From: Minisyncoccia bacterium
GTDB taxonomy: Bacteria; Patescibacteriota; Minisyncoccia; Phycocordibacterales; UBA2100
Assembly (NCBI GenBank): GCA_049297775.1
Contig: JBAQUX010000025.1
Location: forward strand, 58,835 to 122,834
Length of the DNA: 64,000 bases
Direction of reading: 5' to 3'
Part shown: positions 1 to 64,000 of the stretch, piece by piece
Position numbering within the stretch: position 1 is the stretch's first letter
Layout: each line of letters opens with the position of its first letter
Notes under the pieces: model-generated
Databases searched by the model: none
Seen by the model: the letters and a program-made list of their open reading frames with translations, nothing else
What the model was told of the DNA's origin: nothing
Program-made: the position numbers and the translations under genes

Positions 1-694
1 GGTATTGCTTATTTGCAACAAATTTCTTCTGTTCTACGGCAAGTACTTTTTTTTGAGTTTCGTGTGCATTCTTAAGGTTACTAATAGTCGCTTTTTCTTT
101 CTTAAGTGAATCACTATGTATCTGGACCGTTCCTTCTAGGTCACCTAATTGTTTAATTTCATTCCAGGAGTCTGAAATCGTCCCATTTCGCAAAAAAAGC
201 TCCATAAAGGATGTGCTTTCCGCCTCATTCATATTTCGTACCGTCTCACGAGTTGCCGCCTGCATGCGCTTAAGTGCCGCATTCTTGTCATCTATGCCTT
301 TTGCCAAAGTCTCGATTCTATCTTCAGCGGTAAGTATTTTAGATTTTGTTAAGGAGATGTTTGCCGTAGCTTTTTTTCGCGACACATCAAGTTCGTAAAT
401 AGTGTTCGAGAGTGTACGCTTCTTTGAACTTACTGAGTTTAAATCTTTTTGGTATTTTGAAATTTCCGCTTCAAGCTTTTTTATGTTTTCTGCATGCGCG
501 TCAATCTGACTTTTAAGTTGTAGTGCCTGATATTCTTTCTCCTGCGCCTTCGCTTGAATTTCTGCCGCTATAGCTGCTTCATCTACAGTTTGAACCACTG
601 CATCATCTTCTGCATATACAGCCTGAAATACACTTAGAAACAGCGTTATCGCAATAAAAAAAATGATTGTGCGTGAATTCACTCGTAAAAGCAT
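1..694 (-). CDS. Secreted coiled-coil protein, partial (stop lies outside the window). Has an N-terminal signal peptide then a long heptad-rich coiled coil, resembling the N-terminal part of EnvC/M23-type peptidoglycan hydrolase activators.
   Basis: Translated by hand from the minus strand: MLLRVNSRTIIFFIAITLFLSVFQAVYAEDD... followed by Q/K/E-rich heptad sequence. The ATG is at ~692-694. This ORF is absent from the ORF track because the frame runs off the window edge. Confidence 0.45.
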   Translation of the reverse strand, partial: MLLRVNSRTIIFFIAITLFLSVFQAVYAEDDAVVQTVDEAAIAAEIQAKAQEKEYQALQLKSQIDAHAENIKKLEAEISKYQKDLNSVSSKKRTLSNTIYELDVSRKKATANISLTKSKILTAEDRIETLAKGIDDKNAALKRMQAATRETVRNMNEAESTSFMELFLRNGTISDSWNEIKQLGDLEGTVQIHSDSLKKEKATISNLKNAHETQKKVLAVEQKKFVANKQY

Positions 695-701
695 GTGTGC
701 A

Positions 702-2153
702 TTATACAGCACTTTCTATGGCGAATTTAAGACGTTTCAACACCTCTGATTTCCCAAGAATTGATGCAACAGTGAACGGGTCAGGAGACTTCTCTCTGCC
801 AGTAAGCGCTACGCGGAGCGGCCACAGTACATTTCCTCGTCCTTCTTGCTCTGCATATGCCCAGACAGCGTTTTTGATTGATTCAGGGGTATACACCTGC
901 TCAGCTTCAAGTAGCGGAATAAGTGCCGTTAGATGCTTCACTACATCGTCTGCGGTCCCCTTTTTAGGAATAATGAGCGGATATAGATTTTGAGCGTCAC
1001 TAAAGAAGAAATCATATTCACCAGCCTCTGCGAGTGTCTGCATATCACTGAAAAGAGACATGCGGTCACGGAGCACGAGTATTACTTTTTCTGCAACAGC
1101 ATCAGTATACCCAGGCAATGCGCGTACCGTTTCTGGTATGCATTTTTTTGCCTCAGATACAAATGTATCGAGCGGGAGCTTCATCATATACTCGCGGTTG
1201 TACCACAATAATTTTTCTTCATTCATTACCGCACCATGTGTTTGTATATGTGTTACATCAAATGCGAGTAACAACTCCTCGCGTGAAAAAATTTCTTGTG
1301 TAGTACCCGGGTTCCAACCAATAAAAACAAGGAAGTTAAGCATTGCATCAGCAAGGTATCCTTCATTTCTATATTCCAAAATATCTTTTGCACCATCACG
1401 CTTGCCAAGTTTCTTGGTTTTATCATCGCGCAGTATTGGTGGGAGCGTAACAAATTTTGGTACCGGAATATCGAGAGCTTCGTATAGACTCAAAAATTTT
1501 GGAGTACTCGAAATAAATTCGTCCGCGCGCATGATATGCGTCACGCCCATATGAAAGTCATCCACAATGTGCGCAAAGTTGTATGTGGGATACCCATCAC
1601 TTTTAATAAGAATGAAGTCATCCAAACCTTCCTCGCCAGCCTCTAAATCACCGCGCACTTCGTCGTGCCAATGCATGCGCTTAATCTGTGGTACTTTAAA
1701 TCGTAACGGGCGTGTCCCATCCCATGGCATAAGCTCCTTAGGGCGATGATCACGAAACAGGAATGCACGCTTTTCTGCTTGTGCTTCCTTTCTAAACGCA
1801 TCAACCTCTTCAGCACTATACGGGTCTGGGTATGCATACCCTTTTTCAATAAGTTTCAGTGCCATCTCTTTGTATGTCGAAAGTCGCTCTGATTGTATAG
1901 ATGAGCCATAGGGGTTCACTTTATCTGGTCCATAGTCCCATTCTAAATTAAGCCAGCGGAGTGTTTCTTGTATATGCTCAATTGAACCAGGTACTTCGCG
2001 CTCTTTGTCAGTGTCTTCAATGCGAAGAATAAATGTGCCGTTATTCTTCCGAGCAAGTAACCATGCAAAGAGTGCGGTTCGTAAACCACCGATATGCATA
2101 AAACCTGTGGGACTTGGCGCAAATCGTGTAACTACCTTCATATTATGCTTCAT
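702..2153 (-). CDS. gltX: Glutamyl-tRNA synthetase (class I)
   Basis: N-terminus RFAPSPTGFMHIGGLRTALF (HIGH motif), a KMSKS-like KKLGKRDG, overall GluRS length and order. An alternative start is MKVVTRF (~2138). Confidence 0.9.
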   Translation of the reverse strand: MKHNMKVVTRFAPSPTGFMHIGGLRTALFAWLLARKNNGTFILRIEDTDKEREVPGSIEHIQETLRWLNLEWDYGPDKVNPYGSSIQSERLSTYKEMALKLIEKGYAYPDPYSAEEVDAFRKEAQAEKRAFLFRDHRPKELMPWDGTRPLRFKVPQIKRMHWHDEVRGDLEAGEEGLDDFILIKSDGYPTYNFAHIVDDFHMGVTHIMRADEFISSTPKFLSLYEALDIPVPKFVTLPPILRDDKTKKLGKRDGAKDILEYRNEGYLADAMLNFLVFIGWNPGTTQEIFSREELLLAFDVTHIQTHGAVMNEEKLLWYNREYMMKLPLDTFVSEAKKCIPETVRALPGYTDAVAEKVILVLRDRMSLFSDMQTLAEAGEYDFFFSDAQNLYPLIIPKKGTADDVVKHLTALIPLLEAEQVYTPESIKNAVWAYAEQEGRGNVLWPLRVALTGREKSPDPFTVASILGKSEVLKRLKFAIESAV

Positions 2154-3321
2154 GTTCGAGAACGGTATCGAGGATAACGCGTGCTAATTTTCTTGCGGCG
2201 TCTGGTCGTGCAAATGTGCGTGCAGAGCGAACCATATCATCTTTTAGTTGCTTGGTTTCCATGATGCGGTTTATCTCTGACACTAGAATGTGCGACGTAA
2301 GGTTGTGTTGCTCTATTACGGTACATGCACCCACACGAGCGAACGCGAACGCGTTCTTTGTTTGATCATGAGAAATTTGCTCAGGTATTGGAATAATAAT
2401 ACTTGGCAATCCCCATGCAGAAATTTCAAAAATGGTGCCCGTACCCGCACGAGAAACGACAAGGCTCGCCGCTCCAGCAGACATTCTGAGCGCCAGCGTA
2501 TTCAAAAAACCATATGTTTTATATCGGTCTTTAAATTCATTATTTTTAAGTACTACTTGCGAAATCTTTCTAACCTCGTCTAGATTTTGAGCACCAGTTT
2601 GGTGAATGACTTGATATTTTGGCAAAAGCAATGGAAGCGCATCAATGACTGCATTGTTAATTGTTTGTGCACCGAGTGTACCGCCCATGACAAGTATCGT
2701 TGGCAACTCCGGTGACAACTCAAGAAAGTTGTACATGCCTTCCTTTGCTGGAAGCGCAATATCCTTACGTACCGGATGTCCGACAAGGGCAATTTTTTCT
2801 TTCGGTACAGGTATGAGCTCTTCAGTTCCTGGGTATGATATCGCAACGAAACGAGCAAACTTTGCTCCATACAGGTTTGCGCGTCCTACTGATGCATCTG
2901 ATTCATGCACAATAACCGGTATCGCAAGAATGCGAGCAGCGACGAGTGTAGGAAAACTCGCGTATCCGCCCTTGGAAAAAATAACATCTGGGTAGAGTGA
3001 GTACAGTTGAAACACAGATTTGATAATTCCGAAAAATGTTTTTACAAAATCAAATACGTTTAATATTGAGGCGTAACGACGCAATTTACCTGCAGGACTT
3101 TGTATGAACACGATGTTGTGTTCTTGTAGTGCGAGCTTGTCGAACGGTTCAGGTCCTATATAAAAAAGTTGTGGCTCAATCATGTGGCGCTCAAGCGCAA
3201 GCGCAAATATCTCTTCTGCAACGGCAATAAGCGGGTAAAAGTGCCCGCCAGTACCGCCTCCTGTAAGTACAATTTTCATTACAGCGTATTGTATACGAAA
3301 TCTCTCGTTATACAAAGTCAA
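2143..3321 (-). CDS. murG: UDP-GlcNAc:lipid I N-acetylglucosaminyltransferase MurG
   Basis: MKIVLTGGGTGGHFYPLIAV signature, GT28 C-terminal region, position in the dcw cluster next to ftsW/mraY. The true start is probably the MKIVL Met (~3279). Confidence 0.9.
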   Translation of the reverse strand: MTLYNERFRIQYAVMKIVLTGGGTGGHFYPLIAVAEEIFALALERHMIEPQLFYIGPEPFDKLALQEHNIVFIQSPAGKLRRYASILNVFDFVKTFFGIIKSVFQLYSLYPDVIFSKGGYASFPTLVAARILAIPVIVHESDASVGRANLYGAKFARFVAISYPGTEELIPVPKEKIALVGHPVRKDIALPAKEGMYNFLELSPELPTILVMGGTLGAQTINNAVIDALPLLLPKYQVIHQTGAQNLDEVRKISQVVLKNNEFKDRYKTYGFLNTLALRMSAGAASLVVSRAGTGTIFEISAWGLPSIIIPIPEQISHDQTKNAFAFARVGACTVIEQHNLTSHILVSEINRIMETKQLKDDMVRSARTFARPDAARKLARVILDTVLEHEA

Positions 3322-3335
3322 AAAAATTGAGGAAG

Positions 3336-4460
3336 TTAGTATTTTTTAGCTGTGTAGCGGGATATATTCAATAGTACCCCCACTGCCCCGAGCGATATGC
3401 AGAGCGCTGTTCCACCATGACTCACAAATATGAGCGGGTTACCTGACAGTGGCAAGAGTGCAATAATCGCTGAAATATTAAGCAGGGACTGTAAGGTAAT
3501 TAAAAGTGTTATACCAAGTGCAAGTAATGTTCCAAATAAGTCTGGCGCACGTATCGCAATCATGCATCCACGAATGAAAAAAGCGAGAAACAGCCCAAGT
3601 AAAATGAGAGACCCGAAGAAACCAAACTCCTCAGCGTATACCGCAAAAATCGTATCGCCAATAGGTTCTGGTAAGTATCCGAACTTCTGAACACTTTGTC
3701 CAAATCCCCTACCAAAAATACCACCAGACCCAACGGCAATGAGTGACTGATGTACCTGATATCCTGAACCCAACACATCAGCTGTAGGGTTTAAAAAAGT
3801 TGTAACACGTTGATACGCATGAGGCTTTAAGATAAGCGCAACAGAAAGTAACAGCAGCCCACACCCAACAACCAAAAGTGCATCTCTCCAGCGCATACCG
3901 CTTGCAAAGAAAAGTGCACCGACCGACGCACAAATAATGAGAAGTACATCGATGTCAGGCTCAAGAATGAGTAGTATTCCTGGAAGTGTCAAAATTCCAC
4001 CAAGTGAACCAAGTGCCCATAGCGTTGATGTAGAAATGTTCTTAGTATTTCCAGCAAGGAATGATGCAGAGAAAAGTATTGTTGCATATTTCAAAATTTC
4101 AGAGGGTTGGAAAGTTATAAAGCCAAGAGATACCCAGCGTGTCGCTCCTTTCAGACTGAGTCCAATGACGGGCAGAAACACACAAAGCGTGAGAAGCGAT
4201 GAAGCGACAAATATGTGCAGTGCATATGTACGCCAAAACGTATACTTAATTTTCGAAAGCATGAGGAGCGCAATTGTGCCCAGTACTAACCCAAGAAAAA
4301 ATTGATTCACAATAATTGAGGTTATTGAAACGGTACCTCGCGCCAAGAGCCCCAACGATGCTGAGATAAATATAAAAAAACCGACAATAGACAACGTTGC
4401 AGTAATAAACTGTAGCGGACCGTCAGCCTTCTTTAATTTTGTTGCCATAACGCTACGCAA
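3336..4460 (-). CDS. ftsW: SEDS-family lipid II flippase/glycosyltransferase FtsW/RodA
   Basis: Polytopic membrane protein of ~370 aa, located between mraY and murG (dcw order), with typical SEDS Gly-rich loops. Confidence 0.8.
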   Translation of the reverse strand: MRSVMATKLKKADGPLQFITATLSIVGFFIFISASLGLLARGTVSITSIIVNQFFLGLVLGTIALLMLSKIKYTFWRTYALHIFVASSLLTLCVFLPVIGLSLKGATRWVSLGFITFQPSEILKYATILFSASFLAGNTKNISTSTLWALGSLGGILTLPGILLILEPDIDVLLIICASVGALFFASGMRWRDALLVVGCGLLLLSVALILKPHAYQRVTTFLNPTADVLGSGYQVHQSLIAVGSGGIFGRGFGQSVQKFGYLPEPIGDTIFAVYAEEFGFFGSLILLGLFLAFFIRGCMIAIRAPDLFGTLLALGITLLITLQSLLNISAIIALLPLSGNPLIFVSHGGTALCISLGAVGVLLNISRYTAKKY

Positions 4461-5529
4461 TCAATGCATACATAACACCGACAAACGCACACATCGCACT
4501 CAAGATCCAATAGCGCATCGTAACTTTGGCACTTGACCAACCAATTGCCTCAAAGTGGTGGTGTAACGGTGCGATGCGGAGCAACTTCACCCCATATATT
4601 TTTTTATAGATGAGTTGTACCACAACCGAGAGTACTGTTGCGACGAGTGGAAATCCGATAATGAGAAATGCCGAGACGCCGACACCATCACCAAGAGCAT
4701 CAGTCATGAAAGCTATCACCGCAAGAGTAAGTGTGAGAGACATGGTTCCGGTCTCCGTCATGTAAAACCGTGCCGGTGGTACGTTAAACCATAAAAATGC
4801 GAGTATCGAACCGACAAGCATTGCGGAGAATGATGCAAGGTCTGTTTGCCCTTGTTCAAACGCAATCAGTGCGTAGGCAGCAAAAATAGTAGCAAATACG
4901 CCACCTGAGAGACCATCAATGCCATCAATAACACCACTTGCATAGAGACAAATAGTAAAAATAACAAAAAACGGAATGATGAATACACCAATATCAAGAT
5001 ATCCAAAGAAAGGTACCCCTATCATAGATACTCCAAGCTTTGCATAGAACCACCAGCCAATTGCACCGGCCATCACCGTAATCAACGCGAGCCGTCGTCC
5101 CAGCGAGAGACCCTTTGGGTGCCCCTGAATGTCGTAAACATCGTTTACGATACCAACAAGCGCACCGACGATAAGCGTGGTGAGCGGTATCCATGTTTGT
5201 GAGCGGGAGATAAAACCAATACCCGCGTCACTGACGTCAGTAAAAATTTGCCCTAAGAGCGACACCGCAAGAATAGTTATGAGAGAACTTCCCCAGATAA
5301 CGATACCGCCCATGCGCGGAGTGCGCTTCTCTCCTTCTGCCTTGAGTGCATTAAATGTTGTAGCAACGGAACCATCAAGTGCTTGCTTGCCGGGATTTTT
5401 TTTCCATGCCTTGTATGCATACAAATATTTTGTTACGAGTGGTGTAATTGCGATTCCAATGGCAAATGAAAGCGTAGGAGTAATGAGGACCTTTAAAATT
5501 TCCGGTGTCATGATACTAGAGTATAGCAA
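4453..5529 (-). CDS. mraY: Phospho-N-acetylmuramoyl-pentapeptide transferase MraY
   Basis: 10-TM protein, with the DD/NDVYDIQG and GIDGLSGG motifs typical of MraY, in dcw context. Confidence 0.85.
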   Translation of the reverse strand: MLYSSIMTPEILKVLITPTLSFAIGIAITPLVTKYLYAYKAWKKNPGKQALDGSVATTFNALKAEGEKRTPRMGGIVIWGSSLITILAVSLLGQIFTDVSDAGIGFISRSQTWIPLTTLIVGALVGIVNDVYDIQGHPKGLSLGRRLALITVMAGAIGWWFYAKLGVSMIGVPFFGYLDIGVFIIPFFVIFTICLYASGVIDGIDGLSGGVFATIFAAYALIAFEQGQTDLASFSAMLVGSILAFLWFNVPPARFYMTETGTMSLTLTLAVIAFMTDALGDGVGVSAFLIIGFPLVATVLSVVVQLIYKKIYGVKLLRIAPLHHHFEAIGWSSAKVTMRYWILSAMCAFVGVMYALIA

Positions 5530-5569
5530 AGAAACCTCACCGAAACAGGTGTGTATATGTTACGCCACG

Positions 5570-6538
5570 CTATTGAGGAAGTGTTGCTTGAACCAACTTT
5601 TGCACGTCAGGAAAACGTCCATCCTTTGAGGAGCCGAGCACCACAATCGCCACAGGATTATTAATTCCCCTATCAAATACAATTGCCAAATTGCCCCCTG
5701 CCAAATCTGTGTATCCAGTCTTTCCAGCTATCAATGATGGAATATTCGGAATAGATTCATTTGTGTTTCGTGCTGCATGACTTACACCGCTTTGTGATGT
5801 GTACACTGCAGTTGATGCCGTAGTTGCTTCTAAAATAGAACTCTCAGTGCGAACCAAGTAGCCAAGGAGTGTTGCCACATCTTGTGCACTACCATATGCC
5901 GTTGCGATACCTGCTTCAGAGTCGAGACCTGTTTCATCGATAAATTTTGTGTTGCGCAACCCAATGTCATTCGCAGAAGAATTCATCGCACGTATAAACG
6001 CATCATGTGGTAACTCTCCTTCTGTTGCAATTTTCTTTCCTACTGCACCAGCAAGAGCTGCAGCTGCATCGTTAGATGACGTCATGAGCATAAAATCAGA
6101 AAGCGTCCGCGCAGACCATTGTTCTTGTGGTAAGAGTGAGCTATCTCCTTCACGCGAAAGTGCTGAATTGGTAATCACCACGATGTCACCCTCATCAAGC
6201 ACGGTATGCGCCACGTGTGCGGTCATCAGCTTGGTAATTGATGCAAGCGGTAATTGTACTTGTGCATTCTTCTCAAAGAGCACCACGCCATTTTTAAGGT
6301 CATACACAATTGCTGCCTTTGCCTCAAGAGTTGCAGGGTCAATCGTGACAGGTAAAAAAGCAGGCTCAGTGACTTCTTCCTTTGTATCAGAAACTACAAA
6401 GCCAACCCGCGCGGTGAGGTTATCTCTACTTTCAGAAAGAAAGCTCGTACCAACTGACTTTAAAACGTAGGGCGCAGTGAAAAATATTGCAATAGCTGCA
6501 AATGAATAGATGGCGATAAATTTCTGAATTTTATTCAT
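5570..6538 (-). CDS. D-alanyl-D-alanine carboxypeptidase (PBP5/6 family, S11 serine peptidase)
   Basis: Signal/TM N-terminus, SITK (SxxK), SSN (SxN) and KTGYT (KTG) active-site motifs. Confidence 0.8.
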   Translation of the reverse strand: MNKIQKFIAIYSFAAIAIFFTAPYVLKSVGTSFLSESRDNLTARVGFVVSDTKEEVTEPAFLPVTIDPATLEAKAAIVYDLKNGVVLFEKNAQVQLPLASITKLMTAHVAHTVLDEGDIVVITNSALSREGDSSLLPQEQWSARTLSDFMLMTSSNDAAAALAGAVGKKIATEGELPHDAFIRAMNSSANDIGLRNTKFIDETGLDSEAGIATAYGSAQDVATLLGYLVRTESSILEATTASTAVYTSQSGVSHAARNTNESIPNIPSLIAGKTGYTDLAGGNLAIVFDRGINNPVAIVVLGSSKDGRFPDVQKLVQATLPQ

Positions 6539-6580
6539 ATACTGAATGTATTTTTTAACACAAAATAGGGCGTATGTCTA

Positions 6581-7165
6581 TTACTGACTAGTGTCAACAT
6601 CATCCACTGGTGCATCGGTGTGCTGTGTTCTTCGTTCAAACTGAGCAATTTCTGTCCGTATTTCCTCAGCCTGTGGTAACGCTGAGTCCGTAGTAATACC
6701 AAGGTGTGCAAGTGCTTCTGTAGTAATTACATAGAGATTTTTTTGAGAACCGGTCCCTGCTGAGCGCTCAATAAGCCCTCGCATGCGCAAGTGACGCAAT
6801 GCAAAACTTGAATTAACTCCGCGAATTGCATCAATTTCAACTTGAGATGAGGGACCGCGATACAACAATATACCCAGTGTCTCTAGTGAGGCAGGGCCAA
6901 TATCTTCCTTAAATTCTTTTGATTGTACTTCTTCTATAAAAGTAGTACACGATGGCGAGACACGAAGTGACAGCTCTTCCCCAGTGAGAAAGAGGGATAC
7001 TCCACGCTCCGTGTACACAGCTTGTAATTCAGCAACAGCGGCATGCATTGCTTCATCAGAAATATCTTTTATAACTTTTTTAAGATAGGTAAATGTTATC
7101 GTACCGCCTTCATAAAAAAGAAGTGCCTCAATTTTTTTTGCAATATCACTAGTGTGTGTTTCCAT
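6581..7165 (-). CDS. scpB: Segregation and condensation protein B
   Basis: ScpB-like winged-helix sequence (IEALLFYEGGTITF...), adjacent to and overlapping scpA. Confidence 0.8.
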   Translation of the reverse strand: METHTSDIAKKIEALLFYEGGTITFTYLKKVIKDISDEAMHAAVAELQAVYTERGVSLFLTGEELSLRVSPSCTTFIEEVQSKEFKEDIGPASLETLGILLYRGPSSQVEIDAIRGVNSSFALRHLRMRGLIERSAGTGSQKNLYVITTEALAHLGITTDSALPQAEEIRTEIAQFERRTQHTDAPVDDVDTSQ

Positions 7166-7898
7166 AGTTTGGTACTCCTACTGTATCATGTTCAAGTTGA
7201 ATGTCTCCGTAGTCTGTAGATTGTTCCGCCGTGATTGTTCCCTGCTTCACCAATTCAAGTATGGCGAGAAACATAACCACAACTTCACCACGCGGAGCCG
7301 CCCCAGCCATATGCTTAAACGAAACCGACATCGCACGCATGACGCGCTCGGATAATTTTTGAATCATCTCCTCAATACTTACTGTCTTCTCAACGACAGC
7401 AGTATCTTTTATCTGAAATGGCTTTGGCAAGGTCGTTACTACATTTTGTAACGCGTTCTGAATTTGAGCGAGCGTACAATCACGTGATGGTACAAAAAAA
7501 ACTGAACGTTGTGGCTCCTTCCTAAATTCTACTGAGTACTGCGTATCCCATATTTCGCGGAGACCAATCGCCGCTTTTTTGTATACTGCATAACGTTCAA
7601 GAGCACTCTTTAAGTCGGCCACCTGCACCTCTTCCTCTGCAGTAAGTTCAAAGTCAGGAAGGAGTGATCGCGACTTAATAAGTAGCAACGTCGCTGCGAC
7701 GAGCAAGTACTGCGCTCGTTCAAACAGTGTAATAGGGCTCGCGTTCAAATAGGCAATATATTCATCAGTAACTGCAGCAAGTGATACATCATTGATGAAA
7801 AACTTTCGCTTTTCTACCAAATCCAAGAGCACATCGAGTGGCCCTTGAAAGTGCGCTGCGGTTACAGTGAAAGCATTCATGCTAGTGTGAGCGTGCAA
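7149..7898 (-). CDS. scpA: Segregation and condensation protein A
   Basis: FQGPLDVLLDLVEKRKFFINDVSLAAVTDEYIAYL, the typical ScpA N-terminus. Confidence 0.85.
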   Translation of the reverse strand: MHAHTSMNAFTVTAAHFQGPLDVLLDLVEKRKFFINDVSLAAVTDEYIAYLNASPITLFERAQYLLVAATLLLIKSRSLLPDFELTAEEEVQVADLKSALERYAVYKKAAIGLREIWDTQYSVEFRKEPQRSVFFVPSRDCTLAQIQNALQNVVTTLPKPFQIKDTAVVEKTVSIEEMIQKLSERVMRAMSVSFKHMAGAAPRGEVVVMFLAILELVKQGTITAEQSTDYGDIQLEHDTVGVPNYGNTH

Positions 7899-9270
7899 TA
7901 TCTACGAGGAGCCTTACTGGCTCACCTGTTGAGCCCTTTGCGAGACTGTCACGACTCGTCGCAGTCATACGTGGCGCAATGTCTAAGTGCGCCCATGCTT
8001 GGTTTTTTGCAATAAATTCCGCAAGGAAAATGGCACCATTAATACATCCGCCGTATCGTGAACCATCTGAAGGAATATTCGCGATGTCAGCTCTATCACT
8101 CTTTAACATATACTTGTACTCGTCCCAGAGTGGCAATTCCCAGACAAGCTCACCTGTAGCTTCTGCAGATGCAATAATGCGCTTACTTAATGCAGCATCT
8201 CTACTAAAGAGTGCTGAGCACATATCACCAAGTGCCACTAACGCAGCACCGGTAAGTGTTGCAACGTCCACAATTAATTTTGGCTGGTACACTTTTTGCG
8301 CATATGAGAGCGCATCAGCAAGGACCAAGCGCCCCTCGGCATCAGTGTTCAAAACTTCGATTGTTTTTCCGGAATATGACGTCAAGATATCTCCAGGACG
8401 ATAGCTGGTGCTTGAAATCATATTTTCTGCAAGTGGCACAATTGCAACAACATTTTTCTTTTCGCCAAGAGTTGCGAGTGCATGGACCGCAGCTACAACA
8501 GTAGCGCCTCCCATCATATCTAGATGCATTTCATGCATCGAACCGCCTGAGGATGGCTTTACCTGCAATCCACCGGAATCAAAAGTGATTCCTTTACCTA
8601 CAAACACAATCGGTGCGTCACCTTTTTTACCTCCCATATATTCTACGACTGCAAGTTGTGGCTTGTGTGTTGAACCTTGTCCCACCCCAAGAAGTGCACC
8701 CATCTTCATCTGACGCAATTTTGCATCATCAAATATTTTTACAGTTGTTTTAGGAATCTTCTTGAAGAGCGACTGAACATGCTTAGAAAACAATGCGGGT
8801 GTTACGTGACTTGCGGGGTCGTTTGCAACTGTACGAGCCCAATTGAGTGATGTACCCAAAAGAACACCACGCGCTAGTGCTGGTGCAAGTGCGGTTGGTG
8901 CACCGACAATACAAATATCAGTAAGTGGTTGTGGGGTCTTCCCTGTTTTATGTGCTACAAAATCATAGTTTGCCGCTACTGCATGAGACGCGAGGAGTTG
9001 TGCAAATGTCTGCACATCTTCTGTCTCAGGAAAATCTTTTGCAAGCAATTCCCACGCAATAGCAATTTGCAAAATATTTCTTTCCTTAGTGAAGCGGACA
9101 ATTGCACGAATTGTTTTAAATGCAGTGCGTCTTGTGTATGCCTTTTCTTTCTGTGCTGCAAACACGATACTTTTAACACCGGTATCTTCTACGAAACGCG
9201 TGTCATCATGGATACCTTCGCTCACATAGACAAAACTTTTTGGTACCTCTTTTGCAATTGAGAATTTCAT
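7882..9270 (-). CDS. pepA: Leucyl aminopeptidase (M17)
   Basis: The NTDAEGRLVLADAL signature and a GKGITFDSGG metal-binding region. Confidence 0.9.
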   Translation of the reverse strand: MKFSIAKEVPKSFVYVSEGIHDDTRFVEDTGVKSIVFAAQKEKAYTRRTAFKTIRAIVRFTKERNILQIAIAWELLAKDFPETEDVQTFAQLLASHAVAANYDFVAHKTGKTPQPLTDICIVGAPTALAPALARGVLLGTSLNWARTVANDPASHVTPALFSKHVQSLFKKIPKTTVKIFDDAKLRQMKMGALLGVGQGSTHKPQLAVVEYMGGKKGDAPIVFVGKGITFDSGGLQVKPSSGGSMHEMHLDMMGGATVVAAVHALATLGEKKNVVAIVPLAENMISSTSYRPGDILTSYSGKTIEVLNTDAEGRLVLADALSYAQKVYQPKLIVDVATLTGAALVALGDMCSALFSRDAALSKRIIASAEATGELVWELPLWDEYKYMLKSDRADIANIPSDGSRYGGCINGAIFLAEFIAKNQAWAHLDIAPRMTATSRDSLAKGSTGEPVRLLVDIARSH

Positions 9271-9272
9271 AC

Positions 9273-10646
9273 TTATTTCTTTTCCTCTGGTGCTGGTGCA
9301 ACTTCTGCATGTAAGCGTAGGTCAATACGTGTCATATCACGTGGAAACGCCGACGCCTCCTTGACGTTGCGTAATTCGAGCATGCGCGCAGTGATACGCT
9401 CAAGACCAGTAGAACAGCCACCATGTGGTGGGAGACCTGTTTTGAATGCCTGGAGATAGAACGCAAATTTCTCTGGGTCCATGCCACGCTCCTTGATACG
9501 AGCAACAAGCTCATCATAATCATGAATACGCTGTGCTCCACTGTTTATCTCAAGTCCACGGAACAAGAGGTCGAAACTCTTTGAGAAGCCAGGGCGTGCT
9601 GGGTCAGCATAGGTATAAAATGCACGCTTTGCTGTTGGGTAGTGTGTAATAAACACAAAGTCAGATTTATGTTCACGTAATGCATACTCACAAATTTGTC
9701 GTTCGTGTTCTGGCTCAAGGTCAGTCTCTCCAACACAGTCGTTGTTAAATTCCTTCTTGAGAATCTCTTGAGCTTCAGTAAGAGTAAACACTGGGAACTT
9801 TTCTCCGACGAGTGGCACAGTCGTACCAAAGCGCGTAAAGATATCTGCATGATTCTTTTCTGCACTTGCAACGACTGAGCGAATAACCTTTTCAAGCATC
9901 ACCATTACGTTTGTATGGTCTTCCACAAAGCCCATCTCGAAATCCATTTGCGTAATCTCACTTAGGTGGCGTGTTGTTGCAGATTTTTCTGCTCTAAAAA
10001 TTTTTGCGATAGTAAATGAACGCTCGAATGGCCCAACCATTATTTGCTTATAGAGTTGTGGACTAGTTGCAAGATATGCCTTTGTATCATCATAGTAATC
10101 AACCTTAAATACCGCAGAACCTCCTTCTGCATCCCCTCCTACTAGTGCTGGTGCCTGAAATTCAGTAAATCCATTCTCGCGCAACGTTGTACGATACGTG
10201 TTCACAATATCTGCTTGAAGCGTAAATATATCTCGTGCGCGTTCTCGGCGAAGCGTGAGCGGTAAGTTATCAAAATAGGTTTCGATGTTGAGATCAGCAT
10301 CAAGCTCAAACGGCAACTCCTGCACTTTAGAAAGAATATCTATTGCAGTGATTTGAAGTTCAATGCCACCGTTTACTTCTCCTGCCTTGCGCATTTTTTC
10401 TCCGCGCTCAACTATTGTTCCTTGAATTGCAATAGGACTTTGTGGACGAACATGTTCAGCAGTTGCAAAGGCATCTGCAGTTTGTGCAAATACAATTGTT
10501 TGTACGCTTGCGGTTCTGTCGCGCAGTTCAAAAAACATAAGCTTGCCGTGCTTACGAATAACTGTGACCATACCAGCTACAGTTACCGTTTTTCCAACAT
10601 GTTGTGAGAGTTCTGCAATGAGGACGCGCTCTTTAAGTGAAATCAT
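9273..10646 (-). CDS. aspS: Class IIb aminoacyl-tRNA synthetase, most likely archaeal/eukaryal-type aspartyl-tRNA synthetase (AsnRS not excluded)
   Basis: N-terminal OB fold; motif 2 FRAEKSATTRHLSEITQMDFEMGF; C-terminal HGGCSTGLERITARML...FPRD motif 3. Confidence 0.65.
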   Translation of the reverse strand: MISLKERVLIAELSQHVGKTVTVAGMVTVIRKHGKLMFFELRDRTASVQTIVFAQTADAFATAEHVRPQSPIAIQGTIVERGEKMRKAGEVNGGIELQITAIDILSKVQELPFELDADLNIETYFDNLPLTLRRERARDIFTLQADIVNTYRTTLRENGFTEFQAPALVGGDAEGGSAVFKVDYYDDTKAYLATSPQLYKQIMVGPFERSFTIAKIFRAEKSATTRHLSEITQMDFEMGFVEDHTNVMVMLEKVIRSVVASAEKNHADIFTRFGTTVPLVGEKFPVFTLTEAQEILKKEFNNDCVGETDLEPEHERQICEYALREHKSDFVFITHYPTAKRAFYTYADPARPGFSKSFDLLFRGLEINSGAQRIHDYDELVARIKERGMDPEKFAFYLQAFKTGLPPHGGCSTGLERITARMLELRNVKEASAFPRDMTRIDLRLHAEVAPAPEEKK

Positions 10647-10663
10647 GATTATGTGTTTATGTA

Positions 10664-11638
10664 TTAAATGGTGAGTCCTATCATCTGGCGCGCTTGTGCT
10701 ACCTTTTTTTGTGCCTGTGCCTGTGCCTTCTCTGCGCCACGATTGAGGATGTCTACGAGCTCAATTCTGTCTGAGAGGAGCAGACTTCTCTTCTCTCTAA
10801 ACGGCGCAACGTAGGAACGAACAATTTCGTACAAATTTTCTTTTGCTTCACCGTAGCCTATTGAGCCCTCACGGTAGCGAGTACTCAGTCGATTCAATTC
10901 GTCGCCATTCAAAAAGAGCTTGTACATTGCAAAAACATTACACGTATCTGGGTCGAGCGGTTCACCCTTTGCTTTTGATGTTGTAACAATGCCCATCACT
11001 GCCTTACGAAGTACGTCATCAGACGCAAAAAGCGGAATGACGTTTCCGTAACTTTTACTCATTTTTCTGCCATCAGTACCAGGTACCACCGCAACCTCCT
11101 CACGGATAATTGCCTGCGGTTCTTTAAAGAGTGTACCGTACGTGTCATTAAATTTGCGCGCCATGTCACGTGCAATTTCAAGGTGTTGCGCTTGGTCTTG
11201 TCCCACAGGCACAACATCCGCGTCATAGAGTAAAATATCTGCCGCCATCAACACTGGATAATTAAACGTTCCAACGCTTATTTCTTTATTCTTTGCTTCG
11301 GCATCTTTAAAGGCATGCGCACGCATGAGGTATGGCATAGATGCAAGACAGCTAAATATCCACGAGAGCTCTGTATGTGCAGAGACGCGTGACTGCTGGA
11401 AGAACGTTACCTTGTCAGGATTCAACCCAAGCGCAATATATGCAGCAGCTAAATCAAGAATATTTTGCGTGAGTTGTTGTGGTTCTATATACGAAGTTAT
11501 GGCATGGTAGTCAGCCATGAAGATAAAGCTTTCATGTGCATTCGCCATCTCCACCATTTGCCTAATGGCACCAAAATAGTTTCCAATATGAAGCTCTCCG
11601 GTTGGTTTTACCCCTGATACTAATACTTTTTCACTCAT
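10664..11638 (-). CDS. trpS: Tryptophanyl-tRNA synthetase
   Basis: GVKPTGELHIGNYFGA (HIGH-type) and KMSKSYGN (KMSKS) motifs, 324 aa. Confidence 0.9.
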   Translation of the reverse strand: MSEKVLVSGVKPTGELHIGNYFGAIRQMVEMANAHESFIFMADYHAITSYIEPQQLTQNILDLAAAYIALGLNPDKVTFFQQSRVSAHTELSWIFSCLASMPYLMRAHAFKDAEAKNKEISVGTFNYPVLMAADILLYDADVVPVGQDQAQHLEIARDMARKFNDTYGTLFKEPQAIIREEVAVVPGTDGRKMSKSYGNVIPLFASDDVLRKAVMGIVTTSKAKGEPLDPDTCNVFAMYKLFLNGDELNRLSTRYREGSIGYGEAKENLYEIVRSYVAPFREKRSLLLSDRIELVDILNRGAEKAQAQAQKKVAQARQMIGLTI

Positions 11639-11686
11639 ATCTATCTATAGTAGCAAACCATTTAAAACGATGCTAATCTCACACAC

Positions 11687-12823
11687 ATGCTCTCGTTTAA
11701 AGTACTTAAAAAATCATCACGCTCGTCTGCACGCCTCGGTATATTGAGCACTCCACACGGTGATATTGAAACACCTGCATTTGTTCCTGTTGCGACCAGA
11801 GCATCAGTGCGCACACTTCCCTCACATGAAGTAGTAGCAAGCGGTGCGCAACTCCTTATCGCAAACACGTTTCATCTCCATATAACTCCCGGTGAGAAAA
11901 TTGTAAAAGATGCCGGAGGCATACATACCTTTATGCACTGGAACAAACCACTAATGACAGACTCGGGAGGATTCCAAGTATTCAGTATGGGCTTCGGGAC
12001 CGACCATGGCATGGGAAAAATTTTAGATGAAAAGCCAGACGAAAGCATTACTCCGGGAATTCAGCCTAAAAAAATTCAAATAACTGAAGATGGTGTTTTT
12101 TTCCGTTCACCGAAAGATGGTTCAAAACTTTTCATAGGTCCAAAAGAATCAATTCGCATCCAAGAGCAACTCGGTGCAGATATTATGTACGCATTTGATG
12201 AGTGTCCCTCACCGCTTGCGAACGCTGAGTACATGCACGCCTCACTTGAAAAGACACATCGCTGGGCACAGGTATGCCTTAATGCACGTACTGGTTCACA
12301 GGCGCTCTACGGTATTGTGCAAGGTGGCTCATTTAAAGACCTACGCGCAAAAAGTGCGCAAGTAATTGGCGCTATGGGCTTTGATGGCTTTGGCATTGGT
12401 GGTGAATTCGGATACAACAAAGAAAATTTACGCGATGTCGTTGCCCACACAAATGCACACCTCCCTGAAGATAAGCCAAGACACCTCCTTGGCGTGGGAC
12501 ATCCGGAAGACTTTCCTTTTATTGTAGAGTCAGGCGCAGATACCTTTGACTGTATCGCACCAACACACTACGCACGCCACGGCACACTCTTTACCTCTGT
12601 GGGAAGACTCAACATGACGAATGCACAACATATAGAGTCGCATACCGTTATAGACCCAACGTGCCTCTGCCCAGTATGTACTTCATACTCACGAGCATAT
12701 CTGTCACACCTATTTCGCTCACATGAAGTTTCTGCGCTCACCCTCGCAACGATACACAACTTGCACTACCTGAATGCACTCGCAAAACAGATGCGAGAAA
12801 AAATCGCACGCGACGAAATATAA
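11687..12823 (+). CDS. tgt: Queuine tRNA-ribosyltransferase
   Basis: TPAFVPVAT...; zinc site CLCPVCTSYSRAYLSHL; ~378 aa. Confidence 0.9.
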   Translation: MLSFKVLKKSSRSSARLGILSTPHGDIETPAFVPVATRASVRTLPSHEVVASGAQLLIANTFHLHITPGEKIVKDAGGIHTFMHWNKPLMTDSGGFQVFSMGFGTDHGMGKILDEKPDESITPGIQPKKIQITEDGVFFRSPKDGSKLFIGPKESIRIQEQLGADIMYAFDECPSPLANAEYMHASLEKTHRWAQVCLNARTGSQALYGIVQGGSFKDLRAKSAQVIGAMGFDGFGIGGEFGYNKENLRDVVAHTNAHLPEDKPRHLLGVGHPEDFPFIVESGADTFDCIAPTHYARHGTLFTSVGRLNMTNAQHIESHTVIDPTCLCPVCTSYSRAYLSHLFRSHEVSALTLATIHNLHYLNALAKQMREKIARDEI

Positions 12824-13871
12824 CCACAGCAACGACATGGACGATTTTCAAAAATTACTGAGTGACTATGACTACCCAATAGCGCCAGAAAATATTGCAC
12901 TCGTGCCCAGAGAGCCCCGAGACAGTGCGAAATTGTTAGTGTACAAAAAATCTACTGGCACGGTTACCCTCGACACCTACGCGCGTCTGGCAGAGTACCT
13001 GCCGAAAAATGCACTCCTGGTGTTTAATGACACAAAAGTTATTCCTGCACGCCTCTATGCACACAAAGTCACAGGAGGAAAAGTAGAATTACTGTGTACC
13101 GAGGTTTCGCCAATGATTAACCAATGTAAAGCACTCACCAACAGACGATTGCGCATCGGTGATGTACTTACCTCTTTTGAAAGCACACTCACGGTTACTG
13201 GAAAAACTGATACAGAATACATATTTTCAGTGAGTCCAAGTATAGAAGCACTCGTGCAAGCACACGGGACGACACCAATACCACCATACCTAAAACAGAC
13301 ACCACTAACGGAGTATGAGCTCCGTATGCGCTACCAAACCATGTTTGCAAAGTATGATGGTTCGGCCGCTGCTCCGACGGCATCTCTCCATTTCACGCCC
13401 GAACTTATGCACTCGCTCCACAATGCAGGTATTGCCCACACCACGATAACGCTCCATGTAAGCTTGGGGACCTTTGCTCCACTTACCGCATCTGCAGTTG
13501 CTGAAGGCAAACTGCATGAGGAGTGGTACAGCATCAGCGAAGCATCTGCCCGTGCACTGAACGAAGCAAAATTAGAGGGGCGACCCATTATCCCTGTCGG
13601 TACTACGGCACTTCGTACTATCGAATCTGCAACAGACGATACAGGTATGGTGATACCAGGCACAGCAACTACCCGACTTTTCATCACACCGGGATACGTA
13701 CACAAAATAACTCGTGGACTCATTACTAATTTTCACGTACCAAAATCAAGCTTACTCATGCTCGTCGCATCACTGATAGGTAGAGAAAAACTGTTCGAGT
13801 TGTACGCGTATGCAAAACACAATGATTTTAGATTCTTTTCTTTTGGCGACGGCATGCTCATTGCCGAATAA
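12774..13871 (+). CDS. queA: S-adenosylmethionine:tRNA ribosyltransferase-isomerase
   Basis: QueA-like sequence ending FSFGDGMLIAE. Forms a queuosine pair with tgt. The real start is probably MDDFQKLL (~12837). Confidence 0.85.
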   Translation: MHSQNRCEKKSHATKYNHSNDMDDFQKLLSDYDYPIAPENIALVPREPRDSAKLLVYKKSTGTVTLDTYARLAEYLPKNALLVFNDTKVIPARLYAHKVTGGKVELLCTEVSPMINQCKALTNRRLRIGDVLTSFESTLTVTGKTDTEYIFSVSPSIEALVQAHGTTPIPPYLKQTPLTEYELRMRYQTMFAKYDGSAAAPTASLHFTPELMHSLHNAGIAHTTITLHVSLGTFAPLTASAVAEGKLHEEWYSISEASARALNEAKLEGRPIIPVGTTALRTIESATDDTGMVIPGTATTRLFITPGYVHKITRGLITNFHVPKSSLLMLVASLIGREKLFELYAYAKHNDFRFFSFGDGMLIAE

Positions 13872-13942
13872 TTTTTGAGGTATAAAAAATGACCATGCGC
13901 GAGTTTCCCCACGCATGGCCGAGTTGTAGTCAGGCTGAGACC

Positions 13943-14410
13943 TTAGGTCGTTTTGTCACGGAGAAGACTGAAAAGTTCAAGAACTTCTCGAGCCTTCTCA
14001 TCTGGCGTACACCGTGCGAGGTGTCCGTAGATGAGGCGTTCCGCAACTTGTCGAACCTTTTCTGGAGATTCGCCGTCCACTCCCCGAAAGATGTGCTGGA
14101 TGAGCCTGTCCAGTGCACCCTTCGTCGTTGCCTTCTCGAGGACGAACTCGATTTGAGAACGAAGAATTGGATCAACGTCGATGCCGGGCTGAGGGTGTGG
14201 ATCCTCATCCCTAATGGCGGCTTCGATACGCTGAATCGTCAATTCCGACGGTGGCTTACCCCCTTCTCTCGTAAGGGAGTAAATCGTAGCTGGGCTGACT
14301 TTCGCTTTGGACGCTAAGTCTTTAACAGTAATCCCAGTACGAGTACGGAACGCGGTGACGCGTCCCGCCAATAGGCGTGCGAGACTGGTCTCAGTCTGCT
14401 TGTGGGCCAT
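13943..14410 (-). CDS. Small helix-turn-helix DNA-binding protein (XRE/excisionase-like) in a GC-rich insert
   Basis: GITVKDLASKAKVSPATIYSLTREGG is an HTH. It has a strong SD (AAAGGAG, 8 nt before the ATG) and a TTGATT-17-CATAAT promoter. Local GC is ~55% versus ~43% elsewhere. The overlapping plus-strand ORF 13889..14317 is W/C-rich and not protein-like. Confidence 0.6.
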   Translation of the reverse strand: MAHKQTETSLARLLAGRVTAFRTRTGITVKDLASKAKVSPATIYSLTREGGKPPSELTIQRIEAAIRDEDPHPQPGIDVDPILRSQIEFVLEKATTKGALDRLIQHIFRGVDGESPEKVRQVAERLIYGHLARCTPDEKAREVLELFSLLRDKTT

Positions 14411-14481
14411 GGTTTTCTCCTTTCACTCTCGCCCGGGTCACAACCCAAGTAGAGATTCGGCGAGGTTGCCCAGGCATGTAT

Positions 14482-14510
14482 ATTATGCCATGAATATTTA
14501 AAATAATCAA
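14482..14510 (-). promoter_or_regulatory. Putative sigma70-type promoter of the HTH gene (TTGATT-17 nt-CATAAT)
   Basis: Read on the minus strand: ttgattattttaaatattcatggcataat, ~70 nt upstream of the HTH ATG. Confidence 0.4.
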
Positions 14511-14520
14511 GTTTCGATAT

Positions 14521-14563
14521 ATAAAAAAGTCCCTGGAGAGCTGCAACGCACGCTCCCCAGGGG
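14521..14563 (-). terminator. Rho-independent terminator downstream of the Fic gene
   Basis: Inverted repeat ccctggagag...ctccccaggg (10-bp stem, one mismatch) followed on the minus strand by TTTTTTAT. Confidence 0.5.
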
Positions 14564-14735
14564 TTCATAACATCTTGGGCCCGTGGGCCACCAAACTCAG
14601 TGCTCGTAGACATTCCCGTCTCGGAGGAACGTGTACACTGCAGTGAGCGATGCTACAAGAAAATAACTCTACAATATAAATTGAAATTTTGAAAGCGGTT
14701 AGACGCAAAACAATGGGTACATATACGCATAGTCA

Positions 14736-15956
14736 TTATTCTCTTGTGCGGACTGGTTTTGGCGCTGCATCTCCCTGTTCCTTAATATGTGGCGCCTCAA
14801 TATCATAATATACTCGCCCGATGTAGAACGGACTCTCGGGTGGCGGTCCCCAGGATGTGCCCGTTGATGCGTGTGTGCCCACATCTCGCGACAGCGACAT
14901 TTTAAGTGTATTTACCGCGTTTATAACAAGGTCTCCAAGATACCCATCAGGAATGCCAGCGCCGATGTCTGTACGAATTGCGTTACTCAACATATGTGTG
15001 TAAGCGCGTCGCAATTTTGGGTTCATTTGAACTTCCGGTAAGTATGAATGCGGTATATATGGAATTTTGTGCTTCTGCATAAATGCATGCAGATATTCGT
15101 TACTAATCGTCTCAAGTGCATTTTTTGCCATTGGTTCGTATTCAGTGAGGTACGGCATTCTGTCTACGGGGTACCCTATCAGATGTAAGTCTTTGATTAT
15201 CTGTGCCTCAAACGCTCTTCCATTACCATCAAAAAACGGGTGAATTATTTTTGAACCCATGATTGAAAAGAAGACAACAACCGTAAGATACTGGTCTATA
15301 TTTTTCGCACGACGCATGCCTTCGTCTCTCCACGCTGCAATGCGTGCCATAAGGTCGCCTACATTATCGAGCATACCTAAGTAGTATTCTGGCTCCTTAT
15401 TTGTATGTACAAATCGGTCAAAAATTTCTACTGTATGCGTTGCCGGCATTTCAGTTTTTGTACCGTCCGCGTCTATCCGTGCACCCTGACTTCTGAACGC
15501 TCCTTGCCTGCGCAGACCAATTTGAAATTGTGTAGACACTGCCTTTCCATTGCGAGCACTTGTTGCAAATTTAACCTCATGTTTTCCTCGCCAATACGGG
15601 ATGGGTGATGGTCCATCACTCGCCTCATCCATTTTCCGTTGCTTTCGCTCCAATACTTTCATCTTTGTCAAAATTGCATTCATCCCTGATTTTTGGTCTG
15701 CAATAGTAAGTACGTCTGGGTTATCCTGCGTTATCAATATAGCTGCTGCTTCCATGGCAAATCTGTCTGGCCACGGCTTCGTACTTCCGTGTGTCGTAAT
15801 ACGATGCATCAACTTCAAACCATCAAGCGTACCGAGGTGCTCAGGATTTTTTGGATCAAGTCGTTCAATGACTTTTGGAAGCAAAGCAAGAAATCGTCGG
15901 AGACCTTCCTCACGCGTGCCCGACTCAAGTGGATGCAAAAAATCAATACTAGTCAT
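14736..15956 (-). CDS. Fic/Doc-family protein (putative AMPylase or related phosphotransferase)
   Basis: Core motif HPFFDGNGRAFEA (HxFx[DE]GNGR; the final conserved Arg is replaced by Glu) within a ~400-aa protein. Confidence 0.75.
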   Translation of the reverse strand: MTSIDFLHPLESGTREEGLRRFLALLPKVIERLDPKNPEHLGTLDGLKLMHRITTHGSTKPWPDRFAMEAAAILITQDNPDVLTIADQKSGMNAILTKMKVLERKQRKMDEASDGPSPIPYWRGKHEVKFATSARNGKAVSTQFQIGLRRQGAFRSQGARIDADGTKTEMPATHTVEIFDRFVHTNKEPEYYLGMLDNVGDLMARIAAWRDEGMRRAKNIDQYLTVVVFFSIMGSKIIHPFFDGNGRAFEAQIIKDLHLIGYPVDRMPYLTEYEPMAKNALETISNEYLHAFMQKHKIPYIPHSYLPEVQMNPKLRRAYTHMLSNAIRTDIGAGIPDGYLGDLVINAVNTLKMSLSRDVGTHASTGTSWGPPPESPFYIGRVYYDIEAPHIKEQGDAAPKPVRTRE

Positions 15957-16012
15957 GCATAAAATAGTAGCATAAATCTTAGGTACACTAACGACGATAG
16001 TATAAAAGATTG

Positions 16013-17380
16013 CTATGTATTTGCAGGCTTCGAGCCGACTGGTGGCAACCCCTTTGATTTTTGCTTTTCATATTCTGCTCCGTATACACGCAAGTGTTCA
16101 GCCTTAATGACATCGAATTCCTTTTGGATCAGTTTGTCAGAAATTTTTAGTGATATAGAGTCTAAAACTTTAATGGTACATTTTTTTTGCTTAAAGCATT
16201 TTGATGATATTGCTAAAACCTTTTGCTGATACTGCATAATGCCATACAAGTAGCTGTCTCGAAGTTCGTTTGGATAATAGCTGTTAAACTCAACATCTGA
16301 GGAATTGAGTGCATCTTGAATAATATTATATTCTTCTTGAACTTGACCACTCATACGCGTCGACAATGCATACAAAGCTGTCGCATGAGCATCCATACTT
16401 GAAAGATTTTTATCATTCAATGCAATTGCTTTGTTGACAGTCGTAAGACTTAGAAAGTCTGAAGGATTCAAAGACTCAGAAAAATTTGATGCTTCACGTG
16501 CAGCAACACTTTGTTGCTCTAAAGCTTGAATTTTTACATCATTCTTAATTGCATTTTCAAGTTGCAAAAAGAATTGCGAATCTGTAACAGACCCTTGCGG
16601 TAATGGGGTTACCCTTGACCAATTATCTAGGTCTGATTTTAGATGTATAAGTGATTCGCTTAAACTTTCTACATAATTTAGCCCATAGACAAGTCCTGCG
16701 CGAGGTTCACTCTTAAGGTATGTATATTCATTATATTTTGCCTGAACTGACTCCTTAAATCCATTTCGTACGTCAGTGATATATTTCCAATACAAGTAAT
16801 GTTGCGATGGAGAGCTAAAAAATAATTGACCATGTGTAGCGGTAAAAGGGGTTGAAATCCGTGACAATCCTGCATATATATCTCTTGTTGCTGTGAGTAT
16901 AAGTATCAGAGATGCATGCTCTCTATCTAGATGCGCAGAGACCAAGCTTTCATCAAATGCTGGGTAGTCAGCCGAGAATGCACCCCACAGAAATCGCCCC
17001 TCTGCTGTTGCCTGCATATTTTTGAAGTATTGCTTTTTCTGCTCATGCATAAACTTTAATTGCCGAATGTACAAGTCAAACTCGTTTGCTATTTTTGTTA
17101 GCTCTGCCTGGTTATTTGGTCTTCTGAGGGCAACTTCACGCGCCGCATCGTATGCCTTACCAGCTGTTTCAGGATAAATCTGCTGCGTATTAATATATCC
17201 CCGAATATCTTTTTCAATCACTTTAAATTGCGAAGGCATGGTACCTCCCTCACCGGTGACACTTCGAATTACTTGTCTTAAATCTTGGTGGGATACAGGT
17301 TCTGATGCAAATGTTTGCGTTGGAAATAATACGCAAAAAGTTAATAAAAGTATATGAAGCCGAACTTTATGCGTAGTCAT
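16013..17380 (-). CDS. Secreted hypothetical protein
   Basis: Cleavable signal peptide (MTTHKVRLHILLLTFCVLFPTQTFASEP); no recognisable catalytic motifs. Confidence 0.5.
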   Translation of the reverse strand: MTTHKVRLHILLLTFCVLFPTQTFASEPVSHQDLRQVIRSVTGEGGTMPSQFKVIEKDIRGYINTQQIYPETAGKAYDAAREVALRRPNNQAELTKIANEFDLYIRQLKFMHEQKKQYFKNMQATAEGRFLWGAFSADYPAFDESLVSAHLDREHASLILILTATRDIYAGLSRISTPFTATHGQLFFSSPSQHYLYWKYITDVRNGFKESVQAKYNEYTYLKSEPRAGLVYGLNYVESLSESLIHLKSDLDNWSRVTPLPQGSVTDSQFFLQLENAIKNDVKIQALEQQSVAAREASNFSESLNPSDFLSLTTVNKAIALNDKNLSSMDAHATALYALSTRMSGQVQEEYNIIQDALNSSDVEFNSYYPNELRDSYLYGIMQYQQKVLAISSKCFKQKKCTIKVLDSISLKISDKLIQKEFDVIKAEHLRVYGAEYEKQKSKGLPPVGSKPANT

Positions 17381-17467
17381 CTATTGATTCTATCAAAGAA
17401 TAGCCTTATGCACCATCAAAAAAAATGAGGCCAGACACTAGTTTTTCATAGCTCAACTATCTTCTTC

Positions 17468-17514
17468 TACATGTATAACAAACACCGCCATAGGGCGGTG
17501 TTTGTTATACATGT
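17468..17514. repeat. Perfect 20-bp-stem hairpin/palindrome (catgtataacaaacaccgcc-ata-gggcggtgtttgttatacatg)
   Basis: Seen directly in the sequence, between the stop of 17529..19715 and the start of 16013..17380. No adjacent U-tract. Confidence 0.6.
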
Positions 17515-17528
17515 ATAGGAACAACGAA

Positions 17529-19715
17529 CTAGTGCGTAAGCACGTAATACTTTACCGCAGCGAAGTAATTAGTACCGTATCCTGCAGGCATATTCAACTT
17601 AACATCGAAGTTAGATTTAGACTTGAGTCCCGCATCGATACCTACAGTTATCCAGTGGAGTCGTGCAGCCTCTTCATTAGGGAAACTAAGGCTGTTCAAT
17701 GTCTGGTAGTCATACCAATTGAACACTTTCGGGTCGACCAAGTATTTATATGTGTCATAGAGCGCGTCTATGCTTGCTTGCACTTGTGCGAGTGTACCGA
17801 ATACGTAGTGAGACCTAAATTTGTAATCTCCCGCTGGTGCATTGCCTGGATATCGATATATGGACTGAATAGTAGTAAAACCATTTGAAGTCACAGATGC
17901 GAAATATGGAATGAGTCCAGTTAGGTCGTCAAACCTCTTGTCTGGTGAAAATATCGCCATCGCTTTCGTGCCATCAACTGAATGCGCAATAATCGGCTGA
18001 ACGGCAACGAATTTAGCATCCACAGTCGGATTTGTTGTGACGACGAGCGCTGTCAGCGCCTTAGTTCGCGGGTCATACACAGACAATTTTGGGAACTCTG
18101 TTCTCTTTACCGAGTTAAATGCTGGCAAGAAGCCGGAATCGTGGTATGTCTCGACAGTTCTCACGACCATGTCGGTAGTCAAAACCCCGGGCATACTCGT
18201 CGGCTTCGTAGATGTGCCAATATTTCCAATGGCGGCAGATTTGCCGAGCTTCACTGTGGACGTTGCTGTATTATTATTAAGAGTGAAATCTGGATTGTTC
18301 AGTCCATACGGTGCAACAAAGCACGTCGTCTTTCGCACTGGCGTACCCACATGTCCTCCAGTTGTCGGGTCATACGCATAGAAGTCCGTTGCAGCATTTG
18401 GGTTTACATAATACACAAGATCAGCGGTACTCACCATTCTATCGGCTGCAGATTTGTACCATATAGTTGGACTAGTAAGACCGCGGTTTGCACCATTTGC
18501 TATTACCACGTCAGCAACCGACCCTGTCTCGAGGGGGTTATTACAGTCATTGTAAAATGTCGGGTAGTCAGGCGTAGCCCCCACCATCGGAGTATTGAAG
18601 AAGAATGTCCCTTGTAGCGATCCGCCTCGTATATATTTAAGGTCAAGTGGCGGATCGTTCTGGACAAAGTTGTTTGAACCTCTCACAACCTGTGTAACTG
18701 CACCGCCATACGTTAATTTGTCAGTGGCTACAAACGTATCTCCATCTGACATATAATAACCATCATTTTCATATGTAGTTCCTAAATACGTCTTATTTGC
18801 AGAACCTGCTGGTATTGCTGGGTACACAGCTTCAGGAATATCCACAACAGGAAGCACAACAGTTACTGCTTGAGTCGCAGTAGCTGTACCGCCAGCTGTT
18901 TTAGTACAGGTCAATGTAAAGGTCTCGTTGTTCGTAATCATACTAGATACGACTGTCCCCGATATACCTGTTGCGAGTGTAGTCGATGCACCATTCTTAA
19001 CAGTACATGAACTCATTTGTGTTGAGCCCCATGTGAGGGTGGTTGTCTTACCCAATGCGACTGAAGTACTGGCTGCTGTAAGTGTCAGGGTTGGTACTGG
19101 AGAGGTGACGGTGATTGTAACGTTTTTTGTGATCGCTGATCCGGGTGCACCTGGTAACGGCTGACATACCAGTGAGAGCGTAGTCGTCGTGAGTGGCCCA
19201 TAGCTATATGCTGTTTGGTTAAGCGACGATAGGATCGTTGTTGCTCCATTTTTAAGTGTGCACGAGCTAGCATTAGTTGATGTCCATGTCAGTGATGTAT
19301 TAGTCCCAGACATGATTGTTGTAGGAGTTGCGGTAAATGTGGATGTTGGATTAGGTATTGCCGCATTAACAGTCACACCCACAGCTCCTGTGTCAGTCTC
19401 GTTACCATTATTCGGGTTATAACAATACACTGAATAATACGCATAGCCGGCTGCAGGCGTGTGAAATGAGTATCGATACGGGCCAGATGCATACACAGGA
19501 ATATCCAAGCCACTACCATAATACCGAGCGAGGCACACATTCTTAACCGCGTCTGGTTGCCAATTAATCTGTATCTGAGTTCCTTCCGTGACCGTAGTCC
19601 CCTGCACTGGGTACACTCCTATTGTTCCAGCTAATGAAATTCCAGGCAGCACAAGTAAAAAACTAATAAAGAAATAAATAATGCTGCGACGCGAGTAAAT
19701 ATAATTGGTAATCAT
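17529..19715 (-). CDS. Large secreted cell-surface protein with tandem Ig-like (~75-aa, Cys-containing) repeats
   Basis: N-terminal TM/signal (IIYFFISFLLVLPGISLAG). Two tandem repeats (...SLTWTSTNASSCTLKNGATT... and ...TLTWGSTQMSSCTVKNGASTT...). T/S/G-rich. Confidence 0.6.
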   Translation of the reverse strand: MITNYIYSRRSIIYFFISFLLVLPGISLAGTIGVYPVQGTTVTEGTQIQINWQPDAVKNVCLARYYGSGLDIPVYASGPYRYSFHTPAAGYAYYSVYCYNPNNGNETDTGAVGVTVNAAIPNPTSTFTATPTTIMSGTNTSLTWTSTNASSCTLKNGATTILSSLNQTAYSYGPLTTTTLSLVCQPLPGAPGSAITKNVTITVTSPVPTLTLTAASTSVALGKTTTLTWGSTQMSSCTVKNGASTTLATGISGTVVSSMITNNETFTLTCTKTAGGTATATQAVTVVLPVVDIPEAVYPAIPAGSANKTYLGTTYENDGYYMSDGDTFVATDKLTYGGAVTQVVRGSNNFVQNDPPLDLKYIRGGSLQGTFFFNTPMVGATPDYPTFYNDCNNPLETGSVADVVIANGANRGLTSPTIWYKSAADRMVSTADLVYYVNPNAATDFYAYDPTTGGHVGTPVRKTTCFVAPYGLNNPDFTLNNNTATSTVKLGKSAAIGNIGTSTKPTSMPGVLTTDMVVRTVETYHDSGFLPAFNSVKRTEFPKLSVYDPRTKALTALVVTTNPTVDAKFVAVQPIIAHSVDGTKAMAIFSPDKRFDDLTGLIPYFASVTSNGFTTIQSIYRYPGNAPAGDYKFRSHYVFGTLAQVQASIDALYDTYKYLVDPKVFNWYDYQTLNSLSFPNEEAARLHWITVGIDAGLKSKSNFDVKLNMPAGYGTNYFAAVKYYVLTH

Positions 19716-19734
19716 ATACTACAAAGCATACATC

Positions 19735-19777
19735 ATCACTACTAAAAGGCATAAGTACTTGTCGGTATAATTTTTTG
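19735..19777. promoter_or_regulatory. Conserved ~43-bp upstream element, copy B (tcacact-aaaaggcaTaagtacttgtcggtataattttttg), 5' of the surface-protein gene
   Basis: Near-identical to 34322..34364 upstream of the RHS gene. Contains the palindrome AAGTACTT and a TATAAT on the plus strand. Confidence 0.5.
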
Positions 19778-19904
19778 CAGAAGATACCAAGAATTTCACA
19801 GCTGCACTCAAGTCAATGTTGCGATGCATACAGGCACCCGCGCTGAAACGCGTCACGCATTGATTTATTGCAATGAAACTAATACCTGATCCTGGTTATT
19901 CTGT

Positions 19905-20035
19905 CGCGTATTTCCTTACCACCATTTTATTTTTTCTGGCATTTCGCCATCTTCTCTTGAAAGATTAGCGAAAGGTAGATGCATTTTTTCGACGCACCTA
20001 CATTTGGTATATTTACTTTCATGCCAGGGTAATCC
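19905..20035 (-). pseudogene. Decayed remnant of an immunity gene paralogous to imm3 (23160..23765)
   Basis: Minus-strand translation gives ...MKVNIPNVGASKK... and, in another frame, ...FANLSREDGEMPEKIKWW*. These resemble the imm3 N-terminus (MSIGASKLL) and C-terminus (FAKVSNSDGIMPSKIKWW*). The shared sequence ccaccattttatttt is present at both loci. Confidence 0.45.
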
Positions 20036-20058
20036 GATTCAAAATAGTAACTAACTTA

Positions 20059-20541
20059 CTAATTCAGTAACGTCCCCAACTCTGCATCTACAATTATCAC
20101 ACCTTTTTTCTTCAGCCTAAGCACAACATCTTTCAAAGACGATCTTGAAAAATACATCTCCTGAAGGACAATTTCATTTCCATTCTTTGCTTGAATTACA
20201 AGACTGTCACTACCATACGATATTACATGTGTCGGACCGTATGTCACACTACTTACTTCACTGAACTGCATTCTTCGCATAATCATGAGGTACTTTCTTT
20301 CATATATACCTGTTTCATCTACCCCGACTCCATCTAACTTTAAAATTAGATGGAGTAGTCCAAAAATTAACATGCACAACGCAGAGATAACAGCGCGAAA
20401 TTCCATTGTGTTTGGCTCAAGAAATAACATTGGAATTATAATGAACCCAATAATTGGTAAATATTGTACTGTTTTGTAGTAGTTGTAATACATATTTTTA
20501 TTACTTATTTTTTGAAGGTGGTGGAACAACAATAACTCCAC
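20059..20541 (-). CDS. Putative immunity protein for orphan toxin cassette CT1 (membrane protein)
   Basis: Lies immediately 3' of cassette CT1, with a hydrophobic TM segment (LPIIGFIIIPMLFL...ISALCMLIFGLLHLIL). The probable start is the MYYNYYK Met (~20493), which avoids overlap. Confidence 0.5.
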   Translation of the reverse strand: MELLLFHHLQKISNKNMYYNYYKTVQYLPIIGFIIIPMLFLEPNTMEFRAVISALCMLIFGLLHLILKLDGVGVDETGIYERKYLMIMRRMQFSEVSSVTYGPTHVISYGSDSLVIQAKNGNEIVLQEMYFSRSSLKDVVLRLKKKGVIIVDAELGTLLN

Positions 20542-21533
20542 TCCATGTAGATACAGCGCCGTTCGGAAGCGTCCATAATTGTGTATATGGATTTTGAATT
20601 TGTTGTTGCTGATGAGTATTTCCAGGTGAAGAAAGTATATTTTGCGTTACGACCGAAGTTGACGATCCAAATATTTCTCCTGTCATTTTTTCAAGAACCT
20701 TCTTAGAGGCGGGGACCTTGCCAACGCCCCAACTAAAGAAACCACCAGTCACATAAGTTGCACTTCCTGATAATGCAGCTTTTTTTATGTCTGGGTATTC
20801 TCCATTTAAAGCGTCCTGGGCAGCAGAGCCGAAAGCAGATGACACAGCTGTTGCTACTTTATATGAACCAAGGAACGCCATTGTAGTTCCACCAATTACA
20901 TCTCCGGCAACATATGACATCGGAGATGAAAGATTGTCTGTAAATGCATTTTCTCTTCCATTTGCGCGATTGTTGATTACGTCCCCTGTGTATGTTGCGT
21001 AGCTGTTTACTCCAGCCCCTATGATAAAGAGGCATGGGATGAGCGCCGGACCTGCACATGTTCCATTTGGATCAGTATACTTAATTGGATTATTTTTTGC
21101 GTACGAATACAGATTTTGCTGCTGAGGATCAAGGAGCAACTGTTGCGAAATATTATTAATCCCCAGTGTCTGAGCCACCGGATCCTGACTCACAAACTGC
21201 CCCGTACTTGGATTGTAATACCGTGCGTTCAAATATGAAAGCTGTGCAGTATCATCGTAGAGTTCTCCTATGTACTTGCGCTGGGTATCAAATGAGGTGG
21301 CTTTGGTGTTTTGTCTGATGTCACCGTAGGGATAATAATCAATCGTTTGCACCTCATTCGGTATGAGTGGTCCTGGTGGGACTACCGCTACGGTACGGGT
21401 TTGGGTGACTGATTGTCCGCCACTGTCGGTTGCCGTGTAGGTACGCGTGTAGGTACCTTGTACTGCAGTGTTTACGGTTCCAGTCACTGTTGGAGTAACC
21501 GTGCCGTCTTCTGTGTCTGTGGCGGTTGCGCTG
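20501..21533 (-). CDS. Orphan RHS C-terminal toxin cassette CT1 (silent; no ATG; in-frame homology to the RHS core end)
   Basis: 21178..21533 is near-identical to 25611..25960 of the main RHS gene (...TVTGTVNTAVQGTYTRTYTATDSGG...YYPYGDIRQ...ARYYNPSTGQFVSQDPV). Then comes a divergent NLYSYAKNNPIKYTDPNGT demarcation and a Gly-rich hydrophobic C-terminal domain. The frame opens after a TAA with no ATG; the track's 'M' is a GTG. Confidence 0.7.
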
Positions 21534-21642
21534 GGGTTGGTGAGGGGTTAATGAGAAAGAACTATCGACCGTGAGTGAATTATATCATTTGATAAACAAG
21601 GTTGAGAATAGGTTTTCTATTGGAAATATGATGACTGTCAGA

Positions 21643-22098
21643 TTATTTATTTTTACCGTCAAAAAAGGACTGCCATTTTAAAAGCCATGTATCCATATTA
21701 TCGTAACTATCCCGATAAAGCTTAAATTGCTTCACCGCTTCTGTATCTCTATTTAAAATTAAATTTGTGTAAAAACCATTTTTCGCAACCTCTGGGTACC
21801 CTAGAAACATCTTAACAAAGGGGTATATCTCTTCCAGGTTGTCGACAAGATGAATCTTCCAGTCTGGCGGTATCGAATCATCAACAACGTCGAAGCAATA
21901 TGCATACTCAAAGGTAAGTCTGTCCAACAAATATTGAATACCACTATCAAAAAAACCAACGGCAAGCACATTATATTCTTTGCCGAGCTCAACGCCAGCA
22001 AACATTTCTTCAGGGATGTGACTTCGCCCATTTCTGTCAAATTCAGAAGTATATTTCGCAATTTCGTCCCGATTCTTTCTAGCAAGTCTAACGCGCAT
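21643..22098 (-). CDS. Putative immunity protein for orphan cassette CT2
   Basis: 151-aa acidic cytoplasmic-type protein immediately 3' of CT2 (the usual toxin/immunity arrangement). Confidence 0.45.
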   Translation of the reverse strand: MRVRLARKNRDEIAKYTSEFDRNGRSHIPEEMFAGVELGKEYNVLAVGFFDSGIQYLLDRLTFEYAYCFDVVDDSIPPDWKIHLVDNLEEIYPFVKMFLGYPEVAKNGFYTNLILNRDTEAVKQFKLYRDSYDNMDTWLLKWQSFFDGKNK

Positions 22099-22107
22099 AA
22101 TTGTAAT

Positions 22108-23048
22108 TTAATTATTAATAAATTTAAAATCATCAACTTTAAATATCCCATTCACATTTAGGCCATTGAAATGAATCTCGACTTTTCCACCACCACTCCC
22201 TGAATATTCACGAGAATATGAATACTTATCCCACCCCTGCCACCTACCATCTTTCAACTCACTCATGATTTTTTTTCCTGACATCGGGTTTGACATGACC
22301 TCCTCCATAGAAAGCTTTTCTTCAAGACTATTGGCGACAGTTCTTCCGGTAGAACCCAAACCAGCAAACTCAGTCTTTGCCCCCATAGTTGCATTTTTAA
22401 TAGTCTTTCCATTTGTCGCAGAAAACCTTCCCGCTGAGCTCGACCCCTTGCCGGCCACCCCTGTAGCTAACCCAACCGCAGTATCACCAAGAATACCTCC
22501 CAAAATCGCATCTTGTTCAGCATCAGTACCGAAGAAGAAATTCTGTGTGGTTTGACTTCCTTGACCAGTTCCAATACTTTGCACACTATTAGATATCTGT
22601 CGTCCAACTGCTTGCATCGTACTGGATGCACCGTTGTTGTACACATTTGATATGAGAGAAAGAGTGCCTGCGCCTGTGCCCCAAATAGATCCTCCAGTAT
22701 TTTTTGCGGTACCTGAGATGGTAAACAACCCCGACGGATCCTTACTCCCTATCGGATTGTTCCCTGCATACGAGTAGCTGTTGAGACTTTGTGGATTCGC
22801 AAGGTTTTGTGATTGCCACCAAAACACCGGATCCTCACTCACAAACTGCCCCGTGCTTGGATTGTAATACCGTGCGTTCAAATATGAAAGCTGTGCAGTA
22901 TCATCGTAGTATTCTCCTATGTACTTACGCTGTATATCAAATGAGGTGGCTTTGGTGTTTTGTCTGATGTCGCCGTAGGGATAATAATCAATCGTTTGCA
23001 CCTCATTCGGTATAAGTGGTCCTGGTGGGACTACCGCTACGGTACGGG
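22108..23048 (-). CDS. Orphan RHS C-terminal toxin cassette CT2 (silent)
   Basis: 22826..23048 is homologous to the main gene's core end (VVPPGPLIPNEVQTIDYYPYGD...SEDPV). It then has SYSYAGNNPIGSKDPSGL (PxxxxDPxGL-type demarcation) and a unique Gly/Ser-rich C-terminus. No ATG (GTG at NEV). Confidence 0.7.
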
Positions 23049-23159
23049 TTTATCATAGTTAATTTGAAAGAACATTACGGACTTACATCTTCGACTTGAA
23101 GGCCGTAGGTATAATTTCTTATATACGAATCAGCAACGTTGTGACTATCGTATATTTTC

Positions 23160-23765
23160 CTACCACCATTTTATTTTGCTTGGCATTATCCCGTCCGAAT
23201 TAGAAACCTTAGCAAAGGTTAATTTCATTTTCTCAGAAATGAGGTCATCAATCATTCTATGTGTAGAAGATGCATATACACCGCATGGTTCATTTTTCAC
23301 TACAAGCAGTTTTCCATTTTCATCTACATATCTCGGAGCCTTGCCATTTTCATACGGCACCTCAATGAAACAGTGCTGGGAAAGCAAGTCGTCTTTTGTT
23401 AATTCTTTATGTTTGATTGTCTTGAAATATCCATCGAGCCAACCTCTTCGATTGCAAATCTCAGGGTCAATAAGTAAATTATTCTTATCAAGAACCGGAT
23501 CTGATTCAATTTCTTTTGTAATATGATTATATATGTACAAAAGAAAATCTTCACCCTTTGACATAGGACCTTGCCAATCCTCTCCCAAAATAACTCTTCC
23601 GTAAATATACCCGAGATACTTATTCTTAAATACAAAAATATCACCCACTTGCGGCTTCTTTCTGCTCACACCTAAAAAATCCATATTTATATCGTATTTT
23701 CTCATTTTATTTTCCTTTAGTTTTCTTTGCTTCCTGTATAATAACTTGCTGGCCCCAATTGACAA
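23160..23765 (-). CDS. Putative immunity protein for orphan cassette CT3
   Basis: Immediately 3' of CT3. The likely start is MRKYDINMDF (~23705). The C-terminus ...MPSKIKWW is shared with the remnant at 19905..20035. Confidence 0.45.
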   Translation of the reverse strand: MSIGASKLLYRKQRKLKENKMRKYDINMDFLGVSRKKPQVGDIFVFKNKYLGYIYGRVILGEDWQGPMSKGEDFLLYIYNHITKEIESDPVLDKNNLLIDPEICNRRGWLDGYFKTIKHKELTKDDLLSQHCFIEVPYENGKAPRYVDENGKLLVVKNEPCGVYASSTHRMIDDLISEKMKLTFAKVSNSDGIMPSKIKWW

Positions 23766-24587
23766 CTTCTTGATATATTGGGTTTTTGAATGAGATACTG
23801 CTTATTAAATTTTGATAGGCACCTCCTCCAGCAGTAATAAAAGCCTCTTCTACGGCGCGTGCCTGGTTGCGAGTATCGAAATCAGTAAATTTTTGCAATC
23901 TATCGAATCTTCCTCCATGCTGAAATTGTCTTTTAGCAACATCTTTCGCAATACCAACATACCTTTCGACACCAGCAATTAATCCTTTGTAGACAGATGC
24001 AGGTTCGCCTTTCATTAAGAATTCAGCAGCCTCCTTTGAAACTTGAATCCCTCTTACTGTGACAGTATCCAAACTTTTTTCGGCTACCTTTTTTTCCGTA
24101 CCTCCAGTCATAAAACCAGCTACAAATAATGCATTTTCAGCATTTTGCGTAGGAGACTGTTGATATATATTTGAACCAACGGGCTCTCCACTTTCAAAGT
24201 CTGGCATGAGTAACCCGCAGGCAACAGCCATTGCAACCGTTGAACACCGACCACTCGAATCTTTCCTCCCTATCGGATTCCCTCCAGCATAGCCATAACT
24301 ATTCTGTGCTTGTGGCTGTTGCACTGCTTGTGCACCGTCTTTAGTAAGTCCAAGTTCCCAAAACACCGGATCCTGACTCACAAACTGCCCCGTGCTTGGA
24401 TTGTAATACCGTGCATTCAAATATGAAAGCTGCGCAGTATCATCGTAGAGTTCTCCTATGTACTTACGCTGTATATCAAATGAGGTGGCATTGGTGTTTT
24501 GTCTGATGTCGCCGTAGGGATAATAATCAATCGTCTGCACCTCATTCGGTATGAGTGGTCCTGGTGGGACTACCGCTACGGTACGGG
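23707..24587 (-). CDS. Orphan RHS C-terminal toxin cassette CT3 (silent)
   Basis: 24369..24587 is homologous to the main core end. It has a QNSYGYAGGNPIGRKDSSGR demarcation and a unique ~200-aa C-terminal domain. An in-frame stop lies upstream with no ATG. Confidence 0.7.
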
Positions 24588-24665
24588 TTTGTCATAGTGA
24601 ATTTGAAAGAACATAACGGACTTACATCTTCGACTTGAAGGCCGGTAGGTACTTATGACTAAATT

Positions 24666-24932
24666 TTAAATAATTAAAATTTTCCAAAAGCCGTAGAGGG
24701 AAAGGCTGACAGATGCAACACCTATTACAAGCCATTGAATGCCTAATGAGTATCTTGTGTATGCGAGCCTCCATTTCGGCAAGCTTAAATATGATTCATT
24801 AACTGAATTTTCTTTTACGGATTCGATATTATTTATATAATATTTTTTTGACCATAGCGTACTGAAACCTATGTAACAAAAATATACACCAATTAAAAGG
24901 AGGGCGAGAGTCATGTATACGGTTGAAGACAT
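24666..24932 (-). CDS. Small 2-TM membrane protein, putative cognate immunity protein of the full-length RHS toxin
   Basis: 88 aa, two hydrophobic helices, starting 30 nt after the RHS stop on the same strand. Confidence 0.5.
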   Translation of the reverse strand: MSSTVYMTLALLLIGVYFCYIGFSTLWSKKYYINNIESVKENSVNESYLSLPKWRLAYTRYSLGIQWLVIGVASVSLSLYGFWKILII

Positions 24933-24962
24933 GTTGTAATATAAATTAGTTTCTAAATAATC

Positions 24963-27900
24963 TTATTTCTTCTGCTTCTGCACGTTCAGCATACCGCTTG
25001 AATTACGCTGATAACTAGCTCCGTCCTGATTCACAGTTTCGGGCAAACTGCTGGTATTCTGCTTTGCATTATTTTGTGAGCTGTTTTGCTGCTTTTTATC
25101 ACGATCATCATTGTAAAATTTAGTTAATTGAGGGCCCATGTAGTGATCCATAACATCTAAGATTGTTGGACCGATTTCAAGGATAAGTTTCTCGCCAATT
25201 TCTTTTGTGGCACTCGTCGCACCTCTGAACATGAGATCAATTCCGAGAGTTATGCTTGTATCCTTTTTTTGCTGCTGAGTAAAAAAGTTTGGGTAATCGT
25301 AATATACTGTTTTTAGGTCGTAAAGATTTACTAATGTTTGGGCGCCTGAGTAGACAGCAATGATTGGCAAAATTGGTATTGCCTCGCCACTTCTATCAAA
25401 ATTTTTAATTGGATTACCAACACCATATGCATATGCATTAAGAGCTTGCGGATTAGTGAGGAACTTTTGAAGGGTTGCGACGTCATCGTCGTTATTATTT
25501 CCTGCTGTTAATTTTTTTTGTATTGTTGGTACGTTTTCAAATAGCCTACTACTGGATTGAATTCTGTTTAATGACTCTGTAAGAGTAGGTGTGCCTAGAG
25601 ACAACACTACCGGATCCTGACTCACAAACTGCCCCGTGCTTGGATTGTAATACCGTGCATTCAAATATGAAAGCTGCGCAGTATCATCGTAGAGTTCTCC
25701 TATGTACTTACGCTGTATATCAAATGAGGTGGCTTTGGTGTTTTGTCTGATGTCGCCGTAGGGATAATAATCAATCGTCTGCACCTCATTCGGTATGAGT
25801 GGTCCTGGTGGGACTACCGCTACGGTACGGGTTTGGGTGACTGATTGTCCACCACTGTCGGTTGCGGTGTAGGTACGCGTGTAGGTACCTTGTACCGCAG
25901 TGTTTACCGTTCCAGTTACTGTTGGAGTAACGGTGCCGTCTTCTGTGTCTGTGGCGGTAGCACCACTGTCTACATAGGTTGAACCTTGTGAGACGAGTGT
26001 TGGGTTGGTGCCACTCAGCGTGAGTACTGGTGGTGTGTTGGTTTGTGGTGCGAAGATACCCGGGATTTGGGATTGGGTCAGCCCAGTGCCGGCAAGAATC
26101 TTTACTTCATCGAGTGTTCCTTTGTGATATGACCATACACCTCCCGTGTTTGATTTGCCAAGGTAGGCAGTGGTGCCGGTGAATGAAAGGTTGGTTACTT
26201 GGCTTGGTGTTGAAGATGACTGGAGGACGTTGTCGAAGTAGAGCTCGATGGTGTTGCCACGTCTGAGACACACCATGTCGTGCCAATTATTGTCATACAC
26301 AGGAACGGTTGACGTATTGAGTGTTGTGCCACCTACGTGACAATTACCCTGCATATTTGAGTTTACATACATGTAGATATTGCTGTAGTTGTTTACATCG
26401 GTGCCCTCAAAGAAGAGCGGGCTACTTGCGTAGTTGAGTGGCCACACTGTTTTGAACCGTACTGCAACAGTAAAGTCTGAAGTTGCAGGACTATATGGCG
26501 TGAAGGCAAGATTGTCTGAGGTGCCATTCAAGTACGCTGCGGTATCTGCAGTACCTTCCTTTCCTGCTACTGATGTGTACCCATTTGAAGTAAGTGGATA
26601 CGTACTCGTGTTTATACTATTCTCTAATTTACTTGTACTTCCTTGTGCTCCCGTGTACTTCCACTGTACGAGCGGTGTAGGAATAGTGTCGGCTGGGTTT
26701 GGAGCACGAACGATTACAGTGCGTATTTTGGTGTCGGTACTTCCACCACTATCTGTAACGCTATATGTCTTAACGTACGTACCTGTCGTGGCGGTGTTCA
26801 CCGCACCTGTTGTTACGATACTTTGTGTCAGTGTGCCATCTTCTGTGTCTATTGCACTTGCTCCTTGCTCCGTGTATGTCGCATTCTGTGCAACGATTAC
26901 GGTAGACTCACCGATTACAGATACTTTCGGTGGCCTATTGTATTGCACAATGTCTGACGTGATTGCGGATGATGAACCAAGAGTATCTGTATGCAGATAG
27001 TACGGTGTTACCGTAGTCCCAACTGTTTCTATTGTGGCTACTACTGTATCCCCTGCAAATATGTGCTTTGTCTTTTTACCTGTCGAATCTTTGTTATAGA
27101 ATTTGTTTGGATATTTTGTAGTCAGTGTGCCACTTGTGTGACTCACGCGTTGCTTGCTTGTGTCATAACCGTATGTTGTTGTTACTCCACCTTTTGTAAC
27201 ACTCGCGAGCGTATTGTTGTAATTCCACACATACGTACGAACGCCATCACTCACGACATTTCCGTTATTGTCATACGTGTAGGAACTTGCACCTATGGTA
27301 GTTACTGCATGTGGGTTTGCATATCCCGTACCTGCATAGCTATATGCACCGGTATCAGACTTATTGGTGATACTACCCAGTGCATCGTACGCAAATGTAT
27401 GTGCATAGTTTGTTCCCACGAGGGCGTTTGATGCTGTCGCACTCGTTAAGCGGTATAGGTCGTCATAACCCAACGCAAGGTTCTTCTTTGTATTGGTATC
27501 AGAAGCATCACCTATTGCCGTAATGTTACCTACGGCATCATATGCGTATGAGAGATACTGGTATGCCTTTGACGTGTAGGTTGTGAATGTTCCCGTAGTG
27601 CTCCAGTCAGTCTCAGAATTTCCGGTTGTCCAGAATTTAATGCGCCAATAGTATTTGGTGCCATTAAACGTGAGCGGTGCACCTGCGTACACTATGTCGC
27701 TGGTACGCGCCCCAAACGATGTCGCAGAAAGCGATGTACCTGCGGCGCCCGAATCCCACAGTATGCCAGTCGAGAAATCTGCACTCGTTGCAACTTGCAT
27801 ACGATATTTATGTGCGACTGTTCCTGATGCACCGAGATTAAATATACCTGAGAAAACTGGCGCACCACATTTTAGTTCTACTGGATTTAACGCTCCATCT

Positions 27901-30900
27901 TGTGCGGTTAGGCACCCTGAGTACAGATAACTTTGCACAACCTGTGGCGTGGTTACTACAAAATAATCTGAGCCGTCACTCCATGGACCTTGTGTACCTC
28001 CTGTATCCCAGAATCGTATTCTCCACAGATATTTAGTGCCGTTTAACTGCAACGCAGTGCCTCCGTACGTAATGTTTGGCGTCCTGTCACCTTGGTTTAA
28101 GAGAGTTGGCAGTGCGGATTTCTGTGAATCCCACAATGGTGTTGCCCAGTTTCCACCTTCAGGGATAACTTGCACTGCGTAATGCGCACCGCTGTCTACC
28201 AGGTCGGGGTCATTAAATGTTGCCGTAAATTTTGGAGTACCGGTGGTTACTGTTGTTGGATTACTTAAGCTTTCAACTTTTAAATCTGTTGCCGTTGGCG
28301 GAATTGTTGGAAGTGAGTATGTTACTTCTAGGTATGGGTCAAAATCAGTGCCCGTATACTCTGACATTCTGAATGCATACGAATGAAATCCGGAAGTTGG
28401 AGGTACGTTGTCTTTATCGTATCCCGAGCGTAAACCAATTTTCGTCCAACCGGTAAGATTAATTGAACCGATACCAGTCGCATTAAGTGCAAAAGTTTTC
28501 CAATCTGGCGATGTAAATGTTCCATTTGCAGAATTTACACGAGCACTTAACTCAGTTGTGCCAGACTGATCAAAGTCATTCAGTACGAGCGCAGTTGGTG
28601 ACGCCTGTGTTGTAGGCACAACTACAAGATACGCATTTGGGTCCCATGCGTAGTTTACATATGTCGAGTACAGCTTTAAATTTGCACCTGTTATATTCGC
28701 TGTATCAGGAAGCGCATCTGTATTAAAGGGAACAAACAAGCGCTCGATAGTATCTGAATATTGTGCATTTGAAGCAGTTGGACCGCAACTTGACGTGCAC
28801 GGATATGCGCCGACACTTGCATCGTGTGAGTCACTCCATGAATTAGTTGGAGAATAGTTTCCTACTGCCCCATCAGCAATGTCAGAAGAGTAACTCAAGA
28901 TTGCGTCTGTAGTTACCGGGTACACTGCCTTTACTAACCATTCTTTTGGAATATGTTTTGTTAAAAGATATCCTCCGGGAACTTTTGTATACTCAACTGT
29001 TATTTGAAGCTTCTTATTTTCTGAATCCCAAATTTTTGGTGCGAATATATATACAGAATCTTCACCTTTCAGGAGCCGTGCATTTGCAGTAGTACTCATT
29101 GTGTCTTTTATAGATGTGTCACCAACCAAAAGCTCTACATCATCCTGCACGCGCAACATAAACGATACATCGTATGTTGCATCTGCATCATTTAGATTTT
29201 TTAATGCATCTGCATTTTGAATTACTACGTCTTTTGCGACGAAATTATTGTCTGCGCGAAGCACTATATCTATCCCGTCACCATACGCATTTTTCTCTCC
29301 AATTTCTCGCTCTTCCTTTTCAGTACGACTTCCCATCTTCCCGTTTTTTTCTCGTATTTGAGCACTCTTTGTTGCATTTGAATTTCTAGACTTCTCGTAT
29401 TGAGACTCAATTGCAACCGCAAGCTTTCCTACGGTAAAGGTTGCGAGTTCTACACTTATGTCTGTCTTAATATCGAGAGCATATCTTGCATCTCGAACCT
29501 TATACCCTTCTGCATCTTTGCGAATGCGTGTATCTATTGGCTGTAATTTCCCTTCAGCATCTTTGTAATGCACTGGTGCAGAAAATAATCGTGTTACTCG
29601 TGTTTCGTTTCCTTGTTCATCTCTTCCAACACGAATCGTGTAGCTATTCTCAGTTCTTGCTTTTTCAATCTCGGTGTCGTCCTTTGTATGAACTAGTGAA
29701 AGTAATTTTGGAAAATCTTCCGTATTCGAAGGCTTTTCTACAACCACTTCAGGCTTTTTTTCTACAACATCCGTAACTATTTCTTTCGGAGTGTCGGAAG
29801 TGTTTTGTTCATCCGGAATCGTAGGCGTTTTGATAGAGTCAGACACTTCCTCTGGTTCTACTGCAATCTCAGGAAGTGGACTTTGTGGTGCCGTAATAGC
29901 CTTAATTTCTTCTTGTATCTGCACTTCTTGCACCTCTGGAGAAGCAACCACTTCCTCAGCAAGCGGAACAACGAGAGACTGTTCTGCTGGCACGATTGGT
30001 ATTTCAGCAACAGGTGTAACATCCTCAGCTGGCGGATCAATTGTAGAAATATTTTTCAAGCGATACATCTCATTTGAGTCGTAGGTGTGGTATGTCCACG
30101 TATTGTTGGCGAGTTGCTTCAAGGTAAACTGACCGTGCGGACCATAATCATAATTTGAGACCACATCAACCCATGTACCACCCGATTCTTTTCGTTGGAT
30201 TTTCTCAATCCTTCCCGTCTGGTTGTAGGTATATTTTACTTGTGCACTGTCTGGCGTAGTAATCGTAGATATATCTCCTGTTCGAGTGTAGTCAAAGTTT
30301 GTCGTGAATGTTTCTCCTCCGATAACTCTTTGCTCTTCTGCGACGTCACCACGAACCGTGTATGTATATGTAGACGTTGTTGTACCGCGCGTAGCTGTAC
30401 TTAACCTGCCTTTGCCATAGGTTCCTATATCATACGTATAGCTTGCTTCTATTCCTGAAACATTTGTTGCGTCTTCTGAAGTTAGTCTATCGAGTGCATC
30501 GTACGCATAGTTTACGACTGTTCCTGACGGTTGAGTTTCTTGAGTTTTATTGCCCTGTGCATCGTACACAAAATTCCAATTGCCAAAAGTACTGTCTGCA
30601 GGTGCATGCAAGTCTTCTGCACTTGTTCTGCGGTTTGCTTTATCATACGTGAAGGCACGAACATTTCCTCCGGCATCTTGTATAGTACTCAGATTATTTT
30701 TTGTATCGTATGTGTATGTGGTGACATTTGGTGTTGAGCCAACAAATTCTGTCACTTTGTATACACTGCCACGCGCATCTGTTTCATACATTTTTTGTTT
30801 ACCTTTGGCATCAACTATCGTCTTTTTCCAGTCCGTGTAGCTTGTTGCTGTCGTTCCAAGTGCATTTACTGAGCTCACGACTCTATTTAACGCATCGTAT

Positions 30901-33900
30901 ACAAATGAAGTTGCGAGTGCGGAGTTTGTACTTGGGCTCGTTTTACTCCCGCCAATACTGGCGTATGGCAATGATTGTGAGGTCACGGTACCGTCTCTCC
31001 CGTATGTTGCGTCAGCTACAGAATACTTTCCTCCTTCGTTACTCACGCGCTTTTGAATTACCCTGCCAAGTCCATCGGCATACGTGTACGAATCCTGTGA
31101 AAGGGATCCCGTAATGTAGGTCCGTTCATACACACTGTTTGCGTTACGCGTATCCGTATAGGTGAGTGTTTTTGAAGTTATCAGTGATGCCGGTGCACTA
31201 TTGTCACTTGCTCGCACTGATACTACACGCCCCAAGGCATCGTAGGTGGTTTCAACGGAATATGTATTTGCATCAGTTACCAGTTTTGGCTTACCTATGA
31301 TTTGATTGTACTGATACGTAGTTGCGTGCGTCAGCGGATTTGTACTGGTTGCCGGATACAAGTTTTGCGCATCGTACGTAAGCGTTGTTGTGTAGTTTCT
31401 TGGGTTGATAATCGAACTTACCAGTCCATACGAGTTGAACGTGCGCTGTGTTGAAGCATACGTGGCTCCTGAGAGGAGTTGTTCGGTTTTCGTTTCGTTT
31501 CCGATGGTCACTGTGCCTAGTGGCTGAGCATCATAGTAACGACGGGCCTCTGATTGAATGACTCCTAACTGATCTTTAAGAAGCTGGCGTGATACTTTGT
31601 TCAAAATTTTGCCAGCGGTATCTGTTGCATACGTGTACTCTGTTACGCGCTTATCTGTACCAGTATCAACATACGTGCCATCTGGCGAGGCGTTAACTTC
31701 TCCCCACTCTGACTCAGAAAAAATGTTACCGTTTGTGGTGTTATATGCACGAGTTTTTACTGTGTCTTTGTGCGATGCATCACCCTCATATATGAGCGTA
31801 GCAACTTGCGTGTTTTGTACAAAAAACTGATTCCCTGCTACTGCAGCAATCCAGCGAAGTACTTCCAAAGAATACAGAGACCCATTGCTTGCATACCGTG
31901 CGATTCTGTACGGCTTACCAATTTTTGAAGGGTGGTCTAACACTTCACCATTTGTAGTATCTGTAGTGTTTCCTTGGTGGTAATACGTTTTTGTTTTGTT
32001 ACCTGCAGAATCTGTAACGGTGATTATGTTAAACCCAGCGAATTGCTTATCATTATATGCATTAAAGTACTGCGATATACCTTCATAAAAATATGTTTTT
32101 GTATCAAGGTATCCAGAGCCATCGCCAATAGTAATAGTATCTACCGTAGTTACAGGATATGGTGAGCCAGTATTAACTAGATTTCCACTTCCATCTTTAT
32201 AGGCAAGCGAACTTTTGTACGTATACGACACACTCCCACCTTGCGGAAGTGTTACTGAGGTAAGCAAGTCTGCTTTTTTACCTGTATTCAAATATACTTT
32301 ATTTGTCAAAACACCACCTGGAAATATTGCACCGACCAAATCTGGCAGTGAGTCGCCGTTTATATCTAAGATTCTCCAACCCCCATCTTTTTGCCCAGTT
32401 ACTCCGTTCCAAGATGAAAACACCACATCTGAGGGAAGATTGTACGTACCCGTATTGAAAGTTGTACCGGTATTAGTGAATAATGATTGAACGTTTGTTC
32501 CACCAGCATTAGTTGCTGATTCAATAATATCTGGCAAACCATCTGCGTTTATATCAGCAATTCGTGAGCCGACTCTTTCTGACCCGTCTATACTAAAGGG
32601 ATAAGCTCCAGGTACGGTAATTGCAGATGTCAGAAAACCTTTAGCTGAGTTAAGTTTGAGTGCTTTTACCGTCACATTGTTTACGACAGACCACTCTATT
32701 GAGTCCAGTAGGCCGTCACCGTTAAAATCTCCAAACCGTCCATCATTGGTGTACGGCGCGCCATCTGTCCAGGTGACTGAATCTTTCCAGCCGAGAGTTA
32801 CTCCATTACCAAAATACGTAGACATAATATCTGCGCGACCGTCTCCATTCCAATCTGCAAATGATACATTGTTAGGGCCAGAATATAGACTACTAAATCC
32901 AAAACCGTCTGGAATGCTATACGCAGAATTCCATACATAATCTGTAGGACCTTTCACAAAAACTTTTTTATACTGTTTATTCTCAGACGGCGTCTGATTG
33001 TAATCATCATCATCGTGGGCCTCGACAAGGTCGTCCATTCCATCACCATTTACATCTCCGACGCGCAGGCCGAAGTCGTTGTGATTCAGCGTGTCCTCAG
33101 CTAAAAAGCAAGCATCCGTAGGAACAAGTGCTGTGGTAATTGTATTCCATGCAGTACCAGTATTAAGCGCAGTTTGCTTGTTGTAGCATTGAGCTGGAGT
33201 TGGCCCGCTTGCTTTAATTATATCTGGCAACCCATCCCCATTTACCTCAGCAAAGCGAACACCATTATCAGGTGTAAATGCTGTATCAATGAGAGGAATT
33301 GAAATTGACCAATTTGGTGCCACTTGCCATCCTACTGTCGGCTGTTGGTAGGCAAGTTGCGTTGCAGGTAGTGTGACAACATTACCTTGTTCATCTCGTC
33401 CACTCTCAACCACAGTACTCAAAACGGAACGAACACCATTTACACCGGTGCCATAGCCGAGGTCATATTTTCTAACCCAGGTGCCACTTTTCTTTGCGAT
33501 TACTTGTTTTATACGATAGTTTGACGTAACTGCAAAAGCGGTTTTGTATGATGGTACTGTGTCTACACGTGCTTCACGAATAAAATTTACTTCAAAAATA
33601 CCATCTGTGCTTCCTGAACCTGTATAGAAAATAGAATCTGGATATATTTGTCCAGCATTTTTAAAATATGTATATCGCGCAAAGTTATTATTTGTATCTC
33701 TCACTTCGTCAAGCATCCACTGATACACATTTGCAGTATTCGCGATGTCATCTTGTCGCGATGCGGCAGTAGAACCTAATTTGAATACGGTCCCGTCCTT
33801 TCCTGTAATAGTCCACGCTGTGCCTGTATACGCATATGTATTGTACGCACCAGAGTCGTATTTAGCTCTATAGATAGCAGGTGAGCCTGCAGTAATCAGA

Positions 33901-34286
33901 ACCAGCTCTCCATCAAGAGAAGAAGTAAAGGTGTTTTGTGTATAGAGATTATTTACGCCCTCTTTATTTAGTCTTGAGATTGCAGGGATACCCACTGACC
34001 ATCCGTATCCGTATAAGCCAGTATTATCACTTGTATTACTATTGTATGAAAGTGAGAGCGACGGTTCGATACCATTTCTTCCTGGAGGAGTTACGAACGG
34101 AATGTCATATGTCGCAGACCCAGTATTTCCTTCTGGGCGAATTTGAATTGTTTTAGATTTTGTTTCAAGAAGACTTACTGGAACGTTGTATCCGTTATCC
34201 TCTGCTCGAGCTACGTTTGGGAATGCGCACGTCTGTAAAAATATGGTGAGAACAACAATTACAGCGACAGCTCTTTTTGTGCGCAT
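24963..34286 (-). CDS. Giant (3107 aa) secreted RHS/YD-repeat polymorphic toxin with a TcB/SpvB-like N-terminus
   Basis: Signal peptide. SpvB/TcdB-N-like region (IEPSLSLSYNSNTSDNTGLYGYGWSVGIPAISRL). Multiple FG-GAP/VCBS-like repeats (DVNGDGMDDLV, DWNGDGRADI, DFNGDGLLDS, DINADGLPDII, DINGDSLPDLV). First YD-repeat block (YTYD..GN, YDALGR...). Pro/Glu-rich linker. Two fn3-like modules (KYLWRIRFWDTGG / KYYWRIKFWTTGN). Second YD block ending YYLHTDTLGSS. Two Ig-like modules (TYxxTDSGG). A LamG/ConA-like module (DNNWHDMVCLRRGNTIELYFDNVLQ...LDEVKIL). A terminal RHS core end (YYPYGDIRQ...RYYNPSTGQFVSQDPV + AYAYGVGNPIKNFDRSGE). A unique ~150-aa C-terminal domain. Confidence 0.9.
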   Translation of the reverse strand: MRTKRAVAVIVVLTIFLQTCAFPNVARAEDNGYNVPVSLLETKSKTIQIRPEGNTGSATYDIPFVTPPGRNGIEPSLSLSYNSNTSDNTGLYGYGWSVGIPAISRLNKEGVNNLYTQNTFTSSLDGELVLITAGSPAIYRAKYDSGAYNTYAYTGTAWTITGKDGTVFKLGSTAASRQDDIANTANVYQWMLDEVRDTNNNFARYTYFKNAGQIYPDSIFYTGSGSTDGIFEVNFIREARVDTVPSYKTAFAVTSNYRIKQVIAKKSGTWVRKYDLGYGTGVNGVRSVLSTVVESGRDEQGNVVTLPATQLAYQQPTVGWQVAPNWSISIPLIDTAFTPDNGVRFAEVNGDGLPDIIKASGPTPAQCYNKQTALNTGTAWNTITTALVPTDACFLAEDTLNHNDFGLRVGDVNGDGMDDLVEAHDDDDYNQTPSENKQYKKVFVKGPTDYVWNSAYSIPDGFGFSSLYSGPNNVSFADWNGDGRADIMSTYFGNGVTLGWKDSVTWTDGAPYTNDGRFGDFNGDGLLDSIEWSVVNNVTVKALKLNSAKGFLTSAITVPGAYPFSIDGSERVGSRIADINADGLPDIIESATNAGGTNVQSLFTNTGTTFNTGTYNLPSDVVFSSWNGVTGQKDGGWRILDINGDSLPDLVGAIFPGGVLTNKVYLNTGKKADLLTSVTLPQGGSVSYTYKSSLAYKDGSGNLVNTGSPYPVTTVDTITIGDGSGYLDTKTYFYEGISQYFNAYNDKQFAGFNIITVTDSAGNKTKTYYHQGNTTDTTNGEVLDHPSKIGKPYRIARYASNGSLYSLEVLRWIAAVAGNQFFVQNTQVATLIYEGDASHKDTVKTRAYNTTNGNIFSESEWGEVNASPDGTYVDTGTDKRVTEYTYATDTAGKILNKVSRQLLKDQLGVIQSEARRYYDAQPLGTVTIGNETKTEQLLSGATYASTQRTFNSYGLVSSIINPRNYTTTLTYDAQNLYPATSTNPLTHATTYQYNQIIGKPKLVTDANTYSVETTYDALGRVVSVRASDNSAPASLITSKTLTYTDTRNANSVYERTYITGSLSQDSYTYADGLGRVIQKRVSNEGGKYSVADATYGRDGTVTSQSLPYASIGGSKTSPSTNSALATSFVYDALNRVVSSVNALGTTATSYTDWKKTIVDAKGKQKMYETDARGSVYKVTEFVGSTPNVTTYTYDTKNNLSTIQDAGGNVRAFTYDKANRRTSAEDLHAPADSTFGNWNFVYDAQGNKTQETQPSGTVVNYAYDALDRLTSEDATNVSGIEASYTYDIGTYGKGRLSTATRGTTTSTYTYTVRGDVAEEQRVIGGETFTTNFDYTRTGDISTITTPDSAQVKYTYNQTGRIEKIQRKESGGTWVDVVSNYDYGPHGQFTLKQLANNTWTYHTYDSNEMYRLKNISTIDPPAEDVTPVAEIPIVPAEQSLVVPLAEEVVASPEVQEVQIQEEIKAITAPQSPLPEIAVEPEEVSDSIKTPTIPDEQNTSDTPKEIVTDVVEKKPEVVVEKPSNTEDFPKLLSLVHTKDDTEIEKARTENSYTIRVGRDEQGNETRVTRLFSAPVHYKDAEGKLQPIDTRIRKDAEGYKVRDARYALDIKTDISVELATFTVGKLAVAIESQYEKSRNSNATKSAQIREKNGKMGSRTEKEEREIGEKNAYGDGIDIVLRADNNFVAKDVVIQNADALKNLNDADATYDVSFMLRVQDDVELLVGDTSIKDTMSTTANARLLKGEDSVYIFAPKIWDSENKKLQITVEYTKVPGGYLLTKHIPKEWLVKAVYPVTTDAILSYSSDIADGAVGNYSPTNSWSDSHDASVGAYPCTSSCGPTASNAQYSDTIERLFVPFNTDALPDTANITGANLKLYSTYVNYAWDPNAYLVVVPTTQASPTALVLNDFDQSGTTELSARVNSANGTFTSPDWKTFALNATGIGSINLTGWTKIGLRSGYDKDNVPPTSGFHSYAFRMSEYTGTDFDPYLEVTYSLPTIPPTATDLKVESLSNPTTVTTGTPKFTATFNDPDLVDSGAHYAVQVIPEGGNWATPLWDSQKSALPTLLNQGDRTPNITYGGTALQLNGTKYLWRIRFWDTGGTQGPWSDGSDYFVVTTPQVVQSYLYSGCLTAQDGALNPVELKCGAPVFSGIFNLGASGTVAHKYRMQVATSADFSTGILWDSGAAGTSLSATSFGARTSDIVYAGAPLTFNGTKYYWRIKFWTTGNSETDWSTTGTFTTYTSKAYQYLSYAYDAVGNITAIGDASDTNTKKNLALGYDDLYRLTSATASNALVGTNYAHTFAYDALGSITNKSDTGAYSYAGTGYANPHAVTTIGASSYTYDNNGNVVSDGVRTYVWNYNNTLASVTKGGVTTTYGYDTSKQRVSHTSGTLTTKYPNKFYNKDSTGKKTKHIFAGDTVVATIETVGTTVTPYYLHTDTLGSSSAITSDIVQYNRPPKVSVIGESTVIVAQNATYTEQGASAIDTEDGTLTQSIVTTGAVNTATTGTYVKTYSVTDSGGSTDTKIRTVIVRAPNPADTIPTPLVQWKYTGAQGSTSKLENSINTSTYPLTSNGYTSVAGKEGTADTAAYLNGTSDNLAFTPYSPATSDFTVAVRFKTVWPLNYASSPLFFEGTDVNNYSNIYMYVNSNMQGNCHVGGTTLNTSTVPVYDNNWHDMVCLRRGNTIELYFDNVLQSSSTPSQVTNLSFTGTTAYLGKSNTGGVWSYHKGTLDEVKILAGTGLTQSQIPGIFAPQTNTPPVLTLSGTNPTLVSQGSTYVDSGATATDTEDGTVTPTVTGTVNTAVQGTYTRTYTATDSGGQSVTQTRTVAVVPPGPLIPNEVQTIDYYPYGDIRQNTKATSFDIQRKYIGELYDDTAQLSYLNARYYNPSTGQFVSQDPVVLSLGTPTLTESLNRIQSSSRLFENVPTIQKKLTAGNNNDDDVATLQKFLTNPQALNAYAYGVGNPIKNFDRSGEAIPILPIIAVYSGAQTLVNLYDLKTVYYDYPNFFTQQQKKDTSITLGIDLMFRGATSATKEIGEKLILEIGPTILDVMDHYMGPQLTKFYNDDRDKKQQNSSQNNAKQNTSSLPETVNQDGASYQRNSSGMLNVQKQKK

Positions 34287-34321
34287 ACAATATTTTTAGG
34301 AGTTAATGTATCCATGGTATC

Positions 34322-34364
34322 TCACACTCTAAAAGGCACAAGTACTTGTCGGTATAATTTTTTG
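34322..34364. promoter_or_regulatory. Conserved ~43-bp upstream element, copy A (tcacactctaaaaggcaCaagtacttgtcggtataattttttg), 5' of the RHS gene
   Basis: Near-identical to 19735..19777. Contains the 10-bp palindrome CAAGTACTTG. Lies 40-80 nt upstream of the RHS ATG, which has no Shine-Dalgarno. Confidence 0.5.
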
Positions 34365-34381
34365 TGTTCAAATCAAGAAAA

Positions 34382-35998
34382 CTACTCGGATTTTGGCGTT
34401 GCTGTTGTCGGGAGTTCAATAATAAAGCGTGAGCCCTTGCCTGCGCCATCTGACTCTGCCCAGACTCTACCCTTGTGCGCTTCAATCATTTGCTTTGCAA
34501 CGTAGAGTCCAAGTCCGGTACCACTGATGTTTACCCTAGACGCTCCACGCGCACGCACAAACTTATCAAAGAGTTTTCCTATTTCTTCCGCAGGGATACC
34601 AATACCCGTATCTGATACCACGATGCGAACGGTACTGCCTACCATCATACCTGTCACGGTTACCGAGCCGGCTTCTGTATACTTAATTGCGTTATCCGTG
34701 AGGTTACTAATGACGTGTTTAATTTTTCCGTAATCACAATTAACCATGAGTGGTACATCGCCTGGCACTCCGGTAAGGTCGAGCTTTCGATACTTTGATT
34801 GCTGTGCTAACTCAGTGGTAACTTCTGTTATAAGCGTGCGCACATCAAAATCTGAAAAGTCATACACCATTCTTCCCTGCTCTATACGCGACACACTTAA
34901 GAAGTCTTCAATCGTTTGTGACATGAGCACACCTGAGTGCACGATGCGTCCCAAGATTTCTTTCATTCTGTCATTAATTTCTCCATACGAACCGCCAAGA
35001 AGTAGCGATGAGTAGCCATTCACCGCAGTTAAGGGTGTGCGGAGTTGGTGTGTTGCAATAGAAAGGAATTCTGATTTTTGCTGACTTAACTTTTCAAGTG
35101 ATTCGTTTGCGACTTCTAGTTGCTCTGCCAGGTGCTGTACGCGAGCACGCTCATTAATTTCGTTCTGCACACTGCGTACGAGTAAATATGAAAATCCAAT
35201 ACTAAAGATAAGTGTAATAAATGCAATGAGCGAACGTGATGCATACAATCCCACTTCGGTAACGGTATTTAAGAGTGAGAACGTATAGAGTAATACCGAA
35301 GCGCCCGCAAACAACTGCGCGGCAACCACCTTAGCACTCATGAGCCCGTGACGGAGCACGCCATAGCTCATGAAGAAGATATAGAACATCACAAAGTAGT
35401 TACCAAACGGATATGCCCCAAACATTTGCGGGAAGAAGTTTGTTGCACCGCCAAGCGTACTCACGGAAGTAGCAATAAGTGTAATGAGTAACTGCTTTTT
35501 TACTTTTGCATCCTCCTCGCGCTTATATGACAAAAATAGCAATGTGTTTGCGATACCGCCCACCGTAAGAAAGAACGCTGGGAATAAAAGATACAAAGAG
35601 CCAGGCACAATCCAGTAGACACCGAGAGACACATTTTCTACTCCTAATTTAAAGTATGGCGTAAGACTAAAGAGTATGAGTACCGAAGCAATACTGTAGA
35701 TAAAGGTTGAGTACAGATGTGCGTTTTTAAACTTCCCAAGCTCTGAAGTAAACGAGTAATATGTTGCCGGAATTAAAATTGCCGCGATATCAAGCATGTA
35801 CTGCCACAACACGGCATTCTCATATGAAGTGCTGTAGGTAACTCCCGCAAGACCTAAGCTCCACAGTCCAATCGTTGAAGAAAAAATAATCCATTTTCTA
35901 TTAAGCACTGACTTTGTTTCAGTACTATAAATAAGAAAACCAAACGCAATGCTGGTCAAAAACGTCATGAAGCACGTGATTGAAAATATCACTCCCAT
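34382..35998 (-). CDS. Sensor histidine kinase with a multi-TM N-terminal sensor domain (orphan; no adjacent response regulator)
   Basis: About 8 hydrophobic segments, then H-box SEFLSIATHQLRTPL, N-box DNAIKYT, G1 DTGIGI and G2 GTGLGL. Confidence 0.85.
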   Translation of the reverse strand: MGVIFSITCFMTFLTSIAFGFLIYSTETKSVLNRKWIIFSSTIGLWSLGLAGVTYSTSYENAVLWQYMLDIAAILIPATYYSFTSELGKFKNAHLYSTFIYSIASVLILFSLTPYFKLGVENVSLGVYWIVPGSLYLLFPAFFLTVGGIANTLLFLSYKREEDAKVKKQLLITLIATSVSTLGGATNFFPQMFGAYPFGNYFVMFYIFFMSYGVLRHGLMSAKVVAAQLFAGASVLLYTFSLLNTVTEVGLYASRSLIAFITLIFSIGFSYLLVRSVQNEINERARVQHLAEQLEVANESLEKLSQQKSEFLSIATHQLRTPLTAVNGYSSLLLGGSYGEINDRMKEILGRIVHSGVLMSQTIEDFLSVSRIEQGRMVYDFSDFDVRTLITEVTTELAQQSKYRKLDLTGVPGDVPLMVNCDYGKIKHVISNLTDNAIKYTEAGSVTVTGMMVGSTVRIVVSDTGIGIPAEEIGKLFDKFVRARGASRVNISGTGLGLYVAKQMIEAHKGRVWAESDGAGKGSRFIIELPTTATPKSE

Positions 35999-36000
35999 GG

Positions 36001-36654
36001 TTAACTTTTTAGAATGGTCCAGCCAAGCATCTTTGCCTTTTGCTCAAAAAACCATTTTGGGTTGACGACGATTCGTGTACGTACCGCGCTAAATAATGGC
36101 ATGTCAGAAATATGGTCAGAATAAAATGTTGCATTAGAAAGTATGAGTCCACGTTTTTCTGCGTACGCTGAAACTCGCGCCACTTTTTCATCACCATGCA
36201 CTGGCTTACCTAGTATGACTCCGGTAAATACCTCATCTTTTACTTCAAGCTCCGTAGCCAGAACATTGGTGATACCCAGTGCGCGCGCGAGTGGCTTTGC
36301 AAGGACATCGGCAGAGTTTGTGACAAGCACCACTTCTGAACCATCCATCAAATGCACTTTTAGTTTATCTACCACCACAGTGTTCAGACACTCATGTAGA
36401 ACTGTCTGTATGTAGGGCGCAAGCAGTGTCTCTACTTCAGAAACTTTCATGCCTTTCATAAATGCATACGCATACACCATTACTTTTTGCGGATCACGCA
36501 TGAGACCAAGCTTGTACATCACAAATGCAAGTAAGAGCCTCACATAAAAATAGCCAGTGATTACCTTTTTTTCTTTGAGGTAATTCAATAACATTTTTTG
36601 AGACTGCCCTCGTATGAGCGTATCGTCTAAGTCGAAGAGTATTAAATCTTTCAT
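36001..36654 (-). CDS. HAD-superfamily hydrolase (subfamily IB, SerB-like)
   Basis: N-terminal LILFDLDDTLI (DxDxT) motif, ~217 aa. Confidence 0.7.
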   Translation of the reverse strand: MKDLILFDLDDTLIRGQSQKMLLNYLKEKKVITGYFYVRLLLAFVMYKLGLMRDPQKVMVYAYAFMKGMKVSEVETLLAPYIQTVLHECLNTVVVDKLKVHLMDGSEVVLVTNSADVLAKPLARALGITNVLATELEVKDEVFTGVILGKPVHGDEKVARVSAYAEKRGLILSNATFYSDHISDMPLFSAVRTRIVVNPKWFFEQKAKMLGWTILKS

Positions 36655-37373
36655 GAGTTTCGTTTTAAATATTCTTTGCCTGAGAGTTTGCTTATTTTTT
36701 CCATGACGACATCGGTCAGTACCAGATGCTCATCGTGAGAAAGGTCTTTGTCGTGGTGTTCATGGAGCGAATGCGGTTCTCCCACATGAATTGACACAAT
36801 CTTCTTTAATCGTGGGATTTTATGATGACGCGCCATGACCGCGTATGTACCCTTAATGCCTACGGGGATTATGGGCACTTTCATTTTGTGTGCAAACTTG
36901 GTAACACCAGTAAATGCTGGCAACATGTGGTGTTCATGCTTTGAGCGCGTTCCTTCAGGAAAGATACCTATCAAATCGCCACGCTCCAGGTGAAAGCGCA
37001 CTTTTTCATTTACTTCTGATTTATCATGCTCAGTACGGTTTACGCGTATCTGTCCCATTGCACGCATGATGGGCGCCCAGATGGGGCTCTCGAAAAATTT
37101 TTCAGCTGCGAGAAAATGTACATGTCTATCAGATACCGCTAAGAAACAAATGAAGTCAAAATAACTTTGATGATTGAGTGCCACAATGGCAGAGCCTTCC
37201 TTGGGGAGATGTTCCATCCCCGAAACTTGTCGTACCCAAATCAAACGAATAAGAGGCGCTATAAGCACCTTAAGTATGCGATACATTTTGTCACTCCGTT
37301 CTGTTTCAGCTTCTAGCGTCTTTGTATGCGTACTCATTGCATCAGTATACCATCTTGAGCCCTCCGAACTCAT
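36651..37373 (-). CDS. plsC: 1-acyl-sn-glycerol-3-phosphate acyltransferase (LPLAT family)
   Basis: NHQSYFDF (Hx4D) and FPEGTRS motifs. Confidence 0.75.
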   Translation of the reverse strand: MSSEGSRWYTDAMSTHTKTLEAETERSDKMYRILKVLIAPLIRLIWVRQVSGMEHLPKEGSAIVALNHQSYFDFICFLAVSDRHVHFLAAEKFFESPIWAPIMRAMGQIRVNRTEHDKSEVNEKVRFHLERGDLIGIFPEGTRSKHEHHMLPAFTGVTKFAHKMKVPIIPVGIKGTYAVMARHHKIPRLKKIVSIHVGEPHSLHEHHDKDLSHDEHLVLTDVVMEKISKLSGKEYLKRNS

Positions 37374-37382
37374 GCAGAGAGA

Positions 37383-38051
37383 CTACGAACTGAGGATATT
37401 TTTTGCGAATTGTCTGTACCCTTCTGCTCTCTGTTCTGGAGTATCAGTACTTGTAGACGCTCCCATTTCAGATTGAAATGTGGTGTGTTTTTTATATGAG
37501 ACACGTGTCTTCCCTGCATCTATGGTGATGGTAAGCGGTACCACAATCGCACTCGTACTCTCGGCAAGATATCCTGCACCACCGTGCACAGTTGTTTTGT
37601 TTGTGATGCCACCGTATGGAAAAATACATACCGTCCCACCCCTTTGTAATACGCCTGCATGTGCAGAAAGTGCTTGTTCGTAGTTACCCGTACCGCGCTC
37701 TGCTGGCCACGCACCCACAGACTTCATAAAAAGTGCGCTCGTAAAGAAATATTTTTGCCATGAGATATTTCCGCCCGTATAGTTTTTGCCTTGGTCTCCC
37801 ACGAAAATCACTGGTTTAAAAACCAGTTCTGTATACATGAGACCTGAGATAACATACGCAAAGTCGAGGAGGCTTACATGGTTAGAAATAAGCAATACGC
37901 CCTTTTTTTGTGATTGCGCAAGTGTAATTGCGTGTCGAACATGCTCGATTCCTTCTATGGTGAGACCTTTTTGAAACTTAAGACCTAAAAACCAGAATGG
38001 CTTGCTCGCAACTTGAATGAGTGTGGGGAGAACGTAGTGATACCAATGCAT
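37383..38051 (-). CDS. Second LPLAT-family acyltransferase
   Basis: NHVSLLDF (Hx4D) motif and FPYGG; adjacent to plsC. Confidence 0.6.
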   Translation of the reverse strand: MHWYHYVLPTLIQVASKPFWFLGLKFQKGLTIEGIEHVRHAITLAQSQKKGVLLISNHVSLLDFAYVISGLMYTELVFKPVIFVGDQGKNYTGGNISWQKYFFTSALFMKSVGAWPAERGTGNYEQALSAHAGVLQRGGTVCIFPYGGITNKTTVHGGAGYLAESTSAIVVPLTITIDAGKTRVSYKKHTTFQSEMGASTSTDTPEQRAEGYRQFAKNILSS

Positions 38052-38087
38052 AATATAATTATAACATGAATTGGTAGAAAATCAAGT

Positions 38088-38573
38088 CTACACCTTTCTC
38101 GATAAGGATATGGCAACAACACCGGCACAGAGGAAGTAGAACAGCGTTGCGTCCCCTGCTGTCAGTGATGTAAGAAACGGACCGAAGGTAACGAGTGAAC
38201 CAAGTGAGATAATACGTGTGCACACAAAGATTACCATCACCGTTACCCCACCTGCAGCGATAGCCACTTTGGAAAGTCGCTTAGTGTCATCTAAACCGCT
38301 GTTTGAGTGATGTGTTGCCCAAAATGAAAATACAAACAATCCTATAAAAATAAGTGTTTGCGGTGTAAGTGGTAGTGCAGAAAAGAGTGAGGTAATCGCC
38401 GTAGGTACGACATTTGTACCAATATGTGTGGTAAGAAATGACGCAACGATAAGCGCGAGCCCCACTTCTGAAACAACTTGTACTCCTTTAAGAAACGCAA
38501 TAGTACACGCAAGTACAAAAATGCCAGAGATGAATATGATGTCAGAGGATATTCCTAAAAGTGTGTCAGGCAT
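38088..38573 (-). CDS. Hypothetical polytopic membrane protein
   Basis: 161 aa with 4-5 hydrophobic helices; no motifs. Confidence 0.45.
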   Translation of the reverse strand: MPDTLLGISSDIIFISGIFVLACTIAFLKGVQVVSEVGLALIVASFLTTHIGTNVVPTAITSLFSALPLTPQTLIFIGLFVFSFWATHHSNSGLDDTKRLSKVAIAAGGVTVMVIFVCTRIISLGSLVTFGPFLTSLTAGDATLFYFLCAGVVAISLSRKV

Positions 38574-38644
38574 AGAAGTAATTATTTTTACTTGGTAAGT
38601 ATATCACTGGAGAACTTTCTACCAAAACCTACACTGTATATTCT

Positions 38645-39739
38645 CTACAAACCTTCGTTGTGCAATTCATTAATGAGCTCTTTTGCTTTTTTAGAAAGTT
38701 TTTTTGGAATGTGAATAGAGACCACGACAATCAAATCACCACGGTTCCCTCCACGAATCGGAAACCCTCTGCCTTTTACGCGCACGGTTTCTCCGTGATC
38801 TACTCCTGCAGGAATATGTACGGTTACTTCTCCATCAACTGCGTGCACCACTTGTTCCTTTCCAAGAAGAGCTTCGCTCAACTTTACTTCTACTGGATGT
38901 ACAATGTCGTTTCCGCTTCGTGCAAAATGCGCATCCTCCTTAACGTGAATGCGTATATATAAATCCCCCGGCACTCCTCCGGCGACTGCTTCTCCCTTCC
39001 CATTCATGCGGAGCATCTCTTCGCTTTGAATACCTGCGGGGATGTTCATAGTTATCTTTTCTTCCTGCTTGTAGACTTTTTGTCCTCTGCACGTACCACA
39101 CTTTTCTTTAGGGATTGTTCCCACGCCACCACATGTGTCACACTCTCGCACCTGCGCAAAAGTACCAAGGATGGTTCGTCGAGATTCTTGTATCTGTCCC
39201 TTACCATCGCATGTCGCACACTTGGTTGTCTCAGCAGTCTTGCCTCCCGTACCCTTACAGGTCTCACACGATGCAATTTTGTTTATCAGGACCACACGCT
39301 CAACACCGAAGAGTGACTCCTTGAAGGTAATCTGCACATCAACAGAAATATCTCGCCCCTTCTTCTGTCCGCGTCGCTGACCTCTGCCTCCACCGCCAAA
39401 AAATTCTCCGAACATATCTCCCAAATCAAACTCGACACCACCACCATTCGTAAATTGAGAAAAATCAAAGCCTTCAAAACCAGACGCACCGCCAAAACCT
39501 CCTGAAGCTCCGCCACCCTGTGGTCCTGCACCATTAAATGACTGACCGTACCGGTCATACTCTGCACGACGTGTCGCATCACTTAACACACTATATGCCT
39601 CACTTATTTCTTTAAATTTTTTTTCATCACCACCTTTTTTGTCTGGATGGTATTGCTGGGCAAGTTTTCTAAATGCCTTCTTAATATCATCATCTGATGC
39701 ATTTTTTGCTACGCCGAGTGTATCGTAAAAGTTTTTCAT
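38645..39739 (-). CDS. dnaJ: Chaperone DnaJ
   Basis: J-domain with HPD (QQYHPDK), G/F-rich region, four CxxCxGxG zinc-finger repeats (CETCKGTG, CATCDGKG, CDTCGGVG, CGTCRGQK). Confidence 0.9.
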   Translation of the reverse strand: MKNFYDTLGVAKNASDDDIKKAFRKLAQQYHPDKKGGDEKKFKEISEAYSVLSDATRRAEYDRYGQSFNGAGPQGGGASGGFGGASGFEGFDFSQFTNGGGVEFDLGDMFGEFFGGGGRGQRRGQKKGRDISVDVQITFKESLFGVERVVLINKIASCETCKGTGGKTAETTKCATCDGKGQIQESRRTILGTFAQVRECDTCGGVGTIPKEKCGTCRGQKVYKQEEKITMNIPAGIQSEEMLRMNGKGEAVAGGVPGDLYIRIHVKEDAHFARSGNDIVHPVEVKLSEALLGKEQVVHAVDGEVTVHIPAGVDHGETVRVKGRGFPIRGGNRGDLIVVVSIHIPKKLSKKAKELINELHNEGL

Positions 39740-39751
39740 AGTGGTTGTGTA

Positions 39752-40897
39752 TTACTGCTGTTTGTTTGTGTCATGTGCGAGCTGGTTCAGCATGTGCCCT
39801 ACCATATCTTGTCCATCAGATGTTGCAAGTGCATCATTATGTCGTCCACTCACTGTTGCAAAGCGATCAGGGAGCACTCCAGATTTTTTTAATTTTTCAC
39901 GTATCTCATCCCCTGGGAAGAGCCCTTCGTCGTGCGCAACGATAACCCCCACATGATGCCCCTTTTGCTGTAGCAATTTGATATGCGTGCGAATATCTGC
40001 GTTATGCATCACCCCAATTGATTCCCATGCGAGTACCGGATGCTTCACTACATTAGTTAGTGCTTCTTTAAAAACTGCACGTAATGCTTGTGGCAATTGT
40101 CCATTTGAAAACCCACGAGGTATATCTCCGAGTAACTCTGCGTTATATTTAAACGCGAGTCGCGCACGAGATACTGCCGAGTGCATCAACTGAGCGGTGA
40201 GTGAGCGCTTTTTTGTATCATCGTCCTCTGCTGTTGTTATTCCCAATGGGTCAAGGAGAACCACTGAGCGTACGGCTTCTGAACGTTCTACACCATAGAG
40301 TGCTGTATAAAACGCACCCTCGGAATGCCCCACAATATCTGCTTGCTCAATTTTTTTTCCTGAGAACACTGCATCGAGCAATGCAATTTTTCGTAATTCT
40401 GGGTACGGGATTCTTTTTCCCATTTCTTTCTGTAGGTGTGTTGCCTCAATTCCTACCGGTGCATTAAATGCAATGACTCGTCGCCCACCCGTTCGGCCGT
40501 GTCGCATGTTCGCACTTTCCTCTTCTTTTGGCTCAGCGTGAAATTCTGCCTGTGGGTCTACCTGTGGCGAAACAGTTTCTGTGTGTGGAGTTTTGCGTAA
40601 CAGCTGACCTGCAGAAATACCGCGCGCGAGTGCTGCGTAGGGATAGCCACTCGTCATCCAGCCACTCGCTATAACCACAGGGACCGGATTTATGTTTTCA
40701 GAATTTTTTGGATTCCATTCATGCACTTCTATAATTTGTCCGTCTGGAAGGGTCAACTGTGCGACCGTATGGACGGTTTCAAGCGCGTTCTGATCTTCTA
40801 CCACTTCTTCAGGTGCCACATGAATCTGCCTGCTTCCGTTATATCTATCAGTCGTATAGAGTCCTGGTTTTGTACCTATAGTCATTCGTTCACGCAT
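39752..40897 (-). CDS. Alpha/beta-hydrolase-fold protein (esterase/lipase-like)
   Basis: GHSEG nucleophile elbow (IVGHSEGAFYTALYG); ~380 aa. Confidence 0.5.
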   Translation of the reverse strand: MRERMTIGTKPGLYTTDRYNGSRQIHVAPEEVVEDQNALETVHTVAQLTLPDGQIIEVHEWNPKNSENINPVPVVIASGWMTSGYPYAALARGISAGQLLRKTPHTETVSPQVDPQAEFHAEPKEEESANMRHGRTGGRRVIAFNAPVGIEATHLQKEMGKRIPYPELRKIALLDAVFSGKKIEQADIVGHSEGAFYTALYGVERSEAVRSVVLLDPLGITTAEDDDTKKRSLTAQLMHSAVSRARLAFKYNAELLGDIPRGFSNGQLPQALRAVFKEALTNVVKHPVLAWESIGVMHNADIRTHIKLLQQKGHHVGVIVAHDEGLFPGDEIREKLKKSGVLPDRFATVSGRHNDALATSDGQDMVGHMLNQLAHDTNKQQ

Positions 40898-40906
40898 ACT
40901 ATGTTA

Positions 40907-42154
40907 TTAATTTTTTACCAAGACCGCTACCTTTTGTTTGCCACGCTTGATAAGCGCCAGACCATTCGCAAAAAAATCATTCTCGTGCAATAGCTTTTGT
41001 ACATCTGATACTCGTTCAGCATTGTTCATAAGAATCGCATTACTCTCAATGAACTGCCGTGCCTCGCGCTTTGATGAGGCAAGACCTGTAGTGACGAGTA
41101 CGTCTGTAAGCGCGTCACCAATTGCAACAGCGGTGTGTGGCGCAGATTTCAAGAATAGAGAGACATCAGTAACGGACTCAACGCTCACGTCACCAAACAA
41201 TATCTGAGTGATGTGTTGCGCAGATTCTGCCTCAGCTTTCCCATGTATGAATGCGGTAACTTCGTATGCGAGCTTCCGCTGTGCACTACGCTTACCTTTA
41301 TCTGCAGTGTGGTCAAGTTCAATTTCTGAAATTTCATCAAGCGAGAGGAGTGTAAAAATCTTTAGATAATCAATGACACTCTCATCTGAACTGTTTAACC
41401 AAAATTGATAGAACGCGTAGGGCGATGTTTTTTCTGCATCAAGCCATACCGCGTTACCTTCACTTTTACCAAACTTTTTCCCTGTCGCCTTATCTACAAT
41501 AAGTGGCATCGTAAGCGCGTATGCGGTCTTTCCTTCTTTGCGACGAATTAAATCTACTCCTGCGACGATATTTCCCCACTGGTCGGAGCCACCGATTTGT
41601 AAGTCACATCCCTGTTCACGATTAAGGTGCAGGTAGTCATACGCTTGTAGTAATGGGTACGAAAATTCTGTGTATGAAATGCCATCATCACTCTGCAGGC
41701 GTGTAGCTATAGCATCTTTCTTCATTAAGTTATTTACCGTGAAGTGCTTACCGATATCGCGCAAAAATTCTATCAAGCCTAACTTGCCAAGCCAGTCGTA
41801 ATTATCTACCACTACAAGCTCTGGAATGTTTAACACCTTCTCTGCTTGCTTCTTGAGCTTGTCTACACGTCGCGCAATTTCATCTCTGGGCAAGAGCGGG
41901 CGCTCAACATCGGGCTTTGGATCGCCAATCATTCCTGTACCACCTCCGGCGAGCATGATTACTTTGTGCCCTGCATCTGCTAAGTGACGCATGAGCATGT
42001 AGCCCACCAAGTTTCCTGCGTGGATGGAATCAGCAGTAGGATCGACTCCAAAATATACCGTACGCTTTTCTGGCGCATCAGTAATGTCTGACAATTTCTC
42101 TGCAGAAAATTGATTGACGAATCCGCGAGTAGTAAGTATGTGTGCGAGTGACAT
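40907..42154 (-). CDS. tyrS: Tyrosyl-tRNA synthetase
   Basis: YFGVDPTADSIHAGNLVG (HIGH region), KFGKSEGN (KMSKS), C-terminal S4-like domain. Confidence 0.9.
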   Translation of the reverse strand: MSLAHILTTRGFVNQFSAEKLSDITDAPEKRTVYFGVDPTADSIHAGNLVGYMLMRHLADAGHKVIMLAGGGTGMIGDPKPDVERPLLPRDEIARRVDKLKKQAEKVLNIPELVVVDNYDWLGKLGLIEFLRDIGKHFTVNNLMKKDAIATRLQSDDGISYTEFSYPLLQAYDYLHLNREQGCDLQIGGSDQWGNIVAGVDLIRRKEGKTAYALTMPLIVDKATGKKFGKSEGNAVWLDAEKTSPYAFYQFWLNSSDESVIDYLKIFTLLSLDEISEIELDHTADKGKRSAQRKLAYEVTAFIHGKAEAESAQHITQILFGDVSVESVTDVSLFLKSAPHTAVAIGDALTDVLVTTGLASSKREARQFIESNAILMNNAERVSDVQKLLHENDFFANGLALIKRGKQKVAVLVKN

Positions 42155-42253
42155 GGTGCCTAGTATACTATGTGCGCGCTAAAGTTAAAATAATTTGTTT
42201 TTGGCATTTGAGGTGGTATAACACGTGCAGTTCAACAGTAGAGGGGTACGCCG

Positions 42254-42385
42254 ATGCGGCGCATAGCTTTGAACTGCGGAATTCTCCTGTTTGTCATCAC
42301 CTGTAGCGGATGTACCATGACTGGTCGTATCTTCTATGAGTTCCCCGGCGGTCCAACCGCTGAGATAAAAATTTCAAACAAGTGA
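42254..42385 (+). CDS. Small (43 aa) putative secreted/lipo-peptide ORF
   Basis: ATG preceded by GAGGGG 7 nt upstream. MRRIALNCGILLFVITCSGCTM... has a signal-like N-terminus. Followed by a clean rho-independent terminator. Not in the ORF track (<60 aa). Confidence 0.3.
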   Translation: MRRIALNCGILLFVITCSGCTMTGRIFYEFPGGPTAEIKISNK

Positions 42386-42393
42386 TTCTGCGC

Positions 42394-42434
42394 GTGCACC
42401 GACCCTCGTTTTTCGTACGGTGCACGTTTTTTAT
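42394..42434 (+). terminator. Rho-independent terminator (cgtgcaccg...cggtgcacg + TTTTTTAT)
   Basis: Perfect 9-bp stem with a 16-nt loop and a 7-T run, seen directly. Confidence 0.6.
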
Positions 42435-42512
42435 ACTGATTCTACACGCGCTCGATGCATTGCATTTTTTGCGTAACTATGATGAAATCTCGGTCCACGT
42501 GTCTGAAGGGAG

Positions 42513-42734
42513 ATGTTCATGACGTCAAGACAACATGGAGCTATCACGGCGATGGCTATTGCGTTAATACTGTTGGTTCACGGGAGTGGGTACAACCTCA
42601 CTACCGAGCTTGGATGGAGACGGTTGACCGACTTTCTCCCCCCACCTCACGAAGTTAACTTCGTGGCAATAGTGCTTTCGGCATTTCTTGCGGGAGTCGC
42701 GCTCATTTTGCGATTTGGTCCGCAAGAAAACTAA
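42513..42734 (+). CDS. Small (73 aa) two-TM membrane protein
   Basis: SD GAAGGGAG 5 nt before the ATG; two hydrophobic helices; followed by a terminator. Confidence 0.45.
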   Translation: MFMTSRQHGAITAMAIALILLVHGSGYNLTTELGWRRLTDFLPPPHEVNFVAIVLSAFLAGVALILRFGPQEN

Positions 42735-42757
42735 ACTGACCCCACAGGGTTGGTCTG

Positions 42758-42798
42758 GCCGACGCGAGAGCCCTTCTCTCGCTTCGGTCATTTTTATT
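42758..42798 (+). terminator. Rho-independent terminator (gccgacgcgagag-ccctt-ctctcgcttcggtc + ATTTTTATT)
   Basis: Imperfect 13-bp stem and a T-run, seen directly. Confidence 0.45.
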
Positions 42799-42800
42799 AC

Positions 42801-43082
42801 CTACACGAGCGAACGCCAGCCACCGCCATTGTGTGCATCTATGCCATGCGCCATAAGTACACCTACCGCAATACCACTACGCCCTCCAGAGAGACACACT
42901 ACGACGACTGGTTTGTCCCAAGACTTAATTTCATCAATCATTTTGTGCACGTCTTGTAATGGAATATTTTTTGAGCCGGGAACATTTCCTTCAGAAAACT
43001 CTTGAGGAGAGCGCACATCTATAACAATCGCGCCCTCACTCAATAATTTTTCAAAACTTTGCTTTTTCCCGAAACCAAACAT
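42801..43082 (-). CDS. Single-domain rhodanese-like sulfurtransferase
   Basis: 93 aa; active-site loop VVVVCLSGGRSG (CxxGxR). Confidence 0.75.
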   Translation of the reverse strand: MFGFGKKQSFEKLLSEGAIVIDVRSPQEFSEGNVPGSKNIPLQDVHKMIDEIKSWDKPVVVVCLSGGRSGIAVGVLMAHGIDAHNGGGWRSLV

Positions 43083-43084
43083 AT

Positions 43085-44965
43085 CTAGACCTCCTTTGCA
43101 CCCTCTGCGCCGTCTGGTGTTCCTGTTTGTGGCTCACCTTGAGCTCCTGCACCATCTGCTGATGCTTCTGGTTGCATTGCTGGACCAATTTTTTGCATCG
43201 CCATACCAAGTGCCTCTGTGGCATTCTTCATTGCCTCAAGCTCTCCGCCGGCGAGTGCTGTCTTTAATTCGGTGATTTTTCCTTCTACTTCTGTTTTTAC
43301 ATCTGCAGGCACTTTTTCACCGTGCTCCTTCAAAGACTTCTCTGCTTGATAAAGCACCTGTTCTCCAAAGTTCTTTGCTTCGACAGCATCCTTTTTCTTC
43401 TTGTCTTCATCTGCATACTTTTCAGCGTCCTTGGTCATTTTTTCTACTTCTTCTTTTGAAAGTCCTGAACTTCCCTTAATTTCAATAGTCTGCTTCTTAC
43501 CGGATGCCTTTTCTACGGCTGACACTTTCAAGATACCGTTTGCATCAATATCAAATGTCACCTCCACCTGTGGTACACCGCGTGGTGCTGGTGGAATACC
43601 ATCAAGCACGAAACGTCCGAGTGAGCGGTTGTCTGCTGCCATTTCTCGCTCTCCTTGCACGACGTTAATTTCTACTGATGGCTGATTGTCTGCTGCAGTA
43701 GAAAATACCTGTGACTTACTTGTAGGAATAGTCGTGTTGCGCATGATGAGCTTTGTAGCGATAGAACCCATTGTTTCAATACCGAGTGAGAGTGGTGTCA
43801 CATCGAGCAAGAGCACATCCTTCACATCACCTTGCAAAATACCTGCTTGAATTGCTGCACCCACTGCCACCACTTCGTCTGGGTTAATACTCTTGTTTGG
43901 CTCTTTGCCAAAGTAGTTTTTAACCGCATCAGCAATAGCTGGCATGCGTGTTTGTCCACCCACCAAGATAACTTGGTTAATGTCTGTAACTGAGAATCCT
44001 GAAGATTGAAGCGTGTCCTTAGTAATCTTCATTGAGCGCTCAATAAACTCACTGGTAAGCTCTTCGAGTTTTGAGCGTGAGAGTTTCATTAACAAGTGCT
44101 GTGGACCTTCTGTAGATGACGTAATGAATGGAATGTTGATTTCACTTTCTGCAGTAGTAGAAAGTTCAATTTTTGCTTTCTCCGCTGCTTCGTCAATACG
44201 TTGTAACGCGAGCGCGTCCTTACCTACATCAATACCGCTTTGCTTTTTAAATTCATCTACCACGTAGCGAATTATTTTTTGGTCAATGTCGCGTCCACCC
44301 ATATGTGAGTCACCCCCGGTAGACTTAACTTCAATAACATCATCACCTACTTCAAGTACTGACACGTCGAACGTACCGCCACCAAAGTCATACACGATTA
44401 TTTTTTCTTCCTTCTTTGAGTTAAAGCCGTATGCGAGTGCTGCTGCTGTTGGCTCGTTAATGATGCGCTTTACATCAAGTCCTGCAATTGCTCCCGCATC
44501 CTTTGTTGCTTTGCGCTGGTCGTCGTTAAAGTATGCAGGAACGGTAATTACTGCTTCAGTAATTTTTTCTCCCGTCTTTGCCTCTGCGTCTGCCTTCAGC
44601 TTTGCCAAAACCATTGCAGAAATTTCTTCTGGGCGGTAGTCCTTGTCGCCAATGGTGACGAGCACACCACCATCTGGCCCTGCCTTCAGTGCATACGGTA
44701 CGGTGCCAATATCTTTTTGCACTTCTGCGTCAGAAAACTTGTGCCCGATGTAGCGCTTGATGCCGTAAATAGTGTTTTTTGGGTTGGTGACTGATTGTCT
44801 GCGAGCAATAACACCCACGAGTCTGTCGCCACTTTTAGAAATACCTACCACAGATGGTGTGGTGCGTGCTCCTTCACTGTTTTCAAGTATGGTTGGTTGT
44901 CCTGCCTGAATGATAGCCGTTGCAGAGTTTGTTGTTCCTAAGTCTATACCAAGAATTTTTGACAT
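43085..44965 (-). CDS. dnaK: Chaperone DnaK (Hsp70)
   Basis: [19 protein letters not shown]..., full-length Hsp70 with a C-terminal lid. Confidence 0.95.
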
Positions 44966-44995
44966 ATATATTTTATTAAATGCTAATGTACCGGT

Positions 44996-45024
44996 ATTCT
45001 AAAACGCTCCTGCAAATTATGCAA
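44996..45024 (-). promoter_or_regulatory. Putative sigma70-type promoter for dnaK (TTGCAT-17 nt-TAGAAT)
   Basis: Read on the minus strand ~30 nt upstream of the dnaK ATG. No CIRCE inverted repeat was found. Confidence 0.35.
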
Positions 45025-45089
45025 GGGGGGTATTTACAGGAGTGTCTTCATCCCACCTTCAGAAAATTTTGTACAAGAAATGCACGTGG

Positions 45090-47423
45090 TTACTTAGTAA
45101 CTATCACCATCGTACCGGTGGGCACGATATTCATGAGCTCATTTATTTTTGCATTTTCCACCCGCACACAGCCATTACTCACCTCTCCTGTCATACCGCC
45201 ATCTGGAGAACCGTGTATGGCAATTTCTGGATGCCACTGTCCCGCAAGCACAAGCATGCCTCCTACTTGTCCGCCGTATTCCTTTGGAAATGGTTGCCCT
45301 TTATTTTGAAGCCACCATTGTGCATCACGCTTTCCGACGAGTTGGTATGTTCCTGTAGGTGTAACGTGGTCGCCAATATATCTACGTTCATTTACTCCGC
45401 CCTTACCTATCGCAATATCAAAATTTTGTTCGAGCGCACCCGTTTTTCTATTATAAATCCACAAGTGTCGTGCACTCTTATCAATCACAATCATTTTTTC
45501 CGGACCTTTTTCTGCCTCTGCATATTTTTCTAACACCGTCGGCACGTTGACGCGCCATAAACTAAGCACAAAGTTTTTTGTTGCCTTTGCCACCGCAGAC
45601 GGAAATGATTGGTCAGGGAGCTTGGGCGATTTTGCTCTGTCTTTTGTGGTAAACGGCCACTGGTTAGAAAAGAGTGAATTTTTAAGTACGTCCCACGTCG
45701 TTGGGTTATACATCTCTGGCTTCATCACGTAATAGTCTTCGCCACGTATCACTTGCTTCGTCATAAAGCCAAGACGCACATGCAAATCGAGAACCTTCGT
45801 GGCGATTCTGTTGAGGTCTACTTCAGTTAAATCGGGCACGCCGTCTTTGTTTAAATCAACACCCTCTTTCATGTACTTCACCACGTCACTAATGATACGT
45901 CGCTCTTCTCCGGCGATACCACGAATAAACGCGATGTGGTTACCCGAGGCAAGTGCCTGGTGTACGGCAAGTGCACGCTCTTCAAAACTACGCGCCGGTT
46001 GTGCGCGTGCGTGCTCAGCAATAAATGCTCGTGATGATTCCATGCTGAGGTCGTCAGTTACGGCGACACCTTGAAGCCCAAGACCTGTTTTACTTTTAGG
46101 ACCAGTGAGTGTGTGGATGGCACGACGCGAATATACAGTCGGAATTTTTGAGTCTCCCCACAAGTTGTTGCCGGTGACCGCAGTCATAATGCCCCCAATC
46201 GGTGTTGGGTCGTTTGCGCGTGCGAGCAATGTGTTTATCTGCGCATCAAGTGTTGCCATCAAGCGCTGATTCGCTGCAATGATGACTTGTGTGCGTCCTT
46301 TTTGTGTAGGCACCGCAAGAATTTGTTTTTCATATTCAATATTTTTTGCACGCAATCGTTCTATCTGTGCGCGAAGCTCTGTGGTGCGTCGCTCTATGTA
46401 GTCATTACTCGCATCATTGTTTATCACATCACGGTATGGCACCAGCATTCCTGAGTCTCGTCGGATTACCACATTCGCCTGTTCGCGATGCGGATCTCCT
46501 TCAGCGAGGTTTGTTCCTACGAAGTGCTTGGGAACCACCACGACAGAAGTAGTATCTTTAAACCCGCGAATGTAGGCACCGGCAAGTGCAGAGACCACGT
46601 CGGGGCGCGAGCCATACGCTCTATCATCACGCTCTGCAGGACGAGAGCCATCAATATTTTCTACGATGTCGAGGTTCGGTCCAAAGACCAGGTTAATACC
46701 AGCATGCTCACAAATTTTTGCGATGGTTTTGCCATAGCCCTGCATTTCGTCCAAGAACTTTTGTCTCGCGCCATCTGTAGTGAGTCTGCTATATACGCGT
46801 CCGAGCCATTCCTGACTCGGCAGTGGATGGTCTGCTACAGCGCGTACTTTACCCGCATCACCATTATGTCTGCGTACGTAAAATTCATATTCTTTTTGTC
46901 GTTCCACCAACATGCGTTCAGGTATGCCAAATTTTCGCAGGTCTTCTTGCGTAAGTTTAAAGTGATTAATAAGTCCACCCTCAATATCAGCAGAAATAAG
47001 GACCGGATGTTTTGCTTCAAGGCGAATTTTTCTAATATTTTCTGTGGCGTCAGCGAGTGAGGTCAGTTCACTCCGGTATAAGTGTATGAGTCCCAGATTC
47101 GCACTTGAATTTCTGAGCGCAAATCCCACAGAGGGAAAACGGTTTGCCATACCTTGTGTATACCGCCCCGAATAGAGAGACGAGCCAAGTGCCAGACGCA
47201 GTTTTTCGGTAACCGGAAGTTCAGCAACAGTAAATGCATGGTTGCGAGCAATATTTTCTGTGTTCACTCCGCGTTGCCCCACTTCCATAGCACCTAAGCC
47301 TCCCGCGAAGGCAAGCGCAGTGATACCACTCCGGCGCAAGTTACGCTTAAACGGCGTGATTGGTTGCTTTGGTTGTGGCTCGTTTTTTGGCACACCTTCA
47401 GACATGTGTCTATCGTAGCACAT
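45090..47423 (-). CDS. Bifunctional peptidoglycan enzyme: glycoside hydrolase family 3 (NagZ-like beta-N-acetylhexosaminidase) N-terminal region fused to a C-terminal L,D-transpeptidase (YkuD) domain
   Basis: GH3 motifs ISADIEGGLINHF and VVPKHFVGTNLAEGDPH. C-terminal LDT motif HGSPDGGMTGEVSNGCVRVEN (His/Cys catalytic pair). Confidence 0.7.
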   Translation of the reverse strand: MCYDRHMSEGVPKNEPQPKQPITPFKRNLRRSGITALAFAGGLGAMEVGQRGVNTENIARNHAFTVAELPVTEKLRLALGSSLYSGRYTQGMANRFPSVGFALRNSSANLGLIHLYRSELTSLADATENIRKIRLEAKHPVLISADIEGGLINHFKLTQEDLRKFGIPERMLVERQKEYEFYVRRHNGDAGKVRAVADHPLPSQEWLGRVYSRLTTDGARQKFLDEMQGYGKTIAKICEHAGINLVFGPNLDIVENIDGSRPAERDDRAYGSRPDVVSALAGAYIRGFKDTTSVVVVPKHFVGTNLAEGDPHREQANVVIRRDSGMLVPYRDVINNDASNDYIERRTTELRAQIERLRAKNIEYEKQILAVPTQKGRTQVIIAANQRLMATLDAQINTLLARANDPTPIGGIMTAVTGNNLWGDSKIPTVYSRRAIHTLTGPKSKTGLGLQGVAVTDDLSMESSRAFIAEHARAQPARSFEERALAVHQALASGNHIAFIRGIAGEERRIISDVVKYMKEGVDLNKDGVPDLTEVDLNRIATKVLDLHVRLGFMTKQVIRGEDYYVMKPEMYNPTTWDVLKNSLFSNQWPFTTKDRAKSPKLPDQSFPSAVAKATKNFVLSLWRVNVPTVLEKYAEAEKGPEKMIVIDKSARHLWIYNRKTGALEQNFDIAIGKGGVNERRYIGDHVTPTGTYQLVGKRDAQWWLQNKGQPFPKEYGGQVGGMLVLAGQWHPEIAIHGSPDGGMTGEVSNGCVRVENAKINELMNIVPTGTMVIVTK

Positions 47424-47749
47424 GCATCTCTTCTAAAAATGCACTACGCACAACGCATCTGCAAAATTTCAGAGCGCCCTACCCTCGTGTGTATATATAG
47501 ATACTCAGCAACAGCGCAAGTGAGACACCAAATATCATGGAAGCTTCTCGCGCATATGGTGCGCCGAGCGCAGATACCGCTGTCGTAAAAAATACGACCA
47601 GTGCGTACCCAAGTGCAACGAGCATCAGTGTGGTGAGTATGTTTATAAATGGTTTCATCGCCTTGTTGCAATTAATAGTATATCTGTGTATATTGGTAGT
47701 AATCACCACGAAAGAGACCCTGACATGGCCCTCCATGTTGGGGGCTTTT

Positions 47750-48271
47750 TTATTTCTTGCTACTTGGTACTTTAGAAGCATATTCTAATAGTGAGCGCTG
47801 GTCGTTAATATACGCGATTGGTGCACCAGTTCTCTTAAGTAAGATGGAGCATTTCCCCGTGACCGCTGGCGACAGTATTACTTGCAATGCTGACTTCTCA
47901 ACAAGTACCTTGATGAGAGGCGCATAATCTCCGTCGCTCGCGACAATGACACATTTATTCAGCCGACCTTCATATAAGTCAGCACAGGCTTTCATAAGCA
48001 GGTCTGAGTCACAATTACCTTTTGGTATTCCATTTTGATACAAGACATCTTTAAATGCTAGTTCAAATCCGCATGCCTGCAAATGCACATACAAATTCTT
48101 GTACTTAGGAATTAAACCAATAAATATATACGCTGTATCAATTTTATACTTATCTGACAACCATACACGGAAACGTGCATAATCCAATTTCCAGTTCATC
48201 GTCGGGTCCTTAAGTGCCCTGTCTAAATTCGCTGCATCAATGTAAGCGATATTTATTTTCGATGATGACAT
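47750..48271 (-). CDS. NYN-domain (LabA/PIN-like) putative ribonuclease
   Basis: IAYIDAANLDRAL... and ...VIVASDGDYAPLI (conserved acidic residues of the NYN fold). Confidence 0.6.
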   Translation of the reverse strand: MSSSKINIAYIDAANLDRALKDPTMNWKLDYARFRVWLSDKYKIDTAYIFIGLIPKYKNLYVHLQACGFELAFKDVLYQNGIPKGNCDSDLLMKACADLYEGRLNKCVIVASDGDYAPLIKVLVEKSALQVILSPAVTGKCSILLKRTGAPIAYINDQRSLLEYASKVPSSKK

Positions 48272-48332
48272 ACTACAAATGTTACCACAGAAAAATGCTG
48301 AGAAAATTTATATGTATTTTTTACTCAAACAA

Positions 48333-48902
48333 TTATCCTAAATCAAAATGCGTGATGTACTTCTCTGTTTCGTCTATATCAATCGCAAGCACATAGCGCA
48401 CGTGCTCCTCAACATTAAAAAATTGTGAAATGGTGCGCACCTCTTCGCCACATTCAAATGGATAAATGTAGACCGAGCGTTGGTATGTGGTAAATCCCAT
48501 GTCTTCAAGTTTTTGACGGAACGAGTTTCGGACTGTGGTCATCTCCTTAGGAAAGTCGAACATGACAATGCGCCACTTTTTGTCCCAGCGCTTTGGTGCG
48601 GAAATACTGAGGTCCCAGATGGCAACTTCAGCAAGCTTTACCTTCCCTTCCTGCGTCAGCAATATGTAGTACTCGTCCCCGCGTGAGTCTATGGAGACAC
48701 GGTTTTGTTCTTCAAGGTATTTTATTGCCTTCCAGATGCGGTTACGTTCAAAGCGGTCCTGTGGCTTAAAGTAATTAATCACCTCAAAGGCGCTTGCCTC
48801 AGTCTTTGCGCCTTCGTCAAAGCCACCTTCAACAAGCCGTAAAATACTCCGCGCAAGTTCACCGCGCTCAGGCTTGGGTGCAGGCATGTGTGCCTTGGTC
48901 AT
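48333..48902 (-). CDS. Hypothetical protein: N-terminal winged helix plus C-terminal Cas2/VapD-like ferredoxin-fold region (PaaX-like architecture)
   Basis: The C-terminus WRIVMFDFPKEMTTVRNSFRQKLEDMGFTTYQRSVYIYPFECGEEV resembles the Cas2 beta-alpha-beta-beta core. The N-terminus is wHTH-like. Confidence 0.35.
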   Translation of the reverse strand: MTKAHMPAPKPERGELARSILRLVEGGFDEGAKTEASAFEVINYFKPQDRFERNRIWKAIKYLEEQNRVSIDSRGDEYYILLTQEGKVKLAEVAIWDLSISAPKRWDKKWRIVMFDFPKEMTTVRNSFRQKLEDMGFTTYQRSVYIYPFECGEEVRTISQFFNVEEHVRYVLAIDIDETEKYITHFDLG

Positions 48903-48948
48903 AAGAAGAGCCTAACACAGAGCCACGCTACAGTAAATATGATGATGC

Positions 48949-48976
48949 TTGTATGTAGTGGAGCGAGGTGTATACT
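48949..48976 (+). promoter_or_regulatory. Putative promoter (TTGTAT-16 nt-TATACT) for the tRNA-like gene
   Basis: Hexamers seen directly; the -10 ends ~8 nt before the tRNA 5' end. Confidence 0.35.
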
Positions 48977-48984
48977 TTATATAT

Positions 48985-49083
48985 TGTCCCGTAGTTTAAC
49001 GGCAGAACATTCTTCTTTCTGAGCGCTTAAAATTTTGAGCTTTCTGAAAAAGGAAAATCTTGGTTCGAATCCAAGCGGGACAG
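48985..49083 (+). tRNA. Atypical tRNA-like gene (~99 nt), a candidate tRNA-Gln(CUG) interrupted by a 25-nt insertion flanked by an 8-nt direct repeat (CTTTCTGA)
   Basis: Perfect 7-bp acceptor stem (tgtcccg/cgggaca). D-arm gttt-aacggca-gaac with GG. Canonical T-arm cttgg-TTCGAAT-ccaag. About 49 nt lie between the D and T arms instead of ~22. Removing one CTTTCTGA-flanked 25-mer (49023..49047) leaves an anticodon arm cttct-ttCTGaa-aaagg with one C:A mismatch. Confidence 0.45.
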
Positions 49084-49135
49084 CAATTCGACATAATATT
49101 TTTAGCATATTTGAGAAAAGGAATACGAATGTAAT

Positions 49136-50173
49136 ATGCAGAAAACACAAAAAGAAAACGAGATATGCATAGAGCTTCACTATGATTTTGCAGACAGTGA
49201 TACGCATTCAATAAACTTTTATACGAGGAATAGTTGCTCTTTGGCTCAAGCTGAGATTATTTCTTTTGTAATCGAATCACTCTACCCGGAGCAACAGTTC
49301 GAAATACTATCACTGGCCACAAAGGAAGGTTCTTTGAAAGATTTTGCAGTAGTAAAATTTATAAGTAATAGCCAGAATACAATCCTACTGGCGACAGCGA
49401 TTTCGACCGTTGCGGCTGTAATTTCTATACTTCTATATAGTAGTCAGAAACAGGTAAACCAGAGTACAGATGAGCTAAATACTTTAGCGATATTTGAGAA
49501 ATGTAAAGGATACGACCTAGACGATCTCCAAATTGAGAAAATTAAGGAAATTTGCGCTTCATTCATTCCCAAAAAGCAGAAAAATATATTTTATGAATCT
49601 ATAATATCGAATAACGAAGTAATGTGCATAAATCCTAAATTTACACAAGGAACAAATGAGGTATTTTCTTGCAGAATTGAAAAGAATAATTTTGAGGATT
49701 ATATTGAAAAAATACCTAAGGAAAAAGAGTTTCTGAAGACAGATTTGACGGGTCACATACAACTATCTCAGCCATACATAGATAGACAACAACAGTACGG
49801 TAGAGGGGTACCCTGGAAAGGTATATATTATGGCCTAGATATACTTGACGAGAATGATGAACTTATAATTGGAGACGGCGCAAACGTACTCTTTTATATG
49901 CAGGATGCAAATTACAAGAATCAAATATTGAACCAAGAGGTCAACTTTACTAGCGGCGACAATATTAATGTTGTATTCGATATAAGTCGCAACTATGATT
50001 TTGTAAGCCGAAAATTCGGAGGATCTAGGATGTACGTAAAAAGAGTTGTGCATCACAATGATAACCTCGTTGAACATAAGAAAAATCTTTTGTTAAAAAA
50101 AGAAAAGCAACGATTTGATGAAAAAAACTCTAATCAGGGATTACTATTTGATGGTACTTCTACTCAGCAATGA
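49136..50173 (+). CDS. AT-rich orphan hypothetical protein with an internal TM helix
   Basis: ~35% GC versus ~43% genome. No recognisable motifs. TM NTILLATAISTVAAVISILLY. Starts 53 nt after the tRNA-like gene. Confidence 0.5.
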   Translation: MQKTQKENEICIELHYDFADSDTHSINFYTRNSCSLAQAEIISFVIESLYPEQQFEILSLATKEGSLKDFAVVKFISNSQNTILLATAISTVAAVISILLYSSQKQVNQSTDELNTLAIFEKCKGYDLDDLQIEKIKEICASFIPKKQKNIFYESIISNNEVMCINPKFTQGTNEVFSCRIEKNNFEDYIEKIPKEKEFLKTDLTGHIQLSQPYIDRQQQYGRGVPWKGIYYGLDILDENDELIIGDGANVLFYMQDANYKNQILNQEVNFTSGDNINVVFDISRNYDFVSRKFGGSRMYVKRVVHHNDNLVEHKKNLLLKKEKQRFDEKNSNQGLLFDGTSTQQ

Positions 50174-50189
50174 TGGAGTTGCGGTCTAG

Positions 50190-51068
50190 TTGCTATATAC
50201 TGCGCGAGTGACTTGGATTATATACACCTGCATATCGATATTTTCTCGCGCTATTGGCTCTATTGCGCATAAAGTTCTTGCCAAGGAAGTGAGCGCATCG
50301 GGTGAGACACTCGGGTTTCTCTTTCTAACTGCAAGTCTATTTCTTACATTTATTGCGGTACCCGTGTTTGATTTACAGATTGATACATCATTTACCAAAA
50401 ACGAATGGCTGACACTTCTCGGTATGGCACTTACTCAAGGCATTGGAGTTATTTTGTATTTTAAATCGCTCAAGCGCTTAAGTAGCTCGACTGCGCAAAT
50501 TGTTTTCTCTTCCATGCTGATATTCAGCACCATTTTTGCAATTATTTTTCTTGATTCACACTTTACGCTTATAAATATTGTTGGGATTGTTACCTTGATA
50601 CTCGCCATCACCCTTGTCTCTCGACACGACTTACATGGTGACACAAGTGGCATCGTTCTCATGATTGCATCGGCATTTCTTTTTGCCATCTATCAAGTGA
50701 TTAGTGTTGCAGTAGTACACACGTTTACTCTCGTAACATATTTACTTGCCACATATCTTGGCGCAGCAACATGCATAGCTTTATACGCACCTCGCACTGT
50801 TTTTGCAGAAATTGTATATAGTAAAGACCAAGTACAATTACTTTACCTCTCACTCATTGCAGGGGCGACGAGTCTTGGTAATGTTGCCTTTGCATACCTC
50901 GCCTACGCGAGTGCACCAGAACCAATTAAAGTTGCTCTGTTGCTTACCACCCAAGTTGTTGTCTCAGTAATTCTCGCGTACATCTTCCTAAAGGAACGTG
51001 ACGACTTTTTTGCAAAATGTGTTTCTGCAATTCTTGTGGTTATTGCTGGGTATGCACTACTCGGCTAG
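50190..51068 (+). CDS. EamA/DMT-family transporter
   Basis: ~10 TM helices arranged as two EamA-like halves. Confidence 0.6.
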   Translation: MLYTARVTWIIYTCISIFSRAIGSIAHKVLAKEVSASGETLGFLFLTASLFLTFIAVPVFDLQIDTSFTKNEWLTLLGMALTQGIGVILYFKSLKRLSSSTAQIVFSSMLIFSTIFAIIFLDSHFTLINIVGIVTLILAITLVSRHDLHGDTSGIVLMIASAFLFAIYQVISVAVVHTFTLVTYLLATYLGAATCIALYAPRTVFAEIVYSKDQVQLLYLSLIAGATSLGNVAFAYLAYASAPEPIKVALLLTTQVVVSVILAYIFLKERDDFFAKCVSAILVVIAGYALLG

Positions 51069-51086
51069 CTTGAGTATAAAGTAGTA

Positions 51087-51689
51087 TTACTTCCACAACT
51101 TTACGCGTGCAGGGCGAATGACTCTACCGCCAAGTTCATAGCCAGTACGGAGGACTTGCGCAACCGTATGTGATTTTGCCTCCTCACCTGCGGGTGTTTC
51201 TTCAGTGTCTTCAATTGGGTCATGGCGTACGGCATCAAACACTTCGCCAACTTTTCCGTACGAAGTAATACCGTTTTCATCGAGCACTTTTTTAAACTGT
51301 GAATGAATGTACTCAATACCCACACGCCAGTTACTGTCTACCTTTTCCCAGGCACTTCCGGTAAATGCAGAATCAAAGGCATCAAGTATGGGGAGCAGTT
51401 CCTCAAGCATGCCCTCCTTTACCATGGCACCCACGCGTGCGCGCTGTTCTTCTGCCACCTTGTCGCGGTTTACGACATCGGCCTTCATGCGTTGCCAGCC
51501 ATTCAGGTACTCCTGCTTCTCTGCTTCAAGTTTTTTTATTTTCTCGCGGAGCTTTTTTACGAGGGACGCACCCGTGTCTTCGTCATACTCAACACCACTC
51601 GTGTCTTCTGCCTCATCTGCGCCATCTGCAACAACCGCGTCCTCGTGGTCGTGGTTACAGTTTTCTCCATGTACATGTTCGTCGTTCAT
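51087..51689 (-). CDS. grpE: Nucleotide exchange factor GrpE
   Basis: Acidic N-terminus, coiled-coil, and the C-terminal beta-domain VAQVLRTGYELGGRVIRPARVKL. Confidence 0.85.
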   Translation of the reverse strand: MNDEHVHGENCNHDHEDAVVADGADEAEDTSGVEYDEDTGASLVKKLREKIKKLEAEKQEYLNGWQRMKADVVNRDKVAEEQRARVGAMVKEGMLEELLPILDAFDSAFTGSAWEKVDSNWRVGIEYIHSQFKKVLDENGITSYGKVGEVFDAVRHDPIEDTEETPAGEEAKSHTVAQVLRTGYELGGRVIRPARVKLWK

Positions 51690-51763
51690 AAAATGATTAT
51701 ACTTAAAAATACATAAATTTCTACCCCAGCGCGGTAGTTCGTCCTCACATAAAATTCAGAAAA

Positions 51764-52936
51764 CTAATGTGCCCTATCCGTTCGATACAGAAGAAATGCT
51801 CCTGAGCCCAGCACCGTAAAGAATATACCCGAAATGGTAAGGGCGGTCCCCAAGGTATAGGCATCTGCCATGTACCCAAGGAATGGGCTACAAACCGCAA
51901 AAATGAGCCGTGAGAGCATGCTATTTACTGAGAGTATCGTTGCACGTACTGAGGATTCCGTGCGCGCATGGAGGTAGTCTTCTACGATTGCACTGCGCGC
52001 TGAGCGCGTAAAGGCAAACACAAACAGAAGTGGCAACAGTACCCATGAGTATGTGGTGCCAAGCAGTATGTACGATACGCCAACAGCGAGTGATAATACT
52101 AGGAGTGAGTTATTGAGTCCGCACAACTTTTCAAATCTATCTGCATAAAGTGCAAAAAATCCTACCGAGAGATTGATGACTGCCCACACAGCACCGAAGT
52201 ACACAATAGGTACTGCGCTTGCCGTGAGGTACGGCTGTACAAACCACACCATCGTGAGTGTTGATGCGCTGATAATAGAACCATGGAGCACAAACCCGAG
52301 TACTGCTTTTTTCTTGAATGCATCATGCACCACAAATGCCATGTCGTGAAGCACCGAGCGGTGTGTTGTACGCTTGTGTAGTTTTGTTTGCACCAAAAAA
52401 AGCGAGAGCGGTACAAGGCAACTCATGACCACGGCTTGCACATAGAGCGGAAGGCGCAAACTAAGCGCAGCAAGAAACCCACCCAAGAGTGCGGCGCCCG
52501 CTTCAGAGACGCTAAATCCCAATGACTGTTTGCCGAGCTCTTTCTTGTAGGTACCTTCCTTCGATTCTGACATGAGCGAATCGTAGAGCAATGCTGAGTC
52601 TGCACCTGAGACAAACGCAAGCCCGATACCGAGTAATAGTTCTGCGATAAGTATCGTGGTGAAGTTAAATGAAAACGCATACACCCAATACCCGAATGCA
52701 TACACGAAACAACCAAGGCGTATAGAATTTACCGTACCCAATCTATCCGCGAAATACCCTGATGGAATTTCAAAAAAAATCATCGCAACGGAAAAGAGTG
52801 CCTGCACGATAAAGAGGTCTGTCGTACTTAATCCATTTGATGCATAAAAGAGCGAGATGGTCGGTAAGAAAAACATCGCACCTTTTAAAATTTTGAGTGC
52901 GCGCAAGAGATACACATTTCTTTGATACAGGGACAT
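51764..52936 (-). CDS. MFS transporter
   Basis: 12 predicted TM helices; MFS-like loop between TM2 and TM3. Confidence 0.65.
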   Translation of the reverse strand: MSLYQRNVYLLRALKILKGAMFFLPTISLFYASNGLSTTDLFIVQALFSVAMIFFEIPSGYFADRLGTVNSIRLGCFVYAFGYWVYAFSFNFTTILIAELLLGIGLAFVSGADSALLYDSLMSESKEGTYKKELGKQSLGFSVSEAGAALLGGFLAALSLRLPLYVQAVVMSCLVPLSLFLVQTKLHKRTTHRSVLHDMAFVVHDAFKKKAVLGFVLHGSIISASTLTMVWFVQPYLTASAVPIVYFGAVWAVINLSVGFFALYADRFEKLCGLNNSLLVLSLAVGVSYILLGTTYSWVLLPLLFVFAFTRSARSAIVEDYLHARTESSVRATILSVNSMLSRLIFAVCSPFLGYMADAYTLGTALTISGIFFTVLGSGAFLLYRTDRAH

Positions 52937-53321
52937 CGCTGTAGTCTAGCCTGTACCCGTAGCAGAATGCAATGCAAAAAAAATACCGCGGGCAACTCAA
53001 CCTGAGCTGCACCGCGATTCTGTTCCTCATCGGAGTACCGTGATAATCCACCTAAGGATAGGTATACCGACCCAGTACGAGAGCGCGCCGAGGGCGACAA
53101 GGAAATACACCGAGACTGCGAGGCAACCCCAATTTGTCTCTCGTGGCGTATCCTTGTATGCACGTGACTCTCTCTTCTCTGGCTTTCGTGGTGGTAGCTG
53201 GTGGACGTTACTCATACACACACTCCTTTCGTAACATGCCCCATACCCCACCACGACCCTAGCAAAAGAGCGCATAGATTGCAAAATTCCCTCATACCTT
53301 TAGGCTTGGTATACTTTTCCT

Positions 53322-54173
53322 ATGACTTCCGAAAGTTCAGAACGAGACGCCTCTGACCGAATACCTACAAGACTGGGTGAGCATTGGGACGCACAGCCAC
53401 CACTCCTTATGGGACGCGAGCACTTTCAGTTTCAGTTTGATGTGGCAAAAGAAATGCAACGCGTCACTGGTGAACCATTCATTGAGGTACTGAAAAAATA
53501 CACATCACTCCCCCGCGCATTTCTTTTTGTGCTTTCACCCACCGATGCATCAGTAACCATGAACACCACCGTGAAAGAATCTGAGATGGTAGACGAGGCA
53601 TATAAGATTTATAGAAAAACGCATCGAAATGGTACCCCTGCTGAATATCATCCTGAATCGCCAAACCCTAATAACTGGGTAGGTTATGGATGCTTCATGG
53701 CTGACTACAGAGAACACGAGAAGGCAGTGCATATACATTTTTCTAATGTTGAGTTTGACCCTAACGGTTCCCCGCTTCGCGGTGAAAAGACTGATGCACG
53801 ACTGCAAGAATTGCATGATTTATTTACCTACATACAGAAAAAATTTCCTCGCGCAGAGTACGTACTCGGTGACTCATGGCTCTATACGCTTCCGCAGTAT
53901 CGCGCACTGTTTCCTGATTCATACGTAGAAGTGCAGACACCATCTGCGCGCATGGATGAAGCAGAATTTCTGCGAACCGGTGCATCTTGGGGCCAGTTTC
54001 TTGGCTGGGATTACACACTCAATATGGAGCGTGGACAGCAATTACTTAATAATTTGCGTGCGCTCCCTGACAACTCAGCACGCGTGCACGATATTGCACA
54101 GGCATTTCCTGCGCGACTACATGCATACAAAGGACCGATTACTGACTTCTACAAAAAGTACGGCGTTACGTAG
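53322..54173 (+). CDS. Hypothetical protein
   Basis: 283-aa ORF with protein-like composition; no motifs recognised. Confidence 0.4.
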   Translation: MTSESSERDASDRIPTRLGEHWDAQPPLLMGREHFQFQFDVAKEMQRVTGEPFIEVLKKYTSLPRAFLFVLSPTDASVTMNTTVKESEMVDEAYKIYRKTHRNGTPAEYHPESPNPNNWVGYGCFMADYREHEKAVHIHFSNVEFDPNGSPLRGEKTDARLQELHDLFTYIQKKFPRAEYVLGDSWLYTLPQYRALFPDSYVEVQTPSARMDEAEFLRTGASWGQFLGWDYTLNMERGQQLLNNLRALPDNSARVHDIAQAFPARLHAYKGPITDFYKKYGVT

Positions 54174-54219
54174 TATTGGATAGTGACTAAAAAACTCCCT
54201 TGCGGGAGTTTTTGATTGA

Positions 54220-54609
54220 TTAACGTTTTGAGAACTGTGGTGCTCGGCGAGCCTTCTTCAAACCAAACTTCTTACGCTCAACTGAACGTTGGTCACGAGT
54301 GAGGAAACCTGCCTTCTTAAGATCACCGCGAAGTGAAATATCATTCTTGATGAGTGCACGTGCAATACCGTGTCGTACTGACTCAGCTTGTGAAGAAACT
54401 CCACCGCCGTGTGTAAGTACGGTTACTTCATATGTGTGCTCTCCCATAGACTCAAGCGCCATAGCTTGGTGTGCCTTGATTGGAAAATAAACCTCAAGTT
54501 TCTTACCATTTACCACAACTGTTGTCTTCTTAGCTGGAGTGATGCGCACACGTGCTGTTGCCGTTTTGCGTCGTCCTACTGCCTCGATGTATTTTTCTTT
54601 TGCTGACAT
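54220..54609 (-). CDS. rpsI: 30S ribosomal protein S9
   Basis: C-terminal GGGVSSQAESVRHGIARAL...KKARRAPQFSKR. Confidence 0.95.
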   Translation of the reverse strand: MSAKEKYIEAVGRRKTATARVRITPAKKTTVVVNGKKLEVYFPIKAHQAMALESMGEHTYEVTVLTHGGGVSSQAESVRHGIARALIKNDISLRGDLKKAGFLTRDQRSVERKKFGLKKARRAPQFSKR

Positions 54610-54618
54610 AGTTCAGTG

Positions 54619-54999
54619 TTATTTGGTTTTATTAATAATGAGGTTCTTCATTCTGCGTGTGTGGAGTGAGTTGCGAGGAACCATTTTTGAAACAGCTGCC
54701 TTTAATACTTCACTGTGTCCGAACTTTTCGATAACACGGCGCATAGAGATATGGCGAAGACCACCTGGGTATCCTGAATACTTTACGTATTGCTTTGTTC
54801 CCACACGTGAGTCTGGAATGTCGAGCTTGTCTACGTTTTCGATTGTTACTGTTACTGGATATGCGACGTTCTTCACTGCGTCAACAGACTCCTTTCCAAG
54901 AAGGATAGAAGCTATTTTTGATGCGGCGCGTCCAATGCGCATTCCTGTTACATCTATTGTGTGTGTTTTTTTCTCAGTCATGGTGATTTCGTTATACAA
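54619..54999 (-). CDS. rplM: 50S ribosomal protein L13
   Basis: L13-like sequence, immediately upstream of rpsI. Confidence 0.9.
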   Translation of the reverse strand: MYNEITMTEKKTHTIDVTGMRIGRAASKIASILLGKESVDAVKNVAYPVTVTIENVDKLDIPDSRVGTKQYVKYSGYPGGLRHISMRRVIEKFGHSEVLKAAVSKMVPRNSLHTRRMKNLIINKTK

Positions 55000-55345
55000 A
55001 TTCTATGAACGCTGTGTCGTGCGCAACGTTTGCTGCACCTCCAAGCTTTGTAATACGTGTGTATCCACCTGGACGTGTTGCGTAGCGAGGGCCAATAACA
55101 TCATGGAGCTTTGCAACGGTCTCGAGGTCGTTACCTGTGCGAGATGCCACAATGCGGCGTGATGCGAGGGTGTTCTTCTTTGCCATAGTAACCAAGCGTT
55201 CTACGTGCGGGCGGAGTTCTTTAGCTTTTGCAATCGTAGTTTCAATTCCTCCGTGCATCACCATTGATCGTGTGAGTGACTTCAAAAGTGCCATACGTTG
55301 TACGCTGTCTCTGCCAAGTGCTCTGTTTCTTCGGTGATGCTTCAT
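54992..55345 (-). CDS. rplQ: 50S ribosomal protein L17
   Basis: L17 sequence (LGRDSVQRMALLKSLTRSMVMHGGIETT). Confidence 0.9.
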   Translation of the reverse strand: MKHHRRNRALGRDSVQRMALLKSLTRSMVMHGGIETTIAKAKELRPHVERLVTMAKKNTLASRRIVASRTGNDLETVAKLHDVIGPRYATRPGGYTRITKLGGAANVAHDTAFIEFV

Positions 55346-55384
55346 AACGGGGATTACTCTACGATACTAAGTTAATAAATGCAA

Positions 55385-56353
55385 TTACGCGCGAAGGGCA
55401 ATGCCGTGCTCGCTTAATGCTTTCTTGATTTCCTGCACTCCTTTCTGACCCAACCCTTGGATAGCAAGAAGGTCTTCCTCTCGCTTGCGGACCAAGCCAC
55501 CGAGAGTTCTGATACCTGCTTCATCAATAACAGCGGCAACACGTGGTGTGAGTGAAAGCTCATCAACGCGCATCTTTAATACCTCCATATCTCCTTGTGG
55601 AGCCTCGTCGCGCTCTGTCATTGGAGTTGTGTTGGTTTCAATTACTGGTGTCTCAAGAGTTTCCTCTTTGAATCCAACAATTGCCTTCAATTGGTGAATC
55701 ATGATGTCGATAGACTTCTCGAGTGCATCCTTTGGAGCAATCGTTCCGTCTGTCTCAAGTGTTACCTTCAAGCGGTTGAAATCTGTTCTGTCGCCAACAC
55801 GCATGTTCTCTACTTCGTAGTTTACGCGACGAATCGGAGAAAATGCTGCATCGAGTGCAATTGCACCAATCTCAACACGGTCTTTGTGTATTATCTCTTT
55901 TGCAATAAAGCCAATGCCCTTTTCAATAGTAAATTCGATTTCGAGCTTCTTCTTTGGAGCGAGTTCACAGATGTACTGGTCTGGGTTCATTACCTCAACT
56001 TGTCCTGGAAGTGAGATGTCACTTGCAGTAACCATCTTGCCACCAGTAACAGAAAGTGTGAGCTTTTGCTTCTCTTCTCCAGTCATCATGAAGCGTACGC
56101 GCTTAAGGTTCAAAAGTAGCGTGATGACATCTTCCTTAACACCCTCAACTGTAGAAAATTCGTGTGGTGCGCCATCAATCTTTACTCCGGTGATTGCAAC
56201 ACCTGGAAGTGAAGAAAGGATGATACGGCGAAGTGAGTTACCGATAGTGTGTCCGTAACCAGGGTAAAAGCCGTCGATTTCGAAAACTGCTTTGTTGCCG
56301 TCCTCTTTAATGATTCGTGGCTTTGATGGTAGTACGATTTGGTGCTCTGACAT
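55385..56353 (-). CDS. rpoA: DNA-directed RNA polymerase alpha subunit
   Basis: N-terminal dimerisation domain and C-terminal alpha-CTD; located in the rpsK-rpsD-rpoA-rplQ cluster. Confidence 0.95.
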   Translation of the reverse strand: MSEHQIVLPSKPRIIKEDGNKAVFEIDGFYPGYGHTIGNSLRRIILSSLPGVAITGVKIDGAPHEFSTVEGVKEDVITLLLNLKRVRFMMTGEEKQKLTLSVTGGKMVTASDISLPGQVEVMNPDQYICELAPKKKLEIEFTIEKGIGFIAKEIIHKDRVEIGAIALDAAFSPIRRVNYEVENMRVGDRTDFNRLKVTLETDGTIAPKDALEKSIDIMIHQLKAIVGFKEETLETPVIETNTTPMTERDEAPQGDMEVLKMRVDELSLTPRVAAVIDEAGIRTLGGLVRKREEDLLAIQGLGQKGVQEIKKALSEHGIALRA

Positions 56354-56393
56354 AGGCTTTTTATATTACGTAAATAATAAAATACAATAACTA

Positions 56394-56990
56394 CTATCGT
56401 GTATAGAATTCGAAAATCTGAGCGAGGTTAAACATGGTCTCATCCTGCTTAAATACTGGAGTACTGACGATTTTTCCTGACTTCTTTGCAACATCTGGAG
56501 TCATCCATGCTGGTGCATTGAGTTCTGAAATGTTTACGAACAATGCACTGTCCTTACTACCTTCACGGAGTGTGAGAACATCACCAACCTTAAGTGCGTG
56601 TGATGGAATAGTAGAACGTACACCGTTGATAACGATGTGGCCGTGAGATACGAGCTGGCGAGCCATGCGTCGTGTCTTTGCGAGTCCGAGGCGGTACACC
56701 GCGTTGTCTGCACGAAGTTCAAGTGCGGCAAAGATTGCAGCTGGTGAATCCTTCTCGTTTACTGTCTCACTGATGTACTTTTGCAATTGCTTTTCTGTAA
56801 TACCGTATGCAAAGCGAAGCTTTTGTTTCTCTAAGAACTGCTTGCCGTAGTCTGACATTGCGCGTGGCTTCTTTCCACGACGTGCATTCTTGTGACGCTC
56901 TTCAGAGCGAGTAAACTTTGCAGTTTGTGTCTTTTCAAAGATACCTGCGCCAAGTCTTTTTGCTATTTTAAATTTTGGTCCAATCTTCAT
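56394..56990 (-). CDS. rpsD: 30S ribosomal protein S4
   Basis: S4 sequence with an S4 RNA-binding domain. Confidence 0.9.
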   Translation of the reverse strand: MKIGPKFKIAKRLGAGIFEKTQTAKFTRSEERHKNARRGKKPRAMSDYGKQFLEKQKLRFAYGITEKQLQKYISETVNEKDSPAAIFAALELRADNAVYRLGLAKTRRMARQLVSHGHIVINGVRSTIPSHALKVGDVLTLREGSKDSALFVNISELNAPAWMTPDVAKKSGKIVSTPVFKQDETMFNLAQIFEFYTR

Positions 56991-57015
56991 ATGAGTAGTG
57001 TATTAATGACTAGGG

Positions 57016-57450
57016 TTAGATGCGGCGTGGCTTTGGAGCACGAGGACCGTTGTGTGGCACTGGTGTGTCATCAACAATCTTAAGTATGCCAATTCCCTTA
57101 CCTGCAAATGAGCGGAGTGCAGACTCACGTCCTGATCCTACCCCTCTAATAACTACGGTAACTTCTTTTACACCCATGAGTTGTGCCTTCTCTCCGATAA
57201 GCTCACCAACCTTGGCTGCAGCAAACGGTGTACCCTTCTTTGCACCTGCAAAACCGAGTGAACCACTTGAAGACCACATGACTACGTTGCCACGCTCGTC
57301 TGAGAGCGCAACCTTTGTGTTGTTATATGTTGCCTGAATAGAAAGGATACCCTTTACTATCTTTTTTGAACCAGCCTTAGAAAGAGCGCGAGAACGCAAC
57401 TCTTTGTTAACTGAAGTTCCTTTTTGTTTGATTATACGTTTTTTTCCCAT
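57016..57450 (-). CDS. rpsK: 30S ribosomal protein S11
   Basis: S11 sequence (…ATYNNTKVALSDERGNVVMWSSSGSLGFAGAKK…). Confidence 0.9.
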   Translation of the reverse strand: MGKKRIIKQKGTSVNKELRSRALSKAGSKKIVKGILSIQATYNNTKVALSDERGNVVMWSSSGSLGFAGAKKGTPFAAAKVGELIGEKAQLMGVKEVTVVIRGVGSGRESALRSFAGKGIGILKIVDDTPVPHNGPRAPKPRRI

Positions 57451-57523
57451 GATTTTTTCGGCTTGATTAGTGACACCATTTCAGCCCTAGTGGGTGTCGT
57501 TTATAAAAATTGCGCACTGCTAC

Positions 57524-57904
57524 TTATGTCTTCTCCAACTTGCGGCGACCACTTGTCATCGTCTTACGAACGTTGCCACGGATACTTCGGCTGTTGGTAC
57601 GTGTTGTTTGACCGTGTACTGGAAGCTTCTTCATGTGTCGGTCTCCTCTCCATGATTTAATTTCTCGGAGGCGCTTGATGTTTGAAGAAATCAAACGGCG
57701 GAGGTTACCTTCGATTGGTCGAGTTTCAATAGCTGTACGTATTGCACCTTCTTCTTCTGTAGAGAGGTCCTTTGGGCGCTTTCCAAAATCAATTGAGAGA
57801 GACTCAAGGATTGTCTTAGCGAGTGGTCGTCCTACACCATATACGGCAGTGAGACCGATTTCGAGTCTCTTTTCTTCTGGAATGTTGACACCTGCAATAC
57901 GCAT
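57524..57904 (-). CDS. rpsM: 30S ribosomal protein S13
   Basis: MRIAGVNIPEEKRLEIGLTAVYGVG... Confidence 0.9.
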   Translation of the reverse strand: MRIAGVNIPEEKRLEIGLTAVYGVGRPLAKTILESLSIDFGKRPKDLSTEEEGAIRTAIETRPIEGNLRRLISSNIKRLREIKSWRGDRHMKKLPVHGQTTRTNSRSIRGNVRKTMTSGRRKLEKT

Positions 57905-57935
57905 AAATGATTTGATTGAAAAATTAATAATTATG

Positions 57936-58049
57936 ATTAGCCCTGACGTTGCTTGTGTCGTGGGTTCTTACATACAATCTGTACTCTGCCTCGGCGGTGC
58001 ACTGTCTGGCAGTCCTTACATCGTGGTTTTGTTGAAGCTTTTACTTTCA
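57936..58049 (-). CDS. rpmJ: 50S ribosomal protein L36
   Basis: Hand translation gives [37 protein letters not shown] (37 aa, C-x2-C...C-x4-H zinc ribbon). Below the ORF-track length cutoff. Confidence 0.85.
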
Positions 58050-58074
58050 TGATTGTTATGTAAATTTTTGAAAA

Positions 58075-58293
58075 TTATATTCTGCGGTTGATTCGTGCCT
58101 TTCCTCCGTATTGGTCTATTTGCACTAACACCTTGTCTCCTACCAGCACTTTGATTCTATTGAATCGCATTTTGCCTGCAAGATACGCGAGCACTTCAGT
58201 AGTTTCTCCTTCAATAATCACTCTAAACATCGCATTTGGTAACGCTTCCGTTACGACTGCTTGTTTTAGTAATTCTGGTGAAGTTGTAGCCAC
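58075..58293 (-). CDS. infA: Translation initiation factor IF-1
   Basis: 72 aa, S1-like OB fold ([12 protein letters not shown]..., [16 protein letters not shown]). Confidence 0.9.
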
Positions 58294-58397
58294 TTTAAAA
58301 TCTTGCGCCCTAGAAAAAGACTAGAACTAACAAGTTCGGGGAATACTACCAAAGATGTGGACGAGTGTCAACGAGATGATTCTAAGAACACAGTGAC

Positions 58398-59285
58398 TTA
58401 GACGCGAAGTACCGCATCAGTGAGAGCTAGCGCGCGAACAATCGCCTTCACATCATGTACTCGGACTATGTCTGCGCCACGCTCAGCTGACAGAACCGCG
58501 GCAGCAATAGTTGCCTCGAGACGCTCTTCCTTGGGGAGATTGAGCTTATACCCCAGAAATGACTTACGTGAAGGACCGACCAATACCGGATACCCCATAT
58601 TAGTAATATGCTCGAGATATTTAATTAATTGTAAGTTTTGTTCTGTCGTTTTGCCGAAGCCAATACCTGGGTCGAGAATGATATGCTCATGTGGAATACC
58701 TACTGCCAGTCCAAGCTGTACTAACTCCATGAGGTAGGCGCCCACATCGGCAACGACGTCGGTGTATACAATACCTTCATACCGTCCTCCGAGTTGTGGA
58801 TCTATGTGGAGGTTTTTTTCATTACTCCTGTTGTGCGTGATGATGATGGGAACACCAAACTCGTGAGCAACCTGCAGTAACTGAGGTGTGACACGCACAT
58901 CTGCAACTGTATTAAGTAACGACGCTCCTGCCTGTAATGCCTGGCGCGCTACTTCTGGTTTTATCGTATCTACGGAGATAGGCACGGTGACACGCGTAGC
59001 GAGTGCACTAATGACGGGGAGCACGCGCGCGAGCTCTTCCTCAGTACTTACTGGTACGGAACCAGGACGAGTAGACTCTCCACCTACATCTAAGATATGG
59101 GCACCGTCACGTACAAATTGTTCTCCCTGTGCACACGACACTTCACACCAATCACCTTCTGTTACCAAAGTGCCGTCGCCCGAGAATGAATCCGTCGTCA
59201 CATTAATGATACCCATCACGTATGCCTGCGTGCCCCAGGTAAATGAGGTGTTACGAATAGTGAGATTACTTTTCTGTACTGTCAT
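58398..59285 (-). CDS. folP: Dihydropteroate synthase
   Basis: MGIINVTTDSFSGDG pterin-binding motif, TIM-barrel length. Confidence 0.85.
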   Translation of the reverse strand: MTVQKSNLTIRNTSFTWGTQAYVMGIINVTTDSFSGDGTLVTEGDWCEVSCAQGEQFVRDGAHILDVGGESTRPGSVPVSTEEELARVLPVISALATRVTVPISVDTIKPEVARQALQAGASLLNTVADVRVTPQLLQVAHEFGVPIIITHNRSNEKNLHIDPQLGGRYEGIVYTDVVADVGAYLMELVQLGLAVGIPHEHIILDPGIGFGKTTEQNLQLIKYLEHITNMGYPVLVGPSRKSFLGYKLNLPKEERLEATIAAAVLSAERGADIVRVHDVKAIVRALALTDAVLRV

Positions 59286-59760
59286 GTATCGCCACTATAG
59301 CATCGCGGTCATCTAATTTCTGCATCAGTGCATGCACCGTTACCCCGTAGCGAGGTAGGAGTAGTTCAGGCGCAATTTCTGAAAGTGGCACGAGTACAAA
59401 CGCGCGTTCATGCATACGTGCATGCGGAATGGTGAGTTCTGCTTTGCTAACTTCCCTGTCGTCATATGTCAGAATATCCATATCAATTACACGCGCACCA
59501 TTACGAACTGTGGGCGTGCGCCCCAGAGCACGCTCACTTTTTTTTAATCTCTGCAAAAGAACTTGTGGACTGAGTGTCGTTTCCAATGCACATACTGCAT
59601 TTAAAAAGTTTGCCTGATTCTCTATGTATTTTGGCTTGGTTTCATACAACGACGACTGTGCCGTAACTGTACCCAAAGTACTGAGTAGTCGCAGTGCCTC
59701 GTGGAGGTGAAAACTGGTATCGCCCACATTTGAACCAAGTGCAATATATGCAGTAGCCAT
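59266..59760 (-). CDS. folK: 6-hydroxymethyl-7,8-dihydropterin pyrophosphokinase
   Basis: AYIALGSNVGD...RVIDMDIL motifs. Confidence 0.85.
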   Translation of the reverse strand: MATAYIALGSNVGDTSFHLHEALRLLSTLGTVTAQSSLYETKPKYIENQANFLNAVCALETTLSPQVLLQRLKKSERALGRTPTVRNGARVIDMDILTYDDREVSKAELTIPHARMHERAFVLVPLSEIAPELLLPRYGVTVHALMQKLDDRDAIVAIHDSTEK

Positions 59761-59770
59761 AGTGAACGTC

Positions 59771-60880
59771 TTAGCGTTGCGAATCTATGTGCAACTTTTT
59801 AAGCACGAGATGCTCCGCGTATGTTTTGCTGTAGTAAGTCTTTCCGTATTTATCGGCAAGATAGAAAATATATGGATTTGGTGTTGGGTGCACCACTGCA
59901 TCAAGTGCATTCATGCCAGGATTGTTTATAGGACCCGGTGGGAGACCTCCATGTCGGTAGGTATTGTATGGAGATTCATTTTTTAAATCTTTGAGTGTGA
60001 GACCAAACGTTCCCTTACCAAGAATGTATAGAAATGTTGCGTCTACTTGGAGCGGCATATTTATCTTCAGACGATTGTCTATAACTGAGGCAATCATCTT
60101 TCTATCGGCTGTATCGTTTTCTTCTTTTTCCAAGATTGACGCAATGGTAACCACGTCGTGCAGAGAGTAGTTCGATTTTTTTATATCTGCCTGAAGTGGT
60201 TCAATCTTTTTATAGAATGCGTTTTGCATTATTTTTATCACGTCTGCCTCTTTTGAATTTGGGAGTACGTTGTACGTATCTGGAAACAAGTAGCCTTCGT
60301 ATTGCTCTGCCTGACGCACAAATTCTTCAGCCTTGAACGCAATGAGCTTCTTTTCAAAAATTTTCCCTATCTCCTTTACGGTACTGCCCTCAGGGATAAG
60401 CACGGTTACCGGCTCAAGCCCAAAAGCGTTTGGTGACGTGATGCGCTGAGCAACTTCAAGTAATGTTGCAGGCTTTTTGAATAGGTAGTCGCCGGCATAT
60501 ACCTTATCTTCTCGTCCTCGAATTTTTATAATCATCTTGAGCCAGAATGCAGAACGAACGACTGAGTCCTTTTCGAGTGCATCTACAACACCCTGGAGAC
60601 TGACACCTTTAGGCACTGCAACTAAGCGCTGGGTAACTTCAGCGTCGCCGGTTACTGGTGCACCCGTAGCATTAAAAAAGTTTTGCGGTGCTTTGTTTAT
60701 AAAAGCTTCTGCATAAAAAAATACTACCGCAAGTATTGCGACGAGAAAAATAGTTCGCAGGTTTGCATGATAGTTCCAGCGTCTGGTGACGTATGCTTCT
60801 GCATCATGTACTAATTGTTCACCAGGAAGTTGCTCCTGAAGTTCATCTTGTTTCTTCATGTATCTGTTAGTATAGCGCAC
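59771..60880 (-). CDS. mltG: Endolytic murein transglycosylase MltG (YceG family)
   Basis: N-terminal TM; the LPPGPINNPGMNAL motif typical of YceG/MltG. Confidence 0.8.
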   Translation of the reverse strand: MRYTNRYMKKQDELQEQLPGEQLVHDAEAYVTRRWNYHANLRTIFLVAILAVVFFYAEAFINKAPQNFFNATGAPVTGDAEVTQRLVAVPKGVSLQGVVDALEKDSVVRSAFWLKMIIKIRGREDKVYAGDYLFKKPATLLEVAQRITSPNAFGLEPVTVLIPEGSTVKEIGKIFEKKLIAFKAEEFVRQAEQYEGYLFPDTYNVLPNSKEADVIKIMQNAFYKKIEPLQADIKKSNYSLHDVVTIASILEKEENDTADRKMIASVIDNRLKINMPLQVDATFLYILGKGTFGLTLKDLKNESPYNTYRHGGLPPGPINNPGMNALDAVVHPTPNPYIFYLADKYGKTYYSKTYAEHLVLKKLHIDSQR

Positions 60881-60885
60881 GAGTG

Positions 60886-61917
60886 CTACTTTGTAGCAAA
60901 CTTTCCATCACCATTCTTAACAAATGTTTCTGTATCTTGGAGATTCACGAGAATAGTGCCGTCTTTTACATAGCGCTCACGTTTTACGCGGTCAATTATT
61001 TCTTTGCGAGACAACGGTCCTTCGCGGTGCAAAATATCTTTGATAACTTCTTTTACCACACCCTTTGAGTATCCCCATTCTGAGAGCGCATAGAGTCCAC
61101 GTCCCACGAGAATAAATCGTCCATCTTTTATGAGTTCATTGTGACACGTTGCTTCGTGTGCTTTTCGTCCAAAAAGTTCTGAGATAGAACGTGCGACTTC
61201 TGCAAAGTGCATTGGTGAGCCGTGACGCTTGAGCGAAAGATATGCCATGTCACGCATGTTTTTTACACGGACTCCTGGTGCATCAACGCGACCCCATTCG
61301 CCGAGTGGGTTTCTGCCGATTTTCTTTGAGAGTGAAAGCCAGCGCTTTGCGATTTCTTCTTCTTGGTATTTATCGTTTAAGTGTGTGAGATCTGCAAGAA
61401 AACGCTTCATAAGCTCTGCCTCAGCTACCAATTCTGTGTCATTGAGGTTGCGGTAGAGATTGCGAAGTGCTGTATGTACAGACTCTGCAACGCCATGGTC
61501 TGCATGCCAGCGGTGTACGAACTCTGGGTCCTCCTTCATGCGGTTGAATTCGTTTCCAACGACGAGCAAAAAGTGTATGTGGTTTTGGATACTTTCGTTC
61601 TTTGAAATAGCTTCGAGGAGCTCTTGTTCTGGCACAATACCGCCTAAATCAATGATTACACCTGATATTTCCTTAAAAACGGCCTGAGACTCCTTGTAGT
61701 CCGCAGACTCACGAATTGCCTCAATTGCTCGGTTTTCAATTTGTCGGACACGCTCACGAGTGATGGTGTACTTACTACCTATAGATTCGAGTGTCTCTCG
61801 CTTTACCGCTGTGCCCAAGCCATAGCGCCCTGAAAGAACGTCGCGCTCACGATTTGGAAGCACTCCGAGGAGCTTTTTGGTTACTTGTTTAGGTTTGAAG
61901 GTAATGACGAATGACAT
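60886..61917 (-). CDS. Atypical DNA-binding protein: N-terminal sigma-70 region-4-like HTH and a C-terminal HARE-HTH-like (RNA polymerase delta RpoE-like) domain. Not a canonical sigma factor, because regions 1-3 are absent.
   Basis: N-terminus LPNRERDVLSGRYGLGTAVKRETLESIGSKYTITRERVRQIENRAIEAI. C-terminus SPMHFAEVARSI...ATCHNELIKDGRFILVGRGLYALSEWG. Confidence 0.45.
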   Translation of the reverse strand: MSFVITFKPKQVTKKLLGVLPNRERDVLSGRYGLGTAVKRETLESIGSKYTITRERVRQIENRAIEAIRESADYKESQAVFKEISGVIIDLGGIVPEQELLEAISKNESIQNHIHFLLVVGNEFNRMKEDPEFVHRWHADHGVAESVHTALRNLYRNLNDTELVAEAELMKRFLADLTHLNDKYQEEEIAKRWLSLSKKIGRNPLGEWGRVDAPGVRVKNMRDMAYLSLKRHGSPMHFAEVARSISELFGRKAHEATCHNELIKDGRFILVGRGLYALSEWGYSKGVVKEVIKDILHREGPLSRKEIIDRVKRERYVKDGTILVNLQDTETFVKNGDGKFATK

Positions 61918-62058
61918 ATGTTTTCAGATTACGGGAGTAGTTCTAACATGGATTTATAAAAACGTCAAGTCGCACAGTACCACTCTATCCGGATTTGTCT
62001 ATCCCCTACGCAGAAGAGGCTGTTGATAACCACCTGAGCGTACGAGTTCTCTGCTTGG

Positions 62059-64000
62059 CTAAAGTGGAGCGACAACGATATTCACTAATCGCTGTGGGAC
62101 AATGATAATTTTTACGATGCGCTGGTCTGCAGTCCATTTTTCTACTGCGCGTTGTGCTAATTGCTCTATCACCTCCTTACTCTCAGCAATGGCACACGTA
62201 AACTGACCGCGCAATTTACCATTTACCTGTACTGCCATGATGACTGAACTTGCTATGAGCTTTTTTTCTTGCCACTTTGGCCACTTCTCAAGGTGTATGG
62301 ATTGTTTGTGTCCACGGATATGCCACAACTCCTCAGCGCAGTGCGGTGCAAGTGGTGCAAGAAGTTTTATAAGTGTGTCGTACTGTGCAGAAGTTATTCC
62401 CTGCTTTTCTGCATGATTGATGAAGGTCATGAGCGCTGCAATCGCAGTATTAAATTTCATCTCTTGCATGTCCTCACTACACTTCTTTATCATTTTGTGT
62501 AACTCACGCTCAGTATCTTCAGAAACTTTTGTAGAGAGAGAAAATTGCAATTTCCACACTCGCTCCAAAAAGCGACGGACACCGGCGATACTTTCCTGAC
62601 TCCAAGGGTAACTTCCCACTTCGTTGTACGGCCCAATAAAGGCAAGGTACATACGCACTGTGTCTGCACCGAGGCGCTTTACTACATCATCTGGGTCAAT
62701 AACATTCCCTTTTGACTTACTCATCTTCTGACCATCTGGACCCATAATGAGCCCGCGATTCATGCGTCGCACGTATGGTTCTGGATGAGAAACCATTTTC
62801 ATATCATAGAGTGCCTTGTGCCAAAAACGTGAGTACAGCACGTGCATCGTGGTGTGCTCTGCGCCTCCTGAATACACATCAACGGGGAGCCACTGTGCAA
62901 GAGCCTTTGCTGATGCAAATTGTTGCTTGTTTTTCGGATCAGCGTATCGGAGGTAATACCACGATGAATCCACAAAGGTATCGAGTGTGTCTGTCTCACG
63001 CTCTGCTTTACCTTTACACACAGGACACGTTGTTTTTACAAATCGCGCAGATTTTGCAAGCGGTGATTTACCATCACCATCTGGTAAGTAGTCGGTAATG
63101 CGTGGCAATTCTACAGGAAGTTGCTTTTCAGGTACTGGTTGTGGACCACATTTTGCACAGTGCACCATTGGTATTGGTACGCCCCAATAGCGCTGGCGAC
63201 TTACAATCCAATCACGAAGACGATATGTCTTTTTTACAACACCGTACAATTCGGTAAACAACTTTTTAGCTTCTTCTGTTGTTATGCCGTCATGTGCTCC
63301 TGAATTAACGAGTCGCCCTTCTCCGGTATATATTGTTGGACCTTTCTCAAAAGCTTTTTTCGTTGCATCCTTTTCCATGAGTGTAAGGAATGCGAACAAC
63401 TCGTCCCATGTCTTCCATGTATTTCTGTGCTGGCCTGATTCTTCATCTGCAACAGGTACCGACGCGCCGCTTTGGAGTTCAAAGTAAAGATTTTGAAAAC
63501 GGGCGCGAATATTTGTCTGCTTTCGCTGGTGATAGAACTCGATAAATGAGAAGCCTTTCACATCGCGGATGAATTTTGCATCAGTGTATCCAGCCTCTTC
63601 TTGTATCTCTCGCTTTCCAGCGGTAACGACATCTTCGCCAGGCTCAATGCCCCCAGAGACCATCGTACGCACGCCACTGTGGTCGGTCCATTCTTGTGCC
63701 AGATACTCGTCCTTTTCCCAGTGCTTCACAATACACATGACGGCATCTCGTTCCTTAAATGCACCATCCTCGCGTACTTTCTCATTGCCGGTACTTGCAG
63801 TAGATACTTTTGCTACCACTTGCGTTACTGGGATGCCAAACTTTTTGGCAAACTCATTATCGCGCTCATCGTGTGCTGGAACTGCCATAACTGCGCCCGT
63901 TCCGTATTGTGCTAACACATAATCTGCAATGTATACCGGAATGTTTTTTCCTGTTGCTGGATTCTGTGCTTGCACACCAAGAAGTGGAAGACCTGTCTTT
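62059..64000 (-). CDS. leuS: Leucyl-tRNA synthetase, partial (N-terminal part lies outside the window), carrying an in-frame Nudix-hydrolase domain insertion after the CP1 editing domain
   Basis: End of the editing domain: GTGAVMAVPAHDERDNEFA. Downstream LeuRS core: RLRDWIVSRQRYWGVPIPMV, KMSKSKGN. Between them ~165 aa with a canonical Nudix box GGIEPGEDVVTAGKREIQEEAGY (Gx5Ex7REUxEExGU). The track's start at 63975 is a GTG inside the gene; the frame stays open to the window edge. Confidence 0.85.
   Translation of the reverse strand, partial: KTGLPLLGVQAQNPATGKNIPVYIADYVLAQYGTGAVMAVPAHDERDNEFAKKFGIPVTQVVAKVSTASTGNEKVREDGAFKERDAVMCIVKHWEKDEYLAQEWTDHSGVRTMVSGGIEPGEDVVTAGKREIQEEAGYTDAKFIRDVKGFSFIEFYHQRKQTNIRARFQNLYFELQSGASVPVADEESGQHRNTWKTWDELFAFLTLMEKDATKKAFEKGPTIYTGEGRLVNSGAHDGITTEEAKKLFTELYGVVKKTYRLRDWIVSRQRYWGVPIPMVHCAKCGPQPVPEKQLPVELPRITDYLPDGDGKSPLAKSARFVKTTCPVCKGKAERETDTLDTFVDSSWYYLRYADPKNKQQFASAKALAQWLPVDVYSGGAEHTTMHVLYSRFWHKALYDMKMVSHPEPYVRRMNRGLIMGPDGQKMSKSKGNVIDPDDVVKRLGADTVRMYLAFIGPYNEVGSYPWSQESIAGVRRFLERVWKLQFSLSTKVSEDTERELHKMIKKCSEDMQEMKFNTAIAALMTFINHAEKQGITSAQYDTLIKLLAPLAPHCAEELWHIRGHKQSIHLEKWPKWQEKKLIASSVIMAVQVNGKLRGQFTCAIAESKEVIEQLAQRAVEKWTADQRIVKIIIVPQRLVNIVVAPL

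Follow-up and report, generated by a model that had tools for sequence, protein, structure and literature searches.

Directly upstream of an AT-rich gene, the 64,000-nucleotide stretch of DNA analysed here (the window), from a tiny bacterium of the Patescibacteria/CPR, contains a gene that resembles a tRNA gene with too long an anticodon region. The question that this locus raises is whether the gene is a tRNA gene carrying a small intron or insertion, or disrupted, and serving as a landing site for acquired DNA, as the original prediction proposed, or whether it specifies an RNA of another kind.

A tRNA-like element with an enlarged anticodon region

The features of the locus are collected in Table 1.

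Table 1. Features of the tRNA-like element and its surroundings (window coordinates)
Feature	Position	Strand	Basis or remarks
Conserved flank, PaaX_M/Cas2-like winged-helix gene	48333..48902	-	Pfam PF20803, 4.8e-19; divergent from the tRNA-like element
Left breakpoint of the variable segment	48940..48941	.	End of homology to conspecific strain L173 (pairwise alignment)
Conserved upstream motif GGAGYGAGGTGTATACT, putative promoter	48960..48984	+	Alignment; blastn conservation from 48960
tRNA-Gln-derived tRNA-like RNA with no apparent decoding role	48985..49083	+	Acceptor stem, D-arm, long arm, T-arm, discriminator G
Long arm in place of the anticodon stem-loop	49010..49055	+	19 pairs, three 1x1 mismatches, apical loop AAUU (MFE and centroid folds)
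Direct repeat CTTTCTGA, copy 1	49015..49022	+	5' strand of the long arm
Direct repeat CTTTCTGA, copy 2	49040..49047	+	3' strand of the long arm
T-arm CTTGG-TTCGAAT-CCAAG	49059..49075	+	Identical across the three copies; also that of ordinary tRNA-Gln(UUG) genes
Cargo gene 1, 345-aa PDC-S42-like protein	49136..50173	+	PADLOC PDC-S42; predicted membrane helix at residues ~82-101
Cargo gene 2, EamA-family transporter	50190..51068	+	Pfam PF00892; 41.5% GC; variable-slot gene
Conserved flank, grpE	51087..51689	-	Pfam PF01025; synteny in relatives

The perfect acceptor stem, GG-containing D-arm and TTCGAAT T-arm that had been described for the element were all confirmed. The acceptor stem is formed by TGTCCCG (48985-48991) and CGGGACA (49076-49082), with Watson-Crick pairs at seven of seven positions, and is followed by a G discriminator at 49083; the D-arm reads GTTT-AACGGCA-GAAC. 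The element retains the features of the tRNA L-shape, namely, a 7-bp acceptor stem, U1:A72, G73, U8/A14, G18G19, the R15:Y48 Levitt pair and an unaltered T-arm.

Covariance-model analysis agreed with this description. The Rfam tRNA model (RF00005) matched the element from end to end with 47.6 bits (E = 4.5e-07), the sole gathering-level Rfam match in 64 kb, and placed a 31-nt insertion state inside the anticodon loop. None of the other Rfam families, including the intron families, matched the element. ARAGORN made no tRNA call in its default bacterial mode and called the element only when introns were permitted, as a tRNA with a 29-nt "intron."

Between the two strands of the anticodon stem lie 35 nt instead of the usual 7. 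The extra nucleotides that had been noted are thus present, but they number 27 to 28 and not ~25. Together with the anticodon stem, they fold into a single 19-bp hairpin with a 4-nt apical loop, of which one strand is SD-like and the other anti-SD-like. As predicted, CTTTCTGA occurs twice, with a spacing of exactly 25 nt.

The structure is maintained in three genomes

Two other copies of the element were found at the same locus in Minisyncoccia-type genomes (L165, c3452-3553; L171, c196-291). All three copies contain the acceptor stem with its discriminator, the G18G19 D-arm, the UUCRANY T-loop and the R15:Y48 pair, with compensatory changes, and U1:A72, G73 and the T-arm (17/17 positions) are invariant. 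With the Rfam tRNA model, the L165 copy scored 40.1 bits, and the L171 copy gave no match at E <= 1. The long arm is 15 bp in L171. The repeat CTTTCTGA recurs in L165 with 7 of 8 positions matching, and L171 contains another repeat in its place, AGAGCTTT, present twice.

When an explicit structure of 35 pairs was evaluated over the three copies, 91.4% of the cells were paired, and nine pairs were altered on both sides: five of the seven in the acceptor stem, one in the D-stem, and three in the long arm (helix 3 of the pair count), where G.U pairs were also kept. Slid registers rendered 0 to 2 such double changes, and none of 500 shuffles reached the observed value, these statistics being drawn from three copies of one narrow clade and thus representing few independent events. 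Covariation was also observed in the Levitt pair, which is A15:U48 in the window and L165 and G15:C48 in L171. Our own covariance model, R1, scored the window element at 117.7 bits in the sense orientation and at 28.9 bits on the reverse strand. This difference, together with the conserved G.U pairs, indicates that the structure resides in an RNA of the plus strand.

Over the element, the window and L165 are 89.9% identical, including 36 of the 38 stem nucleotides of the long arm. By comparison, identity is 69.5% for the intergenic DNA and 54% at the third codon positions of the adjoining gene. No part of the two copies agrees better than the insertion itself. Part of this high similarity could be due to recent exchange of the variable segment instead of constraint.

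Since paired mutations keep the shape of the element in three species, the element is probably functional as an RNA that does not decode, and not a broken or intron-bearing tRNA. The possibility that it is a functionless, decaying tRNA-Gln pseudogene, or the scar of a small insertion or slippage event, is strongly disfavoured, and we give it hardly any weight. Such a relic would be expected to be dispensable between strains, as the element is, and would suit both the direct repeats flanking part of the extra sequence and the rejection by ARAGORN in default mode. However, it does not fit an acceptor stem in which most pairs have changed on both sides and are still paired, nor the covarying Levitt pair, nor an invariant T-arm where third codon positions of the neighbouring gene are only 46 to 54% identical, nor an insertion that is the best-conserved stretch between the window and L165.

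Searches for further members of the family gave the following results. A D-arm/T-loop pattern revealed no additional long-arm copies among the metagenomic matches listed, which were mostly ordinary tRNAs and from which some copies may have been missed. Scans of viral contigs rendered no family members; the matches corresponded to ordinary tRNA-Gln(UUG) genes and to the long-variable-arm tRNAs of phage tRNA arrays. GrpE-anchored synteny over 185,579 species genomes yielded 32 Patescibacteria loci, every one of them too distant (<=54% identity) and with no tRNA near grpE.

The element derives from tRNA-Gln but has no conserved anticodon

Among the 483 metagenomic tRNA matches listed, the tRNA bodies nearest to the element were those of Gln(CUG). 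Like bacterial tRNA-Gln (UUG/CUG), the element has a 7-bp acceptor stem, U1:A72, G73, a D-arm of the type UAGUUUAAYGGYAGAAC and the identical T-arm CUUGGUUCGAAUCCAAG, and it shares with the ordinary tRNA-Gln(UUG) genes, such as those of L176-L178, the 4-nt variable loop in addition to the T-arm and these terminal nucleotides. Judged by these body features, the element is a descendant of a tRNA-Gln gene, in support of the Gln-like character that had been predicted for it.

In spite of this origin, the element does not have the appearance of a tRNA that decodes. Unlike tRNA-Gln, it has neither a 7-nt anticodon loop nor a conserved anticodon, it contains a hairpin arm of 15 to 19 bp, and it is dispensable between strains. 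A 5-bp anticodon stem with a 7-nt loop and U33 is not formed, the 35 nt folding instead into the 19-bp helix, and no single register gives an anticodon that fits both the window/L165 copies and L171. Given that the anticodon stem-loop has been swapped for a long irregular hairpin, the element would be without an anticodon and unable to decode.

The proposal of an intron came with the observation that removal of one repeat unit leaves an arm resembling that of tRNA-Gln. Indeed, in silico deletion of 25 nt from the window element led ARAGORN to call Gln(CUG), as anticipated. Nevertheless, the arm proposed (cttct/aaagg) fits only if displaced by 3 nt with respect to the D-stem, and the test is non-discriminating: almost any deletion yielded some tRNA (Arg, Ser, Glu, Lys and others), and it was discarded as proof of an intron.

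In its strongest form, the intron proposal would regard the element as a functional tRNA-Gln(CUG) or (UUG) with a novel ~27-nt intron in the anticodon loop, cut by a protein endonuclease and sealed by a ligase such as RtcB. The Gln-type body, with U1:A72 and G73, would be expected, and the deletion of 25 to 27 nt from the window or L165 copy leads to ARAGORN calls of Gln(CUG) or Gln(UUG); removal of 27 nt from either copy restores a Gln-type loop, CUCUGAA or CUUUGAA. A second tRNA-Gln isoacceptor might be dispensable, which would suit the presence/absence pattern, and huge phages have been reported to carry short predicted introns in their tRNAs (PMC6784885). The same extra anticodon-region nucleotides are a likeness to intron-containing tRNAs in general (archaeal and eukaryal tRNAs with bulge-helix-bulge introns, bacterial tRNAs with group I introns in the anticodon loop, and the Lak megaphage predictions). 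However, unlike in those tRNAs, the exon junctions inferred for the element give differing anticodons across the three copies, L171 giving a Gln anticodon in none of the plausible registers and not being recognised as a tRNA by Rfam. The nucleotides of the supposed anticodon loop are base paired and covary as a helix, and the spliced anticodon stem would be very weak (U.G, U.G, C.A, U-A, U-A) or would close an 8-nt loop. A scripted search for bulge-helix-bulge motifs (two 3-nt bulges with a 4-bp helix between them) yielded no strict match for the window and L165 copies; L171 gave one chance match, incompatible with the conserved helix, so that no such motif is common to the copies. Equally, 27 to 28 nt is far below the size of group I introns, whose catalytic core comprises hundreds of nucleotides (Rfam Intron_gpI), and no intron family matched. 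To our knowledge, no tRNA splicing endonuclease is known from bacteria. Thus, we consider an intron-bearing tRNA very unlikely, and the interpretation of the extra nucleotides as a small intron, an insertion or a disruption found no support, these nucleotides belonging to a helix of 15 to 19 bp that is upheld by compensatory changes in three genomes.

The element lies within a strain-variable slot

The PaaX-like gene is present in all relatives (71 to 99% identity) and was used as the synteny anchor. Between it and grpE, the gene content differs from genome to genome: PDC-S42-like and EamA genes in the window, genes for a 331-aa protein and a methyltransferase in L165, an ATPase gene in L171, another in L173, and a NucC-like nuclease gene in L170. 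The absence of conserved synteny for the AT-rich gene across relatives, which had been named as a point to check, was thus observed. The EamA gene is missing from this interval in L165-L170.

The element itself is variable. It is missing from L173, where the PaaX-like gene is 99% identical to that of the window and is accompanied by an OLD/AriA-like ATPase gene instead, and from L170, where the PaaX-like protein is the same as in L171 and the NucC-like nuclease gene takes the place of the element; it is also missing from L166-L169. The breakpoints of the alternative alleles lie 15 to 44 nt upstream of the element, the shorter distance being that of the L170/L171 breakpoint from the 5' end of the L171 copy, so that the tRNA-like gene falls within the replaceable segment. 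The element is therefore an accessory gene, situated at the edge nearest the PaaX-like gene in a slot whose defence-type genes vary between strains.

tRNA genes are common targets of genomic islands. Similarly to tRNA-flanked islands and core defence hotspots, the locus carries strain-variable, low-GC, defence-type genes directly 3' of a tRNA-type gene and between core genes. One could therefore consider the palindromic arm and the invariant T-arm as an attachment site for site-specific recombinases or phages that is conserved as DNA. The element is followed directly on its 3' side by a different cargo in each of the three genomes, and the homology between the window and L165 stops at its 3' end, which is the classical crossover point of tRNA-targeting integrases. 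Nevertheless, no integrase or recombinase gene was found among the slot genes of the window, L165, L170, L171 and L173, and the far boundary has no repeat of the 3' end: a search of the 64 kb for another occurrence of this end, with up to three mismatches allowed, retrieved only the element itself, and model R1 detected no partial copies in the window. Moreover, unlike the target of a tRNA-flanked island, the tRNA-type gene is not retained in the strains with alternative alleles but is replaced with the rest of the slot. The G.U pairs, the compensatory changes in the acceptor stem and the strand-asymmetric model score point to selection at the level of RNA and not on a DNA palindrome. We accordingly give little credence to a recombination target, and the tRNA-targeted acquisition that had been proposed for the downstream gene found no support in a slot with neither an integrase nor a second 3' end, in which the element itself varies.

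Cargo genes and the 345-aa protein

The low GC content reported for the first cargo gene was confirmed (34.5%, versus 44% for the window), but the gene is not an orphan, as 47 close homologues and ~46 more distant cluster representatives of its product were found. The product matched the PADLOC profile PDC-S42 almost end to end (E = 1.7e-19; residues 1 to 338 on profile positions 2 to 317 of 320), which is in agreement with the single-gene defence module that had been suggested. PDC-S42 is one of 145 untested phage defence candidates from a guilt-by-embedding set (bioRxiv 10.1101/2024.01.29.577857); the name itself was not found in the literature searched. Pfam, PHROGs and NCBIfam rendered nothing meaningful for the protein. 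Its AF2 model (pLDDT, 82) had no match to its fold in the PDB, and the structural likeness was solely to uncharacterised phage proteins.

Homologues of the protein are encoded in defence islands. In L174, the gene (X) lies in a type I restriction-modification operon with the order hsdM-X-hsdS-hsdR; in L008 and L009, the order is hsdM-TIR-Macro-X-hsdS, the TIR and Macro genes that immediately precede X being Thoeris-like. The position between hsdM and hsdS in L174 and L008 is the context that defines the PDC. In L002, the gene directly follows a retron-type RT gene, and in L005, it lies beside GmrSD and a methylase gene. Unlike in the embedding that defines the PDC, the window gene is not inside a known system, and no known defence system adjoins it in the window.

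No tRNA-like element was found upstream of the PDC-S42 homologues (L002-L009 and L174), so the RNA does not travel with the protein family. Similarly, no kinship was detected among the three cargo proteins encoded downstream of the element (tblastn; BLASTP E = 2.5). On the basis of the profile match and the predicted helix, the 345-aa gene is best described as a separate, exchangeable cargo encoding a putatively membrane-anchored member of the defence-candidate family PDC-S42.

Possible roles of the RNA

The 5' end of the RNA is preceded, at a distance of 8 nt, by a -10-like TATACT (48971-48976; TACAAT in L171); a simple sigma-70 scan called no promoter upstream of the element, no -35 being present. 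The first cargo gene has the same orientation as the element in all three genomes, with spacers of 52 nt in the window, 39 nt, and 8 nt in L171. In the last case, the Shine-Dalgarno sequence of the effector sits inside the acceptor stem of the element. A terminator scan of the interval between the element and the first cargo gene of the window found no terminator-like site.

The reading that we tentatively prefer, with a likelihood somewhat short of even, is that of a natural tRNA-scaffolded hairpin RNA heading a defence hotspot, its function being inferred. The RNA would be transcribed from its own -10-like promoter, with read-through into the cargo gene. The tRNA maturation enzymes would then recognise and excise it, RNase P acting at the 5' end and RNase Z or exonucleases, together with the CCA-adding enzyme, at the 3' end. 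The tRNA body would thereby serve as a natural "tRNA scaffold," that is, a stable and exactly processed molecule presenting the hairpin, and the excision would also fix where the mRNA of the defence gene behind it begins. Some observations speak against this reading. Alleles lacking the element express their cargo all the same, so such genes do not require a role of the element in cis, and close spacing in a common orientation also comes about passively when genes enter at the 3' side of a tRNA gene. The identity of the hairpins (36/38) exceeds the needs of a plain processing leader and hints at a function in trans.

This architecture is that of the engineered tRNA scaffold of Ponchon and Dardel, in which a hairpin is inserted in place of the anticodon stem-loop, the acceptor, T- and D-arms stay as they are, and the tRNA machinery of Escherichia coli processes and protects the product (PMC3753655). 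Unlike the artificial scaffold, the element is natural and evolutionarily maintained, with putative processing and stability.

The same features might also be explained by a purely trans-acting tRNA mimic, that is, a regulator, decoy or tether that would bind one partner through its elbow and acceptor and another through the long helix, its proximity to the cargo being incidental. YrlA offers a bacterial precedent for such a tether, since it is a non-decoding RNA in which a tRNA-like core with canonical tertiary contacts is joined to a long helix at the position of the anticodon stem (10.1101/312249). The element resembles YrlA in both respects. However, both ends of YrlA (5' and 3') lie in the long helix that binds Ro60/Rsr, which leaves no acceptor/CCA end free, whereas the ends of the element form a normal acceptor stem and its long helix is closed by a loop. 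The element had no Rfam match to YrlA, and no rsr (TROVE/Ro) gene was found among the neighbours scanned. A trans mimic would be consistent with the tertiary tRNA contacts kept in the element, with hairpin strands of SD-like and anti-SD-like sequence, and with a conservation of the long arm (36/38) above the needs of a processing signal; moreover, a specific RNA-protein pairing with the cargo is implausible given that the cargo genes are mutually unrelated. On the other hand, no partner gene travels with the element, its sole constant neighbour, the PaaX/Cas2-like gene, also being present where the element is absent; Rfam recognises no family in it save tRNA; and neither the co-orientation in all three genomes nor the 8-nt spacing in L171 is accounted for. 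Therefore, we regard a purely trans-acting mimic as unlikely, albeit deserving some weight.

The element might also be a working part of the defence cassettes, acting in cis as a tRNA-shaped leader whose folding and processing by RNase P and RNase Z would gate a toxic effector; the effector would be turned on when a phage disturbs the tRNA-processing or tRNA-binding machinery of its host. If this were true, the element would be an RNA sensor module of general use in CPR bacteria, independent of the cargo. We consider a gating leader quite unlikely.

Relation to described RNAs

As far as could be found, natural bacterial RNAs with a full tRNA chassis and a swapped anticodon hairpin apparently do not form a described class, the nearest known molecules being the engineered tRNA scaffold and mimics of the YrlA type, which are permuted. 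Nothing matching was found in the literature searched for short bacterial tRNA introns in CPR or for tRNA-like RNAs in defence islands. If the RNA is expressed and processed as predicted, evolution would have reached the same trick as RNA engineering, and the non-coding RNAs of CPR/Patescibacteria, about which little is known, would gain a new type of gene. For its part, the location of the element at the head of a defence slot raises the possibility that tRNA mimicry drives, punctuates or regulates defence genes.

The candidate family PDC-S42 is hereby placed in three new contexts: stand-alone in CPR, immediately downstream of a retron-type RT gene, and immediately downstream of TIR and Macro genes of Thoeris-like type. 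Finally, genes of this kind call for caution in annotation: intron-tolerant tRNA finders will label them "tRNA-Leu/Ser with intron," which would inflate the intron counts of metagenome-assembled genomes (MAGs) and assign wrong anticodons.

A tRNA body with a hairpin as anticodon arm

The tRNA-like element is a conserved, L-shaped, apparently non-decoding derivative of tRNA-Gln that carries a long hairpin as its anticodon arm. The tRNA-like features and the direct repeat claimed by the original prediction were all present exactly as described, and the covariance-model check gave a tRNA call, with the Rfam tRNA model scoring 47.6 bits (E = 4.5e-07) and assigning 31 inserted nt to the anticodon loop. 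This was the sole gathering-level RNA match of the Rfam scan in the 64-kb window. ARAGORN in bacterial mode found zero tRNAs in the whole window, and with introns allowed it called the element a tRNA-Leu(taa) with a 29-nt intron; read in this way the variable loop has 3 nt, and the choice of register is arbitrary. Thermodynamic folding yielded no open anticodon loop, the anticodon stem being extended into a single 19-pair helix that contains three 1x1 mismatches and ends in an AAUU cap.

Features of the window and of related loci
Feature	Position	Strand	Description
tRNA-like element	48985-49083	+	99 nt
Acceptor stem	within 48985-49083	+	TGTCCCG/CGGGACA, 7/7 paired, discriminator G (sequence)
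D-arm	within 48985-49083	+	GTTT-AACGGCA-GAAC (sequence)
T-arm	within 48985-49083	+	CTTGG-TTCGAAT-CCAAG (sequence)
Octamer, two copies	49015 and 49040	+	CTTTCTGA (sequence)
Long arm	49010-49055; L171 complement 228-266		5' strand anti-Shine-Dalgarno-like, UUCUUCUUUCU (CCCCUAUCCU in L171); 3' strand Shine-Dalgarno-like, GAAAAAGGAA (GGGAGAGGGA in L171)
Element copy, L165	3452-3553	complement	
Element copy, L171	196-291	complement	
Start-stop mini-ORF	49129-49134 (region 49118-49138)	+	ATG TAA; well-spaced AAGGA Shine-Dalgarno at 49118-49122
345-aa gene	49136-50173	+	ATG at 49136
Second variable slot	45090-48271	-	PaaX-like gene to dnaK
NYN-domain gene	47750-48271	-	
GH3/YkuD fusion	45090-47423	-	777 aa
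Retron-type reverse transcriptase followed by PDC-S42-like homologue	L002 5005-7014; L003 1280-3289		reverse transcriptase: PADLOC RT_VII-A2, 4e-78
LOOT RNA	L002 750-872	+	Rfam RF03000, 70.4 bits
Type I R-M operons with nested PDC-S42-like genes	L008 2973-12153; L009; L174 239-7027		gene nested between hsdM and hsdS
Ordinary tRNA-Gln(UUG)	L176 4230-4302; L177 256-326; L178 7363-7433		IMG/VR 'viral' contigs
Glu-like tRNA	L055 6751-6837	+	metagenome contig
Long-variable-arm tRNAs	L048 3840-3936; L062 937-1032; L183 1699-1790		~92-96 nt

Structural conservation in three genomes

Two relatives' loci, L165 and L171, carry the element in the same position and orientation as the window. Pairing was counted for an explicit 35-pair structure (acceptor, D-stem, 19-pair long arm and T-stem) on the three-way alignment, a sample of three sequences from one clade in which the element sits in exchangeable DNA. 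Standard pairs occupied 91.4% of the cells, versus 33 to 60% when partners were slid by 1 to 3 columns. Both sides had changed in 9 pairs (5 of the 7 in the acceptor, 1 in the D-stem and 3 in the long arm), compared with 0 to 2 in the slid controls, and none of 500 shuffles was as high as observed. The Levitt tertiary pair also covaries, being A15:U48 in the window and L165 and G15:C48 in L171, and U1:A72, G73 and the entire 17-nt T-arm are invariant. Between the window and L165 the element is 89.9% identical, and the two strands of the long arm agree at 36 of 38 positions; identity is 79.9% across the neighbouring coding gene, 54% when its third codon positions are taken alone, and 69.5% across the intergenic DNA. 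Part of this similarity could be due to recent transfer, but the paired substitutions argue for selection in either case. Since the pairing, covariation and identity patterns point to selection, with the structure maintained by compensatory changes in all three copies, a neutrally decaying pseudogene is very unlikely. The constraint lies at the RNA level and not on a DNA palindrome, because several G.U pairs are conserved among the copies and the covariance model built from them scored the element at 117.7 bits in the sense and 28.9 bits in the antisense orientation.

Descent from tRNA-Gln

The element descends from tRNA-Gln but lacks the appearance of a decoding tRNA. When the window and L165 copies were compared with 483 ordinary tRNAs of metagenome loci, their closest bodies among the matches listed were nearly all tRNA-Gln(CUG). 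Ordinary tRNA-Gln(UUG) genes in IMG/VR contigs have in common with the element the acceptor (UGCCCCG/CGGGGCA), G73, a variable loop of 4 nt and a T-arm of the very same sequence. In three such contigs (L176 to L178) the tRNA body is almost identical to the element; these may be fragments of Patescibacteria genomes or of phages thereof, and the tRNA-like gene could have come from their lineage.

The proposal of an intron-bearing or disrupted tRNA was not borne out, as the would-be anticodon-loop nucleotides are paired and covary as a helix in the three copies, no anticodon common to window/L165 and L171 was found over all 'splicing' registers, and no bulge-helix-bulge motif is shared by the copies. 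The Rfam tRNA model gave no match to the L171 copy even at E <= 1. The suggested deletion of one repeat unit does produce Gln(CUG) for the window and L165, but this in-silico test is non-discriminating because almost every deletion yields some tRNA call. We nevertheless keep a small probability for a genuine short intron in a tRNA-Gln-type element, since removal of 27 nt would restore CUCUGAA or CUUUGAA in the window and L165, and in those two alone. A group I intron was rejected, the insertion being an order of magnitude too short and no intron family being detected by Rfam in the window.

The element opens a variable defence cassette

The window is part of a cellular genome, as judged from the presence of tyrS, dnaK, grpE, ribosomal protein genes and an L,D-transpeptidase gene; the source of an identical protein at NCBI is named as a Minisyncoccia (Patescibacteria/CPR) MAG. 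Relatives have their genes in the order rpsI - (MFS) - grpE - [slot] - PaaX/Cas2-like gene - ... - dnaK - tyrS - dnaJ, and the content of the slot differed in every genome examined (window, L165-L171 and L173). The slot is a strain-variable hotspot for mostly defence-type genes, with low-GC cargo (34.5% for the 345-aa gene versus 47-50% in the flanks). The element is accessory and, where present, always comes first in the cassette.

Content of the slot between grpE and the PaaX-like gene
Locus	PaaX-like protein	Slot	Element
Window		tRNA-like, 345-aa gene, EamA	present
L173 (conspecific strain)	99% identical to window	OLD/AriA/GajA-like ATPase	absent
L165	88% identical to window	tRNA-like, unrelated 331-aa gene, methyltransferase	present
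L166-L169	75-76% identical to window	pilin-like gene	absent
L171	71% identical to window	tRNA-like, AriA/PtuA/GajA-like ATPase	present
L170	same protein as in L171	NucC-like PD-DExK nuclease (DUF6602)	absent

Homology between the window and L173 breaks off at 48940, leaving 44 nt before the element begins, and that between L170 and L171 ends 15 nt upstream of it; therefore, the RNA gene belongs to the replaceable segment, as opposed to being a core tRNA gene that serves for integration. No integrase was found in any slot examined, nor was a second copy of the tRNA 3' end, sought as the mark of an island boundary, found in the 64-kb window. These results speak against the tRNA-targeted acquisition initially proposed, and an attachment-site role for the element fits less well. 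A search with the covariance model, covering the window and ~890 kb of other loci, both related and unrelated, detected no further copies.

A second variable slot lies within the grpE-dnaK heat-shock region, where relatives have one ~284-aa gene in place of the window's NYN-domain gene and GH3/YkuD fusion. In the window this region is without hrcA, a PaaX_M/Cas2-like winged-helix gene being there instead.

Proposed role of the RNA

The spacers between the element and the first cargo ORF measure 52, 39 and 8 nt, with the same orientation in all three copies, and the three first-cargo proteins are mutually unrelated. No terminator-like site was found between RNA and ORF in the window, and a conserved motif 8 nt upstream of the RNA contains a -10-like hexamer (TATACT; TACAAT in L171). 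In L171, the Shine-Dalgarno-like GGGAG of the ORF, as read from the sequence, lies inside the 3' acceptor strand, 9 nt before the ATG. Transcription would start at the element's own putative promoter and run on into the cargo; the element would be recognised and cut out by RNase P and the enzymes acting on tRNA 3' ends, and excision would both release a stable hairpin-displaying RNA and set the 5' end of the downstream mRNA. The excised element would correspond in nature to the engineered 'tRNA scaffold', in which the acceptor, T- and D-arms are retained and the anticodon stem-loop is swapped for an inserted hairpin, and which owes its processing and protection to the tRNA factors of the cell (PMC3753655). 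Both have a tRNA chassis with a hairpin for the anticodon stem-loop, but the element is natural and its processing predicted. The main rival is a purely trans-acting role, as a Y-RNA/YrlA-like tether or mimic; the hairpin sequence is strongly conserved, which suggests that it may have a partner and points in that direction. The known kin of the element are tRNA mimics and tRNA-derived RNAs, of which it is a variant, represented by three copies. The RNA is the most interesting result of the analysis: a natural tRNA chassis bearing a hairpin, preserved through compensatory changes and polymorphic among strains.

The window mini-ORF stops 1 nt ahead of the ATG of the 345-aa ORF; this arrangement may reflect termination-reinitiation coupling, or chance.

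The 345-aa gene

The gene originally described as an orphan encodes a protein with 47 homologues (49-61% identity) across Patescibacteria; an exhaustive search gave 46 cluster representatives. It matches PADLOC PDC-S42 over its full length (E = 1.7e-19), a family from a 'guilt-by-embedding' set of 145 candidates described by the authors of the set as untested. Homologues were located within type I R-M operons, flanked by hsdM and hsdS (L174 and L008/L009), directly after a retron-type RT with RT_VII-A2 as best PADLOC match (L002/L003), after ThsB-TIR and ThsA-Macro genes (L008) and adjoining GmrSD (L005). The AlphaFold model is confident (pLDDT 82) and comprises an alpha/beta domain at the N-terminus, a hydrophobic helix (about residues 82-101), a helical segment and, at the C-terminus, a domain rich in beta structure. 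A PDB search with the model gave no significant relative, and its BFVD matches were uncharacterised phage proteins only. The protein can reasonably be guessed to be a membrane-associated effector of the abortive-infection type. With the PDC-S42 match, the homologues among defence genes, the low GC and a slot differing in every genome examined, the original prediction was right in spirit about defence and horizontal transfer, and its observation of the element was confirmed; its readings of an orphan gene, of an intron or disrupted tRNA and of tRNA targeting were not supported. None of the loci of homologues carries the tRNA-like RNA; hence, RNA and protein are independent modules that happen to adjoin each other in the window.

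In L002/L003 the homologue (P0007) begins 12 nt after the reverse transcriptase, which may be a retron with the PDC-S42-like family as candidate effector. The same L002 island contains a LOOT RNA upstream of a 353-aa gene without Pfam match. In L008/L009 the PDC-S42-like gene comes straight after ThsB-TIR and ThsA-Macro, forming a compact stack of systems in one operon.

Other unusual tRNAs

The Glu-like tRNA body of L055 has an expanded anticodon region. Its acceptor stem is extendable to 8 bp (U-1:A73), and its anticodon stem is GUUUG/CAGAC, with a loop of 20 nt that contains a GCA-GCAA-UGC mini-hairpin. The tRNAs with a long variable arm in L048, L062 and L183 lie in dense tRNA arrays of phage-like contigs. 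Those of L048 and L062 have the anticodon loop CUUAUAC (anticodon UAU), an unusual pairing of a type II body with an Ile-type anticodon.

Follow-up and report, generated by a model that had tools for sequence, protein, structure and literature searches.

The leucyl-tRNA synthetase (LeuRS) of a Patescibacteria/CPR bacterium with a tiny genome, encoded at one edge of this window, the window being the whole 64,000-nucleotide stretch of DNA that was analysed, contains a complete Nudix domain nested in a surface hairpin of its CP1 editing domain. It is very probable that this is a real and conserved domain inside CP1, predicted to be catalytically competent. Since CP1 is itself inserted in the Rossmann fold, the Nudix-LeuRS represents an insertion within an insertion, and an in-frame Nudix embedded in LeuRS is indeed the non-textbook architecture that the initial annotation of this DNA took it to be.

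The gene occupies a single open frame on the minus strand, running from the window edge at 64000 to a stop codon at 62059..62061, with its 5' 485 codons lying beyond the window, a truncation that the initial annotation does not mention. The part of LeuRS encoded within the window is matched at 100% identity by the full-length protein (P0081, 1131 aa). Against the bacterial LeuRS equivalog TIGR00396 (leuS_bact) the fragment scores 514.3 bits, a value held down by its truncation, and the full-length protein scores 920.8 bits, above the cut-off of 548.4, which bears out the identity originally given to the gene. Both class I motifs are found in P0081, with KMSKS inside the window and HVGH (residues 49-52) outside it, as are the CP1 editing motifs TTRPDT (428-433) and HDERD (528-532), where PF13603 gives 173 bits. 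When the full-length AF2 model (pLDDT 91) is superposed with LeuRS structures that have been solved, TMt values of 0.72-0.84 are obtained. The surrounding genes are ordinary housekeeping ones (pur genes, ychF, yceG, folK/folP and ribosomal proteins), and leuS is presumably the organism's working bacterial-type LeuRS. The features of the gene and of the insert are as follows.

62059..64000, minus strand: bacterial-type leucyl-tRNA synthetase gene, C-terminal 646 codons plus stop (continuous frame, TIGR00396)
63808..63999, minus strand: CP1 editing domain before the insert (PF13603, 92 bits, profile positions 81-141 of 185)
63331..63807, minus strand: insertion of about 159 aa, fragment residues 65-223 (alignment gap, T. 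thermophilus LeuRS 364 to 377)
63388..63750, minus strand: Nudix fold core, fragment residues 84-204 (PF00293, Foldseek)
63586..63654, minus strand: Nudix box GGIEPGEDVVTAGKREIQEEAGY, catalytic/metal-binding helix, fragment G116-Y138 (consensus match)
63505..63522, minus strand: K-x-x-N(R) hairpin, family-specific conserved positions outside the box (alignment)
63415..63444, minus strand: E-x3-H-x3-W, family-specific conserved positions outside the box (alignment)
63226..63330, minus strand: CP1 editing domain resumes (YTGEGRLVNSG...), then back to the catalytic core (PF13603, profile positions 155-181 of 185)
62530..63225, minus strand: Rossmann catalytic core, second half (PF00133, 89.7 bits)
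63181..63222, minus strand: catalytic-core motif RLRDWIVSRQRYWG (motif coordinates)
63145..63162 and 63010..63027, minus strand: Cys motifs HCAKCG and CPVCKG (motif coordinates)
62713..62727, minus strand: KMSKS (motif coordinates)
62062..62529, minus strand: anticodon-binding and C-terminal domains (PF08264, 78.5 bits; aligned with T. thermophilus LeuRS 637-876)

A fusion of this kind could in principle be an artefact, whether an assembly chimera, a frameshift that has fused two genes or a pseudogene, and the only ground for caution in that direction is the origin of the DNA, which comes from a metagenome-assembled genome. Against this, the leuS frame is continuous, without stop codon, frameshift or break in composition; a protein identical to P0081 is present on two independent contigs; the AF2 models are confident; and in over 180 full-length orthologues, drawn from many different assemblies and sources, the insert occupies an identical position down to the residue. 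The Nudix segment is not a separate ORF, frameshift and chimera are both rejected, and an artefactual origin may be practically dismissed.

The position of the insert is defined by alignment with T. thermophilus LeuRS, in which fragment residues 2-64 correspond to residues 303-364 and fragment residues 224-420 to residues 377-579. A 12-residue surface loop of CP1 is thereby replaced by the insert, which is made up of an N-terminal linker strand, the Nudix domain and a C-terminal helical tail. The part of CP1 upstream contains GTGAVMAVPAHDERD (63859..63903), which bears the conserved editing Asp residues, while the PF13603 match downstream is weak when taken alone (13 bits, profile positions 155-181). 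The bounds proposed in the initial annotation (63318..63813) prove good to about 15 nt. Its placement of the insert at the end of CP1, in the slot of the leucine-specific domain (LSD), does not hold, as the flanking residues 364 and 377 are both inside the editing domain, PF13603 flanks the Nudix on both sides and the spacing of the motifs also contradicts it; the LSD slot is about 200 residues further downstream.

That slot, just upstream of KMSKS, is reduced to GPDG (62731..62742). Residues 580-636 of T. thermophilus LeuRS have no counterpart, the alignment passing directly from 579 to 637 at fragment residues 420-425, and the same short, LSD-less spacing is seen in 160 of the 161 Nudix-bearing LeuRS tested. 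In E. coli the LSD is a 47 aa segment (A571-M617) just before KMSKS that aids tRNA binding and discrimination (PMC3643597). A comparable reduction is known in the minimal LeuRS of Mycoplasma mobile (3ZIU), where the LSD has become a Gly-x-Asp-Gly sequence before KMSKS (GKDG there, GPDG here) and the enzyme is functional, making the LSD dispensable (PMC3643597). The M. mobile enzyme is also without CP1, whereas the CP1 of P0081 is intact and enlarged with enzymatic domains. Compared to the canonical LeuRS of E. coli, T. thermophilus and N. gonorrhoeae (4AQ7, 1H3N/2BTE and 7NU3), P0081 shares the catalytic core, a CP1 with T-rich and HDxRD motifs, KMSKS and the anticodon-binding and C-terminal domains. 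Two extra domains set it apart, namely the 159-aa Nudix in CP1 and, beyond the window edge, an alpha/beta hydrolase of 180 aa that is placed at the CP1 entry strand. P0081 also has no LSD, and is 1131 aa long as opposed to about 860-880 aa.

The canonical Nudix box that was originally noticed is confirmed, with GGIEPGEDVVTAGKREIQEEAGY fitting the consensus GX5EX7REUXEEXGU at every specified position and representing the sole match to a relaxed box when all 64 kb of the window are read in six frames. The PF00293 profile is significant against its gathering score of 21.1, the entire fragment scoring 36.1 bits (E 7.8e-9) and the excised segment 39.3 bits (E 8e-10). An AF2 model of fragment residues 58-230 (pLDDT 93.3, pTM 0.88) adopts the alpha/beta/alpha sandwich of the Nudix fold, and Foldseek relates it with a probability of 1.0 to many solved Nudix enzymes, including RppH, Ap4A hydrolase, NudC and DIPP, with TMt up to 0.77. 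In a family-profile search the best solved relatives are the Ap4A hydrolases of lupin and Aquifex, the decapping effector AvrM14 and Dcp2, a likeness that is weak (12-21% identity, E around 1e-7) and largely driven by the Nudix box, with the generic MutT/nudix protein 2AZW ranking equal to the Ap4A hydrolases, RppH and Dcp2. A weak match to Tad4 (E 0.016) was disregarded.

Assignment to a known Nudix subfamily is rejected. None of the NCBIfam Nudix equivalog models is reached by P0081, with RppH/NudH (NF001938) at 26.7 bits against a cut-off of 116 and, for the ADP-ribose/ADP-compound pyrophosphatases (NudE/NudF), the NudE model (NF008736) at 27.9 bits against 169, and the neighbours by fold and by profile give no more than a suggestion. 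The domain shares its fold and complete catalytic box with Ap4A hydrolase, RppH (NudH) and Dcp2-type enzymes (1F3Y, 3I7U, 4S2Y and 5J3T), but the RppH and NudE models fail by a wide margin, the domain is embedded as opposed to free-standing, and it has conserved positions of its own, namely R569, K-x-x-N and E-x3-H-x3-W. The best reading of its sequence is that it is a predicted pyrophosphohydrolase nearest to the Ap4A-hydrolase/RppH/Dcp2 branch. Hydrolysis of Ap4A or another dinucleotide is a live candidate for its activity, given that Ap4A hydrolases and RppH are among the profile and fold matches.

The pattern of conservation is that of a domain in which the catalytic residues are held nearly invariant while the remainder drifts. 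Within the box, G601, E616, E620 and G622 are identical in all of 113 orthologues, with E607 at 92%, R615 at 95% and E619 at 97%, and this is in a domain whose mean pairwise identity is only 0.43, against 0.65 for CP1 and 0.74 for the catalytic core. Outside the box N648, E672 and W680 are conserved at 99-100% and H676 at 90%, the K-x-x-N(R) and E-x3-H-x3-W positions being kept also in stand-alone and extra Nudix copies, and R569 is a further conserved position of the domain. In a wider set the strict box is intact in 65 of 90 copies at the canonical site.

Could the Nudix fold have been retained for something other than catalysis? [quoted passage not shown] However, conservation of 92-100% in the Glu and Arg residues of the box despite 43% identity in the domain, together with the strict box at most canonical sites, argues for catalysis, and M. 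mobile LeuRS works with only GKDG in the slot, so that no replacement domain for the LSD is required (PMC3643597). A non-catalytic role is therefore considered improbable.

The survey of LeuRS homologues shows that the insert is shared by hundreds of relatives. All 181 of the full-length LeuRS assembled, from Patescibacteria and some Bacilli MAGs, carry the Nudix, a figure that is no measure of its frequency in patescibacterial LeuRS as the set was retrieved via the Nudix itself. PF00293 is also found in almost all of the best 120 LeuRS relatives. An exhaustive search with the insert across 1.84 billion representatives gave only 240 clusters, and about two thirds of the matches listed are LeuRS. 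Among the 148 matches listed the subfamily is embedded in LeuRS, at a minimum of three different sites, and in no other host protein.

Stand-alone homologues of the Nudix do exist, and none was found to adjoin leuS in the comparison of gene neighbourhoods; the loci from the genome scan are a biased sample because only sequences with an intact Nudix box could fit the search pattern. One stand-alone homologue lies in a series of genes for small phosphohydrolases (CYTH, HAD and LMW-PTP). A specific Nudix-HAD partnership was considered and rejected: two stand-alone homologues adjoin HAD genes, the link is at the level of the superfamily only, and these HADs show no specific relationship to the HAD embedded in LeuRS.

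The Nudix is not the only domain to have been accommodated in this way, and the LSD-less LeuRS clade has repeatedly gained small hydrolase domains of other kinds, with no fewer than four or five loops serving as insertion sites. The alpha/beta Ser-hydrolase seen in P0081 is present in 83 of the 181 full-length Nudix-LeuRS, while some members of the clade have an RdgB/Ham1 domain (TIGR00042, 175.5 bits, cut-off 145.35), others have HAD_2, DUF559 or ASCH-like domains, and some have two or three Nudix copies, all at different loops. House-cleaning hydrolases, a group that includes Nudix enzymes, RdgB/Ham1 ITPases and HAD nucleotidases, are the very families inserted in the LeuRS clade; they are normally separate small proteins, whereas here they are nested in the loops of an essential translation enzyme. 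The catalytic motifs of the inserted domains are intact, which suggests a similar chemistry directed at the sanitation of small molecules, and the inserted copies may do house-cleaning. An unrelated enzyme domain in a class Ia synthetase is also found in the NCBIfam family NF040702 ('isoleucine--tRNA ligase, N-acetyltransferase domain-containing'), where the partner is a GNAT domain as opposed to the Nudix of LeuRS.

The presence of unrelated hydrolases in other loops of related LeuRS favours an explanation in which the Nudix is a house-cleaning passenger. The domain would be an active Mg2+-dependent hydrolase that cleaves the pyrophosphate bond in a nucleoside-diphosphate-X compound, and its neighbours by fold and profile make dinucleoside polyphosphates (for instance Ap4A), non-canonical NTPs and RNA 5'-end caps the candidate substrates. 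It would be mostly uncoupled from the cycle of leucylation and editing, and in these genome-reduced bacteria LeuRS would act as a permissive, essential and constitutively made scaffold for nucleotide house-cleaning passengers. Taken as a whole, this mechanism has roughly an even chance of being correct. Embedding exclusively in LeuRS, as seen among the matches listed, is not something that a pure passenger model predicts, and it thus provides a hint of a LeuRS-specific role.

Such a role could come about if the Nudix were coupled to its host. Many aminoacyl-tRNA synthetases form Ap4A in a side reaction, and the Nudix may clear a by-product made by LeuRS, for instance Ap4A or Ap3A arising from Leu-AMP with ATP or ADP, or alternatively act on a LeuRS-bound RNA, for instance at a 5'-triphosphate or dinucleotide-capped end; location within CP1 would place the domain beside the source of its substrate. 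Consistent with this are the Ap4A hydrolases, RppH, Dcp2 and AvrM14 among the best solved relatives, and the restriction of embedding to LeuRS among the matches listed, where several independent sites are used and as many as three copies occur. On the other hand, the RdgB/Ham1 ITPase, HAD phosphatase, alpha/beta hydrolase and DUF559 domains in other loops have no obvious link to leucylation, the stand-alone homologues are unlinked to leuS, the Nudix subfamily models all failed, and intragenic duplication can account for extra copies in one gene. Within the literature on Ap4A and LeuRS nothing was found on the amount of Ap4A that LeuRS makes. Coupling is accordingly a tentative possibility. A broader version, that the patescibacterial LeuRS is a multi-enzyme machine in which Nudix, alpha/beta hydrolase, RdgB/Ham1 and HAD modules are integrated with tRNA-Leu charging, is rather doubtful and is kept alive because the Nudix subfamily is, among the matches listed, exclusive to LeuRS at several independent sites; in such a machine the Nudix might remove Ap4A or other adenylylated by-products where they arise, or process LeuRS-bound RNA at its 5' end.

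The initial annotation had also suggested hydrolysis of aminoacyl-adenylates, perhaps as a built-in proofreading function, which would make the Nudix a site that clears mis-activated adenylates in pre-transfer editing. Nudix enzymes cleave nucleoside diphosphate-X compounds, whereas aminoacyl-AMP is an acyl-phosphate that has no pyrophosphate bond, and adenylate hydrolysis is therefore not Nudix-defining chemistry. The proposal does draw on the physical location of the domain inside the editing domain, and on the observation that tRNA-independent pre-transfer editing is increased in LSD-less LeuRS (PMC3643597). Yet conservation of the classical post-transfer editing site is complete, with TTRPDT and HDERD, like the synthetic motifs, invariant among the 113 orthologues, including the editing residues D529 and D532 (P0081 numbering), and other unrelated hydrolases are housed in the same enzyme. 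Proofreading of adenylates by the Nudix is chemically disfavoured and very unlikely, and the suggestion of a proofreading or signalling function was not borne out, related LeuRS holding RdgB/Ham1, HAD, alpha/beta hydrolase and DUF559 domains in other loops.

New domains in aminoacyl-tRNA synthetases are usually discussed as a trait of complex eukaryotes. No description of the LeuRS-Nudix architecture was found in the literature on LeuRS or other aminoacyl-tRNA synthetases with Nudix domains, on CPR/Patescibacteria or on domain insertions in these synthetases, and according to a recent survey of domain insertion the LeuRS editing domain was never a host across 213 insertion events (PMC13114784). 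Database names such as 'alpha/beta fold hydrolase' and 'class I tRNA ligase family protein' mask the LeuRS identity of such proteins.

The bacteria with the smallest genomes here enlarge an essential synthetase by 10-50% with predicted enzyme domains, inside its editing domain. If these domains are passengers, then reduced genomes could tie nucleotide house-cleaning functions to an indispensable gene, and the loops of LeuRS would be natural, tolerated sites for domain insertion. If the Nudix is instead coupled to LeuRS, it would represent a new kind of synthetase-linked quality control, and should the multi-enzyme reading be true there would be a previously unknown layer of quality control or signalling within an aminoacyl-tRNA synthetase.

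The leucyl-tRNA synthetase (LeuRS) at the end of the window carries an inserted Nudix segment, as the initial annotation had proposed, and the insertion is real: about 159 residues (63331..63807) take the place of a 12-residue loop of T. thermophilus LeuRS. The relevant features of the gene are:

62059..64000, minus strand: C-terminal part of LeuRS in one unbroken frame, open at the window edge
62059..62061, minus strand: LeuRS stop codon, from translation of the frame
62713..62742, minus strand: GPDG-Q-KMSKS, the slot of the leucine-specific domain (LSD) in the alignment to T. thermophilus LeuRS
62731..62742, minus strand: GPDG tetrapeptide replacing the LSD, directly before KMSKS
63586..63654, minus strand: Nudix box GGIEPGEDVVTAGKREIQEEAGY, pattern match to GX5EX7REUXEEXGU

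The Pfam NUDIX profile gives the segment 36.1 bits within the fragment and 39.3 bits when excised, where the gathering score is 21.1. The box, described earlier as canonical, indeed agrees with the consensus at every position and is the sole relaxed-box pattern match anywhere in the 64 kb, all six frames considered. G+C content is even over the LeuRS and insert region. An AlphaFold2 (AF2) model of residues 58-230, built on a 64-sequence alignment, adopts the classic Nudix sandwich (pLDDT 93.3, pTM 0.88), which Foldseek matches to solved Nudix enzymes with probability 1.0. Reading the Nudix-LeuRS as an artefact is effectively excluded.

The insert had been placed at the end of the CP1 editing domain and in the LSD slot, which is wrong on both counts. 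PF13603 flanks it, with profile positions 81-141 matched before the insert (92 bits) and positions 155-181 after it (weak alone, at 13 bits). With phmmer against solved structures, fragment residues 2-64 pair with T. thermophilus LeuRS 303-364 and residues 224-420 with 377-579, such that the insert anchors, 364 and 377, are well within the editing domain, which we take to comprise approximately residues 224-417. The LSD, a distinct module a short way upstream of KMSKS, is formed in E. coli by the 47 residues A571-M617 (PMC3643597); here the alignment leaps from T. thermophilus 579 to 637 over five residues of the window protein. The situation is like that of M. mobile LeuRS, in which a GKDG tetrapeptide is found in place of the LSD (PMC3643597), the window enzyme having GPDG. 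The same short, LSD-less spacing is present in 160 of the 161 Nudix-bearing LeuRS tested. With PF13603 on both flanks, the T. thermophilus anchors and an LSD slot located elsewhere, the alignments thus place the Nudix domain as nested in CP1, which in turn is inserted into the Rossmann fold.

Nothing in the sequence or the models suggests that the host protein is a degraded paralogue. Pfam recognises the editing domain of LeuRS along with the class I catalytic and anticodon-binding domains on the 646-residue fragment, which scores 514 bits with TIGR00396; it narrowly misses the cut-off of 548 bits since it lacks the N-terminal 485 residues. The full-length protein, P0081 (1131 aa, 100% identity, recorded in public data as 'alpha/beta fold hydrolase [Minisyncoccia bacterium]'), reaches 920.8 bits, and its AF2 model (pLDDT 91, pTM 0.80) can be overlaid on solved structures of bacterial LeuRS, the TM scores, normalised to the target, being 0.72-0.84. 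The gene leuS also lies on a second, independent contig, where it has an ordinary housekeeping setting, with purK/E/C/B/M, ychF, a sigma-70-r4/HARE-HTH gene, yceG, folK, folP and ribosomal protein genes as neighbours. When 113 full-length orthologues are aligned, HVGH and KMSKS are present, neither the T-rich editing motif TTRPDT nor the HDxRD aspartates vary, and the mean pairwise identity of the catalytic core is 74%. The earlier idea that the Nudix domain proofreads aminoacyl-adenylates clashes with this intact classical editing site and also with Nudix chemistry, since an aminoacyl-AMP has no pyrophosphate bond, and we regard it as very improbable.

The gene directly downstream of leuS in the window (60886..61917, minus strand) encodes 343 aa with an N-terminal sigma-70 region 4 and a HARE-HTH domain, and a gene of this kind adjoins leuS on the second contig too. 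Elsewhere in the window, a 3107-aa ORF (24963..34286, minus strand) combines SpvB, FG-GAP, RHS-repeat and bacterial Ig-like domains. It resembles a giant surface or polymorphic-toxin protein of Rhs/Tc-toxin-like type, here in a bacterium with a small genome. A 777-aa protein (45090..47423, minus strand) joins an N-terminal glycoside hydrolase family 3 domain to a YkuD L,D-transpeptidase domain, an unusual fusion of cell-wall enzymes. No Pfam family matches the 728-aa ORF at 17529..19715 (minus strand) at E <= 1e-4, and ARAGORN finds no tRNA or tmRNA genes in the whole 64 kb.

What kind of Nudix protein, then, does the synthetase carry? Across the 113 orthologues the Nudix domain has a mean pairwise identity of 43%, whereas that of CP1 is 65%, and within it G601, E616, E620 and G622 (P0081 numbering) are 100% conserved, with E619 at 97%, R615 at 95% and E607 at 92%. 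Off the box, the family-specific residues R569, N648, E672, W680 and H676 are as fixed as the catalytic positions. Frozen catalytic residues on a drifting scaffold form the pattern expected of a working enzyme, and they disfavour a non-catalytic role for the domain, which seems improbable. None of the NCBIfam equivalog models is approached (NudE 27.9 vs 169 bits, RppH 26.7 vs 116). The best solved relatives of the family profile are lupin Ap4A hydrolase (E 1.7e-7), Aquifex Ap4A hydrolase, the AvrM14 decapping effector and Dcp2, and the top Foldseek matches, at 12-21% identity, are an uncharacterised E. faecalis Nudix protein, E. coli RppH, NudC, DIPP1 and Aquifex Ap4A hydrolase. Together these point weakly to a position near the dinucleoside-polyphosphate/RNA-cap branch.

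The Nudix domain is one of several enzyme domains hosted by LeuRS. For instance, P0081 has a second insertion, an alpha/beta serine hydrolase of about 180 aa (PF06821 Ser_hydrolase, 39 bits) at the strand that leads into CP1. It contains the motifs HG and GHSLG, and its consensus shows an Asp and a His that are conserved. This hydrolase occurs in 83 of 181 full-length Nudix-bearing LeuRS (923-1360 aa), although these protein sets were pulled in via the Nudix domain itself and their proportions are not those of all patescibacterial LeuRS. The inserts in P0081 and in related proteins (P) and loci (L) are:

P0081 residues 236-415; L001 ~8706-9245; beyond the window edge: alpha/beta serine hydrolase, PF06821
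P0201, P0202, P0205, P0210, P0222, L005, L008: LeuRS with two or three Nudix domains
L020 aa 1010-1194; P0223: RdgB/Ham1 between catalytic core and anticodon-binding domain
P0318, L009: Ham1-like domain before CP1
P0329, P0214 (C-terminal half); P0204, P0326 (between CP1 and Nudix); P0189, P0232, P0304; P0178, P0223, P0235, P0263, P0271, L020: HAD_2, DUF559/Vsr-like and ASCH-like carriers

The RdgB/Ham1 domain is a complete non-canonical NTP pyrophosphatase (TIGR00042, 175.5 bits vs a 145.35 cut-off). HAD_2 phosphatases occupy two distinct sites, DUF559/Vsr-like domains precede CP1, and the first Cys motif is followed by an ASCH-like module of 130 aa, whose 19.9 bits fall short of the gathering cut-off; P0287, P0303, P0239 and P0345 have inserts of no identified family, that of P0345 in the LSD slot. 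Such a range of hydrolases alters the interpretation of the Nudix insert.

Two Nudix copies are present in 8 of the 181 proteins and three in 2, the extra copies lying before CP1 or in the C-terminal half. Tandem pre-CP1 pairs, in which copy 1 retains the catalytic box and copy 2 is often degenerate, are reminiscent of an active/inactive pseudo-dimer. In best-hit analysis the extra copies fall mostly into position-specific orthologous groups, and certain pre-CP1 copies have their nearest relatives at the canonical site of other proteins; this indicates several insertion events. Among the matches listed, LeuRS is the only host of this Nudix subfamily, with three or more insertion sites, which favours the main rival reading, a functional coupling whereby the domain would, for example, clear Ap4A (Leu-AMP + ATP) or treat an RNA 5' end on LeuRS; intragenic duplication can explain part of this pattern, and coupling is tentative and on balance unlikely.

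In the suggested survey of CPR homologues, almost all of the best 120 LeuRS relatives have PF00293; their annotations read Kaiserbacteria, Adlerbacteria, Parcubacteria, Minisyncoccia or Patescibacteria. With the insert alone as query, an exhaustive HMMER search of 1.84 billion cluster representatives gave only 240 clusters at E <= 1e-3; among the 148 matches listed (query excluded), about two-thirds are LeuRS or LeuRS fragments and the others proteins of ~150-190 aa. When single genomes of each species were scanned with a pattern that demanded an intact Nudix box, the matches listed, a biased sample, showed the same nested architecture, with PF00293 at 52-66 bits. They come from Parcubacteria, Paceibacterota, Berkelbacteria, Taylorbacteria, contigs with a Saccharibacteria label and several uncultured Bacilli/Erysipelotrichaceae MAGs. 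For the Nudix-in-CP1 LeuRS of MAGs placed by their labels outside Patescibacteria, in uncultured Bacilli, Erysipelotrichaceae or Bacillales (L022, L026, L027, L028, L030, L033, L038), transfer, shared ancestry and mislabelling are candidate readings. A contig labelled Candidatus Woesearchaeota archaeon (L007, a DPANN bin) has the gene for a LeuRS of bacterial type that contains the alpha/beta hydrolase as well as the Nudix domain, a finding that could stem from mis-binning or inter-domain transfer.

Free-standing homologues of the Nudix domain occur in Parcubacteria and DPANN archaea, and no leuS was found in their gene neighbourhoods. Two of them lie amid genes for small phosphohydrolases. 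On a Parcubacteria contig (L014 669..3433) the genes run CYTH, hypothetical, HAD, LMW phosphatase, Nudix, and on an Aenigmarchaeota contig (L036 5989..7419) a HAD gene comes after the one for a tandem Nudix-Nudix protein; no specific kinship of these HADs with the LeuRS-embedded HAD was found.

Full-text literature searches (LeuRS/aaRS with Nudix or CPR/Patescibacteria, aaRS domain insertions, LSD boundaries, Ap4A) found no description of the architecture, and the proteins bear generic or misleading names in public databases. The component parts are already known; the nesting and the recurrence of the pattern are undescribed. We give roughly an even chance to the best-supported reading, in which the Nudix domain would be an active pyrophosphohydrolase working autonomously, and the LSD-less LeuRS clade a permissive, essential and constitutively expressed scaffold that would gather nucleotide house-cleaning enzymes over time. 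This scaffold model fits because the co-hosted Nudix, RdgB/Ham1 and HAD domains belong to classic sanitation families for which we know of no link to leucylation.
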